Source: a virus (Duplodnaviria > Heunggongvirae > Uroviricota > Caudoviricetes). From it: 42,102 nt of DNA. Position numbers and translations under genes: made by a program. The DNA lies in IMG/VR virus record IMGVR_UViG_3300036790_000204, positions 1 through 42,102 of that record. The stretch is one strand, 5' to 3'. Shown here in pieces: positions 1-42,102 of the stretch. Within the stretch, counting starts at the first letter, position 1; each line of letters opens with the position of its first letter. The notes beneath the pieces were generated by a model. It was given only the letters and a program-made list of their open reading frames with translations. It ran no database searches and was not told the origin of the DNA.

Positions 1-262
1 CCGCGTAAGCGGCCCGGTAGTCGCCCGCCTTCAGGGCGGCGATCACGTCGGCGTTCGGCGCGCCCCTCGGCGCGGGGCGCCGCCAGTCCGCCTCCGCCGG
101 GGTCACGCACACCGGCCGCCAGCCGAACTGGCGGAGGGCGGCGATGAACTCGGCGGCGAACGGCTCCGCGTCGGGGCCGAGCGGGTTTACGTCCCCGTGC
201 TCCCTGCGGAGGCGGTGGACGAGGGCGGACACCGCGCGGCGGTCTTCCTCCTGGTCGGTCAC
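1..262 (-). CDS. Hypothetical phage protein, truncated at window edge
   Basis: GTG at 262 overlaps upstream stop (GTGA); reads MTDQEEDRAVSALVHRLRREHGDVNPLGPDAEPFAAEFIAALRQFGWRPV and stays open to position 1. Confidence 0.6.
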   Translation of the reverse strand, partial: MTDQEEDRRAVSALVHRLRREHGDVNPLGPDAEPFAAEFIAALRQFGWRPVCVTPAEADWRRPAPRGAPNADVIAALKAGDYRAAYA

Positions 263-879
263 GATCGCCCCGCCTCCCAGATCCGGCGCATGGTCGCGCA
301 GTCCGGGCACGGAACGTACTTGTCGATGTCCAGGTTGTGGACGTACCGGCTGCTCTTGCCGCACCGGCCGCACCACGGCGGAGTCCGCTCGGCCTCGCGC
401 TCGGCCTCAAGCCGGGCGTAGTTCGCGCTGGTTTGCGAGACGGCCCGCAGCAGTCCGGCGAGGCGGGTCGCGGTCAGCGGCAGCGCCTCGCGTCTCGGCG
501 CCGCCTTGACGACGGCCAGCGACACGCCCCGCATCGCCAGCAGCCCCCAGTCCTCGGGAAGCTCCCCGGCCTTGACGATCGCGGCGTCGTGCACCACCAC
601 CCACCAGTGGTTCACGTAGGGGATGAACTCGGCCGCCTTCTCGGGCTCTTTCAGCTCGCGCAGCCAGTCGGAGCGGCTGACCTTGATCTCGTGCCCGTGC
701 AGCGCCAGCCCCTTGCTCGGCCACAGGTCCATCGCGACGAAATCGGCGGTCCGGCGCGCGTCGAAGCCGGCGGCCGAGCGGACCTGCGCGGCCACGGCGA
801 ACCGCTGGCCATTGCCGCCCCGGAAGCCGTAGCGGTCGCGCAGGGCGGCCGAAAGGTCGGCCTCGGTCATCGCGGTCAC
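259..879 (-). CDS. MmcB-like PD-(D/E)XK nuclease-fold protein with C-terminal zinc finger
   Basis: RTADFVAMDLWPSKGLALHGHEIKVSRSDWLRELKEPEKA motif; CGRC..CPDC tail; start moved to the GTGA overlap at 879. Confidence 0.75.
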   Translation of the reverse strand: MTAMTEADLSAALRDRYGFRGGNGQRFAVAAQVRSAAGFDARRTADFVAMDLWPSKGLALHGHEIKVSRSDWLRELKEPEKAAEFIPYVNHWWVVVHDAAIVKAGELPEDWGLLAMRGVSLAVVKAAPRREALPLTATRLAGLLRAVSQTSANYARLEAEREAERTPPWCGRCGKSSRYVHNLDIDKYVPCPDCATMRRIWEAGRS

Positions 880-1349
880 CGCCCCCGCCTCGCCTTCAGC
901 GCCTCGGCGAGCAGCCGCCGGTTCCGGTTGTCCCACGCCCGCAGCTCGCGGGCGAGGATCTCCCTGTTGCGCGCCGCCTCGGCCGGGGTCACCGGGTCGT
1001 ACCAGGGTTGGGGCACCCGGACTTCAACCCCGCGGTCGACCGCGTTGGCTACGCACACCGGGCACGGGTCTTCGCCGAGCGCCTCGTGCAGTCTCAGGGC
1101 GAGGATGGTCCCGCATCCGTTGCGCATGACCCGGCAGCCGCGGATCTTGGGAAGGGCGAAGTCTGGGAGCTTCCCCCTCCGGACGCCGGGCCGCTGGCAC
1201 TGCGAGGCGGCCAGTCTCCGGGCGTTGCGGGCTAGCGCCTGGTCGAGCGTGTTGCGGGGCACGCCGAGCCGCTCGGCGGCCTGCGTCCGGGTCAGCCCGT
1301 ACGACTCGAGCTCGGCCGCCTGGGCGACGAGCACGGCAGCGGCGGTCAT
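876..1349 (-). CDS. HTH plus CGT-type zinc-finger protein
   Basis: LTRTQAAERLGVPRNTL HTH; CGTILALRLHEALGEDPCPVC motif; coupled to both neighbours. Confidence 0.68.
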   Translation of the reverse strand: MTAAAVLVAQAAELESYGLTRTQAAERLGVPRNTLDQALARNARRLAASQCQRPGVRRGKLPDFALPKIRGCRVMRNGCGTILALRLHEALGEDPCPVCVANAVDRGVEVRVPQPWYDPVTPAEAARNREILARELRAWDNRNRRLLAEALKARRGR

Positions 1350-2341
1350 GCGAGCCTCACATTCGTGGGGTGGCAGTTGGGGCAGCGGGCCGGGTTGTCG
1401 CCGTCACGGCCGAGCTGGCGGGTGTACTCGTCGCACTCGCCGCACCAGTCCGGCACGTCGGCACTCGCGTTGAGCAGGTCGGCTAGCAGCAGGTTGTAGA
1501 CATCGCGCTCGGCTTTGATCGCCTTGATGACGTAGGCGGGGCGATGGTGAACCGGGTTGCCGCCCTTGGCCGCCCGGGCGAGAACCACGGCGATCACCGA
1601 GCGGGATTCGTCGTCGGTCACGGGCCTGCCGGACCGTTCGGCGAGCAACTCTGCGACTTGGGTTATCAGTCCGTCGTCATCGGTCTCGCGCGCGCCTGCG
1701 TCAGCTACCTGCAGATGATTGATAACCCCAGCTGTAAGAGATCTCCCTATCTCCTTCCCCATCCCCGGGGGGTTCGCGATGGGTTCCGCTGAGCTATCGG
1801 CGACCGCTCGCGAACCCCCCGCGAAGTCGTCCGGAACCCTTCGCGAACCCTTAACGAACCCTTCGGGAACGGTCTCGGAACCCTTCCCGAAGGGTTCAAG
1901 CGAGACGAGCAGCTCAGCCGCGATACGCCGGCACTCGGCGTTCGCCCGAGTCAGGTCGAGACGCCGCACCTCGAGCAGCAGGGCACCTTTGAGCCGTTCA
2001 GACGCGCAAGCGACCGCAGCCGCCGCGCCGGCCTTGAAAACGTTCGGCTGACGCCACACATCGTCGCGGCGCATCAGCGACCGCACCAGCAACTCGCCCG
2101 TCTCCTCGTCGGCGAGGACATAGCGAGTCGCCTCGAGTTCGGCCACGCGGGCGCCGACGTCGGGTGCCTTGACGGCGAGCGCCCGCGCCCATCTCGGCGG
2201 ACGGAGCGGGATCACGCCAGCCTGGTCTAGATCAGACTGCGAGAGCAGGAACAGGTACATCAGCCGGGCATTTTCGGAAAGCGCCCGGAAGTCCTCGTCA
2301 TCCCAGATGCAGGCCAGCACGCGCCCGTAGCTGCGTGGCAT
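1346..2341 (-). CDS. Phage replication initiator (lambda O/DnaD-like architecture)
   Basis: MPRSYGRVLACIWDDEDFRALSENARLMYLFLLSQ winged-helix-like N-terminus, low-complexity iteron-coded linker, C-terminal WCGECD..RCPNCHP zinc finger; ATG at 2341. Confidence 0.75.
   Translation of the reverse strand: MPRSYGRVLACIWDDEDFRALSENARLMYLFLLSQSDLDQAGVIPLRPPRWARALAVKAPDVGARVAELEATRYVLADEETGELLVRSLMRRDDVWRQPNVFKAGAAAAVACASERLKGALLLEVRRLDLTRANAECRRIAAELLVSLEPFGKGSETVPEGFVKGSRRVPDDFAGGSRAVADSSAEPIANPPGMGKEIGRSLTAGVINHLQVADAGARETDDDGLITQVAELLAERSGRPVTDDESRSVIAVVLARAAKGGNPVHHRPAYVIKAIKAERDVYNLLLADLLNASADVPDWCGECDEYTRQLGRDGDNPARCPNCHPTNVRLA
1768..1897. repeat. Iteron array, putative replication origin inside the initiator gene
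   Basis: GAACCCTT at 1834, 1845, 1856, 1878; degenerate copies at 1812, 1823, 1867 (11-bp period); inverted copies at 1890-1897 and 1768-1786. Confidence 0.8.
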
Positions 2342-2952
2342 AACACCGGCTCGCTCTGCAAGACACCGGAAGCGAAATCGTCGTCGTTGGCGGCGACGCA
2401 CCGTGCGGCGTCCTGCTGTATCTCGGCGAGCTTGCGCCACGCGACCCCGCACATGTAGCGGAACTTCTCGCTGCCAACGACCTGCTTGCGTCCCATGGCG
2501 AGGTCGACGCAGTCCTCAAGAATGGCCAGCGGCAGCCCGGCAGCGACAAGCTGGTCCACGGTCAGACCCCAGTCGGAGGGGCGTGGTACCGTGCCGCCCC
2601 CGTCGTTGAAGGTCCACGCGTCCCACCACTTGGCGAACTGGTAACGGCCGGCCGCGCGCGCGTCGAGGTCGGCGAGTGCCCGGTCGGCTGCGGATCGCAT
2701 AGCACGCGCCCATCGCACGGCGTCGTCGTCGACATCGGCGATAAGCGGGGCGTCGGGGCTGCTCGAGGTCTTCCCGCTGTTGCAGGCGGCGCACGCGGCT
2801 ACCAGGTTTGACGGATCATCGGTACCGCCGAGCGCCTTCGGCACCACGTGGTCGACAGCCAGCTCGACGCCGGGTGCCTTGGCCCCGCAGTACCGGCAGG
2901 CGTATCCGTCCCTGCGCAGCACCTCGTAGCGGAGCCGTTTCGAGATTGCCAA
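2260..2952 (-). CDS. HNH endonuclease-domain protein upstream of rep
   Basis: LRYEVLRRDGYACRYCG..VDHVVPKALGGTDDPSNLVAACAACNSGK. Confidence 0.85.
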   Translation of the reverse strand: MAISKRLRYEVLRRDGYACRYCGAKAPGVELAVDHVVPKALGGTDDPSNLVAACAACNSGKTSSSPDAPLIADVDDDAVRWARAMRSAADRALADLDARAAGRYQFAKWWDAWTFNDGGGTVPRPSDWGLTVDQLVAAGLPLAILEDCVDLAMGRKQVVGSEKFRYMCGVAWRKLAEIQQDAARCVAANDDDFASGVLQSEPVLCHAATGACWPASGMTRTSGRFPKMPG

Positions 2953-3039
2953 CGCGCTGCCCCCGTTCCGATCATCTGTTCAAGCCCCCGCTTGCTGACT
3001 GCCGTCGCTCGCGACCAGCTGTCACGCGCGGCTCACAAT

Positions 3040-3119
3040 GCCACATTGACTAGGCATCGTCAAATAGGCCACACTGATTAGGCCATACGGTAAACTCAGG
3101 AAGGCCACATCCGTGTGGC
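3040..3119. promoter_or_regulatory. Divergent promoter region with repeated operator-like sites
   Basis: GCCACATTGACTAGGC (3040-3055), GCCACACTGATTAGGC (3068-3083) and palindrome GCCACA-TCCG-TGTGGC (3104-3119) in a lower-GC intergenic gap. Confidence 0.55.
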
Positions 3120-3421
3120 ATCATGAGCACGTGGAACCGGAGCCCGAATTGACCGAGCTGGACGAAGCGCTTGCCGACACGCGGCCCGACGCCGACGAGC
3201 GTCGCCTGATGCGCGTCGCCGCAGCGCTCTACGTGGCCGTCCGGGTGCGCGGGCACCGACAGGTCGACCTCGTGAAGCGCACTGGGATGAGCAGGGAAAC
3301 GATCCGCCGTCACGTCGAAGACGAGCGCATCCGGCGCGGCGAGATCGAGCCCACGGCGCGGTACCTCCGCGACCAAGCGCGGAAGGCCGAGCCTAAGAAG
3401 CGCAGCACCCGCAACGGCTGA
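3113..3421 (+). CDS. Small HTH DNA-binding protein, opposite to the surrounding operon
   Basis: RQVDLVKRTGMSRETIRRHV HTH; start uncertain. Confidence 0.65.
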   Translation: MWHHEHVEPEPELTELDEALADTRPDADERRLMRVAAALYVAVRVRGHRQVDLVKRTGMSRETIRRHVEDERIRRGEIEPTARYLRDQARKAEPKKRSTRNG

Positions 3422-3423
3422 TC

Positions 3424-3534
3424 TCACCCCCGCCACCTGCCCACCGCCTCTCCCAAGAGCGAGCAGGCAAGCAAGACGGCGCACAGCGCCGAGGGGATCA
3501 GGACGGCAAGCGGGGGACCGAGCATCGCACTCAC
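3424..3534 (-). CDS. Small membrane peptide (36 aa)
   Basis: GTGA-coupled; MSAMLGPPLAVLIPSALCAVLLACSLLGEAVGRWRG. Confidence 0.45.
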   Translation of the reverse strand: MSAMLGPPLAVLIPSALCAVLLACSLLGEAVGRWRG

Positions 3535-3809
3535 CGGCGCCACCGCCGGATCCTGCGGCCGATCGGCCCGCGCCACCGCCCGGCAACCCGCACCGCGATC
3601 AGCGCGCCGAGCATGACCAGCGCCACACCGGCGCCCAACCGGTCGCCCCTAGTGAAGAGGCAGCCCATGGCCAGCGCCAGCGCCAGATCGCGGAGCGGGA
3701 ACGCCCAGCCGCGCAACCGCCTTCCGAGAACGCCGAGCAGCGCCAGGAAGCCGACGGCGGCAACCGCGAACGCCGAGCACTCAAGCGCCGTGGCCACGGT
3801 CACCGTCAC
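3531..3809 (-). CDS. Small membrane protein
   Basis: Hydrophobic segments with basic C-terminus; coupled overlaps on both sides. Confidence 0.65.
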   Translation of the reverse strand: MTVTVATALECSAFAVAAVGFLALLGVLGRRLRGWAFPLRDLALALAMGCLFTRGDRLGAGVALVMLGALIAVRVAGRWRGPIGRRIRRWRR

Positions 3810-4297
3810 CCCGCGCCTCCGAACAGGACAAGCTGAACCGGCTTCCCGCCGACCGCCTTAACCTGCGTGACGGCCTCGACCCGGTACGACGTCTGGTGAG
3901 CCAGCGTCGCGCCGCAGCTGAGATAGTCCCCGGGCTTGAGCCGGTGGTGAAACACTGGCTCGCACCCGCACGCCATGCGCGTGGCGTACATCGGCTGCCC
4001 GTCCGCCCAGTGGCGGAAGTCGGGGCACCCGCAGTCGCAGGGCCGCAGATTGGCGGCCAGCCCGGCGAGAATAGGCCCTGGCGCGGCGACGTGGCGGCCA
4101 GAGGAGTGCCGGCAGGCGCAGACTTCCCCGGCTTCGGCCGCCGTGGCGAACGGCATCAGCCCGCAGACCTCAAGCAGCCCGGGTCCGACCGTGGTGTCGT
4201 GCACCCACGGATACGTTCCGTCCGCTTCGGGGCCGTCGGCCAGCCAGATGAAGACGCCCCGGTCGTGTGGGCACATTCCCCTGGTGCAGACGCTCAC
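3806..4297 (-). CDS. Cys/His-rich hypothetical phage protein
   Basis: CACRH..H..PCDCGCPDF and CGC..LSC motifs; start moved to the GTGA overlap at 4297. Confidence 0.62.
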   Translation of the reverse strand: MSVCTRGMCPHDRGVFIWLADGPEADGTYPWVHDTTVGPGLLEVCGLMPFATAAEAGEVCACRHSSGRHVAAPGPILAGLAANLRPCDCGCPDFRHWADGQPMYATRMACGCEPVFHHRLKPGDYLSCGATLAHQTSYRVEAVTQVKAVGGKPVQLVLFGGAG

Positions 4298-4434
4298 GCC
4301 GCACCTCGAGCCGCCGCGCGCGCTCGAGCAGCTGCGCGCGGATGAACTCCAGCGACGTCGTAGCCGGCCAGGTGGTATCCCCACCCTGCGCCCCCGGCGT
4401 TGCAGAACAAGTCGAGCAGCCGCGGGCGCCTCAT
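4294..4434 (-). pseudogene. Remnant of a second DNA cytosine methyltransferase
   Basis: MRRPRLLDLFCNAGGAGWGYHLAGYDV is motif I of a C5-MTase; frame then shifts (LEFIRAQ in another frame) and stops after 46 aa. Confidence 0.7.
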
Positions 4435-6143
4435 GCGAGCACGGCCGCAACCGCGTTGCCGAGCCAGTGGGCGACATTAGCGCTCACCGCGTTCCCCGCC
4501 TGCATAGTCTGCTCGCCCTGGTTGCCCGTCACTATGTAGGAGTCGGGGAACCGCTGGGCGCGCAGGTGCTCGCGGGGCTTCAGCATCCGGAACCGGCAGT
4601 CCGCGACGTCCGGGTTATCGGGCTGCACCAGCCCGGCCGACTCGCGAGTTGCCAGCGTGTGCAGCGGCCCGGCGGTCGTCGTCGCGCGCCCGCGCCGGTA
4701 GGGAACCACCAAGGCGTGATGGTCCTGCGCGGTAATCGGGCTGACCGGCTGGTCGACCCGCGAGACATTCCGCTCCGGGGTGAGGTAGCCGCCGTAGTTC
4801 TTCAGCAGGAACGAGTCCGGCACGGTCAGCCCGTGATGCGCACCGGAAGTCGCCACTGTCGACAGAGGCTCGTCAACGCCCTGGGCTACCTGCCTGTTGC
4901 GCAAGACGGCGAAGAACGGCGGCACGGTCAGCCCGTGGTTGCGGCCGGTGGTCATCGTCGCCAGGGCGTCGCCCGCGACCTCGGTGGGGGCGTTCTTCGG
5001 TCCGCGCAGCATCGTGACGAACGGCTGAGTGACAAGCGCGTCGGTGTCACGCGTGACGCGGGTCCGGAACGGCTCGCTGGTGCGAGTCCCCGGCTGGTCG
5101 TGGTTCGCGCCCCCCACCGGGAGCACCATCCCGCCCGATACCGCCAGCGCCTCAGCCGGAGTGCCGGTCCGCGCGTTCAGGGGCCTTTCCACCGGCCATG
5201 CCCGCACATAACCCGAACCGGGCCGCTCGTAGGTGTTTCCGCCAACCGCGACCGTGACCGGCTGGGCGAACATCGTCAGCCCCGCGCGGACGCGCCGGAT
5301 CGTCGCCGGGGCGAGCCCTTCCGGCTTGGCCTTGGTTTTTGGCCGGTCGCCGATCCGCGTCCCGAGGTCGCTCCAGTCGATCGCCGACGCGGCGGGCAGC
5401 ACGAGCGGCTCGGCGGCCGAGTGCCCGCAGGCGGTGTTGCTGCAGCAGTACACGTACTGCTGCCCGTACTTGCCGATCTTTCGTGCGCCCGGCTTTTTCC
5501 ACGCTTGGAACGACTCGACCACGGCCTCGCACTTGAAGCACCACGCCAGCGGCCTGGGCGAGACGTCCGGCAGGGCGATGCCCTTGCGGGTGAACACGAT
5601 GTAGAGCCGGTCGCGCCACTGCGGGGCGTGCGGGTTACCGTCGCCGCCGACGTGCGCCGACGACACGCTGACGAACTGGTGGTTGTAGCCGAGCAGGATC
5701 ATGCCGCCGAGCCACCAGTCGAACAGCTCCCAGTCGGCCGCCTCGGTGACGTTCTCGATGATGACCGCCTTATAGCGGTGCACCTCGGTCGCCCTGATCA
5801 CGTCGTGGAATGTCGCACGGGTCCGCTCGAGGCCTGCCTTCGGCACGTGGCCGGACTCCTCGAGCAGGTCAAGCTGACCGGGTGCCCGTCGCGCGCGCCC
5901 CCCGGCGGGCGAGATCTCTGTGCAGATCGGCGACGCCCACAGAATGTCGGTGCGTGGCAGGCGCCGCATGTCGTAGTTGCTGACGTCCGCGCAAAGGTGC
6001 TCGGCGTCGCGGAAGTTCGCCGAGTGCGTCTCGATCGCGCGTTCCCAGTGGTTGGCGGCGAGTTTCAGCTCGAGGCCGGCCTCGGTCAGCCCGATCGACG
6101 AGCCTCCCGCCCCGCAGAACACGTCGGTATAGGTGAGGCTCAT
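4431..6143 (-). CDS. DNA (cytosine-5) methyltransferase
   Basis: Motif I DVFCGAGG, motif IV WASPIC, motif VI IENV, motif VIII QWRDRLYIV, motifs IX/X REHLRAQRFP..QAGNAVS. Confidence 0.93.
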   Translation of the reverse strand: MSLTYTDVFCGAGGSSIGLTEAGLELKLAANHWERAIETHSANFRDAEHLCADVSNYDMRRLPRTDILWASPICTEISPAGGRARRAPGQLDLLEESGHVPKAGLERTRATFHDVIRATEVHRYKAVIIENVTEAADWELFDWWLGGMILLGYNHQFVSVSSAHVGGDGNPHAPQWRDRLYIVFTRKGIALPDVSPRPLAWCFKCEAVVESFQAWKKPGARKIGKYGQQYVYCCSNTACGHSAAEPLVLPAASAIDWSDLGTRIGDRPKTKAKPEGLAPATIRRVRAGLTMFAQPVTVAVGGNTYERPGSGYVRAWPVERPLNARTGTPAEALAVSGGMVLPVGGANHDQPGTRTSEPFRTRVTRDTDALVTQPFVTMLRGPKNAPTEVAGDALATMTTGRNHGLTVPPFFAVLRNRQVAQGVDEPLSTVATSGAHHGLTVPDSFLLKNYGGYLTPERNVSRVDQPVSPITAQDHHALVVPYRRGRATTTAGPLHTLATRESAGLVQPDNPDVADCRFRMLKPREHLRAQRFPDSYIVTGNQGEQTMQAGNAVSANVAHWLGNAVAAVLA

Positions 6144-6517
6144 GCCGCGTCTCCAATTGGCGCTGATTCTGAGATGACGATGCGGAGGCGCCCCATCGGG
6201 CGTGTGGCGGCCGAGATCTCCCCGGTCACCGTGAGCAGATCCGCCCGGCTGGCGATCACGTGGGCGACGTACAGGCCCTTGGCGATCTCCGGGGCGACCG
6301 CGGCGGCGATCTGCTCGCCGGACCAGTCAGGCCAGCTGCTCGGCGGCGCGTAGACGACGTGCGCTGTGACAGAGCCGAGCAGGGGAACGCCGGCGTTCTT
6401 CGCCCCGCAGAACACGGCGGCCGCGACGGATCGCGGGCCTAGGCCGGCCGGAAGGTCGAACGTCCACGGGCCGGCCGCGGGGCACGGCCGCGGCGCGGGC
6501 TGCGTGCGGGCGGTCAC
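6140..6517 (-). CDS. Hypothetical protein, possibly degenerate RusA-like resolvase fold
   Basis: Layout VTAHVVYAPP..KGL..AHVI..GEI..GRLRIVISE resembles actinophage RusA-like proteins but lacks DxxN; AGGAAAGG RBS upstream. Confidence 0.5.
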   Translation of the reverse strand: MTARTQPAPRPCPAAGPWTFDLPAGLGPRSVAAAVFCGAKNAGVPLLGSVTAHVVYAPPSSWPDWSGEQIAAAVAPEIAKGLYVAHVIASRADLLTVTGEISAATRPMGRLRIVISESAPIGDAA

Positions 6518-7548
6518 CGGCCCGGCCTTTCCTGATCGTTTCGGGCCGGGCCGTCCGCAAGCCCCTCAACTTGGGACGGCCCGGCGGCGCGCACATCGGC
6601 AAGGGGAACCTCAGCCCCGTGCGCGCCAGCCCCCGAACCAGGCCCCTCAACCTGGCCGGGGGAGTCAGTGGAATCGGTGCGCTCGTTCAGGTAGGCGCGG
6701 GCGATCTTGAGTCCGGGGTCGTTGTCGCCGCCGGTCGCTTCCGCAACGAACGCGGCCTCAAGCGGGCTGAGCGACTCGTAGTAGGCGGCGCTCTCGTCGA
6801 GCAGGTCCGCGACAGCTAGCGCCACCATCGGGTGCCATGAGGCAATGTGGACCGCGATCGCCTCCGGCATCGGGCCGGCGAAGAAATGCGGGGAATGCCA
6901 GTCCTCTTCTTGGTCGTGCTCGTACACCGCGTGCGTCACGAACGCGTCGCCGGTCGGCTCGTACTGCCCGTCGGCCATCTCGGTGCCGCCGTCGCCGAAC
7001 GGGTACGGGGCACCGGGAACCTCCCGCGGCTCGGGGAACTCCCGCCATTTCGTGTTGGCGACGGTCCCCCACGGGAACCACTGGCCGCGGCCGTCCTCGG
7101 TCAGGCTCATCGCCGCTTCGGCCTGCTCGCGCATCTGCTTGGCCGCCCGCCTCAGCAGGGCGGCGGGGGTCTCGGGCTCGGTCATGGTGTTCTCCGGTAG
7201 GTCGAATAGCGGCTCCATCTGCGCGGCGAGCTCGGCCGCGCGTGTGGCCTGCCTGGTCTGCGCGTGGTGGTCGCGGTCGTAGTGGAGGTGACAGCCCTGG
7301 CACATCGCGCGAAGGTTGTCGGGGTCGCAGTTCTCGGGCGTGTGATCGAGATGCGCGGTTGTCAGCACGACATTGCTGCCGGTCCCGTACGCAGGCTGGC
7401 CGTGGACATTCGGGCAGCGGCCCTCGTGCGTGCCGCGACCGCACTCGCCGAGGCACTCGCATCGCCAGCCGGCGCGCTCCTTGATGGCAAGCGAGATCGC
7501 CGGCCAATCCGGCGGGTACCTGCGCTTCTCGGACTCGCGGATCGGCAT
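6514..7548 (-). CDS. HNH-like zinc protein fused in frame to a second phage protein
   Basis: MPIRESEKRRYPPDW..RAGWRCEC..VLTTAHLDHTPENC..NLRAMCQGCHLHYD; TGATG overlap at 7548; internal GGAG RBS and ATG at 7185. Confidence 0.7.
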   Translation of the reverse strand: MPIRESEKRRYPPDWPAISLAIKERAGWRCECLGECGRGTHEGRCPNVHGQPAYGTGSNVVLTTAHLDHTPENCDPDNLRAMCQGCHLHYDRDHHAQTRQATRAAELAAQMEPLFDLPENTMTEPETPAALLRRAAKQMREQAEAAMSLTEDGRGQWFPWGTVANTKWREFPEPREVPGAPYPFGDGGTEMADGQYEPTGDAFVTHAVYEHDQEEDWHSPHFFAGPMPEAIAVHIASWHPMVALAVADLLDESAAYYESLSPLEAAFVAEATGGDNDPGLKIARAYLNERTDSTDSPGQVEGPGSGAGAHGAEVPLADVRAAGPSQVEGLADGPARNDQERPGR

Positions 7549-7937
7549 CAGCTGTTGTCCTGCGCCTCTTCGCGCTGAACGCCGCGTAGCCCGGCCCCAG
7601 CGACCCTGAAAGTGCGCGCCCAAGCGCCCGGCCAGCGGATGTCGGTCCCTTTCACGTCGAACTCGGCCGCCAGCCGCGATGCGATGCGGCGGAACTCGAG
7701 CGCGACAACGCCGGGCAGCTCGGCCCGCTCGATTGCCGGGATGCTCTCTCTTGCCCGCTCGAGGCGCCTGCGGTGCAGCCGCCCGGTGACCGTCGACCGC
7801 CGCCGCCACGCTGCGAGGACCGCCGCGGGCGCCCGGCGAACCAGCTCGGCCCCCTTCGCCCCCCTCGAGGCGACGACGAGCGCGGCCGTCCACAGCGCGA
7901 CCACCGCCGCGAACGCCGCCCACGTCAGCGCGTGCAC
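7548..7937 (-). CDS. Membrane-anchored hypothetical protein
   Basis: N-terminal hydrophobic helix ALTWAAFAAVVALWTAALVVA. Confidence 0.6.
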   Translation of the reverse strand: MHALTWAAFAAVVALWTAALVVASRGAKGAELVRRAPAAVLAAWRRRSTVTGRLHRRRLERARESIPAIERAELPGVVALEFRRIASRLAAEFDVKGTDIRWPGAWARTFRVAGAGLRGVQREEAQDNS

Positions 7938-8056
7938 GAGTCACCGCGCTTAGTGGGGTACAGCCGCAAGGACACCCACACGACCAGGGACGGGACGCCG
8001 AGGCCGGCGCCGATGATTACCGCGTAAGCCCACGGCTCGGCCAGGAACTGGCTCAC
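7925..8056 (-). CDS. Small membrane peptide (43 aa)
   Basis: GTGA-coupled; MSQFLAEPWAYAVIIGAGLGVPSLVVWVSLRLYPTKRGDSCTR. Confidence 0.5.
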   Translation of the reverse strand: MSQFLAEPWAYAVIIGAGLGVPSLVVWVSLRLYPTKRGDSCTR

Positions 8057-8373
8057 GTCGGGTCACCGGCCTTCCGGTGCAGGGACTCGGCGGTGAGGCT
8101 GAGTGTGTTCACCAGCGTGACCGCCGTGCTGATCGGCGTGGCACCGCCGTCGAGCAGCCGGTTCATGAGGTCAGTCAGCATCCCGGCCGACTTCGCCAGC
8201 GCCCGGGCGAGCTGTGCCTGCCCATCGGGGAACTCCTCGGCGAGCGCTGCCGCGAACTGCTCGGCGACTGGCAGCGTCACCTTGACCGCGCGGCCGCCGC
8301 GTAGGCGCCCAGCTCGAGCGGCGGCGAGCATCTGATCGGTGTTGGCCCTCATCGCGGCACTCCGGGCGCTCAC
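8053..8373 (-). CDS. Hypothetical helical protein
   Basis: ORF track; start moved to the GTGA overlap at 8373. Confidence 0.62.
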   Translation of the reverse strand: MSARSAAMRANTDQMLAAARAGRLRGGRAVKVTLPVAEQFAAALAEEFPDGQAQLARALAKSAGMLTDLMNRLLDGGATPISTAVTLVNTLSLTAESLHRKAGDPT

Positions 8374-8792
8374 GCCGCGCACCTCGCAGTCCACCCCGGG
8401 GCGCCGTTCCGGCCGCAGATCATGCAGTCATGGCCGGCCGCGGGCGAATCCGAGCAGTTCCCGCACCGCACCCGCGCGCCTTCCGCCCCGCACGTCTGGC
8501 AGCGGAGCCCCCGCGGCGGCGTGTCGAGGCAGCTCGGGCACTGGCCGGGAAGCGCCAGCAGCGACAGCGGCGGCACCCGGAACACCCCGGCGATCAGGAA
8601 CAGGTCTTCGACCGAGAACATCCGGTTGCGGAGCCCGTGACCGCCGTTGGCGGCCTGCTCGGCGTTGAACAGCGTCGTGAGGCTCCAGCCCATCCGGTCG
8701 GCGAGCTCCTGCCGGCCCATGCGCTCCGCGCGGCGCAGCCGGGTCATGTTGTCCGACAGCACCTGGTTGGCGGTCTTCCCCCGGGCGTTCAC
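8370..8792 (-). CDS. XRE-family HTH protein with C-terminal zinc ribbons
   Basis: NMTRLRRAERMGRQELADRMGWSLTTLFNAE; CPSC, CQTC, CGNC, CMIC pairs. Confidence 0.75.
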   Translation of the reverse strand: MNARGKTANQVLSDNMTRLRRAERMGRQELADRMGWSLTTLFNAEQAANGGHGLRNRMFSVEDLFLIAGVFRVPPLSLLALPGQCPSCLDTPPRGLRCQTCGAEGARVRCGNCSDSPAAGHDCMICGRNGAPGWTARCAA

Positions 8793-9220
8793 GACGCGCC
8801 GCCCGGTACGGGCCACGAGTGCCGCAGCAAGCCCGCGTCGTAAGCCCACCCCAGTTTCGACTCGGGCGTGAACGTCACGTGGTCGTGACACGGGCGGCAC
8901 GGGGCGGTCGCGTTGCCCGGGTCGGTGATCGACCCGCCCCGCCCGCGGCCGAGCGGCTCGTGGACGTCGTCGGCCCACCGCCCGCACCGGCCGATCACGT
9001 CGGCCGGCACCGAGTCCGGAGCGATCTGGAATAGGGCGTACACCGCGCAGATGGGTCGCTCCGGCCAGAGCTGGTCGACCATCGCGCGCCGCTGCCGGTT
9101 CTCCCGCTGCCGCTTGTCGCTCACCGGGCGGATCCGGCCGCTTCGCGCCAGGCCGGCCGACCGGACCGCCCCGCGCTCGTTCCTCGGCCAGCCGGCGCGC
9201 TTGAGCTCGGTGCGCTTCAC
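8789..9220 (-). CDS. HNH-family endonuclease
   Basis: VKRTELKR basic N-terminus; DDVHEPLGRGRGGSITDPGNATAPCRPCHDHV. Confidence 0.75.
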   Translation of the reverse strand: MKRTELKRAGWPRNERGAVRSAGLARSGRIRPVSDKRQRENRQRRAMVDQLWPERPICAVYALFQIAPDSVPADVIGRCGRWADDVHEPLGRGRGGSITDPGNATAPCRPCHDHVTFTPESKLGWAYDAGLLRHSWPVPGGAS

Positions 9221-9876
9221 CGGGCGCCCTCGATCACATCGAGCATCGCGACAGCCATAGCGACGTCGCCGTCCGCGGTGTGCCGCTCGAAGCCGTTCGG
9301 GTCGACGCCGAGGGCCTCGGCGAGCGTGTCGGTGCTCGCGTCGATCGGCGGCCGGCCGTAACCGGGGTTGTCGCTGCTGCACAGGTACCCGTAGGCGATC
9401 GACTGGATGCAGCGGACCCGGTAGTGCCACGGCTGCTCCGGCTGCCCGAAGTGCGCCAGGAACGCGGACAGGAACCGCCCGTCGAACGACGGGACCGCGG
9501 CGACGATCGTGGCGTCCGCCAAGATGCCCGGCAGGACGCATGCGAGATCAGCCGCGTTCGACCAGCACTGGTAGCGGGTCTGGACGGCGAGATTCCATAC
9601 ATCCATCAGCGGGGCGTCTCTGTCGGCGTGGGGCCCGTAGCGGGCGCGGATCTCCTCCGGTTTCGCGTGGCGCATGGACCTGGTGCGCTCCCAGTAGCGG
9701 CCGACCTCGAGCGCCTCCGGGTCGGCGATGTCCGTGACCGGCTTCATGCGCCATAGGAACTTGGCGCCGGTGCTCCGGTTCTGGATCGCCAGTTCCCAGA
9801 TGACCCCGGAACCACCCTCGTACTCGGGTGTCAGCGACGTGGTTTCGGCGTCGACTATCAGCACAGGCCTAGGCAT
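9217..9876 (-). CDS. DEDDh 3'-5' exonuclease
   Basis: IVDAETTSL (ExoI), PSFD (ExoII), HTADGDV (ExoIII). Confidence 0.85.
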   Translation of the reverse strand: MPRPVLIVDAETTSLTPEYEGGSGVIWELAIQNRSTGAKFLWRMKPVTDIADPEALEVGRYWERTRSMRHAKPEEIRARYGPHADRDAPLMDVWNLAVQTRYQCWSNAADLACVLPGILADATIVAAVPSFDGRFLSAFLAHFGQPEQPWHYRVRCIQSIAYGYLCSSDNPGYGRPPIDASTDTLAEALGVDPNGFERHTADGDVAMAVAMLDVIEGAR

Positions 9877-10624
9877 CCTGGTATCCGTTCGTCGTGGCCC
9901 CGGCGGGGCGCACTGGCCACCAGCCGTCGACCGTGTCCGCCTTGGCGTGCTCTCCCTTATCGCGGAAGTGCTTGGCGAGGCTCGCCGCCTGGGCGCGCTT
10001 CTCCGTGGCCTGCCACGCCATCAGCTCGGCCGTGGGCATCTGCGCGATCCTCGGATGCCGGGCGCAGATCATCCACGTCACCCGGGCGGCAGTCACGGCG
10101 TCGCCCGTGGCGTTGTGCGCCTGGTCCTGCTTGACGCCGTAGTGCGCGGCGGCGAGGGTCAGCGTGCGCTTGCCCTTCCGGTACCGGTCGACGCCCTTGT
10201 CGACGACCAGCGGGTCGAAGATGAGCGCCCCGGTCGCGGCGAGCTCGCGGCTGAACTCGCCGATCTCGTGACGCGTGCTTTCTCGGTCGAGCATCGTGAG
10301 GTCGAACGCCGCGTTGTAGACGATGATCGGGACGCCCTGGCGGGCGGCCTCGAGGATCGCCTCGCAGACCTCCCCGACCGCCTGCGCGGCGGGCAGCCCG
10401 TTCGCGCGGGCGTGCTCGGTGGTGACGCCGTGGATCTTCGCCGCGGCCGCCGGGATGTCGACGCCGGGCCACGCCAGCCACTCGGCGACCTTCGGCGGGG
10501 TCTTCCCCGCTCCGTCGACCAGCGCCGTGCACGCCGTGACGAGACGATCGGTCTCGACGTTCGTGCCGGTCGTCTCGAGGTCAGCCGAAAGCATGAACCC
10601 CCGATGCCAGCCGGCGCCCGTCAT
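9869..10624 (-). CDS. DnaQ-like (DNA polymerase III epsilon-like) exonuclease
   Basis: ADLETTG, YNAAFDLTML, AHNATGDA; ATG at 10624 by ATGA overlap. Confidence 0.9.
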   Translation of the reverse strand: MTGAGWHRGFMLSADLETTGTNVETDRLVTACTALVDGAGKTPPKVAEWLAWPGVDIPAAAAKIHGVTTEHARANGLPAAQAVGEVCEAILEAARQGVPIIVYNAAFDLTMLDRESTRHEIGEFSRELAATGALIFDPLVVDKGVDRYRKGKRTLTLAAAHYGVKQDQAHNATGDAVTAARVTWMICARHPRIAQMPTAELMAWQATEKRAQAASLAKHFRDKGEHAKADTVDGWWPVRPAGATTNGYQDA

Positions 10625-11346
10625 TGGGTGCTCTCCTTGGGCTCCCCGGCGGTGAGCGCGAGCGCCCCGCCGAGCACCGACGCGCGCAGCTCCGGGTCGG
10701 CTTGCAATGCGGCCATGACCGCCGCGCGCCGCTGCTCGGACTCGGCGCCGATGAACGCGAACGCCCCGGTGGGCTTGTTCTGCGTCTCGGTGACGAGTTG
10801 CAGCCGCTCGCCGGTGTCGGGGTCGAACAGCCACCCCTTCGGGGCGTGCTCGGCTACCTGCTGCGCTTCCTTCAGGTACGCCGTGAGCGCAGAGGGCCGC
10901 ACCCGCGACGACATGAGATCGGGCAGTTCCGCGGCGATCAGCGCCAGCGCCCCCGGGTCGTTCAGCGCGCCCGGCGCGACGTGGACGCGGATCAGGTCGG
11001 GGCGCTTCTCGAGCAGCAGGTCGATCAGCCGCTCGTCATGCTCCGCGCCGGGGATCGCCACCGGCTCGAGGGCATCCGGGTTCCGCTCGGCCACCCACTC
11101 ATGAAGCCCGGTCTCGTCGATCTCGGTGTTCTTCGCGCCGGCTTTGATCGACAGGTGCGCGATAACCTGGCCGCCCAATTCGACGGGTACCTGCAGCGCG
11201 CCCCGCGATGAGGTGACCCCGGTCTCGGACACCATCGTGTGGAATTCCGCCTCGGCGTCTTTGCGGGCGGCCTCGTACTCGGCGGCGACGCCGAGGGCGA
11301 TCGCCTCAAGGGCGGTGACGCGCAGCGCGGCGCTAGGCGTCGTCAT
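10621..11346 (-). CDS. Hypothetical phage recombination-region protein
   Basis: 241-aa ORF with GC-biased codons, coupled between annealase and exonuclease. Confidence 0.75.
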   Translation of the reverse strand: MTTPSAALRVTALEAIALGVAAEYEAARKDAEAEFHTMVSETGVTSSRGALQVPVELGGQVIAHLSIKAGAKNTEIDETGLHEWVAERNPDALEPVAIPGAEHDERLIDLLLEKRPDLIRVHVAPGALNDPGALALIAAELPDLMSSRVRPSALTAYLKEAQQVAEHAPKGWLFDPDTGERLQLVTETQNKPTGAFAFIGAESEQRRAAVMAALQADPELRASVLGGALALTAGEPKESTQ

Positions 11347-12328
11347 TCGTGGCTCCTTCCAGCGCCGTTGCGCGCTGCTTGACCAGCGCGATCAGTTCGG
11401 TGCCCGCGGGCGGCGTGATGACATTCGATGAGACCGCCCGCAGGACCTCGACCTTCATCGGCCGCATGCAGTCAGCGCCGGCGGCGGCGAGCCGGGCCTT
11501 AAACGACTCGGCCCAGTCGGGCTGAGCCGCGTCCCCTGGACCATCCGGGTCGGGCTGCCGCGACTCGCTGTCGATCTCGGCCGCGCGGGCGTCGAGCATC
11601 CCTGCTATCCGGGCGACGTCGGCCGGGTTCAGTTCCCCGCCGTCCCGCAGCTTCTCCATGTCGGTGCGGATGCCGGCCAGCGCGGCGCTGCTGTCCGCCG
11701 CGCCGGTGCGCTTCCGCCAGCCGCGCATGTCCGCGTAGGGGATGCCCTCGTCGGGGATTTCCGCGCCGCCTCCGTCCTCCTGCTCGGGGTTGACGTCGGG
11801 CACGTCGTCGGTGTCAGCCGGCTTATCGGCTTGGGGGCGCACCAGCGTCCAGCGCACCACCGGCTCGAGCGACCCCTTGTTGTAGAGGGACAGGCCGAAC
11901 TGGTCGCCGAAGTTGATCGCGCACCGGCGCAGCGCGTACGTCTCGCTGTTTGTCACCGCGTTGCCGTGGGACTCGCCGAAAGACGGGTGGGAGTTTTCCC
12001 CGATGTGGGTCGCCTCCTGCACCGACAGCGGCGTCCCGTCCGGCGCTTTCACCGTCAGGCGCATCCGGGTCCGGTAGACGACGTTCCAGCCGTTGCCGCC
12101 GGTGCTCAACTTGACCTGCGCCTCGCGGATGAGGGTCTGGTCAACGACCTCAGCAGACCACCGGCCGAAGCCAAACACACGGGTCAGCTCGGCCCGGATG
12201 TCGTAGCCCTCCATGTGGGCTTGGCCGTTGTCATTGCGGCGCGTCACCCGCTTGCGGTTGACGGGCCTAAGCAGGAGATCAACCTGCGCCGGGCTCAGGT
12301 ACGAAGGATCAGCCGCAGTCTCGGTCAT
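11333..12328 (-). CDS. Rad52/Rad22-family (Sak-like) single-strand annealing protein
   Basis: HMEGYDIRAELTRVFGFGRWS..NAVTNSETYALRRCAINFGDQFGLSLY. Confidence 0.85.
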   Translation of the reverse strand: MTETAADPSYLSPAQVDLLLRPVNRKRVTRRNDNGQAHMEGYDIRAELTRVFGFGRWSAEVVDQTLIREAQVKLSTGGNGWNVVYRTRMRLTVKAPDGTPLSVQEATHIGENSHPSFGESHGNAVTNSETYALRRCAINFGDQFGLSLYNKGSLEPVVRWTLVRPQADKPADTDDVPDVNPEQEDGGGAEIPDEGIPYADMRGWRKRTGAADSSAALAGIRTDMEKLRDGGELNPADVARIAGMLDARAAEIDSESRQPDPDGPGDAAQPDWAESFKARLAAAGADCMRPMKVEVLRAVSSNVITPPAGTELIALVKQRATALEGATNDDA

Positions 12329-12984
12329 CGTCCGGCCTCCCTCTGCGCGAGCGCCACAGACGGAACCACGATCAGGGGGGTCACGCCGGCCATCTCGCCG
12401 ATGAGGAGAAACCAGACGCCGAGAACCTGCTCATCGGTGGCTGACTCGCGGACCTGCGAGAACGCGATCATGAGGTTCTCGGAGTCGTCCCGCCGAACCG
12501 CGCAGTCGCCGCACCAGCCAGTCGTCTTCCCGATGCACGCCCTGCAGTCGTCGGTCGCGGCGGTGCCCGCGATCATGTAGTCGATCAGGACCGAGACGCG
12601 CTCCTTGAGGGCGCTGCCCGGCTTCCGTGGCGCGGCCACCGGCGGGAGCTTGCCGAGCGCCGCCAGCATGTCGCCGTCGGGCATCCACTCGGGACGCTCG
12701 CGCTCGCTCTCGTCCTCTTTCATGCCGAGTGCGACCGCGACCCGCCGTCTGGCGTCCTGCTGGTCGGAGGCGCTGTAGACCGCCGTGTGGATCGCGGCGG
12801 CGAGCAGCGCGTCGACGTTGCCGGTTCCGGCCAGCTGCTTGACCGCCTCATCGCGGGCGTCCCACGTGACCCCGGACAGGAAGTCGCGCAGGTTGGCGTC
12901 GTAGCCGATCAGCGGGGAGATGCGGGCGATCAGGTCGTCGTCGCCGAGTCGCCGGCGGGGCGGCATCGCGGCCTGGACGCTCAT
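12325..12984 (-). CDS. Hypothetical protein with CxxC..CxxC
   Basis: ATGA overlap at 12984; DCRACIGKTTGWCGDC. Confidence 0.68.
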   Translation of the reverse strand: MSVQAAMPPRRRLGDDDLIARISPLIGYDANLRDFLSGVTWDARDEAVKQLAGTGNVDALLAAAIHTAVYSASDQQDARRRVAVALGMKEDESERERPEWMPDGDMLAALGKLPPVAAPRKPGSALKERVSVLIDYMIAGTAATDDCRACIGKTTGWCGDCAVRRDDSENLMIAFSQVRESATDEQVLGVWFLLIGEMAGVTPLIVVPSVALAQREAGR

Positions 12985-13448
12985 GCGGCCACCGTCGCGT
13001 CCTGCTCGGCGTTCGCGGCCGGGGCGAGGATCGGGCTGCAAACCCAGGAGACATCCTCAACGGTCTTGGTGACCTCGATCTCGGGCACCGCCGCGAGCGC
13101 CTCGGGGTCCTTCACCTTCTCGGTGACCTCGCGGGTTCCGGTGACCACCCGCTCGCACACCGCGTTGCGGTAGGCGACTAGTTCCACGTTCAGGCCGTGC
13201 AGCTTCCCCGCCAGCCGGAACGTCGCCCCCTCGCCGTCGCCCTCGTACTCCTTGCGGAAATCGCACGGGTAGGCGCGGGCTGCCGTGGCCAGTTCGGCGC
13301 GCGGGTTCTCGGTGTGCAGGAAGTAGGTGACGATCGGGGAGGTGATGCCCTGATAGGGCAGCGGCACGTCCGGGTTGCGCTCCAGCACGTCGGCTAGGGC
13401 GCGGAGTCCCATGACGTAGCCGACGCGCTTCGGGTCGATGTCGTTCAC
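12981..13448 (-). CDS. Hypothetical phage early protein
   Basis: GAAGGGA RBS upstream of GTG; GC-biased codons. Confidence 0.72.
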   Translation of the reverse strand: MNDIDPKRVGYVMGLRALADVLERNPDVPLPYQGITSPIVTYFLHTENPRAELATAARAYPCDFRKEYEGDGEGATFRLAGKLHGLNVELVAYRNAVCERVVTGTREVTEKVKDPEALAAVPEIEVTKTVEDVSWVCSPILAPAANAEQDATVAA

Positions 13449-13499
13449 TGCGTTGCGTTCCCTTCGGTTAGATTTGCGGGTGCGGGTGCGTTCCCGCTT

Positions 13500-13529
13500 C
13501 CGGTCCCGGCGGTGGCTCGCCGGGGCCGG
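13500..13529 (-). terminator. Hairpin after cro-like gene
   Basis: CCGGTCCCGGCG / CGCCGGGGCCGG 12-bp stem with 1 mismatch, 6-nt loop. Confidence 0.4.
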
Positions 13530-13535
13530 TCCCTT

Positions 13536-13844
13536 TCACGCTGCCTTGGCCTGCTGCTTCGCCTCGGCTGGTGTCTTTGCCTTGCGGGGGCGCCTCGCGG
13601 GCTTTGGCGCGAGGGCGTCGGCGTGCATCAGGTCGGCCGGCTTGCGGTTGAGCGCCTCGGCTAGATCCCGCAGCCTCGGCAGGTGGCAGCCCCAGTCGCC
13701 GTTCTCGTAGTGGGTGATCTGGGTTTGCGTGGTGCCGGCTTTGGCCGCGAGCTCCGCCTGGCCCATGCCTTCGGCGATGCGCGCTAGGCGGAGCTTGTCG
13801 CCGTCTAGGTAGCGGGGCCGTGGTGGCTCTGCGTCAGGTTCCAT
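13536..13844 (-). CDS. Cro-like XRE HTH regulator
   Basis: KLRLARIAEGMGQAELAAKAGTTQTQITHYENG; first gene of the early operon. Confidence 0.8.
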   Translation of the reverse strand: MEPDAEPPRPRYLDGDKLRLARIAEGMGQAELAAKAGTTQTQITHYENGDWGCHLPRLRDLAEALNRKPADLMHADALAPKPARRPRKAKTPAEAKQQAKAA

Positions 13845-13856
13845 GCACGGCAAGTT

Positions 13857-13983
13857 ACACGTGAGCACACGTGAACACAACTTTGGCGCACAAGCGTGCG
13901 TGTTCAAGTGTGCTGCGTGTGACAGAGCACGACAAAACGCCACGCCGTCACGCCCCGGAATACGTGATCGCACGTGATAGCGT
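13857..13983. promoter_or_regulatory. Lysis-lysogeny switch operator region
   Basis: ACACGTGA at 13857 and 13867; ACGTGAT at 13962 and 13972; TGAACAC/GTGTTCA inverted pair; TAGCGT -10-like hexamer at 13978-13983. Confidence 0.6.
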
Positions 13984-13990
13984 GGCTTTC

Positions 13991-14518
13991 GTGACCGACG
14001 CGACTGGCACGCCCATCGGCCGGCTGATACGGACATCCCGCACGGCCGCCCGGCTCAACCGCAAAGAGGCGTCCCACAAGACCCCGGGCGTAAGCTACGA
14101 AACGTGGGGCGTCATCGAGCGCGGCCACGACCGGGCCGGCAACGTCCCGCGTGCCGAGGCCGCCACGCTCGCCGACATGTGCGCGTCGCTCGGCATCACC
14201 CCCGAGCAGGTCGAGGCGGCCGATCCCGAGGACGGGGCGCCGGTCGCGGAGTTCATGCGCGAGGCGATCCGCCGGGGCACGCTGCGACTCGTGCCGGCCG
14301 TCCCCGACGAGCTCGGCGACGACGCCGGCGACGCGCTCATAGAGCTGTTCATGGCCGAGCGCGCCGACCGGGACGTGCTGGAATTCATGTGGCGCGACGA
14401 CACGGACTCCGACGGCAGGCCGATCCCGCGCGCGGAGCGGCTGCGCCGAATGTCCGACTGGGTGCGGAAGACGCAGCAGCGGCAGGAGCCGCCGGCCGGC
14501 CGGTCGCGGCGCGGATAG
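13991..14518 (+). CDS. CI-like immunity repressor (XRE HTH)
   Basis: IGRLIRTSRTAARLNRKEAS..VSYETWGVIERG..LADMCASLGITPEQV; divergent from cro; start may be 13991 (leaderless) or further upstream. Confidence 0.7.
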   Translation: MTDATGTPIGRLIRTSRTAARLNRKEASHKTPGVSYETWGVIERGHDRAGNVPRAEAATLADMCASLGITPEQVEAADPEDGAPVAEFMREAIRRGTLRLVPAVPDELGDDAGDALIELFMAERADRDVLEFMWRDDTDSDGRPIPRAERLRRMSDWVRKTQQRQEPPAGRSRRG

Positions 14519-14663
14519 TTAAGATCTCGTTCAGATCTAGTTAAGATCCGCCAGATGCGTAACACAGCGTGAGGCTTAGGTAACAATACGTAATACCCAC
14601 AGCCCAGCGGCACGACCCCTCGCAGCCGCCACCCTCACGGCCTGAGAGGAAAAACCCCCGAGC

Positions 14664-15680
14664 ATGGACGACGTGACCGCGCACGCAGTGCGCGCACTGC
14701 AGGCTGCCATCGAAACCCGCGACACCGTGACCACGCTCCTGCACGCCATCGAAACCGAGCGCGCATCGGCGATCGTATTCGCCGCAGCCGTCCTACAGGA
14801 AACCCGCCCCGCCCTCGCCCGCTTCGAGAACTCGATAGAGATGCTGCTCGCCGCCGCCCGGTCCGGCCGCCACGACGGGTACCGCGCCGGACTCGCCGCG
14901 CGGGACCGCCAGGGGGAGAGGACCGGGCGCCCCCCACGGCCCGGCCCCCACCTCCGCGCGCTCCCCGGCGCCTTACGGCACCCGCGCGACCGCCCCGACG
15001 ATCCGCGGGCCGCGCACCCGGCAAAGACGCCTGCGCACCCACGGCCGCCCCTGCACGCGCACGTCCTCGACCGCGTAGTCGGCCGGCCCGTCGAACTCGA
15101 GCCCCGCCCCCTTCGCCCACGCCCGCACGTCCTCGGCGCTGTGCGACAGCAGCCCGGCCTCGCGCCCCGGATCCGGCGTCGACTCGGCGGCCGCTATCGC
15201 GATCGTCGACCCGCGCGGCAGCGCGTGCCGGTACGCGTCCGCCATGCACGCGGCGCGCGCCGCGTCGGTCAGCCACGACGCCATCCCCCACTGCAGGTGC
15301 ACCGGACCGGGCGGCATCCCCGCCTCGGCCGCCGCCTCGAGCAGCGCGGCCGGCCTCAGCAGGGAGCCGGCGAACGAAGCGAGCGCGCCGACTTCCCCCA
15401 TGAACGACTGCGCCCGCAGGGTGACCGCGACGTCATCCGGGTGCGGGTAGCCGCACCAGGCGCCCGCGTTGACCGCCCCCCGGTGAAGGGGGTCGCCGCG
15501 CGACGGCAGCCCGGCGCCACCGAAGATGACCGCCCGCGCGCCCGCGTGCGCGGCCTTCTGCGCCGCCCAAGCGTGCCAGGAGTCGCAGAAGCGGATCATG
15601 CGGGGCGCGGCCGGGCACGCGGCCGTTATGCGCTCGGCCAGCCTGCGCTCGCCCGCGAATCCCCGGTTTCCGCCGCGTAG
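14664..15680 (+). CDS. Hypothetical protein; first ~100 aa plausible, remainder antisense read-through
   Basis: GAGGA RBS and AT-rich upstream region; helical N-terminus ending GPHLRALP; no stop before the convergent gene. Confidence 0.45.
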   Translation: MDDVTAHAVRALQAAIETRDTVTTLLHAIETERASAIVFAAAVLQETRPALARFENSIEMLLAAARSGRHDGYRAGLAARDRQGERTGRPPRPGPHLRALPGALRHPRDRPDDPRAAHPAKTPAHPRPPLHAHVLDRVVGRPVELEPRPLRPRPHVLGAVRQQPGLAPRIRRRLGGRYRDRRPARQRVPVRVRHARGARRVGQPRRHPPLQVHRTGRHPRLGRRLEQRGRPQQGAGERSERADFPHERLRPQGDRDVIRVRVAAPGARVDRPPVKGVAARRQPGATEDDRPRARVRGLLRRPSVPGVAEADHAGRGRARGRYALGQPALARESPVSAA

Positions 15681-15716
15681 CTCGTCTAGTAGTCGTGACG
15701 CCGCTGTCACGTCCAT
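14973..15716 (-). CDS. Divergent actinobacterial SAM-dependent methyltransferase (Methyltransf_19-like)
   Basis: SRLLDELRGGNRGFAGERRLAERI and AVIFGGAGLP align by eye to ARxYDYxLGGKDN..DR and FLDIGxGLP of this family. Confidence 0.68.
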   Translation of the reverse strand: MDVTAASRLLDELRGGNRGFAGERRLAERITAACPAAPRMIRFCDSWHAWAAQKAAHAGARAVIFGGAGLPSRGDPLHRGAVNAGAWCGYPHPDDVAVTLRAQSFMGEVGALASFAGSLLRPAALLEAAAEAGMPPGPVHLQWGMASWLTDAARAACMADAYRHALPRGSTIAIAAAESTPDPGREAGLLSHSAEDVRAWAKGAGLEFDGPADYAVEDVRVQGRPWVRRRLCRVRGPRIVGAVARVP

Positions 15717-15933
15717 GGTGAAAGCATCTCCCCGCGGGATTCGGCTGCCCTGCGTCTCCCCCGCCCGCAGCCGAATCCCTTGTTTGTGGTTAATTAACTT
15801 TTCTACACCACAAATTAACTATCTGCACTCGATTGCGCCAAGTGAATAGTCCCGCTCCGAGCGTGGATTCCATGAAAGAACGCATGACGTGCTTTGCGTT
15901 CACTTGCGGAGATCGCATTTGCACGTGCGGCCG

Positions 15934-16383
15934 CTAACGCGCGAGCGCCGCCAGCTGACTGCGGAGCGCGCGGAGATCAGCGCCGTCGATCGTCATCGGG
16001 CGCGGGTCGCCAACCCGAGTCCCCTGGCGAACCGCATACCACCGGCCCGGCTCGCGCCCCCCGTGGGGCGACGACTCCCAGACGCGCCAGCCGGGGAACT
16101 CCGCCTCGATCGCGTCCGCCTCGGCCGCCTCCCGGTCGAGCCGCTCCAGCTCGTCCATCAGCACCCGCAGGTCGACGCGCCTCGCGTGCCTGCGCGCCCC
16201 CCGGATCGTCACCAGGCAGTGCAGGAACGGCAGATCGGACTTCAGGTCGAACTCCGCGTCGGCGTGCTCTGCGATGAACGCCCGCATCCGGCTCACCTGC
16301 CGGTCGTGCGCCAGGCCGCCCGCGCCGGGCAGAGTGCTCTCGGGGAGGACCACGGAAAGCCGGCGCGCCGCCTGCGCGCTCAC
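15934..16383 (-). CDS. Small hypothetical protein (EFPGWRVW..GRWYA type)
   Basis: IEAEFPGWRVWES..GRWYAVR..MTIDGADLRALRSQL. Confidence 0.68.
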   Translation of the reverse strand: MSAQAARRLSVVLPESTLPGAGGLAHDRQVSRMRAFIAEHADAEFDLKSDLPFLHCLVTIRGARRHARRVDLRVLMDELERLDREAAEADAIEAEFPGWRVWESSPHGGREPGRWYAVRQGTRVGDPRPMTIDGADLRALRSQLAALAR

Positions 16384-16619
16384 GACGACACCGTGCCAGG
16401 GCCGTGCTCATCGCGGACCTGCTCGTCCAGCTTCTCGGGCGTCGCATCCCACAGCAGCGCCCCTATACGGTCCTTGCGCGCAGCCCAGTACTCGTTGCGC
16501 TCGTAGTCGAACCCGAAGTCGTAGTCGTGCTCCCAGTTGAGCCGCAGGACGCTGAGCGCCCGTTCCTCGACCCCGGCGCCCCTGGCGGCCGCGCTGCCGC
16601 CGTCCTCTGCCGTTTCCAT
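16380..16619 (-). CDS. Small Trp/Tyr-rich hypothetical protein
   Basis: LRLNWEHDYDFG..YWAARKD..ATPEKL; GTGA-coupled to next gene. Confidence 0.62.
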   Translation of the reverse strand: METAEDGGSAAARGAGVEERALSVLRLNWEHDYDFGFDYERNEYWAARKDRIGALLWDATPEKLDEQVRDEHGPGTVSS

Positions 16620-16691
16620 CCTGCGTCACCCCATGCTGCGTTTCGTTTCCCGTGAGTGGGAGGAAGATTAGGCGACGTCAGAGGGGGGATG

Positions 16692-16781
16692 GTTTCCGTG
16701 CGGAAACCATCCGGAAAGAGAGCTTTCCGTGATTGCCTCACGGGAGGGGTTTCCCGAAGGAAACGGTTTCCGCGCGGAAAC
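16692..16781. promoter_or_regulatory. Three GTTTCC-N4-GGAAAC palindromic operators
   Basis: Copies at 16692-16707, 16749-16764, 16766-16781. Confidence 0.75.
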
Positions 16782-17968
16782 TAGATGACGCCCATGCGCC
16801 ACGCAAGGCCGCGAAGATCATTCCCCGGCGCCTGGTCAATCATGAACGCCACAAGATCCCGGATCAACGGCGAATTCCGCACCTGATCAGGGGAAAGCCG
16901 CTCAGCCGTCTTCAGCGCCCGCACGGCGTCCGAGTGCCTGCCGAGCATCGCATGCGCCCGGGCCGACTCGATCCGCAGCGCAGCCCGACGGTTGTTGCTC
17001 GCCAGCGCGCGCGGGTCGACCTTGTCGGCGTGCGCGAGCGCCTGCCCGGCGTTTCCGGCCTCCACCGCCAGCGACGCCAGCCACACCCGCGCGTTGGACG
17101 GCCCGGCAAGCTCCCACGCGTCGGCCCGGTCCTCCATCCGCGACGCGAGCCGCATCGCCTCGGCCCCCTGGTCGGCGGCCCCGTCATGGTCGCCCTGCAC
17201 CGCCCGCGCCAGAGCCGCCGATAGCCGCAGCATGACCAGCACCTCGAGCGCCATGCCCCCCTGCCCGGCGTGGGCGTCCATCCGATCGGCCGCCTGCGGC
17301 GTCGTCATCAGCGCCCGCGGCCGGTTCGCCGAGCTGCGCGCATGCGCTGCCCCGAACGCCGCCGCGCCCTCCCACACCGGGTCGCCGAGCAGCGCCGCGG
17401 CCTGCCTGCCCCGCTCGGCGGCCACCCACGCGAGATCAGGCTGGTTGGCGTACCGGAGGGTGATCACGGCGTTCGCCGTGGCCGGCACCAGCAGCCGCAG
17501 CGCCTCGTCCCGGCTCGACCCGCCGGACGCCGCGTGGACCTCGAGCTCGCCGATCAGGGTGGGCAGCAGAGGCAGCAGTGCATCCCAGTCCGAGACGCGC
17601 AGCGCGGCGTCGGCCTGGTCGTTCAGCTCCGCCAGCACGGCCACCGGGCGTGCGCCCATGTCCGGCGGGTCATCGGGCGCGGAGTCGAGCAGCGCCGACC
17701 GCAGCGGGTTCAGGTTCAGGGAACGGCGGCCGGCCTGAACTTCCGGAGCGGGCTCGCCGAGCAGCGCGTCGGCGGACACCTCGAGCGCGTCGGCCAGCGC
17801 CCCGATGTCGCTGCGCTTGTCCAGCGGCAGCCGGCCGTTCTCGATCTTGGACAGCCACCCCTTGGTGCGCCCGACGCGGCCCGCAGCTATCTCGAGGGAG
17901 AGCCCTTTCGCGCGCCTCGCTCTGCGCACTGCCATCCCTATGCGGCCGCGATCGCTGTTAGACTCCAC
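16781..17968 (-). CDS. XRE HTH regulator with large helical (TPR-like) C-terminal domain
   Basis: VRRARRAKGLSLEIAAGRVGRTKGWLSKIENGRLPLDKRS..LADALEV; helical repeats ending AERLSP. Confidence 0.88.
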   Translation of the reverse strand: MESNSDRGRIGMAVRRARRAKGLSLEIAAGRVGRTKGWLSKIENGRLPLDKRSDIGALADALEVSADALLGEPAPEVQAGRRSLNLNPLRSALLDSAPDDPPDMGARPVAVLAELNDQADAALRVSDWDALLPLLPTLIGELEVHAASGGSSRDEALRLLVPATANAVITLRYANQPDLAWVAAERGRQAAALLGDPVWEGAAAFGAAHARSSANRPRALMTTPQAADRMDAHAGQGGMALEVLVMLRLSAALARAVQGDHDGAADQGAEAMRLASRMEDRADAWELAGPSNARVWLASLAVEAGNAGQALAHADKVDPRALASNNRRAALRIESARAHAMLGRHSDAVRALKTAERLSPDQVRNSPLIRDLVAFMIDQAPGNDLRGLAWRMGVI

Positions 17969-18071
17969 GACAGAACCTCGCCTGTTGCTGGAAGACTCGA
18001 CATCTGCCAGCGTACGCGCGAGGTTCTGTCATGTGCGCTGTACGTGGTCAACGCGTTATGACAGCCAGCGG

Positions 18072-18332
18072 CTAGGCGTCGGCCTCGAATAGCACGTGCA
18101 TCCCGAGCTCGGTTCCGTCGGCGAGCGTCGCCGTCACCCGGTCGGCCAGTCCGCAGGCAAGGTGAGCGGGCGTCTCGTGCACGGTGACCTGTCTGACGTC
18201 GCAGCTCGCGGCGAGCGCCATGGCCAGCGCGTAGCCGGCAGAGCGACGCGGTGCGGGCTCGGGCAGCTCGCCGTCAAAAAGCGTGTTCACACCGCCACGA
18301 TAGGCGACACACCCGACATTCGCGGGCGTCAT
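18072..18332 (-). CDS. Hypothetical protein
   Basis: ATGA overlap at 18332. Confidence 0.55.
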   Translation of the reverse strand: MTPANVGCVAYRGGVNTLFDGELPEPAPRRSAGYALAMALAASCDVRQVTVHETPAHLACGLADRVTATLADGTELGMHVLFEADA

Positions 18333-18895
18333 TCGCCTGACGCGGCTTCCCCGATACCGGCGTCGGGCTTCCACGCCGGGCTGCAGTCGTCGTGGTCAGA
18401 CCAGATGCCGGCGAGATGCCGCAGCGCCAGCGGAGGCGCAGGCTCCGGGCGCTCGCCGTCCCCCCTCGGCCGCCGCCAGTACGACTCTTCGGTGTAGTCG
18501 AACCTTTCCCAGCCGTCGTTTCCGCGCGCGGTGTTGCGCTCCCAGCCGTCGCCGTCTGGCGCGTCGTCGGCGCCGTCCCACGCCTTGCGCTGGCCGGAGG
18601 TGGTCGCGTAGTCCCATGCCGGGTTGGCGCACCGAGCGTGCATCTGCTCGTCGGTTTCGGGCTCGCGCCCGGCCGGGGCGTGCATCGCGACGATCGCCCG
18701 CATGGCCTCGACCTCGCGCAGCACGCCGTGGCACGTGGCCTCGACATCCCGCCAGGAATGCCAGCCGGGGATCTCGCAGCCGAGGAAGCGCGGGCCTTTC
18801 AGGGCCGCGATCGTGTCCTGCGCGACGGCGAGAAGCTCGCGGGCACCGCGCTCCCGGTCATCCAGTCGCGCCGTCAAGAACTCGACGATCGTCAT
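18329..18895 (-). CDS. DUF6221-like protein, copy 2
   Basis: MTIVEFLTARL..LREVEAMRAIV..LRHLAGIWSDHDD. Confidence 0.78.
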   Translation of the reverse strand: MTIVEFLTARLDDRERGARELLAVAQDTIAALKGPRFLGCEIPGWHSWRDVEATCHGVLREVEAMRAIVAMHAPAGREPETDEQMHARCANPAWDYATTSGQRKAWDGADDAPDGDGWERNTARGNDGWERFDYTEESYWRRPRGDGERPEPAPPLALRHLAGIWSDHDDCSPAWKPDAGIGEAASGE

Positions 18896-19269
18896 GCGGG
18901 ATGCCCCGGCGGGTAGTCGGGGTGGTCGGACCACACTTCGGCGCGGTCCCAGATGCACGCCAGCACCATCGACGCCAGCGGCGGGAACAGGACTCGGTCG
19001 AGGAGCGTCTTCGGGTTTCGCAGGGTCTCGTAGCGGGCGATGATCGCGCGGTCGGCCTTGACCTCGCGGAGCGCCCGCTGGGGGTCGTTGAGGGCGATGT
19101 GGTCGGCGTCGGCCCCGCACGCGTTGGCCGCGCACGCGCCATCCCAGTGCGGGTCGTCGCACGTGATGATGATGTCGTCGCCCGTCGCGCGCCAGTCGCC
19201 GGGCGTCGCCGCCTCGGCCGCCGCCGCCCGCTCGTTCAAGCGCGCCGTCAGGAACTCGACGATCGTCAC
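18892..19269 (-). CDS. DUF6221-like protein, copy 1
   Basis: MTIVEFLTARL..HIALNDPQRALREVKADRAII..WSDHPDY. Confidence 0.8.
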   Translation of the reverse strand: MTIVEFLTARLNERAAAAEAATPGDWRATGDDIIITCDDPHWDGACAANACGADADHIALNDPQRALREVKADRAIIARYETLRNPKTLLDRVLFPPLASMVLACIWDRAEVWSDHPDYPPGHPA

Positions 19270-19273
19270 TGAT

Positions 19274-19795
19274 TCATCCTGTGCTCGGGTCGGGGGCGCC
19301 TTTCGCTGCCGCCGACACCGCGGTCACCCGCAGCGGGCCGAGTGCCGCCCGCGCCGCGATCGCCGCCACGGACAGCGCCGCGTCGGGCTCTGCGGATTCC
19401 ACTGTCACCCGGACCACGATGCTGCCGTGCACCCGCTCAGTTCTCGCGTCGCTGACCGCCGGGTGCCGCTTGGCCGCCGCCGGCAGGGCCGCGTCAACCC
19501 TGGCGGCCTCCTTGTCGGCCTCGCCGCCCTCCGGCAGCCGGGCGAAGAAGTCAGCGAGCCACAGACGCCGGGCCGGAACAGTCATGCCGCGGCGTGGCAC
19601 CGCCTCGAGGAGCCCCTCGCCGACGAGCTGCCGGAAAGCCTGCTGGACAGTGTGCTGGCTGACCCCCGTCTCGACGGCCAGCTCGGGGCCGGACGGGAAC
19701 CGCGCGCCGAGGATGTCGAAGTCGCCTGCCAGGATGCGGACGCGTAGCCAGTCCGCTACCTGCTCGTAGCCCGAGGCGCTTGTGGTGACTCTCAA
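19274..19795 (-). CDS. GntR-family regulator (KorA/KorSA-like)
   Basis: YEQVADWLRVRI..FPSGPELAVETGVSQHTVQQAFRQLVGEGLL; TTG at 19795 has a GGGAG RBS, ATG 19879 is an alternative. Confidence 0.85.
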   Translation of the reverse strand: MRVTTSASGYEQVADWLRVRILAGDFDILGARFPSGPELAVETGVSQHTVQQAFRQLVGEGLLEAVPRRGMTVPARRLWLADFFARLPEGGEADKEAARVDAALPAAAKRHPAVSDARTERVHGSIVVRVTVESAEPDAALSVAAIAARAALGPLRVTAVSAAAKGAPDPSTG

Positions 19796-19847
19796 CCGGC
19801 TCCCTTTCCCGCGCGCACCGCTGTTCCGGAACATCGTAGAGCCAGCG

Positions 19848-19937
19848 GCCTTAGAGGCTCTCTTTGAAGGGCTTGACATCGGCGTTTCCTCGGTTAGCCT
19901 AAGACTGCAAGATAAGCCTTAGCCACTAAGGCTAACC
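19848..19937 (+). promoter_or_regulatory. Rightward sigma70-type promoter overlapped by inverted-repeat operators
   Basis: TTGACA 19873-19878, 16-bp spacer, TAGCCT 19895-19900; GGTTAGCCT/AGGCTAACC inverted pair; GCCTTAG at 19848 and 19916, CTAAGGC at 19926. Confidence 0.7.
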
Positions 19938-19957
19938 CATCCCACGAAGGAGCGCCC

Positions 19958-20005
19958 ATGGGCAAGATCCTGATCGAGACCGTCCCCAAGCAGGGCGGCA
20001 AGTAG
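19958..20005 (+). CDS. 15-aa micropeptide MGKILIETVPKQGGK
   Basis: GAAGGAG RBS immediately upstream; all codons after ATG end in G/C. Confidence 0.5.
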   Translation: MGKILIETVPKQGGK

Positions 20006-20089
20006 CTCGCACGCAAGCAGGCCGCCACGGCGACCCAATCACCGTGACGGCCCTAGCACCCAAACCGAACCAGCCGATCGGGGCACCTG

Positions 20090-20197
20090 ATGATCACCGT
20101 AATCCGCAACGCGATCCGCGCCTACCGCTGCAGCAAGTGCGCCGGCACCTCCACCTACGCCGCCGTCTGCTGCGGCGAGCCGATGTCGGGGGGCTGA
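20090..20197 (+). CDS. 35-aa zinc-ribbon microprotein
   Basis: MITVIRNAIRAYRCSKCAGTSTYAAVCCGEPMSGG. Confidence 0.55.
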   Translation: MITVIRNAIRAYRCSKCAGTSTYAAVCCGEPMSGG

Positions 20198-20200
20198 GCG

Positions 20201-20596
20201 GTGAGCCACAACGACTGGCTTCAGGACTGCGAGCTTGCCGACCCGGACACGGCCGTCGTCGTCCACATCCACGACGGCCGCCCGTTCCGCCGGCTCACCG
20301 CTGCCTGCGGCGCGAGCCTCCCCGCCGAGGACGACAGCAACGCCCCCAGCCCCGACGCTCCCCTGTGCGTCCGCTGCGCAAAGGAATGCTGGCGGGCGGA
20401 AAGCCAGCCCCGCTGGACGCTGAGCCGCGCCGTGACCATCGTGGTCGTGGTCCTGCTCACTGCCGCCTCGGCTTACATCGGCTACCGCGTCGCCCAGTCG
20501 AGCGCCCCGGCCCCGGTCAACGTCCCCGCCTACTTCTGCCCCGCCGGCCAGCACGTGGCCAGCGTCTCGGGCGTCTGGCCGGTGTGCGCCCGATGA
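20201..20596 (+). CDS. Zinc-finger plus transmembrane protein
   Basis: H..ACG..LCVRC motif then TIVVVVLLTAASAYIGY helix. Confidence 0.65.
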   Translation: MSHNDWLQDCELADPDTAVVVHIHDGRPFRRLTAACGASLPAEDDSNAPSPDAPLCVRCAKECWRAESQPRWTLSRAVTIVVVVLLTAASAYIGYRVAQSSAPAPVNVPAYFCPAGQHVASVSGVWPVCAR

Positions 20597-21108
20597 ACCG
20601 CGCCGACCGCGCCAAGTGGAAGCGCGCCGAGACGATCGATGACCTTGCCGCGCTGGTGATCTCGTGGCTGAACGGGGACATCGAGCAGACCCCGAGCCAC
20701 ACCGGGGGACCGGAGACCGAGACCATCCCGCTTATCCCGGTGCTGACCCGCGCCAACCGCGCCGGGTTCCTCACCGAGATCAGCCAGCGCGCCGACGGCG
20801 ACGACGAGGCGTGGGTGGCCGGCTTCGCATCCGACGCCGCCCTGCTCGGCCTGCTGGCCGCGACCGCCGGGACGCCCCTGATCGTCGCCGCCTGCCGTGG
20901 CACGGTCCACGACTGCGACCGGGCCGGGATCTGGTGGTACTGCCCGTGGAAGGAAGTCGCGAACTTCTGGGCCGAGCGGTGCCCGCACGTCAAAGACGAG
21001 CTTTACGCCTGCTGGTACGTCACCGTCCGCGACCCCGAGCCGGGCCGCAACAACGTGCTGTGGCCAGCTCTCGAGGCGTTCGCCCTCGCTTCGCGGGTGA
21101 TCTCGTGA
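20593..21108 (+). CDS. DUF6919-like protein, copy 1
   Basis: WKRAETIDDLAALVISWLNGDI..NRAGFLTEISQ..AWVAGF..DPEPGRN. Confidence 0.72.
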   Translation: MNRADRAKWKRAETIDDLAALVISWLNGDIEQTPSHTGGPETETIPLIPVLTRANRAGFLTEISQRADGDDEAWVAGFASDAALLGLLAATAGTPLIVAACRGTVHDCDRAGIWWYCPWKEVANFWAERCPHVKDELYACWYVTVRDPEPGRNNVLWPALEAFALASRVIS

Positions 21109-21443
21109 CCGCCCCCGACCGGGACAACCTCGCCGAGTACGAGGTCGAGCTAGACGCCAAGCCCGTCACTGGCCTCTCGATCCTCAAGGGCGTGGCCTAC
21201 TTGATGCCGTCGACCTCGGCGCAGGCCGCTTTCTGCGAGGCGCTCGTCGAGTGCCGCGAGATCGCCCGGCGCAACCTCAAGGGCAGCCGCGCCTACCGCC
21301 AGATCTTCGGCGACGACGAGAGCGAGCCGATCGCCAAGTGCCACGAGACGCCCGGCGACGACGACCACGGGGCGACTAGCCGACTCGAAGCCGATGTGGC
21401 CCGGATGGTCCGCGAGGGCCGCAAGAACTGGAGCGACCAGTGA
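21105..21443 (+). CDS. Hypothetical protein
   Basis: GTGA-coupled at both ends. Confidence 0.65.
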   Translation: MTAPDRDNLAEYEVELDAKPVTGLSILKGVAYLMPSTSAQAAFCEALVECREIARRNLKGSRAYRQIFGDDESEPIAKCHETPGDDDHGATSRLEADVARMVREGRKNWSDQ

Positions 21444-21958
21444 CCGCCGACCTGACCCTCCCGGACCCGTGGGGTTCCGCGACAAGCCTCGACGACCTCG
21501 GCGACCTGATCGTCGCATGGCTCGACGGGCGCATCTGGAGCACCCCGGCCCTGCAGGGGCCCCCCGACCCCGAGATCATGCCTCTCGCCGACAGCCTCAG
21601 TGCCGCTGCCCGCTCCGGGCTGCTCGTCATCGGCGCCCGCGCCGCAGACGACCACGACGGCGCCTGGGCCGACGCCCTCGCCACAGACGAGACCGTCGCC
21701 CGCCTCCGCGCCGCAGCCGCCGGCACGCCCCTCGTCACGGCCGCCTGCCGCGGCGTCACCCACGAGTGCGGCCGCACCGGCTGGTGGTTCTGCCCGTGGA
21801 AAGAGCAGACCGACTGGTGGGCGTCCCGCTGCCCCCTCGTCTGGAAGCAGGTCTACGGCCTCTGGCACGTCAGCGTCTTCGACCCCGAAGGGTGCCGCAG
21901 CGGGCGCCTCGGGGCCGTCCTCGACTCGTTCGCCCTGGCATCGCGGGTGATCTCGTGA
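21440..21958 (+). CDS. DUF6919-like protein, copy 2
   Basis: Paralogous to 20593-21108 with identical FALASRVIS end. Confidence 0.7.
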   Translation: MTADLTLPDPWGSATSLDDLGDLIVAWLDGRIWSTPALQGPPDPEIMPLADSLSAAARSGLLVIGARAADDHDGAWADALATDETVARLRAAAAGTPLVTAACRGVTHECGRTGWWFCPWKEQTDWWASRCPLVWKQVYGLWHVSVFDPEGCRSGRLGAVLDSFALASRVIS

Positions 21959-22077
21959 TCACCCTCGACCTGCGCCCCGCGCGCGATGACCAGCCGGACG
22001 GCCCCCCGCGCGACGGGTGCATCCTCTGCGCCGCCGTTGCCGGCCCTGGCTGCCCGTACCACGGGAGCGCCCGATGA
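21955..22077 (+). CDS. 40-aa Cys/His microprotein
   Basis: GCILCAAVAGPGCPYH; coupled at both ends. Confidence 0.5.
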   Translation: MITLDLRPARDDQPDGPPRDGCILCAAVAGPGCPYHGSAR

Positions 22078-22358
22078 TCGCCGCCGTATCCGACATCCGC
22101 AACTGGCAGGCGCGCGGCCTCTGCTCCAAGCTCCCCGCCGCCGACCGGGTGTTCTTCGGGGCTGACGGCGAGTCGCCCGAGGATCAGGCAGCGCGGGAGG
22201 CGCAGGCCGTGCAGGTCTGCGACCGCTGTCCCGTGCAACTGCGCTGCGCCCTCTGGGCTCTCCGCACCGGCGCCGACTTCGGCGTCTACGGCGGCCTCAC
22301 CGAGAAAGAGCGCGCCGACATGAAGCGCGACGGAACCCGCAAGGAGGCTGCCGCATGA
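22074..22358 (+). CDS. whiB: WhiB-family Fe-S transcription regulator
   Basis: [31 protein letters not shown]. Confidence 0.92.
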
Positions 22359-22588
22359 GCGCCCGCCTGCTCGCCGTCGCCCTGATCGCGGCCGCGTTCC
22401 TGCTCGGGCCGCATTTCGTCGCGGCGCTCGCCCTGTTCGCGTTCGCCGCCGTGACGCTCCTGTTCGTCCACATGGCCGCCCTGCTCACGGTCCTGACCAT
22501 CGGGACCACGGTCGGGCTGCTCTTGCTCATCGCCGGATCACTTCGGCGATCCGGGTTCCTGCTCGTCTCCAGGAGGCTCGCATGGTAA
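22355..22588 (+). CDS. Small multi-pass membrane protein (Spd-like position)
   Basis: Almost entirely hydrophobic; directly upstream of the translocase. Confidence 0.68.
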
Positions 22589-25026
22589 ACCGCGACCGGG
22601 GTCGCGACCACGACCGCGACCGCGACCACGAGAACGTCGTCCCGATCCGGCCGGAGGACGACGACGACCTGCAGGTCATCGCCCCGGCCGACGACGACGA
22701 CGAGAGCGGGCCCATTAAGCTCGGCGGGGCAATCGAGCCGGCGCCCAAGCCGGCGCGCGACGAGCAGGCCGACGTGCCGCGCCGCGCCGAGATCATCCCC
22801 GCAGCGTTCAGCCGCGCCCAGTGGAAGCAGACCCTTACGGATTGGGCGCACGAAACCGGGTTCCGCGTCGCATTCCACGGCGTTCGCATCCCTTTCAAGT
22901 ACGTGCCCGGCTCTCTCTTTTACACCGTCCGCGGGGGCACCCGCCTCGGCCGCAGCTGGGGCACGTGGGTGTCGGCGCCGACTCTGAAACTCGCCGAGTC
23001 CGCCGCTGTGGTTAAAGGCAACGCCGGCCACGCGCAGATCCTGCAGGCTCACACGGAGGGCCGCAGAACCCGCAAGATGCGCTGGCAGATCACCGGCGGC
23101 GTGGCGCTCGCGGCCGGCGTCGCGGCGGCGGCGATCGCCGGCTGGACCCCGTGGGAGGTGCAGGACACCCTCGCCGCCGGTGCAGCCGGCGTAGTCGCCT
23201 ACCACGGGCGCCCGGTCGACGGGCCGCTCATCCCGCGCGCGGTGCTGCCGCCCGCCTACCAGGTGCCGACACCGGAGCTGATCCAGAAGGCGCTCGGGAC
23301 GGCCATACCCGCCATCGGGAAATACCTCGAGAGGAAAGGCCCCCTCGACAGGAAGAACACTCTCGACTGGGTGTCCGACGTCCACCGCGACGGCCCCGGG
23401 TGGGCGGTCGAGCTCGACCTGCCCGAGGGCGTGACGGCAAAGCAGGTCATCGCCAAGCGCCCCGAGCTGTCGTCGCTGCTGCGCCGGCCGCTGTCGGCCG
23501 TGTGGCCCGAAGGCGTTCCCGGCGAGCACGAGGGGCGCCTGTACCTGTGGATCGGCCGCCACGACATGTCGAAGATGAAGGCGCCGCCGTACCCGTTCCT
23601 CAAGGGCGGCACGTTCGACTACTTCCAGCCGGGCCCGTTCGCTTTCACCCCCCGCGGCGTCCCGGTCCTCGAGAAGCTGTTCGGCAAGAACTGGCTGATC
23701 GGCGGGGCACCCGGCAACGGGAAGACATCCGCGGTGCGGGTGCTCGCGTGCAACGCCGCGCTCGACCCGACCTGCGAGATCTGGGTTCACGAGCTGCTCG
23801 GCAAGGGCGACCTTGACCCGTTCGGCCTGGTCGCCCACCGGTACTGCTCGGGACTCGACCGGGAGTCGCTCACCTACGCGGCGCAGTCGCTGGAACTGCT
23901 GGTCAAAGAAGTCGACCGGCGCACCGGCATCCTCAAGAAAATCCCGCTGGTCGAGCGCCCCGACGGGTCCATCACCCGGGAGATCGCCGCCAAGTACGGG
24001 CTTAACCCGCTGGCGGCGATCTTCGACGAGATCCACAACGTGTTCCTCGACGAGGAACTCGGCCCCAAGGCCAAAAAGCACATCAGTCACCTCATCAGGT
24101 CGGCCCGGGCACTCGGCATCACGATCATCGCCGCGACCCAGCGACCCGATAAAGACTCGATCCCGACCAACATGTCGGGCATCGTCACGACCCGGTTCTG
24201 CCTGAAGGTGCCGGACTGGCTGAGCAACGACATGATCCTCGGCACCGGCAGCAACAACGCCGGCTTCTCGTCGGTCGCGTTCAGGCAGGAGACCGACGCC
24301 GGCCTCGGCTGGCTCAAGGGCACCGCCGACCCGATGCCCGTCAAGACCTACAACCTCAAGCTCACCCACACCCACAAGATCTGCGTCCGCGCCCGCGCGC
24401 TGCGGGAAGCGGCCGGAACGCTGTCGGGGTACGCGCTCGGCGAGGACGACAGCACCAGGTCGCTGCTCGACGACACGCTCGGAGTGTTCGCCCCGGCCGA
24501 AGCCTTCCTGTACCGGGAGACGATCGCCACCCGCCTCGCGCAGCGCTATCCCGGCACCTACGCCGGCCTCACAGCCGACGCGCTGTCATCCGACGTGCGG
24601 GCGCTCACCGGCCGCGGCATGGACGACGGCCGCGAACCCGGCGGGAACACCCTCAAGGGCATCAAGCGCACCACGATTCAGGACGCGATCGACAATGGCC
24701 CGGCGACCGCCGAACCCCCGGACGAGCCGGCCGCCGACGACCAGACAGCACCCGAGTCGGCACCGGCGGACGACCCCGCTGCGATGGGCCCGCTCGAGCA
24801 GCTGCTCTACGCGGCCGAGCTGGTCATCATCCCGCAGCACGGCTCGACTCAGATGCTCGGCCGCAAAATGCGCGTCGACCGCGCCCGCGCCGGCGAGCTG
24901 ATGGACGAGCTCGAGCACTGCGGCGTCGTCGGACCCGATAAGGGAGCGAAGGCGCGCGAGGTGCGCAAAAAGCCGGCCGAGCTCAAGCAGGTTCTCGCCG
25001 AGATCCGGGAGACCGTCGATGCCTAG
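22582..25026 (+). CDS. traB: FtsK/SpoIIIE-family TraB-like conjugative DNA translocase
   Basis: N-terminal hydrophobic segment; Walker [10 protein letters not shown], Walker B IFDEIH, ATQRP motif; C-terminal winged-helix and FtsK-gamma-like domain. Confidence 0.88.
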
Positions 25027-25072
25027 GACAACGGGATGCCCCACGGGAACGGATGTGGTTTGGGCGCTGAGG

Positions 25073-25210
25073 CCGCAACAATCTGTTGCGCCAGCGCAAC
25101 ACGCGCTGACCTGCGAAAACACGAATCCGCGCAACAAACCGCGTCCTCGGCTAGGGGTGCGCAACACACTCCGCAACACGCTGACCTGCGGAAACACGGC
25201 CTGCGCAACA
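25073..25210 (+). repeat. Putative clt (cis-acting locus of transfer) octamer array
   Basis: GCGCAACA at 25094, 25129, 25159, 25203; CCGCAACA at 25073, 25171; inverted TGTTGCG at 25084; GCTGACCTGCGRAAACACG-like motif at about 25105 and 25180. Confidence 0.75.
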
Positions 25211-25283
25211 ATCCGGCTCGACGGGGCCCCGATCAGGGCCGAAACCCGCGCCCTAGGGCCATGCACCGGAAGAGGGGGGCTTT

Positions 25284-26507
25284 TTGAAGGCGCGGCTAAC
25301 GCTGTGGCACTGCGGGCGCTGCGGGAAGGCACGCGGACGGCACCACCTGTGCTCGGGCGGCCGGAAGGGACGCGACCGGATCAAGCTCCGGATGGCGTTC
25401 ACCTGCCCGTCATGCGGCGCGAGCACGCCCAACCCGCTGACGCACCGCTGCGTCAAAAAGTCGGACTTCAAGCGCCGGAAAGCCGCAGCGAAGCGGCACG
25501 ACCAGGCCGAGGCCCGGAAGCGGAGACGGCGCGCGGCGGCCGCCCGGAAACGGGCGCGGCTCAGAGAGCGGAAGCGCGCGCGGGCGGAGCGCCGCAGGCT
25601 GCAGCGCGCCGCCACGGCGGCCGCCCGGAAGCAGTCGGCGCGCGCCCGCTCCCACAACGCGAACAGGCACGAGCCGGCCGACTGCCGCGACGAGAACTGC
25701 ACAAGCAAACCCTGCGCCTGGTATCGCGCCGGGAGGACGGACGGCCTGGTGATCGGCCGGGCCGAGGGCTACGGCGACGGGTTCACCGACGGGTTCGCCG
25801 AGTGCCTGTCGCAACGTTTAGGGGGCTGCCATGGGCGACGTGATCCTGAAGGCGATCCCGGTGCTATTCGTCGTCGGCGTGCTCTACCTGGCGCTGCTGC
25901 TGATCCACCCGATGCACGAGTGCCCGCGGTGCGGCGGCGCGCGGGTGATCAGGAACGGCCGGAACGTCAAAGCCTGCAAGAAGTGCAAGGCGACCGGCCG
26001 CGCGATCCGGTTCGGCGCACCGTTCGCACACAAGCTCGCCCGCGAGCATGTGTGGCCGTGGATCCGCGCCCGCATGGAGGACACGGCCGAGCGCAGGCAG
26101 GAGGGGCCGCGATGACGCTTAAGGGCAGTTTCCAAGGGTCATTCCAGCTCAAGCAGGCACGCGCCCCGGTTCTGCGCCTGCTGCTGCCGGCGCTAGCCGC
26201 CGCGCTGGCCTGCTGGCTGGCCATGGCGCTCGCGTGGCTGCTCGCGGTCATCGTCGGCGCGTTCGGGCTGGCGATCGTCGGGGGCAGCCTGTGGCTGCGC
26301 CATTGGTCGCGCCGCGCCGAGGCCGGATTCGCGGCCAGTCAGCTCGCCAACCCCGTGCGACCCGCGATCACAGCTTCGGCGCAGCCCGCGCCGATGATCG
26401 TCAACCACTACCACGGGCCCGTCACCGTCCACGTGGGACCGGGGTCGGACCCATCGGCGTTCGGGGCGGTCCGGCCCCTCGCCATCACCACCGAAACAGA
26501 GGAGTAG
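25284..26507 (+). CDS. Zinc-finger/basic protein whose frame runs without a stop into the 26112 membrane gene
   Basis: CGRC..C, CPSC..C, CRDENC..C motifs and Arg-rich helix; likely functional part about 25284-25830. Confidence 0.55.
   Translation: MKARLTLWHCGRCGKARGRHHLCSGGRKGRDRIKLRMAFTCPSCGASTPNPLTHRCVKKSDFKRRKAAAKRHDQAEARKRRRRAAAARKRARLRERKRARAERRRLQRAATAAARKQSARARSHNANRHEPADCRDENCTSKPCAWYRAGRTDGLVIGRAEGYGDGFTDGFAECLSQRLGGCHGRRDPEGDPGAIRRRRALPGAAADPPDARVPAVRRRAGDQERPERQSLQEVQGDRPRDPVRRTVRTQARPRACVAVDPRPHGGHGRAQAGGAAMTLKGSFQGSFQLKQARAPVLRLLLPALAAALACWLAMALAWLLAVIVGAFGLAIVGGSLWLRHWSRRAEAGFAASQLANPVRPAITASAQPAPMIVNHYHGPVTVHVGPGSDPSAFGAVRPLAITTETEE
25831..26115 (+). CDS. Membrane-anchored DnaJ-type zinc-finger protein
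   Basis: TM helix then CPRCGG..CKKCKATGRAIRFGA; AGGGGG RBS. Confidence 0.75.
   Translation: MGDVILKAIPVLFVVGVLYLALLLIHPMHECPRCGGARVIRNGRNVKACKKCKATGRAIRFGAPFAHKLAREHVWPWIRARMEDTAERRQEGPR
26112..26507 (+). CDS. Membrane protein (Spd-like)
   Basis: GGAGG RBS, ATGA overlap, long hydrophobic region, NHYHGP tail. Confidence 0.68.
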   Translation: MTLKGSFQGSFQLKQARAPVLRLLLPALAAALACWLAMALAWLLAVIVGAFGLAIVGGSLWLRHWSRRAEAGFAASQLANPVRPAITASAQPAPMIVNHYHGPVTVHVGPGSDPSAFGAVRPLAITTETEE

Positions 26508-26511
26508 CGAG

Positions 26512-26664
26512 ATGGCCAAGGACGAGAACGACAAGAAGTGCCAGCAGCAGGTCGAGTTCGGCAACGGGGGCGGCATCAAAACCTGCGACGACAAGCCGAA
26601 GCCGGGCGCGCCCGAGGAAAACTGCGACTACCACGACCAGGTGCGCAGGGACGGCAACCGGTAG
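26512..26664 (+). CDS. 50-aa C..C..CxxH microprotein
   Basis: GAGGAG RBS; MAKDENDKKCQQQVEFGNGGGIKTCDDKPKPGAPEENCDYHDQVRRDGNR. Confidence 0.6.
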   Translation: MAKDENDKKCQQQVEFGNGGGIKTCDDKPKPGAPEENCDYHDQVRRDGNR

Positions 26665-26701
26665 CCGGGGGGCGCCACCACCGAGACAAAGGAGCAGTGA
26701 C

Positions 26702-26857
26702 ATGGCAATCCCCAAGGGCTACGGCCGCGCGGACGCGAGGCTCGCCGACGGCCTGGAAAGGGCCGCCACGGCGGCGGACGCCGACCGGATCGCCAAGGCC
26801 GACGGCCACGCCGACCGCGACGCGGCCGAGAAATGGCTCGAGGAGCGGTCCGGGTGA
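26702..26857 (+). CDS. 51-aa microprotein
   Basis: AAGGAG RBS; MAIPKGYGRADARLADGLERAA..AEKWLEERSG. Confidence 0.6.
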   Translation: MAIPKGYGRADARLADGLERAATAADADRIAKADGHADRDAAEKWLEERSG

Positions 26858-26937
26858 GCGGCCAGAACGACGCCATCGGCGTCACCGACGACAAGTGGGC
26901 CGAACAGCAGCAGGGCAACCAGGAAGGGAAGCGCTGA
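26854..26937 (+). CDS. 27-aa microprotein
   Basis: GAGGAG RBS, GTGA overlap; MSGQNDAIGVTDDKWAEQQQGNQEGKR. Confidence 0.45.
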   Translation: MSGQNDAIGVTDDKWAEQQQGNQEGKR

Positions 26938-27183
26938 CATGGGCTGGCTCATCGCGCTAGGCGTGCTCTACCTGCTGTTCCACGGCCCACCACTACAGGA
27001 GGCGTCGGCGTCGGGGCCTGTCTGTTTGGGCCAGTATCCCTGGGCCATTTGGAACAAGAATCTCAAAAAGGTTCTGATCGGTTCTGATCACCCAGCAGGG
27101 CGGCCAGCCTCCCCACTGGCCGCCCGACCGGGCAATCAGCACCAGGGGACAGCCCGACCCCCCCATCGAACAGGAGGAACACC

Positions 27184-27501
27184 ATGCCACTACCCGATCT
27201 CACCCCCGAGCAGCGCGAGGCGGCACTCGCGAAGGCGGCCGCGACCCGAACCGCCCGCGCCGAGGTCAAGAACCGGCTGAAGACGGGCGACGTCACCCTG
27301 ATGTCCGTCATCGACGACGCCGACCCGCTGATCGTCGGGCGCATGAAGGTCACGGCGCTGCTGCAGGCGGTGCCCGGCATCGGCAAGGCGCGGGCCGCGC
27401 AGATCATGGCCCGCATCGGGATCGCCGAGACGCGCCGGGTCGCCGGCCTCGGGAAAGCCCAGCGCGCCGCCCTCGCCGCCGAGTTCGCGCCGGCGGCCTG
27501 A
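27184..27501 (+). CDS. mihF: Actinobacterial integration host factor (mIHF/sIHF family)
   Basis: LPDLTPEQREAALAKAAATRTARAEVKNRLK..MKVTALLQAVPGIGKARAAQIMARIGIAETRRVAGLG; AGGAGG RBS. Confidence 0.93.
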   Translation: MPLPDLTPEQREAALAKAAATRTARAEVKNRLKTGDVTLMSVIDDADPLIVGRMKVTALLQAVPGIGKARAAQIMARIGIAETRRVAGLGKAQRAALAAEFAPAA

Positions 27502-27514
27502 CCAACCATCGACA

Positions 27515-27541
27515 GCCGGGGGCGCAGCTTGCGCCCCCGGC
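27515..27541 (+). terminator. Perfect 12-bp hairpin after mIHF
   Basis: GCCGGGGGCGCA-GCT-TGCGCCCCCGGC. Confidence 0.6.
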
Positions 27542-27560
27542 GGCAACCGGAAGGAAGACG

Positions 27561-28763
27561 TTGACCGACTACCGGGAGGAACGGAGGCGCGACCGGGCCG
27601 CCGCCGCCCAGATCAGGCGCGACGACGAGGCCGCTGGCGCGAAGCTGCGCGCGACCGAGGCGAAGGCGAAGCTCGAGCGGAAAGCGACCGCCGGCAGGGC
27701 CCGCGCCGCACGCTGGCAGGCGCTCGGCCGGTGGGTCGCCGACCGTTCGGCCGACCTGCTGCTCGCGCCGGTCATCGTCGTCGGCGCGGTCCTGGCGTGG
27801 ACCGGGATGGCCGCCTACGGCGAGGAAGAGTACGGCACGCCCGGCCTGCTGCTGCCGGCGCTGTCGGAAGGCGGCATGTGGGCGTTCGCCATGGCCACCA
27901 CCCTGACCGCCCGCAGGCACCCGGACCGGCCGCTGTGGGCGTTCCGCCTCGGAACCATCGTGTTCGCCGGATACGGGGCGGCGCTCAACTTCCTGCACGG
28001 CGACTCGGCCGGCGGACTGGCCGAGGGCATCGCGATGGCGCTCGTGTCGGTGGCGGGGGTGACCGCGCACCAGCTCGTCACGGCAGGGCCGAAGCTCAGC
28101 CGGCAGGACCGCGAGCGGCGCCGGCTGCGGCGGGCTGCGGAGCGACGCGAGCGCACGGCGATGCGGGCCGCGCTGCGGGACTCGCGGGTCGTCATCGGGG
28201 CTGACGGAAGCGCGCGGATCGTCGTCGCCGAGGGCGTCGCCACACTCGACCGCGGATGGCTCCGGACCCGGCTCGAGATCGACGCCGGGAACCCGGCCGG
28301 GGGCGCCGCGGAACCAGCCACCGAGGCAGCTCCGGAGGGATCGCCGGAAGCTCCGGGGCGACCCTCAATCGCGCCGCCGCATCCCCTCACCGTCGCCCTC
28401 ACCTCAAGCCCGCACGGCACCCTCAGAATGACCTTCGCCCGGCCCGCAGCGATGCCCTCAATCGGGCCCGCGCAGCGGGTGCCGGAACCGCAGGTCAGCG
28501 CCCCCGAAACGCCCTCACCGGAACCGGCGCCGGCGCCCCCGAAAACAGCTTGCGAGACACCCTCGCCGCGCCCTCGCGCGACGGCGCCGAGGGGCCGCGC
28601 GAAATCCCGCGCCAAGGTGGACGCGCTCATCGTCGCCGGCGGCATGACCAACGCGGCGATAGCCCAGCAGGCGGGAGTCTCCGTGGCTACCGTCGAGCGT
28701 CGCAAGGCAGCGCTCCGCGAGGCAGCCGAGGTGACCAACCTCGCCGACCGCCGCCGCGCGTAA
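27561..28763 (+). CDS. SpdB/DUF2637-like membrane protein with C-terminal HTH
   Basis: Four TM segments (AWTGMAAYG..LLLPALSEG..GAALNFLH..AHQLV), Pro-rich linker, MTNAAIAQQAGVSVATVERRK HTH. Confidence 0.72.
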   Translation: MTDYREERRRDRAAAAQIRRDDEAAGAKLRATEAKAKLERKATAGRARAARWQALGRWVADRSADLLLAPVIVVGAVLAWTGMAAYGEEEYGTPGLLLPALSEGGMWAFAMATTLTARRHPDRPLWAFRLGTIVFAGYGAALNFLHGDSAGGLAEGIAMALVSVAGVTAHQLVTAGPKLSRQDRERRRLRRAAERRERTAMRAALRDSRVVIGADGSARIVVAEGVATLDRGWLRTRLEIDAGNPAGGAAEPATEAAPEGSPEAPGRPSIAPPHPLTVALTSSPHGTLRMTFARPAAMPSIGPAQRVPEPQVSAPETPSPEPAPAPPKTACETPSPRPRATAPRGRAKSRAKVDALIVAGGMTNAAIAQQAGVSVATVERRKAALREAAEVTNLADRRRA

Positions 28764-28805
28764 CCGAACCCTGCCATCCCAGTGATCCCAACAGGAGGAA
28801 CAACC

Positions 28806-29255
28806 ATGACCGTGCAACCCGACACCGAGACCATCCCGGCCGAGGAACCGTGGGACCGCACCAGCGGACCCGTGCACGCCCAGTTCGGCCTGACCTACGC
28901 CAACTTCCTGATTTGGCACCGGGCGCACATGCAGTCGATGCCGCTGGAGTGGCAGCGGCGGTTCGTCGACCTGTCCGAGGAGTTCAGCGCCGCCTACCCT
29001 GTCGCGGGCAGCCTGTGCTACGAGGTCGCCACCGTTCGGGACGCCTACGTGAACGAGCTCACCGACGACGAGATGAGGCAGCTCGGCGTCGAGCGCGGCG
29101 ACGACGGGGAGGGCTTTTACAGGTCCGGCTGCGAGTTGAACGAGCACGAGCACATCGGCGTGCCGGTCCCCGACCCGGTGCCGCACTACAGGCACGCCTA
29201 CCTGCCGCCCGACGAGGCCGCTATCGCAGCGGTCAAGGCGCAGCGCGAGAGCTAG
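28806..29255 (+). CDS. Hypothetical actinophage protein
   Basis: AGGAGG RBS; VHAQFGLTYANFLIWHRAHMQSMPLEWQRRFV. Confidence 0.75.
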   Translation: MTVQPDTETIPAEEPWDRTSGPVHAQFGLTYANFLIWHRAHMQSMPLEWQRRFVDLSEEFSAAYPVAGSLCYEVATVRDAYVNELTDDEMRQLGVERGDDGEGFYRSGCELNEHEHIGVPVPDPVPHYRHAYLPPDEAAIAAVKAQRES

Positions 29256-29266
29256 CCCCGCGAAAC

Positions 29267-29303
29267 CGAGAGCCCGGCAGACGGAATGGCCGCCGGGCTC
29301 TCG
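29267..29303. terminator. Hairpin between convergent genes
   Basis: CGAGAGCCCGGC / GCCGGGCTCTCG perfect 12-bp stem. Confidence 0.65.
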
Positions 29304-29310
29304 CGCGCGC

Positions 29311-29847
29311 TTACCGCCGGGATCTGCGTGGCTTTGGGACTCCGGGCGCACCCTGACCGGTGCGCCTGGCATCCCACAGTGCCCAGTCTCCCGGCTCGCC
29401 CCCGGCAAGATAGACGCGCTCGGGCAGCCAGCCGAGGTCGGGAACGCCGCCGCGACCGGGCCGCAGCTCGGCGTCTGCGGCCGGCCAGTCATGGTAGCGG
29501 CGCAGCCACCCGGATGATGTCGACGGATCCCGGCCGAGCAGAGCGCCGACCCCGCCGATTGTGAGGTACCGGACGGGCGCGGGCCGGGGGAGCGCGGGCG
29601 GCCGGTCGGGGGCGTTCCGAGCGCCCTGGCCGGGGCGCGAAGCGTTCCACGCTCTCACCTCGGCCTCGCGATCGGGCGACCATCCGCGGTCGAACCCTCC
29701 GTGCCGGCCGGGCTCAAACCGGGCGTCCTCGGCCGGCCAGTCGTCATACCGCTTGAGCAGGACCGACGCTGAGCGCGGCGCGACGCCGCACCACGCCCCG
29801 AACACGGACGCGCCGACGTACACGGCGGCGCCCTGCCTCGCCGTCAT
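29311..29847 (-). CDS. Tandem two-domain HTH (AlpA/excisionase-like) protein
   Basis: Two copies of Y..G...GV/GR....L.RY.DWPA.DA...PGR.G..D.GW..R...W.A.R.GQG. Confidence 0.7.
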   Translation of the reverse strand: MTARQGAAVYVGASVFGAWCGVAPRSASVLLKRYDDWPAEDARFEPGRHGGFDRGWSPDREAEVRAWNASRPGQGARNAPDRPPALPRPAPVRYLTIGGVGALLGRDPSTSSGWLRRYHDWPAADAELRPGRGGVPDLGWLPERVYLAGGEPGDWALWDARRTGQGAPGVPKPRRSRR

Positions 29848-30536
29848 GCGTTGCCCGCGCATGCGGAAGCCAGCAAGGCGCTGCTCATCGCCGCAGCGGC
29901 GGCGGGGCGGCCGGTGTCCGCGAAGCCGCATGCCAGAGCCTCGAGCATGGCGAGCGCGACATGGGGGTCGAGGTCGTGAAGCTCGATGTCGACTTTCGTG
30001 CCCGAGTTGGTGTCGGTGACGTCGGCGTGATGCTTCCATCCGCTGCTAGGGAGCCGGACGCGGATGCTGCCGGGCGTCCTGCCGAATCCGCGCCGTTCGG
30101 AGCCGGGGACGGCGGCCGTGATCTGCGCGGTGATGCGCTCCCGGTCGGCGGCCGCCAGTTTCTCCGCCGTGACGTCGGCGACGGCCTGCTTGAGCAGCGT
30201 CTCGTACCCGGGTAGCAGTCTCCTGCGCAGGTCGGCCGCCGCTTCGCGCGGGTCGCGGCGGAGCGCGATCGTCGCCTCGCATCGTTCGCCGCGCCTCAGC
30301 CGCCAGCTTGGGGGGAACGCGCCGGTGACGCGGACGCGCCCTTCGGCGACGAAGCCGGGGGCGGTGCTGAGGCTGAGGCGGCGGCCGTCGTGGTGCTCTG
30401 CGAAGACCATGGTCGAGGACGGGCCGGGCGAGTACCGCCATCCGTCGCCGAATGCGGCGGCGATCCCGGCGGTGAGGCGGCGTAGCTGGGCGGCGGTGTC
30501 GTATGCGTCGAACTGGGCCAGGCTGATGTTGCGCAT
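29844..30536 (-). CDS. Hypothetical protein
   Basis: GC-biased codons; coupled to the downstream HTH gene. Confidence 0.7.
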   Translation of the reverse strand: MRNISLAQFDAYDTAAQLRRLTAGIAAAFGDGWRYSPGPSSTMVFAEHHDGRRLSLSTAPGFVAEGRVRVTGAFPPSWRLRRGERCEATIALRRDPREAAADLRRRLLPGYETLLKQAVADVTAEKLAAADRERITAQITAAVPGSERRGFGRTPGSIRVRLPSSGWKHHADVTDTNSGTKVDIELHDLDPHVALAMLEALACGFADTGRPAAAAAMSSALLASACAGNA

Positions 30537-30680
30537 GGGCTGGCGGTCCCCCCCGTAGTGTTGAGTGTTTACAGGGTCAAAGTTATGGACCGCGCCAACA
30601 ACTGTCAACTTAGACGCGCAACACTCCCGAGAGGCACCAGGTCACCACCACAGCGACGCAAACCCCGCACCCGACGCATC

Positions 30681-30917
30681 ATGACCGCCGTGACCGCAGC
30701 AATCGCCGACCTCGCCACCCACCGCAGAAACCGCCTCGAGCAACGCGCCGACCCAACCCACCCAGCACTCCGCTGGACCGCCGGAACCAACACCGAATGG
30801 GCACACCGCCGCCGCCACGACGCAACCGCATGGTGCGGCGCACCCGGCACCCTCACCATCGCCCCCACCGACACCGACCGCTGCCCCGCCTGCTACGGAT
30901 CCAGCCCCGGAAACTAA
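30681..30917 (+). CDS. Small Cys/His protein upstream of terminase
   Basis: WAH..AWCGAPG..RCPACY. Confidence 0.55.
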   Translation: MTAVTAAIADLATHRRNRLEQRADPTHPALRWTAGTNTEWAHRRRHDATAWCGAPGTLTIAPTDTDRCPACYGSSPGN

Positions 30918-30919
30918 CC

Positions 30920-31324
30920 ATGCCCGCCCCCAAACTCACCCCCGAGATCCAACAGGCGATCACCACCGCGATCGCCCAAGGCGCCAACGCAACCCAGGCC
31001 GCCAGAACCGCGGGCATCGGCCGAAGCACCCTCTACACATGGGCACAACAGGGCGCCAGACCCGGCGCCGAGAAAAACCGGCGCGCGATCAGCGAGGCCC
31101 TGGCGCGCGCGCGCGCGGAAAAGTCCCGACGGGCCGTGACCCGCGAGACGATCGCCGACGACCGCGGGCGCACGGTCGGCACCAGGGTCACCAGGCGGCT
31201 CCGGAACGGCGTGACCGAGGTCACCGAGGACTACCAGCGGCCGGACCGCCGCGCGCTCCGCAGGCAGCTCAGGCAAGCCCATCAGGGCGACCCGCTCGAG
31301 GCGCTGTTCGGCGTGACCGCGTGA
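30920..31324 (+). CDS. Terminase small subunit-like HTH protein, copy 1
   Basis: PKLTPEIQQAITTAIAQGANATQAARTAGIGRSTLYTW..LARARAE. Confidence 0.65.
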   Translation: MPAPKLTPEIQQAITTAIAQGANATQAARTAGIGRSTLYTWAQQGARPGAEKNRRAISEALARARAEKSRRAVTRETIADDRGRTVGTRVTRRLRNGVTEVTEDYQRPDRRALRRQLRQAHQGDPLEALFGVTA

Positions 31325-31902
31325 CCGGCCGCCCGAAGCGCCCGAGGTGGCTCACGGCCGACTCCGAGGCCGAGGTGATGGCCTCCGTTGAGTCGGGGAA
31401 CACGATCACGACCGCCGCGGCGGCCGCGGGCATCGACCCGGCCGACCTCTACAAGTGGGCTTCGGAGGCGGTCGCCGACGATCCGGCGTTCGCCCAGTTC
31501 ACCGCGAAACTCAGGACGGCCCGGGCGAAGGCCGAGCAGGTGATGGTGCAGGCGGTGACCGAGGACGCCAAAGGCGGTTTCCTGGTCCGCCGGTACACCA
31601 AGATCTACCCGAACGGCGATGAGGAGACCGACGAGTCGTTCAGCCCGCCGAACGGGCGTATAGGCCTCGAGTGGCTGAAAGCGCGGAACGGCCAGCAGTG
31701 GGGGAAACCCGACATGGCGTCGGACATGCTCGGCGAGGACGCATCGGCGGGGCCGGGCGGCGCGGCGCAGGAGGCGGGGACGATCGAGGCGCTCGCCGCC
31801 CGGCTGCACCAGCTGATGCGGGCGAACGCCGAGGCCGAGGCGCCGCAGGACGGGCCGCCGGCGGTCGCCGGGCAGGTCATCCCACCGGAATCAGGCGCCT
31901 AG
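31321..31902 (+). CDS. terS: Terminase small subunit
   Basis: LTADSEAEVMASVESGNTITTAAAAAGIDPADLYKW..FAQFTAKLRTARAKAE..LEWLKARNGQQWG; abuts TerL. Confidence 0.75.
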   Translation: MTGRPKRPRWLTADSEAEVMASVESGNTITTAAAAAGIDPADLYKWASEAVADDPAFAQFTAKLRTARAKAEQVMVQAVTEDAKGGFLVRRYTKIYPNGDEETDESFSPPNGRIGLEWLKARNGQQWGKPDMASDMLGEDASAGPGGAAQEAGTIEALAARLHQLMRANAEAEAPQDGPPAVAGQVIPPESGA

Positions 31903-31903
31903 G

Positions 31904-33640
31904 ATGCCCGTTCAGGCTCCGCCCGCGACAGCTCGCGAGGGGGTGAAGTCGACGGCGGCGGCGCGGCTGCTCGCCGACCTGATGGGCGTCGGCCCCGACG
32001 TGCGCCGGGAGTTCATCCGCGGGCTGTCGCTCGCCGAACTGCACCAGGTGCTCATCGCCGCGGACCGGGAGATGGGGACGCCGTACGGGCTGTGGGAGGA
32101 CGACCCGGTCGGGTTCATCGAGGATGTGCTGGACGAGTCGCTGTGGTCGGTGCCGAAGCAGATCATGCGGGCGGTGGCGAGGGAAAAGCGGGTCGCGGTC
32201 CCGTCGTGCTTCGGGTCGAGCAAGTCGCACTCGGCGGCGCGGCTGGCGTTGTGGCGGGCGTTCACGAGCCCGGTCGGGCCGACGCTGATCGTGACGCTGG
32301 CGCCGAAGTGGTCGCACGTCCACCGGCAGCTGTGGCCTGAGATACGCCGGGCGCACGCGAAGGCGCAGCTGCCCGGCGTGGTCGACATGGCGCAGCTCAA
32401 GATCCCGTCGCGGACCGGCGTCGACACGGTGGTGGCGTACGGCAAGGCGGTGCAGCCGTGGGATGAGGCGGCCGTGCAAGGGATTCATGCAGCCCGACTT
32501 CTCCTGATTGTTGACGAGGCGGGCGGTATAGGCCATGTGATCGGCCGGAACCTCCGCGGCATGCTCGTCGGCGAGGGAACCGGGATGCTCGCGATCGGCA
32601 ACCCGCCGACCGATGACGAGTCGGGATGGTTCGAGGGGCTGTGCGCGAACCCCGAGGTGACCACGATCCCGATCAGCGCCTACGCCACCCCGAACCTGTC
32701 CGGGGAGGTGGCGCCGCGGTGCAAGTCGTGCCCGCCGGAGATGCCCCCGCATTCGCTCGCGACGCACCTGGTCGACCAGGCGTGGGTAAGCGAGGCGATC
32801 GCCGACAACGGCGCCGACTCCAATTTCGTGACCGCGAAGGTCCACGCCCGGTTCCCGCAGGGCGGCCCCGACCGGTGCATCCCGTCGGCGTGGATCGAGG
32901 GCGCCTGCGACAGCCCCGAACCCGACGTCGAGCCCGGCAAATCGGCGCGGCTGTGCGACCTCGGGCTGCCCGACGAGACCGAGCCGTGGGTCGTGGCGAT
33001 GGGCGCGTGGGTGCGGCTCGGCGTGGACGTCGCCGCGGACGGCGGCGACTCGTTCGCGATCTCCCGGGTGACCGGCGACCTGGTGCAGCGCACCCACGTC
33101 AGCGCGGGCCCGGCCAACGCGAACGCGGTCGACGTCGCCGGCGTGGTGCTGCGGGAGATCCGCCGCGCCGAGAACCTCCGGCGCAGGCTCGGCACCGTGG
33201 CGCGGGTGCGGGTGAAGATCGACGGCATCGGCGTCGGGTGGGGTGTCTGCGGCGTCCTCACCGCGTGGGCGTCGGAGGGCCTCCACGACGCCGAGATCGT
33301 GCCGGTGATCGTGTCGGAGGGCACCGACCTGCCGCCGGACTCGGCGACGCTGCGCCCGTACCGCAAGCGCGATGAGATGTGGCTGGCCGGCCGCGCGCTG
33401 ATGCAGCCGTCCCAGGCGGCGCCGGACGGGCTGATCAGGCTCCGCTGCGGGGGGAAGGTCGCCGCGCAGCTCCGCGGGCCGTCGATGTCGACCAACATGA
33501 CGGGCTACACGGTGATCGAGTCCAAGAAGTCGATGAAGGCACGCGGGCTGCGGTCGCCCGACGAGGCCGAGTCGGCGCTGCTCGGCCTCTACGAGCCGGG
33601 CGCGAAGAAGCGGAAGACGGCGAAGCTGATCAGCTCGTAG
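31904..33640 (+). CDS. terL: Terminase large subunit
   Basis: AVPSCFGSSKS Walker A variant, LIVDEA Walker B, GNP coupling motif, nuclease acidic residues GVDVA..GGD, IDGIG, SPDEAES. Confidence 0.92.
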   Translation: MPVQAPPATAREGVKSTAAARLLADLMGVGPDVRREFIRGLSLAELHQVLIAADREMGTPYGLWEDDPVGFIEDVLDESLWSVPKQIMRAVAREKRVAVPSCFGSSKSHSAARLALWRAFTSPVGPTLIVTLAPKWSHVHRQLWPEIRRAHAKAQLPGVVDMAQLKIPSRTGVDTVVAYGKAVQPWDEAAVQGIHAARLLLIVDEAGGIGHVIGRNLRGMLVGEGTGMLAIGNPPTDDESGWFEGLCANPEVTTIPISAYATPNLSGEVAPRCKSCPPEMPPHSLATHLVDQAWVSEAIADNGADSNFVTAKVHARFPQGGPDRCIPSAWIEGACDSPEPDVEPGKSARLCDLGLPDETEPWVVAMGAWVRLGVDVAADGGDSFAISRVTGDLVQRTHVSAGPANANAVDVAGVVLREIRRAENLRRRLGTVARVRVKIDGIGVGWGVCGVLTAWASEGLHDAEIVPVIVSEGTDLPPDSATLRPYRKRDEMWLAGRALMQPSQAAPDGLIRLRCGGKVAAQLRGPSMSTNMTGYTVIESKKSMKARGLRSPDEAESALLGLYEPGAKKRKTAKLISS

Positions 33641-33655
33641 CAAGGGGGGTTGGCG

Positions 33656-33904
33656 TCAGGAACGCGCCGCGGGGCGCGTCGCCCGACGGCGCCTCACCGC
33701 TCGGGCGCAGCTCACCGCCGCCCCCGCGAGCACTATCGCGACGGCGACCGCGAGCGCCGCCGCGATGACGTAAAGCCAGTAGTCGACAACCGCGGTGATC
33801 ACGCCCGCGACCACGATCACGCCGAGAGCCAGCCCGCACCCGGGGCAGCCGCAGCCGGTCGACACCGTGGCCGGCCCGGCGTGCGCCCCCACCCGAACGC
33901 CCAT
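33656..33904 (-). CDS. Small membrane protein inserted antisense in the head module
   Basis: MGVRVGAHAGP..GCGCPGCG then two hydrophobic helices; GGAGG RBS. Confidence 0.58.
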   Translation of the reverse strand: MGVRVGAHAGPATVSTGCGCPGCGLALGVIVVAGVITAVVDYWLYVIAAALAVAVAIVLAGAAVSCARAVRRRRATRPAARS

Positions 33905-34141
33905 GACAACCCTCCCTGCCGGCGTCGATCGCGCCGACAACTTGACGCTAGCCCCGTGCGCCATGTTGCGAACGGCAGGCGCGCGGACGATCATGAAACT
34001 ACGCACAGCGACATCCACCCCCGGATCGGCTACCCCGGGTGACGGCTCTGCCGCTGGCCCTAGGGAACACGACTCGGCCGCTTACCCACCCCACGGCCGC
34101 CGGGTTCCCCTGACACGCACACGAGGCACTGCGCGCAGGGG

Positions 34142-34771
34142 GTGGTCATGGCGGAAGCCACGGCAACGAAAACAGCAAGACCAGCGGCCAGGACGACGGC
34201 GAAACCACCGGCGAACCCCACGCCCAGACCGGCGGGGCAGGACAACGGGCACAAGTGGGTCGGCGCCGCGACCGTCACCCTCACCCTGCCCCAGGCGAAG
34301 CGCGCGGACCTGCGCGGCTCGATCCGGGTGCCGGAGGAAACCCGCATCGACATCCTCGAGACCTACTGCAGCATGTGCCGCAAGCCGTTCGACGAGGTGG
34401 CCGACGTCGAGTGCGCGCACCGCAGCGACCCTGAGATGTTCCACGGCGGCCCCATCGGGCAGCGCGCAAAACGCACCGGGCACAGTATGCCGGGCCATGA
34501 CTGCGTCAAACTCGGCTGCAACACGGCAGCTGTCTACGCCGCCCGGCGCGAAGAGGCTGCGCGCCGCAACGGGCTTGCGCCTGATGTCCGCAAGGAACAA
34601 ACGGCAGCGCCCGCCCCGCAAGCTCCAGCCAGTCGGAAGACTACGCGGAAAAGCCGCTCCACTGCTCCCCGCAAAACACCGGCGGCACAGCCTGCGGTAA
34701 TACCAGTGTCGCGTGCTCGGGCGAAAAAGGGCAGTCAGCAGCAGAATCCGCTCGTTCTCTTGCTTTGGTGA
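34142..34771 (+). CDS. Zinc-binding phage protein between TerL and portal
   Basis: HKW..ETYCSMCRKP..C..HGGPIG; basic low-complexity termini. Confidence 0.7.
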   Translation: MVMAEATATKTARPAARTTAKPPANPTPRPAGQDNGHKWVGAATVTLTLPQAKRADLRGSIRVPEETRIDILETYCSMCRKPFDEVADVECAHRSDPEMFHGGPIGQRAKRTGHSMPGHDCVKLGCNTAAVYAARREEAARRNGLAPDVRKEQTAAPAPQAPASRKTTRKSRSTAPRKTPAAQPAVIPVSRARAKKGSQQQNPLVLLLW

Positions 34772-34820
34772 AACATCATCGATCCCCTAGCCGCGTCTCG
34801 GCCAGCGATAGAATAACCAC

Positions 34821-35894
34821 ATGGGAGGACGACCGCTAAGCGCAGGCCAGATCGCCGAGGTACTGCGGCTGTACGGAGAAGGCCACTCGCAGGATGAAGT
34901 GGCTCAGATAGTAGGGATCACACAATCGGGTGTATATAGGGTTATGAAGCGGAGCGGTGTGCCCGTGCGCCCTCGGCCTCCCCGCCAGCCGCGTGTTAAG
35001 GTCGCCGCCGCCGAACGCCGACCGCGTCCACGGAAGCTCGGCAACGAACAGGCGCAGCGCGTAGTCGCGCTGTATGCCGAGGGCATGACACTCAAGCAGA
35101 TAGCTCCGAAGGTAGGGGTCAGTTGGAGCACAGTGGGTGAAACCCTTCGGCGGGAAGGGGTGACGTTGCGGGGCATCAAGGCGGCTACGCGGAGACTCGC
35201 TGTTGATGAACACGCCTTCGATGTCATCACCCCGGAATCCGCCTACTGGGCCGGTTTTTTCTTCGCTGACGGAACTATCTACAGAGCGCCGGCGGCCAAC
35301 TCAGATCATGTCTGCATCCACATATCGGAATGCGATCGCAAGCATCTAGAGCAGTTCCGCTCATTTCTGGGTTCCAGCCACACGATATATACGAGCCCGG
35401 CGGCCACATTCGTACGTAATGGGCGTACTTACACAGCAAAACCGACCGTCGAATTCAAGGTAGCTTCCGATGCTCTCGCGGATCGCCTTCGGGCGCTCGG
35501 GCGGTACAGCGGCCCTATAGCGGGAGAGCTCACAAGCTCGCGAGATTTCTGGCGCGGAGCCATAGACGGCGACGGTTCCCTCGGAACTTACCCAAACCCA
35601 TACAAGCCGTTGACGACATACCCGCGTATCGAGCTAGTGGGATCCGGCCGACTCCTAGATGAGTTTCTTGCGTTTCTGGATTCGCACGGCCTTGCCGGCC
35701 GCATGACGGTACGGGAACGCAAGGGAGCGAACATGTCTGTCGTGGGCACTTCCGGAACGCTGGTACCCCAGATCGTCGACCTGCTTTACCGAGACGCCAC
35801 AGTGTCCCTCGACCGCAAGGCGCAGCGTGCCGCCGTGATTATTGGGACGCTAACGCCCCGGCATCGGGAAGACGCCTTCGCCGCCATCGCCTAG
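34821..35894 (+). CDS. Free-standing LAGLIDADG homing endonuclease with two N-terminal HTHs
   Basis: YWAGFFFADG and FWRGAIDGDG motifs; HSQDEVAQIVGITQSGVYR and MTLKQIAPKVGVSWSTV HTHs; lower GC than flanks. Confidence 0.88.
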   Translation: MGGRPLSAGQIAEVLRLYGEGHSQDEVAQIVGITQSGVYRVMKRSGVPVRPRPPRQPRVKVAAAERRPRPRKLGNEQAQRVVALYAEGMTLKQIAPKVGVSWSTVGETLRREGVTLRGIKAATRRLAVDEHAFDVITPESAYWAGFFFADGTIYRAPAANSDHVCIHISECDRKHLEQFRSFLGSSHTIYTSPAATFVRNGRTYTAKPTVEFKVASDALADRLRALGRYSGPIAGELTSSRDFWRGAIDGDGSLGTYPNPYKPLTTYPRIELVGSGRLLDEFLAFLDSHGLAGRMTVRERKGANMSVVGTSGTLVPQIVDLLYRDATVSLDRKAQRAAVIIGTLTPRHREDAFAAIA

Positions 35895-35979
35895 GCGACA
35901 GCGCGCCCTGCGACGTTAGCGGCGCTCCCGGCCTAGCCTGCCCCGCAGACCGCACCACGCGAACCCAGGGGAGGCACTG

Positions 35980-38490
35980 TTGGCCCGGGGCGCTCTCCCG
36001 TCGGCGTTCGCGACGATCACGAAGATCATCCCGCCCGCGTTCCGCCGCCACACGACTCACCCGGCCGAGCAGTCGAGCGAGCTCAAGGTGGTGCTCGGCG
36101 ACTACTACGGGGCGCTCGGCGCGACCGGCCTGTTCGGGCCGAGCCGCTCCCGGCCGTGGCCGGTCGAGCGCGCGGTCGCCGAGGGATACGAGCGGATCAT
36201 CTGGGTTTTCCGCTCCGTCCAGACGATCACCGGCCAGTCGTCCCGGTTGCCGTTCCGCCTTAAGCAGGGCGACCAGGTCCTCGACGACCACCCCTTGTAC
36301 TGGGTGCTGAACAAGCAGGCCAACCCGATGGAGACCGGCCGCCAGTTCCGCACCCGCCTCCTCGCCCAGGTGCTGCTGTCCAAGCGGGGCGCGTTCGTCC
36401 AGATCACCCGGGCGCGGAACGGCGACATCTGCCGCCTCGACCTGCTGCCGCCCGGCCGCACCCGCCCGGTGCCGGGCATCCCGAGACCCGGCATCCCGGC
36501 CGAGCTGATCGACCATTACGAGGTGCTCCGCGCCGACGGGTCACGGGCGTTCATCCCGGCCGAGGAAGTGACGTGGTTCCGCGAGCCGCACCCCACCGAC
36601 CCCTACTCGGGGGTGACGCCGCTCGAGGCCGCGGGCATGTCCGTCGAGCTCGATTTCTTCGCGCGCCTCTACAACCTCACGTTCATGAAGAACGACGGGC
36701 GCCCGGGCGGGATCGTCGGCATCACCGGCGAGATGGACGAAAAGGAGATGAAGAAGCTCGAGGAGACGTTCGGCCGCGGCCCGGCCGAGGCGGGCAAGCT
36801 GACGGTGATCGCCGGCGAAGTCTCCTACGTCGACTCGGTGGTGCGCCCGAGAGACGCCCAGTACGGCACGATGGCCGCAAATTCAAAGGTGGAGATACTC
36901 GACGCCTTCGGAATTGCCGAGACGATGATGGGCAATTCAAGCGGGCGCACATTTGACAATGCTGGCCAAGATGGATTGAACTTCTGGCAGATCACGATGC
37001 CGCCGCATCTCGACATGCTGGTGACCGGGTTCGACGGGATGTCCGACCCGGACCTCGAGGGGTTTTTCGATGTCAGCAGCGTCCCGGCCCTCGCGGCGGC
37101 CGAGGCGGCGAAACGGGCCGAGGCGCGCGGCGAGTTCGGCCAGGGGCTGATCAGCGTGGACGACTACCGGATCGCGACCGGGAAGGAACCCTACGACCTA
37201 CCGGCGACCCGCGCGCTGATCCTCACCGGCGGCACCACCCTCGTGCCCACGTCGGCCGCCGACCAGAAAGCGCTCGGCGGCGCCCTCATCCCTCTCGGCC
37301 AGGCGGCGGCCAGCGCGCAATCACCCGGCGGACCCCCGGCACCCCCGTCGGCCGCCGCGACCGGCGCGCGGCCGCGGTCGGCCATCCCCGCCCCCCGCAA
37401 CGCGGGGAACGGCGCGGGCGCGGGCCCGGGCGGCGACGGCGAGACCGGCGACGACCCCGACGGGGACGCGGACGGCGACGGGAACGGGGACGCCGCGGAA
37501 ACGACCGAGGGTCCGCAGACGAAATCGGCGCCCGTCATCCGCCTCCCGTCCCGCAGCGCCGCACCGGGGCCGCGGCGGCTGATCGCCGCCTGCCAGGTCA
37601 AGGCCATCCCGACTGCGACCGCGCAGCCGTCCCAGGGCACCAGCGGCACGCAGGCAGACGAGAGCGAAGACGCCAGCGGGCCCGCGCAGCAGCAGCAGCT
37701 CGAGGCCGCCCTGTCGGCCGCGCTGACCGCGCTCGCCGCCACGTGGACGGCCCGCACCGCCGCCAGGCTGAGCTCCCCGAAAACCCGCAAGGGCACCCGC
37801 CACTGGCAGCCGGACCCGCAGATGCCCGCAGACACCCGCGCCGGCACTCAGCCGCTCGACCCGACTGACGCCGCCGACCCGGCACGGTGGCAGACAGAGG
37901 CCGAGGACACCGCCCGGCCGCTCCTCACCGCAGCTGCGATCGCCGCCGCCGCGGGGCTCGCCGCGCACCTCGCGCCCGGCACCCCGACCAGCGCGATCAG
38001 CGACGCCGCCGGATCCGCCGTCGGCACGGTCCTCGCGATGATCGGCGCCGCGGCCGCCGGGCTCGCCGACAAGACCGCCATGGCCATCGCGACCGCAGAC
38101 GACGCCGGGCAGCACATGGATGAGATCACCGCGCAGGCCCGCGACGTCATGGACCGCGAAGGCGCCACGTGGGCGGCCGGCGTCGCCGTGCAGGCCGCCA
38201 CGGCGGTGATCAGCGCGGCCCGCGACCTGATCGCATCCGCGATAAGCGCGCTCGACCCGTCGAAGTACATCGTCCGAACCTGGCGCACCCGCCGCGACCT
38301 CCGCGTCCGCGAGGCTCACCGGCTCGCCGAAGGGCAGCGGCAGCCGCCCGGCATGCCGTTCATCGTCGGCGGCGTCCCCCTGCGGTACCCGGGCGACCCC
38401 GCAGGGCCGCCGGAGCTGACCTACAACTGCCGGTGCCACGTCACTCATCGGCTGGGAAGGATCGGGAACGCGTATGCGCAATCGGCCTGA
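35980..38490 (+). CDS. Portal protein fused to MuF (SPP1 gp7-like) head morphogenesis domain
   Basis: HPLYWVLNKQANPMETG..FREPHPTDPYSGVTPLEAA..NDGRPGGI portal; C-terminal RTWRTRRDLRVREAH..PGDP..NCRC MuF. Confidence 0.9.
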   Translation: MARGALPSAFATITKIIPPAFRRHTTHPAEQSSELKVVLGDYYGALGATGLFGPSRSRPWPVERAVAEGYERIIWVFRSVQTITGQSSRLPFRLKQGDQVLDDHPLYWVLNKQANPMETGRQFRTRLLAQVLLSKRGAFVQITRARNGDICRLDLLPPGRTRPVPGIPRPGIPAELIDHYEVLRADGSRAFIPAEEVTWFREPHPTDPYSGVTPLEAAGMSVELDFFARLYNLTFMKNDGRPGGIVGITGEMDEKEMKKLEETFGRGPAEAGKLTVIAGEVSYVDSVVRPRDAQYGTMAANSKVEILDAFGIAETMMGNSSGRTFDNAGQDGLNFWQITMPPHLDMLVTGFDGMSDPDLEGFFDVSSVPALAAAEAAKRAEARGEFGQGLISVDDYRIATGKEPYDLPATRALILTGGTTLVPTSAADQKALGGALIPLGQAAASAQSPGGPPAPPSAAATGARPRSAIPAPRNAGNGAGAGPGGDGETGDDPDGDADGDGNGDAAETTEGPQTKSAPVIRLPSRSAAPGPRRLIAACQVKAIPTATAQPSQGTSGTQADESEDASGPAQQQQLEAALSAALTALAATWTARTAARLSSPKTRKGTRHWQPDPQMPADTRAGTQPLDPTDAADPARWQTEAEDTARPLLTAAAIAAAAGLAAHLAPGTPTSAISDAAGSAVGTVLAMIGAAAAGLADKTAMAIATADDAGQHMDEITAQARDVMDREGATWAAGVAVQAATAVISAARDLIASAISALDPSKYIVRTWRTRRDLRVREAHRLAEGQRQPPGMPFIVGGVPLRYPGDPAGPPELTYNCRCHVTHRLGRIGNAYAQSA

Positions 38491-38749
38491 CACCGGCGAC
38501 TCCGCGCTGATCTCGCTCGACCCGCGGCCTCCTGCCACATACGACGGCCCGATCCGCGACGCAGACGGCGACGCGCCTGCGCCGACGTTCGAGCAACTCG
38601 GGCACACTCCGCTGACATGGGACCACCTGGTGCCGTACGAGCGCGATCAGGGCGGCTACTGGCTGTACCACCCCGGTTGCGATGTCTACGGCAACGGCAA
38701 GATATGGGTCCGCGTCACACCCCCTGCCGATAAGGAAGGCACCACGTGA
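38474..38749 (+). CDS. Hypothetical protein
   Basis: ORF track; ends in AAGGAAGG RBS for the next gene. Confidence 0.55.
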   Translation: MRNRPDTGDSALISLDPRPPATYDGPIRDADGDAPAPTFEQLGHTPLTWDHLVPYERDQGGYWLYHPGCDVYGNGKIWVRVTPPADKEGTT

Positions 38750-39072
38750 CCACGCTGACGGTGTACGTCGCGATTGGCAACAGCGACGACAAGCTGACGC
38801 AGGCACGCTGGAATGAGCTCTGCACCCGTGTGCACCGCGCCGTGTTCGCGTACGCCGAGCAGGTGCACGGCGACTGGCAGTCGATCGGCAGCGCCCCGTA
38901 TCAGAACGCCTGCCTGTGCTTCGAGATCCCCGTCCCCGCGGCCGGGTCGCTGAAACGCGAGCTGGCGATCCTGGCGGCCGAGTTCGGCCAGGACGCGATC
39001 GCGTGGGCCGAGGCCGTGACCGAGTTCATCGGCCCGGCCGCCCCCAAGCTGGCACCTGAGCGCAGCGGGTGA
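38746..39072 (+). CDS. Hypothetical actinophage protein
   Basis: TVYVAIGNSDDKLTQARW..YQNACLCFEI..FGQDAIAWAE. Confidence 0.75.
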   Translation: MTTLTVYVAIGNSDDKLTQARWNELCTRVHRAVFAYAEQVHGDWQSIGSAPYQNACLCFEIPVPAAGSLKRELAILAAEFGQDAIAWAEAVTEFIGPAAPKLAPERSG

Positions 39073-39139
39073 CCTAAACCGCGACCTCCTGCCACGATCG
39101 GCCCGTCAAGCCAAGCGCCCGACCCGGAAGGCCGACCAA

Positions 39140-39649
39140 ATGACCACACCGCCAGAGCCCGGTACCGAGAACAGCCAGCACGGCGCGGTCTACAACGCGG
39201 CCGGCACCCAGCTCACCGCGTCCGCCGCGGCGTCCTACGTCAGCAGCTCCCCGGCGAACGACCCGCTCCTCGTCGTCTTGCAGGACATCTACGAGACCCG
39301 CGTGCCCGACGGCACCGTCTACCCGGCCGAGGAGAAGATCCTCAAGTTCGAAGCCGGGCAGACCGTCGCGACGAGCAAGTGGAACGCCGCGTGGCCGACG
39401 CCAACCGTCACCGCGATCACCCCGGCGACCGGCGCGCACACCGCCACGACCGCGGTCACGGTCACCGGGACGGGCTTCACGCCGGGCACCGCCATGCACG
39501 TCGGGGGCGCCGCGGTCACCAGCGTGACCGTGATCAGCCCGAACGAGCTCACCTGCACCATCCCGACCGGCTCGGCGGGCGCCGCGGACGTCACGATCAC
39601 CACCGACACCGGCACGACCGACCTCGGGAACATCTTCACCTACACCTGA
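39140..39649 (+). CDS. IPT/TIG (Ig-like) domain virion protein
   Basis: PTVTAITPATG..VTVTGTGF..V.VISPNELTCTIP..AGAADVTITT..FTY. Confidence 0.85.
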   Translation: MTTPPEPGTENSQHGAVYNAAGTQLTASAAASYVSSSPANDPLLVVLQDIYETRVPDGTVYPAEEKILKFEAGQTVATSKWNAAWPTPTVTAITPATGAHTATTAVTVTGTGFTPGTAMHVGGAAVTSVTVISPNELTCTIPTGSAGAADVTITTDTGTTDLGNIFTYT

Positions 39650-39833
39650 TCTACCGATGCCGTAAAAGCGGCGCACCTTCGGCAACGTGCGACGGCGTGG
39701 CCCCGTGCCGTAACCCACGGGGCACCCCATCCCCGGTCGTGAATCCCAGCGCGCTTACGCGCCGCGAGACCGGAGGGGCGATGCCAGCGAACGGCCGACG
39801 CCGCCCGGCCCGCGCCACGACGGGGGCACGCCG

Positions 39834-40694
39834 GTGAGCCGGATCTCAGCCATCCCACGCCCGGCAGGCATTCAGGTCAAAGTCGGGCCGAAGGGCTACA
39901 TTCACGGCTGGATATACGTTGGCGTCCCCGTCTACGGCGAGCACGTTCACCACGCGACGCTCGGCCCCGGCGTCGTCACCCACGTCACCGACCACCACGT
40001 GCACGTCCAGTTCCACCGCACCGGCGAGGAACGAATAATCCCCGTCGTCCACGACCCCGAGCACGTGCGGCGCCTCGAGTCGATGTCAGACGACGACATC
40101 TACAAGCACCTCATGTCCCGCGGCGAAGGGCACCACTTCGACCTCGGCGTCGCCGAGCTCGACCGCCGCGACCGCGTCGACAACGAGTCGAAGATCCACG
40201 CCCTGTACGACGAGGCGCCGACCAAGCCGGAAGACCGCGAACGGGTCTACCGCGGGCTGACCGACCTCGGGGAAAACCCCGAGGACGCTTACAACCACGC
40301 CTACGGGCTCCGCACCGACGAGCAGCGCAGGAAAGCCGTGACCGCGCAACTCCGCGAGCAGGGATACGGCACGGGCATCCGCCGCGACGGCACCACCTAC
40401 CAGGCCCGCGGATTCGAGGAACACGCCCGGCTCGCATGGAACGACGACGTCCAGCGCCGCGCCCTCGACGCCGAGAACGAGACGAACGGCTTCCTGACCA
40501 ACCCCGCGGGACGGGCCAAGGGAATCGACGGCTGGGATCTGTTCACCGGCCCCGAGTCGACCGCCCGGAAGTACGCCAGCCCGGAGCTTAAAGAGTACTG
40601 GGACAAGCACGGGCGCCCCACGTTCGACGACTTCACCCACCAGCTTCTCTACGGCCACGGCCGCAGACGACGGCAGGACGACTTCCTCACATGA
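39834..40694 (+). CDS. VKVGPKG-motif head-associated protein with Tudor-like domain and MuF-extension-like C-terminus
   Basis: VKVGPKGYIHGWIYVG; GEHVHHATLGPGVV..VHVQF; AENETNGFL..LFTGPESTARKYASPELKEYW. Confidence 0.75.
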   Translation: MSRISAIPRPAGIQVKVGPKGYIHGWIYVGVPVYGEHVHHATLGPGVVTHVTDHHVHVQFHRTGEERIIPVVHDPEHVRRLESMSDDDIYKHLMSRGEGHHFDLGVAELDRRDRVDNESKIHALYDEAPTKPEDRERVYRGLTDLGENPEDAYNHAYGLRTDEQRRKAVTAQLREQGYGTGIRRDGTTYQARGFEEHARLAWNDDVQRRALDAENETNGFLTNPAGRAKGIDGWDLFTGPESTARKYASPELKEYWDKHGRPTFDDFTHQLLYGHGRRRRQDDFLT

Positions 40695-42102
40695 GCGCCA
40701 GGCACGAGCGGACGGTCAAGGCAGCGCGGGCAGCGGGCGCGGCAGCCGGCATGCGGCACGCCAACGGCGAGCGCGTCACGGGGCCCGACCCGACGGCCGG
40801 TTCGCTGCTGGCGCGGAAGGCGGCGACGGCATGGCATCAGGGGTTCGCCGAGACGCACGGCGACGTCGGCGCCGCTACTAAGGAGGCACCAGTGCTCGAG
40901 GTCAAGGTCGGCCCGAAGGGCTGGTCCCACGGATGGGTGTACCACGGGGTACCCGGGGTCGGCGACAAGGTGCGCCACCCGTCGCACGGCGACGGCATCG
41001 TCACCGACGTGACCGACAAGCATGTCAGCGTCAGGTTCGGGTCGGGTGCCTCCCGCACATTCGAGCACTCCAAGACCGTGCCGGGCGGCAAGACAGGTTT
41101 CGTCACCCGCGGCGAGCACGAGTCGGCCATGCGGGGGGAAGGCCGGGCCGCGGCGCACGCCGCGACCGCCCGCGGGCTCGCCGCCGACGTGCGGTCGTCC
41201 CCGATCCGGTCGACTCTCATCAGCAGCCGCTCTTACGACACCCGGGAGATGGCCGCCCGGCACCTCGACCAGGCCGCGGCCCATTTCGACGCCGGCCGTG
41301 AGAGCGACGCGGTCGACGCCCTCGGCCACGCGAGCCGCGTTCTGGCCGGCCGCGCGTCCGAGGGGCGCATGGCCGCCAAGCTCGGGGACGCCGGCAGGCT
41401 CAAGCCCGCCGGGGGCGCCGACCCGACCGGCGAAATGGCCAAGGCGTTCCGCGACGAGTCCGCAGGCCACCACGAGCGCGCTGACGCCCTCCTGCGCACC
41501 GCCGCCGCGCATCCCGCCGCGGCAGCCCGCGAGGTCACCCCGACAGAGCACGGCGACAACGCCCGGAAGCTCGCCGCGGCTCTGCGCGGCACGCCCGCCG
41601 ACATACCCGTCAGCCGCGGCGCCGTGTCGCACGAGTCGGCGTCGGCCGCGCTCGAGTCGGCCGGCCGCCATTTCGACAACGGGGACGCCGAGACGGCCAG
41701 GCGGGACGTCGGCGCAGCCGGGGCGTCGATGCAGACGCACGCCGCGCTGCTCCGCACGCAGGCCGAAGGGCACGACGCGCAGGCCATGGCCACCCGGGGC
41801 GGCGCGTTCTCCGACGAGTGGAAGGGCCGCGCCGCCAGGGCGAGGGAAACCGCCGGGCAGCTCGACACGGCCGTGAACGGGGCGCGCGGCATCATGGCGG
41901 CCACCAAGCCGTCAGGCGCCCCCGCGCCCGCGGGGAAACCGCCTACGGCGGGAAACGCCAAGCTTGCCGAACACGCCGCCGGCGCCCGGAAACTCGCAAG
42001 CCAGATTCAAGGCACCACATCCGACGTCCCCACGCGCCACCCTGCCGCGGGCCGCGACCCGCTGGCCTCGGGTGTGCTCGGGCACGCAGCCGAGAGGTTT
42101 GA
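40691..42102 (+). CDS. Large VKVGPKG-motif protein with Tudor-like domain and helical repeats, truncated at window edge
   Basis: Not in the ORF track (no stop); ATG 40691 is in frame with an AGGAGG-preceded GTG at 40892; VLEVKVGPKGWSHGWVYHG..GDKVRHPSHGDGIV..VSVRF. Confidence 0.78.
   Translation, partial: MSARHERTVKAARAAGAAAGMRHANGERVTGPDPTAGSLLARKAATAWHQGFAETHGDVGAATKEAPVLEVKVGPKGWSHGWVYHGVPGVGDKVRHPSHGDGIVTDVTDKHVSVRFGSGASRTFEHSKTVPGGKTGFVTRGEHESAMRGEGRAAAHAATARGLAADVRSSPIRSTLISSRSYDTREMAARHLDQAAAHFDAGRESDAVDALGHASRVLAGRASEGRMAAKLGDAGRLKPAGGADPTGEMAKAFRDESAGHHERADALLRTAAAHPAAAAREVTPTEHGDNARKLAAALRGTPADIPVSRGAVSHESASAALESAGRHFDNGDAETARRDVGAAGASMQTHAALLRTQAEGHDAQAMATRGGAFSDEWKGRAARARETAGQLDTAVNGARGIMAATKPSGAPAPAGKPPTAGNAKLAEHAAGARKLASQIQGTTSDVPTRHPAAGRDPLASGVLGHAAERF

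Follow-up and report, generated by a model that had tools for sequence, protein, structure and literature searches.

In a complete temperate actinophage, one replicon encodes the virion and also a module that shares homology with the TraR/Kor-TraB-clt-SpdB2 transfer genes found in actinomycete plasmids and AICEs, as had been predicted from the sequence of its first part. The same prediction called the element a phage-AICE hybrid. This label does not hold, because by definition an AICE is small and unites Int, Rep, and Tra; the element is a phage equipped with a transfer module of the AICE type. The window that we analyzed, a stretch of 42,102 nucleotides (42 kb), is the first part of a soil-derived IMG/VR virus record of 106,102 bp, which has a terminal repeat of 127 bp and a CheckV completeness of 100%. 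The record represents a siphovirus-like tailed phage that has a serine integrase and lacks ParAB (no match to ParA or ParB was found in the 106-kb phage).

TerL, a portal-MuF fusion, an HK97 capsid protein, and a tail tube protein are encoded on the same record as the transfer module, as are a tape measure protein, Dit, and tailspikes. TerL (31943-33640, + strand) is 48% identical to TerL of Streptomyces phage Gilgamesh (E = 2e-140), and its closest relative, with 57% identity, is found on a Thermobispora phage-like plasmid. The portal-MuF fusion (35980-38490, +) matches PF04860 with an E value of 1e-41; its Phage_Mu_F match is weak, with 23.6 bits where the cut-off is 29.6 bits, and Gilgamesh gene 46 is likewise annotated as a portal-MuF fusion. 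The predicted TerS-TerL-portal order is borne out for TerL and the portal. Two HTH proteins and TerL occupy 30830-33640 (+), and the grounds for the candidate TerS (30830-31902) are its position and a weak HTH match. Of the proposed cro/repressor switch we verified one component, an HTH_31 protein (16781-17929). A short tyrosine recombinase of 243 aa is encoded at 93.7 kb of the record. The nearest relatives point to Streptosporangiales, which probably include the host, and not to Streptomyces.

The central component of the module is a TraB-like, FtsK-family dsDNA translocase of 814 aa (22582-25026, +). It was detected by the FtsK_gamma model (PF09397, E = 5e-12), and its FtsK_SpoIIIE match of 21.7 bits falls slightly under the cut-off. 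A disordered N terminus is followed by a long helical/membrane region (residues 78-209), an FtsK-like alpha/beta motor (approximately 230-620), a winged helix (642-705), a linker, and the FtsK-gamma domain (737-813). In the predicted structure (pLDDT 81.8), two winged helices come after an FtsK motor, and a Foldseek search with this model retrieved an FtsK motor with dsDNA (E = 2e-14). The protein aligns with TraB of pSVH1 (E = 7e-35, 30% identity in the motor), including a Walker A-like GAPGNGKTS, a Walker B-like FDE, and an ATQRPD motif. Among annotated proteins, its best relatives come from small actinomycete plasmids, where they are the only FtsK-like protein encoded; for example, it is 35% identical (E = 9e-64) to TraB of an 18-kb AICE-like plasmid that also carries GntR, NUDIX, DUF2637, prim-pol, and integrase genes. 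As far as phylogeny is concerned, the expectation was confirmed: the translocase falls among the TraB proteins of plasmids and AICEs, and chromosomal FtsK lies far off on very long branches. In the maximum-likelihood tree it is nested among homologs that include one from a 7-kb integrated WhiB-DUF2637-FtsK-integrase element, and this clade is sister first to the AICE-plasmid TraB and then to the pSVH1/pFP11 clade. Because it scores 13 bits with the NCBIfam plasmid_TraB equivalog model, far below the cut-off of 800, it is a distant relative of the characterized TraB proteins. We detected no FtsK-gamma domain in pSVH1 TraB or in the AICE-borne homologs of approximately 680 aa, whereas this domain is well conserved in the phage protein, with 49-57% identity to its counterparts in phage FtsK-like proteins. 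The extra domain could point to a role in segregation or dimer resolution.

The predicted octamer array is indeed present just downstream of the translocase gene, beginning 47 bp past its stop codon. Within 138 bp (25073-25210, +) it holds seven copies of SCGCAACA, six direct and one inverted, together with a 23-nt unit that includes GCTGACCTGCG and occurs twice. These are one-half of the 14 matches in the window, where 4.2 would be expected (none of 100 shuffles reached 14), and 7 of the 17 copies in the whole genome. As a control, the same repeat procedure recovered the known GACCCGG repeats of pSVH1. Arrays of the type CGCNAC(A/C), namely CGCAACA, CGCTACA, CGCGACA, and CGCTACC, follow traB homologs at the same position in chromosomal AICE-like elements and in five of eight viral contigs, some of which are complete phage genomes; the other three viral relatives have no obvious array downstream of traB.

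A GntR regulator (19274-19834, or to 19879 with a longer start, - strand; PF00392, E = 2e-12) opens a leftward operon and is Kor/TraR-like by position. Its resemblance to pSVH1 TraR (E = 6e-5) and to the GntR protein of an AICE plasmid (E = 1e-7) is confined to the wHTH region, and five related loci have a GntR gene at the same divergent position. The TTGACA of the proposed divergent promoter is present: a promoter-like element with an inverted repeat (19873-19937, +) comprises a perfect TTGACA (19873-19878), 16 nt, and TAGCCT, which fits a TANNNT -10 element, and a strict sigma-70 scan did not call it. The 12-nt inverted repeat (19892-19903/19926-19937, complementary at 11 of 12 positions) overlaps the -10 element. 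Read from the sequence, the element may serve as a promoter and the repeat as the GntR operator.

The rightward genes up to and including traB, from which GntR diverges, share one orientation, and their ends overlap or abut. Two mini-ORFs come first, followed by a 131-aa protein with one predicted membrane helix (20201-20596, +; called from the GC3 frame plot and hydropathy, no match in the family search) and two DUF6919 paralogs (20584-21108, +, PF21897, E = 1.5e-22; 21440-21958, +, E = 1e-13) that flank a 112-aa ORF (21105-21443, +). The paralogs are joined by a 190-nt direct repeat with 70% identity, and a DUF6919 gene adjoins traB in one related locus. Next are a WhiB-like transcription factor (22074-22358, +; PF02467, E = 3e-18), which also precedes traB homologs in other phage and AICE-like loci, and a very hydrophobic membrane protein of 77 aa, as judged by hydropathy (22355-22588, +), whose gene overlaps the start of traB. 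In two related loci, a 63-aa ORF takes its place. In the same two loci, the genes after traB encode homologs (53% and 45% identity) of the basic protein of approximately 180 aa with two CxxC zinc-ribbon motifs (25284-25829, +) that is conserved directly after traB. The reading frame of this gene has no stop until 26507. The adjoining 94-aa protein (25831-26115, +) combines an N-terminal membrane helix, seen by hydropathy, with a zinc ribbon, to which all family matches are weak; its homologs adjoin traB in 12 chromosomal or metagenomic and 6 viral loci, making it a conserved partner of this TraB clade. Then come a 131-aa membrane protein (26112-26507, +) and two small ORFs (26512-26664 and 26702-26857, +), all three recognized from GC3 frames and hydropathy and without family matches.

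An mIHF/sIHF-like nucleoid-associated protein (27184-27501, +; PF22525 H2TH_5, E = 5e-26) is encoded in the operon, as predicted, and its gene is syntenic in five related loci; it is not a recognized conjugation gene. The last gene encodes an SpdB2-like membrane protein of 400 aa (27561-28763, +), with a basic N terminus, a hydrophobic core seen by hydropathy, a Pro-rich linker, and a C-terminal HTH. The gene had been described as SpdB/DUF2637-like. On the one hand, BLASTP matched its product to pSVH1 SpdB2 (E = 1e-6, 29% identity over the N terminus and membrane core); on the other hand, there was no Pfam DUF2637 match even at an E value of 10. However, pSVH1 SpdB2 itself has no DUF2637 match, and proteins syntenic to the SpdB2-like gene in two related loci do.

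The transfer region of pSVH1 from Streptomyces venezuelae has the order TraR-SpdB3-Spd79-SpdB2-Orf108-TraB-clt (Reuther 2006; Vogelmann 2011; Thoma 2015, PMC4447253). Both systems have a GntR repressor divergent from an operon with an SpdB2-type membrane protein and an FtsK-like TraB of approximately 800 aa, and in both, 8-bp direct repeats form an array that lies at the 3' end of traB or beyond it. However, the phage SpdB2-like gene follows traB rather than preceding it, the repeat is SCGCAACA rather than GACCCGGA, TraB has the additional FtsK-gamma domain, WhiB, DUF6919, and mIHF genes are interspersed, and the module resides on a phage of 106 kb, whereas pSVH1 is a rolling-circle plasmid of 12.6 kb. 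The TraB proteins most similar to that of the phage (35-49% identity) belong to pSAM2-type AICEs or their excised forms, such as the 18.4-kb plasmid of Streptomyces sp. NBC_00562 and the 7-kb element mentioned above; here, too, GntR, WhiB, and DUF2637/SpdB accompany TraB, and the array after traB is of the CGCTACA type. AICEs are elements of 9-24 kb that hold Int, Rep (RepSA, RepAM, or prim-pol), and Tra together and lack virion genes (PMC2440964, PMC3218068), whereas the phage's only integrases lie 65 kb away in its own integration region and no AICE-type Rep was found among the phage ORFs scanned.

The combination of virion genes and an FtsK/TraD-like tra gene on one replicon is shared, according to the accounts cited here, with the plasmid-phage pZL12/phiZL12 (Zhong et al. 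2010, J Bacteriol 192:3747; cited in PMC3583192 and PMC4487206) and its relative pSLE1 (PMC4487206); transfer of pZL12 is reported to require the major tra gene together with two genes next to it (cited in PMC3583192). The 774-aa tra gene of pSLE1 lies just upstream of the terminase, which matches the phage arrangement, although similarity between pSLE1 Tra and the phage TraB was not detectable. As described in those accounts, pZL12 and pSLE1 are ParAB-maintained plasmid prophages, whereas our phage has a serine integrase. The temperate Streptomyces phages phiC31 and VWB have SpdB2 homologs, which were suggested to aid the spread of phage DNA in the mycelium (PMC4447253). The phage described here resembles them in encoding an SpdB2-like membrane protein. 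No TraB or clt is known from phiC31 and VWB, whereas the 106-kb phage has the whole set of TraB, clt-like array, and SpdB2-like protein.

FtsK-family ATPases are also encoded by Gordonia phage MagicMan (gp54), Mycobacterium phage Purky (gp55), and Streptomyces phage Gilgamesh (gp10). In its gamma domain, the translocase shares 49% identity with the MagicMan and Purky proteins, and Gilgamesh has the same TerL type. However, the common phage FtsK-like proteins are soluble, consist of approximately 350 aa with motor and gamma domain only, and are encoded amid genes for replication and recombination; Gilgamesh gp10, with 637 aa, is on a tree branch of its own and only 27-29% identical in the motor. 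Chromosomal FtsK (KOPS, XerCD-dif) shares the motor fold, the gamma domain, and the recognition of 8-bp words (putative in the phage), but FtsK from Actinomadura and Pseudonocardia scores 226-245 bits on PF01580, where the phage translocase reaches its 21.7 bits.

We consider it fairly probable that the module is an integral, lineage-conserved part of the phage, of plasmid/AICE ancestry, and that, as its gene content suggests, it serves transfer and spreading of the phage genome. The GntR protein would repress the divergent promoter, as in a Kor/TraR-type kil-kor arrangement. Once repression is lifted, TraB would assemble into a membrane-associated, hexameric FtsK-like pump, bind through its winged helix to the SCGCAACA array downstream of its own gene, which would act as clt, and move the phage genome, double-stranded and unprocessed, through septal cross-walls or into hyphae in contact with the cell. 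The SpdB2-like protein, together with the small membrane and zinc-ribbon proteins, would form the spreading complex.

That this arrangement is an artefact, either a chimeric assembly or a separate AICE inserted into a phage, is very improbable. The record is a metagenome assembly, and the independent Logan assembly covers the region with two contigs, 15001-27566 (depth 74.9) and 27537-35000 (depth 77.3), which share a 30-nt overlap (27537-27566) and are not bridged by any single contig. However, the near-equal depth on both sides gives no sign of a chimera, a 23-kb contig unites the module with the immunity region, and GC content is even. Neither an integrase nor an AICE-type Rep nor att-like or other flanking direct repeats were found beside the module. 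Furthermore, a search for other phages with the module was successful: the order HTH_31 repressor-GntR-TraB-mIHF-SpdB2-like gene is identical in another complete DTR genome; in a complete 92-kb phage the GntR, WhiB, TraB, zinc-ribbon, mIHF, and SpdB2-like genes are syntenic (the SpdB2-like ortholog with 38% identity, E = 4e-53), and in a 135-kb phage they are partly so. Module proteins are 38-66% identical across several complete phages.

Conservation of the module and its cis array on phage DNA argues for selection and for the phage genome as the substrate, and it speaks against the idea of AICE cargo that the phage has captured and that, instead of moving the phage genome, affects host growth in a kil/pock-like manner, excludes or hijacks resident plasmids and AICEs, mobilizes host DNA, or decays as a relic. 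This idea gains some ground from the toxicity of unregulated traB, which is under GntR control in plasmids (PMC4447253), from the missing in-frame stop of the zinc-ribbon gene after traB, and from the absence of a traB homolog in the Thermobispora phage-like plasmid; because this closest TerL relative lacks the gene, the virion life cycle can do without the module. On the other hand, the motor motifs are intact and all module genes have a strong codon bias, and we regard cargo as improbable. Somewhat less improbable, but still unlikely, is an intracellular role, in which the translocase frees phage or prophage DNA from closing septa, loads prespores, or activates Xer-type dimer resolution, with the array as a loading or orientation site and not a transfer origin. 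The genuine FtsK-gamma domain and the phage-encoded tyrosine recombinase would fit such a role, as would the wide occurrence of FtsK-like proteins in actinophages, including lytic ones, for which a role in replication has been suggested as a guess (PMC11536984; bioRxiv 10.1101/2024.02.16.580700). However, SCGCAACA is clustered at one site, whereas KOPS are dispersed and polar; the translocase has a long TraB-like N-terminal region that the common phage proteins lack; its place in the tree is among the plasmid and AICE TraB proteins; an SpdB2-like protein is encoded alongside it; and its close homologs reside in minimal integrated elements whose other recognizable functions are integration and regulation only.

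Transfer and spreading of the phage genome by this module is the reading that we prefer, and the concept itself is already known in kind, with pZL12 as an experimental precedent and the SpdB2 homologs of phiC31 and VWB as a published hint. We infer binding of the array, regulation by GntR, and cell-to-cell movement of phage dsDNA, that is, virion-free transfer or intramycelial spreading. If this is true, the phage may spread without virus particles, its double-stranded DNA passing from cell to cell in the manner of a plasmid.

The virus record is a complete, integrating, temperate siphovirus-like phage; its ends carry a direct repeat of 127 bp, and CheckV puts its completeness at 100%. GC content is ~70% throughout; genes were therefore called by third-position GC. 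The early genes of the left arm lie on the minus strand and encode a Rad52-type annealing protein, an exonuclease, a C5 methylase, an HNH nuclease, and HTH proteins. From ~30.8 kb rightwards, on the plus strand, two HTH proteins (candidate TerS) are followed by TerL, which is 48% identical to TerL of Streptomyces phage Gilgamesh, and 3' of TerL lie a homing-endonuclease-like gene and a portal-MuF fusion. Outside the window, the same 106,102-bp record encodes an HK97-fold capsid, a tail tube, a 1608-aa probable tape measure, Dit, two beta-helix tailspikes, and DpdA; capsid and tail genes are thus on one replicon with the transfer module, as the original prediction supposed. Two recombinases are also present, a large one of the serine type at 90.3-91.8 kb and a short one of the tyrosine type at 93.7-94.4 kb; profile searches of the record for ParB_N and ParA (AAA_31) gave no match. 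No tRNA was found in the window.

The gene between TerL and portal (window 34821-35894) has a low GC content (0.62-0.66), encodes two HTH domains of the resolvase type, matches LAGLIDADG weakly, and is probably a free-standing homing endonuclease; two further HNH genes, at 60.8 and 69.3 kb, break up the structural region. The DpdA homologue (genome 62991-63905, E 1e-80), which belongs to 7-deazaguanine DNA modification, together with the C5 cytosine methylase (window 4431-6143), points to modification of the phage DNA.

Every element that had been named for the module between 19.3 and 28.8 kb was found in the sequence. The GntR gene (19274-19834, minus strand; PF00392), of the winged-helix type, is divergent from the tra operon, an arrangement that recurs in relatives. 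Facing the operon is a perfect promoter-like TTGACA (19873-19878, plus strand) followed after 16 nt by TAGCCT, and a 12-nt inverted repeat (19892-19937) overlaps this -10 region and is a candidate GntR operator. A strict sigma-70 scan of 19000-31500 called no promoter, and terminator-like sites in the same interval were at chance level. The tight rightward operon comprises two mini-ORFs, a membrane protein, DUF6919, an ORF, a second DUF6919, WhiB, a 77-aa membrane protein, and the 814-aa FtsK-family protein that we refer to as TraB (22582-25026, plus strand). An octamer array follows. Next come two zinc-ribbon proteins, the first basic and the second a membrane protein, and then a further membrane protein, two mini-ORFs, mIHF, and a membrane protein of 400 aa whose C-terminus carries an HTH (27561-28763, plus strand). 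The two zinc-ribbon genes are conserved partners of the TraB clade in phage and chromosomal loci alike, and neither matched the NCBIfam model "RRQRL zinc-binding". mIHF is syntenic in phage relatives and is not a known conjugation gene.

The first zinc-ribbon gene (25284-26507) lacks an in-frame stop where its homologues end (~codon 180), and the frame from 25284 continues across the next two genes to 26507. A TAG is present in the +1 frame at 25819-25821, just ahead of the next ATG (25831), and the missing stop may reflect either a 1-nt assembly indel or a real stop loss. Three DUF6221 paralogues were also detected (window 18329-19269 and genome 97607-98146), two of them directly downstream of GntR in a leftward operon; a DUF6221 gene is also present in the plasmid-phage pSLE1, where it adjoins the integrase.

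Judged by its relatives, the translocase belongs with the TraB proteins of plasmids and AICEs. Its PF01580 match is weak (21.7 bits); its alignment with TraB of pSVH1 (E 7e-35), the plasmid for which the biology of TraB, clt, TraR, and SpdB2 is established (PMC4447253), shows intact nucleotide-binding motifs and ATQRPD. The AlphaFold model (pLDDT 81.8) runs from a disordered N-terminus through long helices (residues 78-209, a candidate membrane-association region with a single hydropathy peak at 170-188) to an FtsK-like alpha/beta motor, a winged helix (642-705), and, additional to that domain, a second winged helix corresponding to FtsK gamma. The best PDB matches of the motor in Foldseek were the FtsK motor with dsDNA (E 2e-14). 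The 642-705 domain, which would be the reader of the clt repeats, is modelled as a strand, three helices, two strands, and a helix, and it is conserved in all homologues. Against phage records, the matches of TraB were confined to the gamma domain, apart from a weak one between its motor and Gilgamesh gp10 (E 1e-6). Against plasmids, it matched 96 records, mostly small Streptomyces plasmids, including pSVH1, the model TraB plasmid; the best Streptomyces match was an 18.4-kb plasmid with a full pSAM2-like AICE gene set (GntR, NUDIX, DUF2637, FtsK, prim-pol, and integrase). A database search identified 933 homologues. Those of ~680 aa, without the gamma domain, occur in minimal integrated elements, for example WhiB-DUF2637-FtsK-integrase beside rpsB and tsf, and those of ~780-815 aa, with the gamma domain, on 92-135-kb contigs carrying phage genes.

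In a maximum-likelihood tree of 31 proteins (branch supports 87/92 and 90/96), TraB falls among these homologues, in a clade that is sister to AICE-plasmid TraB and the TraB of pPaSha2 and, one step further out, to the pSVH1/pFP11 clade. Proteins of the Gilgamesh type lie outside these clades, and chromosomal FtsK (from Actinomadura and Pseudonocardia genomes) is a very distant outgroup; both FtsK and the short phage proteins are long-branch rows. We left the short phage FtsK-like proteins uninterpreted, their placement being unreliable (long branches, ~35% of columns filled). TraB scored 13.3 bits with the NCBIfam equivalog NF041214 (plasmid_TraB), well short of the cut-off of 800, and is therefore only a distant relative of characterised TraBs; its score with the FtsK equivalog was also trivial. 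Since the phage, plasmid, homologue, and tree evidence places the protein with TraB, a grouping with non-conjugative FtsK, which would have spoken against the original prediction, was not seen. In a second soil run, a close variant of traB carries a 12-nt insertion (at window 22602) in the N-terminal Asp/Arg/His repeat; the length of this repeat thus differs between strains.

Just downstream of traB, the candidate clt array (25073-25210) contains six direct copies and one inverted copy of SCGCAACA, alongside a further repeat unit, GCTGACCTGCG. It holds seven of the 14 octamer matches in the window, where 4.2 would be expected in all, and seven of the 17 copies in the whole genome. For comparison, one procedure was applied throughout to the 360 bp downstream of the stop codon in each homologue; on pSVH1 it recovered the published GACCCGG(A) repeats. 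Arrays of CGCAACA were found in Actinomadura sp. KC216 and in the homologous locus L051, of CGCTACA in Spirillospora and several MAG or AICE-like loci, of CGCGACA in Actinomadura gamaensis and another locus, and of CGCTACC in three loci. The usual array has 4-10 copies versus a background of ~1 per 360 bp for the degenerate pattern, and arrays of the CGCNAC(A/C) kind are present in five of eight IMG/VR viral relatives. A repeat that is fixed in place and changes by one or two bases between lineages is what would be expected of a TraB recognition sequence, and the winged-helix region is conserved across the array-bearing homologues.

The wing of the first winged helix (TraB ~640-705; window 24500-24660) varies among loci L019-L053: ANRKG occurs with a central G in CGCNACA, xxRKG with T, and V/T-K/L with A. 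The wing thus seems to track the central base of the repeat, a pairing that is only a lead because the sequences are few and related. Elsewhere, at 30527-30623, two GCGCAACA octamers that are 82 nt apart form an isolated inverted pair, located between the gene at 29844-30536 on the minus strand and the candidate genes for TerS.

The 400-aa membrane protein had been labelled SpdB/DUF2637-like, and the first half of this label holds up. In BLASTP, its residues 1-192 align with residues 1-228 of pSVH1 SpdB2 (E 1e-6, 29% identity), a weak but specific match that spans the basic N-terminus and the membrane core. Two hydropathy peaks exceed the threshold, and further hydrophobic stretches are visible. 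The DUF2637 model (PF10935) gave no match to this protein even at E 10; pSVH1 SpdB2 likewise has no DUF2637 match, and the syntenic proteins in L006 and L051, two of the homologous loci, do match it.

We found no sign that the module is a chimeric join or a separately nested AICE. An independent assembly of the probable source run yielded two contigs here, one of 23 kb over 15001-27566 and one of 16.6 kb over 27537-35000; neither differs from the record, and their depths are nearly equal (74.9 and 77.3). No single contig of that assembly spans 27537-27566. The many joints of 20-23 nt were rejected as short-word noise contributed by other organisms. Near the module there was no integrase, AICE-type Rep or att-like repeat, direct repeats flanking it comprised only paralogue and low-complexity matches, and RepSA, RepAM, and prim-pol were absent from the ORFs scanned. 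The runs listed as carrying the sequence are soil metagenomes, with no RNA data among them, and close variants of the phage sequence are present in other soil runs. In the complete 92-kb DTR phage G004, the genes run in the same order: HTH_31 repressor (69% identity), GntR, DUF6919, WhiB, TraB, zinc-ribbon genes, mIHF, and SpdB2-like protein (E 4e-53 to ours). G004 also has a portal, and its terminase is different. Most of this order is common to the 135-kb phage genome G005, and TraB homologues occur on three more viral contigs that encode a capsid or portal. This recurrence in several complete phages and viral contigs indicates that, in several phage lineages, the module is both integral and mobile.

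The host probably belongs to Streptosporangiales and not to Streptomyces: chromosomal TraB relatives with 44-51% identity come from this order (Spirillospora, Actinomadura, and Streptosporangiaceae MAGs), and the best TerL relative (57% identity) is in a Thermobispora bispora "plasmid". That replicon (NZ_CP039125.1, strain ZC4, 145 kb; L054/L055) has no TraB homologue. Its TerL, portal, and 3,842-aa genes each occur twice, ~108 kb apart and with identical protein accessions; the record has the look of a phage genome of ~108 kb whose assembly includes a long overlap.

The original prediction described a phage-AICE hybrid. Homology and comparison give good support for a transfer module of the plasmid/AICE type in a phage that also encodes virions; the AICE half of the description did not stand. 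The definition of an AICE combines Int, Rep, and Tra (PMC2440964, PMC3218068), with Int next to the att site, AICE-type Rep and Tra within 9-24 kb, and no virion genes. In contrast, the phage has its integrases at 90.3-94.4 kb, no AICE-type Rep in the ORFs scanned, no flanking repeats, and virion genes. A parallel in kind is the plasmid-phage pZL12 (published in 2010; cited by PMC3583192, PMC4487206, and PMC7157519), in which virion genes and a tra gene share one replicon, as they do here; because of this precedent, the idea is not new in kind. In pSLE1, a relative of pZL12, a 774-aa FtsK/TraD-like gene lies just upstream of the terminase, the same location as the phage traB; pSLE1 uses ParAB, and a comparison of the phage TraB with the pSLE1 proteins gave no match at E 1e-3. 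A TraB module is also carried by Pseudonocardia alni pPaSha2 (CP052773.1, 41.9 kb; L012), a further phage-like replicon that was deposited as a plasmid; its genes include phage Bet, a holin, and DUF2637 and FtsK as an adjacent pair, the FtsK being 37% identical to the phage TraB. FtsK-like genes are routinely annotated in actinophages with no known role (PMC11536984; 10.1101/2024.02.16.580700), and our literature searches found no paper on a TraR-TraB-clt-SpdB2 set in an integrating phage and none on DUF2637 together with phage and FtsK.

What the module does is a matter of reasoning from its relatives, and we think it fairly probable that it transfers phage DNA. The main rival is that the translocase acts inside the cell, in segregation or resolution, and the extra FtsK-gamma domain of TraB speaks for such a role, which we nevertheless regard as unlikely. 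We rejected the identification of TraB as a chromosomal FtsK: its PF01580 score of 21.7 bits compares with 226-245 for chromosomal FtsK, and the octamer is clustered. The gamma domain itself is present. A KOPS-like, genome-wide signal is likewise excluded for the octamer by the clustering of its copies. Returning to DNA transfer, the fullest version, which we offer tentatively as possible, is that some integrating, temperate actinomycete phages form a widespread, undescribed group of "conjugative phages". Their AICE-derived TraB, clt, and SpdB2 would spread lysogeny through the mycelium and into neighbouring hyphae as naked dsDNA, bypassing receptors and virion-targeted defences. The recognition word (CGCAACA, CGCTACA, CGCGACA or CGCTACC) would diversify with the wing, and FtsK gamma would add a second specificity, for example for host chromosomal words, allowing chromosome mobilisation.

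Compared with pZL12, the phages described here add breadth, an integrating instead of a plasmid lifestyle, and a defined candidate clt. Classifiers that have to decide between "virus", "plasmid", and "ICE" for a contig can be misled by such modules, and several relatives have been deposited as plasmids. The pairs of TraB and recognition word would, if real, offer a natural series for the study of DNA reading by FtsK-like pumps. If the module works as it does in plasmids, a temperate phage of filamentous actinomycetes would have two routes of spread, by virions and by the direct pumping of dsDNA between hyphal compartments or mating hyphae. This would change the view of phage host range, superinfection, and defence in mycelial bacteria, and would blur the line between prophage and AICE.

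Follow-up and report, generated by a model that had tools for sequence, protein, structure and literature searches.

The question raised by this locus is what function is served by a cluster of short repeats lying directly 3' of the traB gene of a tailed phage. The window, that is, the whole stretch of DNA analyzed, is 42,102 nt long and belongs to a contig of 106,102 bp that is listed as a virus record. The ends of the contig overlap by 127 bp, and it therefore looks like a complete circular assembly, of approximately 105,975 bp if circular, of a temperate tailed phage. Phage genes were found for the large terminase, portal, head protease, major head protein, a 1608-aa tape measure and minor tail proteins. 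Loci of the clt type and recognition words for TraB are already established, and a conjugative plasmid-phage has a precedent in pZL12. From comparisons at the sequence level, the array 3' of traB is predicted to be the clt (TraB docking site) of this phage with SCGCAACA as its word, an assignment that we regard as probable. The genes and domains needed for the argument were as follows:

4431-6143, minus strand: C5 DNA methylase
11333-12328, minus strand: Rad52-like protein
19274..19879, minus strand: GntR-family regulator (Pfam GntR, E 2e-12), divergent from the tra operon, in the Kor/TraR position
22582..25026, plus strand: traB, 814 aa, membrane-anchored FtsK/SpoIIIE-type dsDNA translocase
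24463..24696, plus strand: winged helix 1 of TraB, aa 628-705 (AlphaFold2), proposed SCGCAACA reader
24790..25020, plus strand: winged helix 2 of TraB, FtsK-gamma-like, aa 737-813 (Pfam FtsK_gamma, Foldseek)
25250..25259: palindrome GCCCTAGGGC, approximately 25 nt ahead of the start of the next gene
25284..25811, plus strand: next gene, encoding a Cys-rich, very basic protein and heading a spd-like operon
90321-91970, minus strand: large serine recombinase

The array is situated in the 257-bp gap (25027-25283) between traB, whose stop codon is the TAG at 25024-25026, and the TTG start codon at 25284. This gap was deduced to be non-coding from its third-position GC. Its repeats were arranged as follows, starting from the traB side:

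25073..25101: proximal triplet, consisting of CCGCAACA on the plus strand (25073-80), GCGCAACA on the minus strand (25084-91) and GCGCAACA on the plus strand (25094-101)
25105..25123, plus strand: Box 1, GCTGACCTGCGAAAACACG, with the core CTGACCTGCG at 25106-25115
25129..25178, plus strand: three direct octamers, GCGCAACA at 25129-36 and 25159-66 and CCGCAACA at 25171-78
25180..25198, plus strand: Box 2, GCTGACCTGCGGAAACACG, with the core at 25181-25190
25203..25210, plus strand: distal direct octamer, GCGCAACA

The sequence-only reading of this DNA had counted six octamers in the same orientation, four GCGCAACA and two CCGCAACA, and exact matches to SCGCAACA were indeed present on the plus strand at 25073 (C), 25094 (G), 25129 (G), 25159 (G), 25171 (C) and 25203 (G). 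It had also placed the cluster within 140 bp, and this agrees with the extent of 25073-25210 and with the first octamer beginning 47 nt past the traB stop codon. Two copies of a second motif ending in AAACACG had been noted, and these correspond to the two boxes, for which the motif GCTGACCTGCG(A/G)AAACACG was derived. The supposed inverted partial copy required correction, as it is a complete GCGCAACA on the minus strand. Together with the direct copy at 25094-25101, this inverted copy (25084-25091) forms the palindrome TGTTGCGC-ca-GCGCAACA, and an opening palindrome made of the local word was also observed in the related loci L001, L002, L003, L005 and L012. The spacings of the direct octamers (21, 35, 30, 12 and 32 nt) were only roughly helical multiples.

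The local enrichment of the octamer, which had been proposed as a check, was demonstrated at several scales. SCGCAACA occurred 14 times in the window, compared to 4.2 +/- 2.0 times in shuffled sequences, and none of 100 shuffles reached 14. The whole contig contained 17 matches, of which 7 were inside the 138 bp of the array. In an unbiased scan, no heptamer of the contig clustered more strongly than CGCAACA, which has 22 copies, 7 of them within a single span of 150 bp; the corresponding maxima in 20 Markov-random contigs were 4 to 6. The second-best word cluster was an array of five GAACCCTT copies, one of them inverted as AAGGGTTC, in approximately 75 bp at 1826-1900, adjoining TTCGCG/CGCGAA palindromes. 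This is a candidate iteron or operator array.

The gamma domain of FtsK, a hexameric dsDNA pump, is a winged helix that reads the oriented 8-bp KOPS, and KOPS are spread genome-wide with strand polarity. The phage system resembles FtsK/KOPS in the proposed winged-helix reading of 8-bp words by a dsDNA pump, and the phage TraB itself carries a gamma-like domain. Strand polarity had been suggested as a further check, and here the expectation failed, as a count over the 106-kb contig gave 3 copies on the plus strand and 7 on the minus strand among the 10 outside the array. Unlike KOPS, SCGCAACA is therefore clustered at one site, and many polarized copies over the replicon were not found in this contig. 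Two of the outlying copies, both GCGCAACA, were located 90 bp apart in inverted orientation at 30527-30534 (minus) and 30616-30623 (plus). The divergent intergenic region that they enclose, ahead of the terminase genes, is richer in AT, and the two copies may be fortuitous or may constitute a secondary TraB site. The contig also contained two other perfect CTGACCTGCG boxes, at 28489-28498 (minus) and 48536-48545 (plus); approximately 0.5 perfect copies were expected in the whole contig. The former lies inside the gene at 27561-28763, which occupies the SpdB/DUF2637 position.

The assignment of traB itself was supported by the following data. The translation contained a Walker A motif (GGAPGNGKT), a Walker B motif (FDEIH), the motif ATQRP and a hydrophobic segment at approximately aa 168-192. 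Pfam returned FtsK_gamma (E 5e-12) and a weak FtsK_SpoIIIE match, the protein matched the FtsK motor in the PDB, and tblastn gave 30.7% identity to the TraB of pSVH1 over aa 274-614 (E 3e-26). The AlphaFold2 model of aa 585-814 (mean pLDDT 84) contained two winged helices joined by an acidic, Pro-rich linker. Winged helix 1 was modeled with pLDDT above 90 and the topology a1-b1-a2-a3-b2-b3, with a recognition helix at 665-676 and a wing at 681-695. Winged helix 2 matched the FtsK gamma structures 2ve9, 2ve8 and 2j5p with TM-scores of 0.71-0.87 over 59-65 residues; the Foldseek E-values for the two-domain model were weak (0.01-0.1), and only the TM-scores of the gamma matches were used.

A search with the single TraB protein as query gave no relatives in genome or viral contigs. 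Relatives were found by an alignment-based scan, with loci sampled from metagenomes and from Streptosporangiales genomes, including Spirillospora and Actinomadura. The 245 TraB homologues comprised forms of approximately 800 aa with the gamma domain and forms of approximately 680 aa without it, and winged helix 1 was found in both. The gene order was conserved, with the GntR gene divergent from WhiB/DUF6919, followed by TraB, a gap of 180-240 bp, a Cys-rich gene and DUF2637. In the phage, the neighbors of traB are the divergent GntR gene, a DUF6919 protein and an mIHF-like H2TH_5 protein, with a DUF2637 (SpdB-type) protein added in relatives; the GntR synteny was retained in L001-L007.

The same layout after traB was observed in about 75 related loci, each with its own word of 6-8 bp. 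Within approximately 200 bp past traB, almost every locus had 3 to 10 copies of its word, some direct and some inverted, with one or two CTGACCTGCG boxes set among them. The words included CGCAACA (the window, L005, L019 and L096), CGCGACA, CGATACA, CCGCTAC, CGTTACC, GGGAACAC and others. The earlier description of the word as new thus holds relative to the tested plasmids but not within the family, other members of which already use CGCAACA. Where the word was clear (37 loci), the post-traB gaps contained 205 copies in 9.8 kb versus 127 copies in 297 kb elsewhere, a 49-fold enrichment, and most words were absent from the remainder of their own locus, the GntR promoter included. Mapped onto a TraB-core tree of 35 taxa, the word changed at least 17 times. 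The box was more constant. When up to one mismatch was allowed, 57 of 77 distinct loci had it no more than 250 bp from the traB stop codon; 76 of 90 boxes were on the traB strand, and perfect CTGACCTGCG 10-mers were 69-fold denser in the post-traB gaps than in the flanks. Some relatives also carried a copy of the word approximately 30 nt inside the 3' end of traB.

Which of the two winged helices would read the word was deduced from the family forms. The members of approximately 680 aa are without the FtsK-gamma-like domain and have kept the array, so that this domain is dispensable for the array architecture and winged helix 1 is the candidate reader. This is consistent with a comparison of locus pairs at equal core identity, in which the winged-helix identity was higher for pairs with the same word than for pairs with different words (0.73 versus 0.61, 0.57 versus 0.46, 0.52 versus 0.45, and 0.47 versus 0.40). 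Two sister pairs proved particularly informative. The TraB cores of L090 and L096 are 94% identical and their winged helices 53%, with the words CGCTACA and CGCAACA, respectively; the cores of L001 and L003 are 90% identical and their winged helices 57%, and their words also differ. The DNA identity of the sister pairs falls from approximately 90% to 25-55% over the last 400 bp or so of traB and the first 150 bp or so of the gap. In both pairs the replaced block looks like a natural swap of a specificity module. In addition, the wing peptide ANRKG was found only in four distinct loci with the word CGCGACA, belonging to three lineages of the tree. It corresponds to the start of wing strand b3 in the model, where the window has TLKGIK.

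The link between domain and word is not strict. Winged helix 1 evolves fast in any case, and since the domain and the array are adjacent, one recombination tract could swap both without any functional link. Exceptions were also observed: the window and L007 share CGCAACA with an identity of only 38% in winged helix 1, and L002 and L004 share CGATACA with an identity of 47%. Taken over the family, the data suggest that the word covaries with winged helix 1, and SCGCAACA is most likely the recognition word of the phage TraB, read by the winged helix at 628-705.

The locus was then compared to known transfer loci. In PMC3583192 and PMC4447253, the TraB of pSVH1 is described as binding repeated 8-bp motifs via helix alpha-3 of its C-terminal winged helix, and the clt regions of other plasmids as consisting of direct and inverted repeats. 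The pSVH1 sequence past traB was found to contain four direct copies and one inverted copy of GACCCGGA together with degenerate copies, followed by CTGACCTGCGCAAACACGG 146 nt past the stop codon. The two loci therefore share an array directly 3' of traB in a gap of approximately 230-260 bp, with four to six direct 8-bp repeats and a single inverted one ahead of CTGACCTGCG(N)AAACACG, which in turn precedes the next operon, and their TraB motors are homologous (E 3e-26). They differ in the word, which is GACCCGGA in pSVH1 and SCGCAACA in the phage; in the number of boxes, which is one and two, respectively; in the extra FtsK-gamma-like domain of the phage TraB; and in the downstream gene, that of pSVH1 being unrelated to the phage 25284 gene. 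Furthermore, pSVH1 is a 12.6-kb rolling-circle plasmid, and the phage is a 106-kb tailed phage with a clt predicted from sequence.

The arrangement of local word array, inverted copy and CTGACCTGCG box approximately 146 nt past the stop codon was common to pSVH1, pSG5 and pFP11. A local word and a box at +111 to +146 past the stop codon were present in pSG5, pFP11, pXL100 and five other plasmids, including those of S. decoyicus and S. rubiginosohelvolus. In pIJ101, whose clt is mapped to the gap between korA and korB, CTGACCTGCG was found in that gap at 6886, with a GCAAC arm on one side and a GTTGC arm on the other. PMC3583192 and PMC4447253 give G(C/A)AAC and an essential inverted repeat for the pIJ101 clt, and four TGACACC with a TraA footprint for pWTY27. 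Both resemble the phage locus in their short words, in direct and inverted order, adjoining tra, and both differ from it in the words themselves; the pIJ101 clt also differs in not being 3' of tra. The likeness to pWTY27 extends to the relatives of the phage TraB that carry a word copy inside the 3' end of traB.

The pJV1 clt, as summarized in PMC3583192, has nine 9-bp direct repeats CCGCACA[C/G][C/G] and imperfect inverted repeats. Its CCGCACA is nearly the same as CCGCAACA, and direct and inverted repeats are mixed in both loci. The words are one base apart in length, and the resemblance may reflect chance or convergence. The Streptomyces plasmid-phage pZL12 is described, in PMC4487206, PMC7157519 and PMC3583192, as forming virions and as having a tra gene and conjugative transfer. 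Compared by description, it has in common with the phage an actinophage genome that includes a tra gene; the phage differs from it in having a serine integrase, and no ParAB was seen.

The prediction of a clt is thus supported by its position adjoining traB, by a dense cluster of short direct repeats with an inverted copy, and by the same plan in pSVH1 and approximately 75 relatives, and the earlier proposal of a transfer locus appears well founded. In the mechanism proposed, TraB would read the SCGCAACA array through winged helix 1, and ATP hydrolysis would pump the double-stranded element through a membrane pore into the neighboring hypha or compartment, with the downstream Spd-like membrane proteins aiding its spread. 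Six of the seven octamers are oriented as traB and, by analogy with FtsK and KOPS, may set the direction of loading. The two CTGACCTGCG.AAACACG boxes would form a second, family-wide component, probably read by a conserved host factor or acting as a transcript-end signal rather than being bound by the variable TraB domain.

The strongest alternative is that octamers or boxes, or both together, act as operators or promoter elements for the Cys-rich/spd-like operon and are recognized by some regulator different from TraB, for example the 25284 product or the GntR protein. The sequence-only reading had named this as a finding that would speak against a clt. In its favor, the distance from the array to the next start codon is approximately 75 nt, with a conserved CCCTAGGG palindrome in that interval; zinc-ribbon-like CxxC units and a strongly basic segment could enable the 25284 product to bind nucleic acid; and some chromosomal box copies form operator-like palindromes. 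Against this, array and box are retained beside traB even when an unrelated gene follows (pSVH1 and pSG5) or one of another type (L058 and L060). There is also no SCGCAACA in the GntR promoter region of the phage, the word being likewise absent from the GntR/tra promoter region in most loci, and no sigma-70-type promoter was found in 24700-25600. The equivalent pSVH1 repeats are TraB sites according to PMC3583192. A role as operators in place of a clt was accordingly deemed unlikely; since the array is just upstream of the next operon, it may have a regulatory role alongside its predicted role as clt.

The palindrome ahead of that operon was conserved in its own right. The CCCTAGGG palindrome was kept at the equivalent of 25250-25259 in L001, L002, L003, L005, L009, L011, L012 and L052. 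In the long-form clade it lies 15-40 nt ahead of the start of the post-clt gene, and the short-form loci have only C-TAG. In the phage, GCCCTAGGGC may be a promoter -10 element or an operator. The 25284 product has two CxxC..HxC units, a KR-rich stretch and a C-terminal CxDxxCxxxxCxxYR, and it was 45-58% identical by tblastn to proteins of 176-180 aa from L001, L002 and L005; no Pfam family was matched. The homologues end at 176-180 aa, and the window frame has no stop codon there, with the homology fading near 25811. The frame is open to 26507, overlapping further genes including 25831-26115, a small zinc-ribbon membrane protein conserved in relatives. The long frame may reflect a lost stop codon or may simply be an open GC-rich frame.

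A maintenance site, i.e., replication-origin iterons or a partition centromere of an extrachromosomal prophage, was considered very unlikely. Short direct and inverted repeats are typical of iterons and centromeres, and pZL12 is a plasmid-phage. In contrast, no Rep or ParA/ParB gene adjoins the array, the phage has the large serine recombinase at 90321-91970, and the chromosomal family members in Spirillospora and Actinomadura also have the array. The array follows traB in all relatives and plasmids examined, and in pSVH1, pSG5 and pIJ101 the plan sits after traB with rep and the origins elsewhere. The five GAACCCTT copies at 1826-1900 are also a better iteron candidate.

That the array encodes a structured RNA (an attenuator or processing element) with stems covarying between elements was judged highly improbable: inverted word copies do flank boxes in many loci, with all copies changing together, and chromosomal boxes often close a short hairpin, but only one of the seven window copies is inverted, leaving four or five identical octamers without a partner, the fold has z = -1.26 with 22 of 200 shuffles folding equally well, no Rfam match at E up to 1 and no terminator-like site were found, and only 21 of 76 clt-region boxes close a hairpin.

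The second motif of the array proved not to be private to the element. Its two copies are real, as had been noted, but the box is a class-wide actinomycete motif. In an even draw of 61 genomes from the class Actinomycetes, the 15-mer CTGACCTGCGNAAAC gave 101 exact copies in 42 genomes, compared to 0 for the control read backwards. Without the unpublished genomes G011, G034, G036 and G040, which supplied no locus and support nothing else reported here, there were 92 matches in 38 of 57 genomes. Five Streptosporangiales genomes contained 16 copies, again with 0 for the backwards control. The box is therefore not specific to clt regions and is weaker proof of clt homology than first seemed. A TraB homologue lay within 8 kb of only 1 of 15 chromosomal box sites, and the use of chromosomal boxes as markers of TraB elements was dropped on this ground.

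The chromosomal sites themselves were of several kinds. A tRNA was found within 200 nt of 16 of 77 box sites, its 3' end usually 3-13 nt away and in either orientation; two sites precede tyrosine-integrase genes, and six, in six genomes, are 110-290 nt upstream of carD. Several sites are palindromic or make a 10-bp hairpin whose loop reads GAAA, and a short stem closing an NAAA loop was present at 51 of 77 chromosomal sites versus 8 of 77 in the control. Neither an Rfam family nor a description in the literature searched was found for the motif. An identity with the sps palindrome bound by SpdA2 (PMC4170104) was rejected, sps being a different 12-bp motif inside spdA. Readings of the box by eye as a sigma-70 -35 element (CTGACC), as an ECF -35 element (GAAAC followed downstream by CGTC) or as a site of the GlnR a/b type (gTnAc-n6-GaAAc) were also rejected, as the spacings varied from site to site.

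Overall, the box is read as a putative host-level signal that is embedded at very high frequency in clt regions. We tentatively hypothesize, as a possibility that is rather doubtful at present, that CTGACCTGCG(N)AAAC, as a signal common to the class Actinomycetes and so far undescribed, is recognized by a conserved host factor and has been taken into clt as an obligatory second component by TraB elements, from Streptomyces plasmids to this phage. If the hypothesis is true, TraB and the 8-bp words would not suffice for transfer, which would also depend, at clt, on either a host protein or a signal marking transcript ends. TraB transfer is usually described as a one-protein system, and the presence of CTGACCTGCG within the clt regions that were mapped by experiment in pSVH1, pSG5 and pIJ101 points to a possible missing component.

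The present comparison adds a map of the words across the family, the observation that the TraB winged helix and the array diverge jointly in sister elements, and the box as a feature common to these loci. The comparative set constitutes a natural specificity table of local word against TraB winged helix, and since the near-isogenic pairs L090/L096 and L001/L003 differ mainly in the winged-helix/array module, a TraB recognition code becomes testable. If the clt prediction is true, the phage possesses all that is required to pass its 106-kb genome from hypha to hypha as naked dsDNA, and not only in capsids. Such a second route of transmission would bear on host range, on escape from receptor-based resistance and on gene flow among soil actinomycetes.

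One pair of chromosomal box sites, L141 and L142 (G002:C14, at 78 kb and 170 kb), was distinctive. Two 3' parts of tRNA-Lys are located there 92 kb apart, each followed by the box and approximately 100 nt of sequence that is about 85% similar between them. This pair looks like tandem or nested integrative elements with an att-proximal arm that includes the box.
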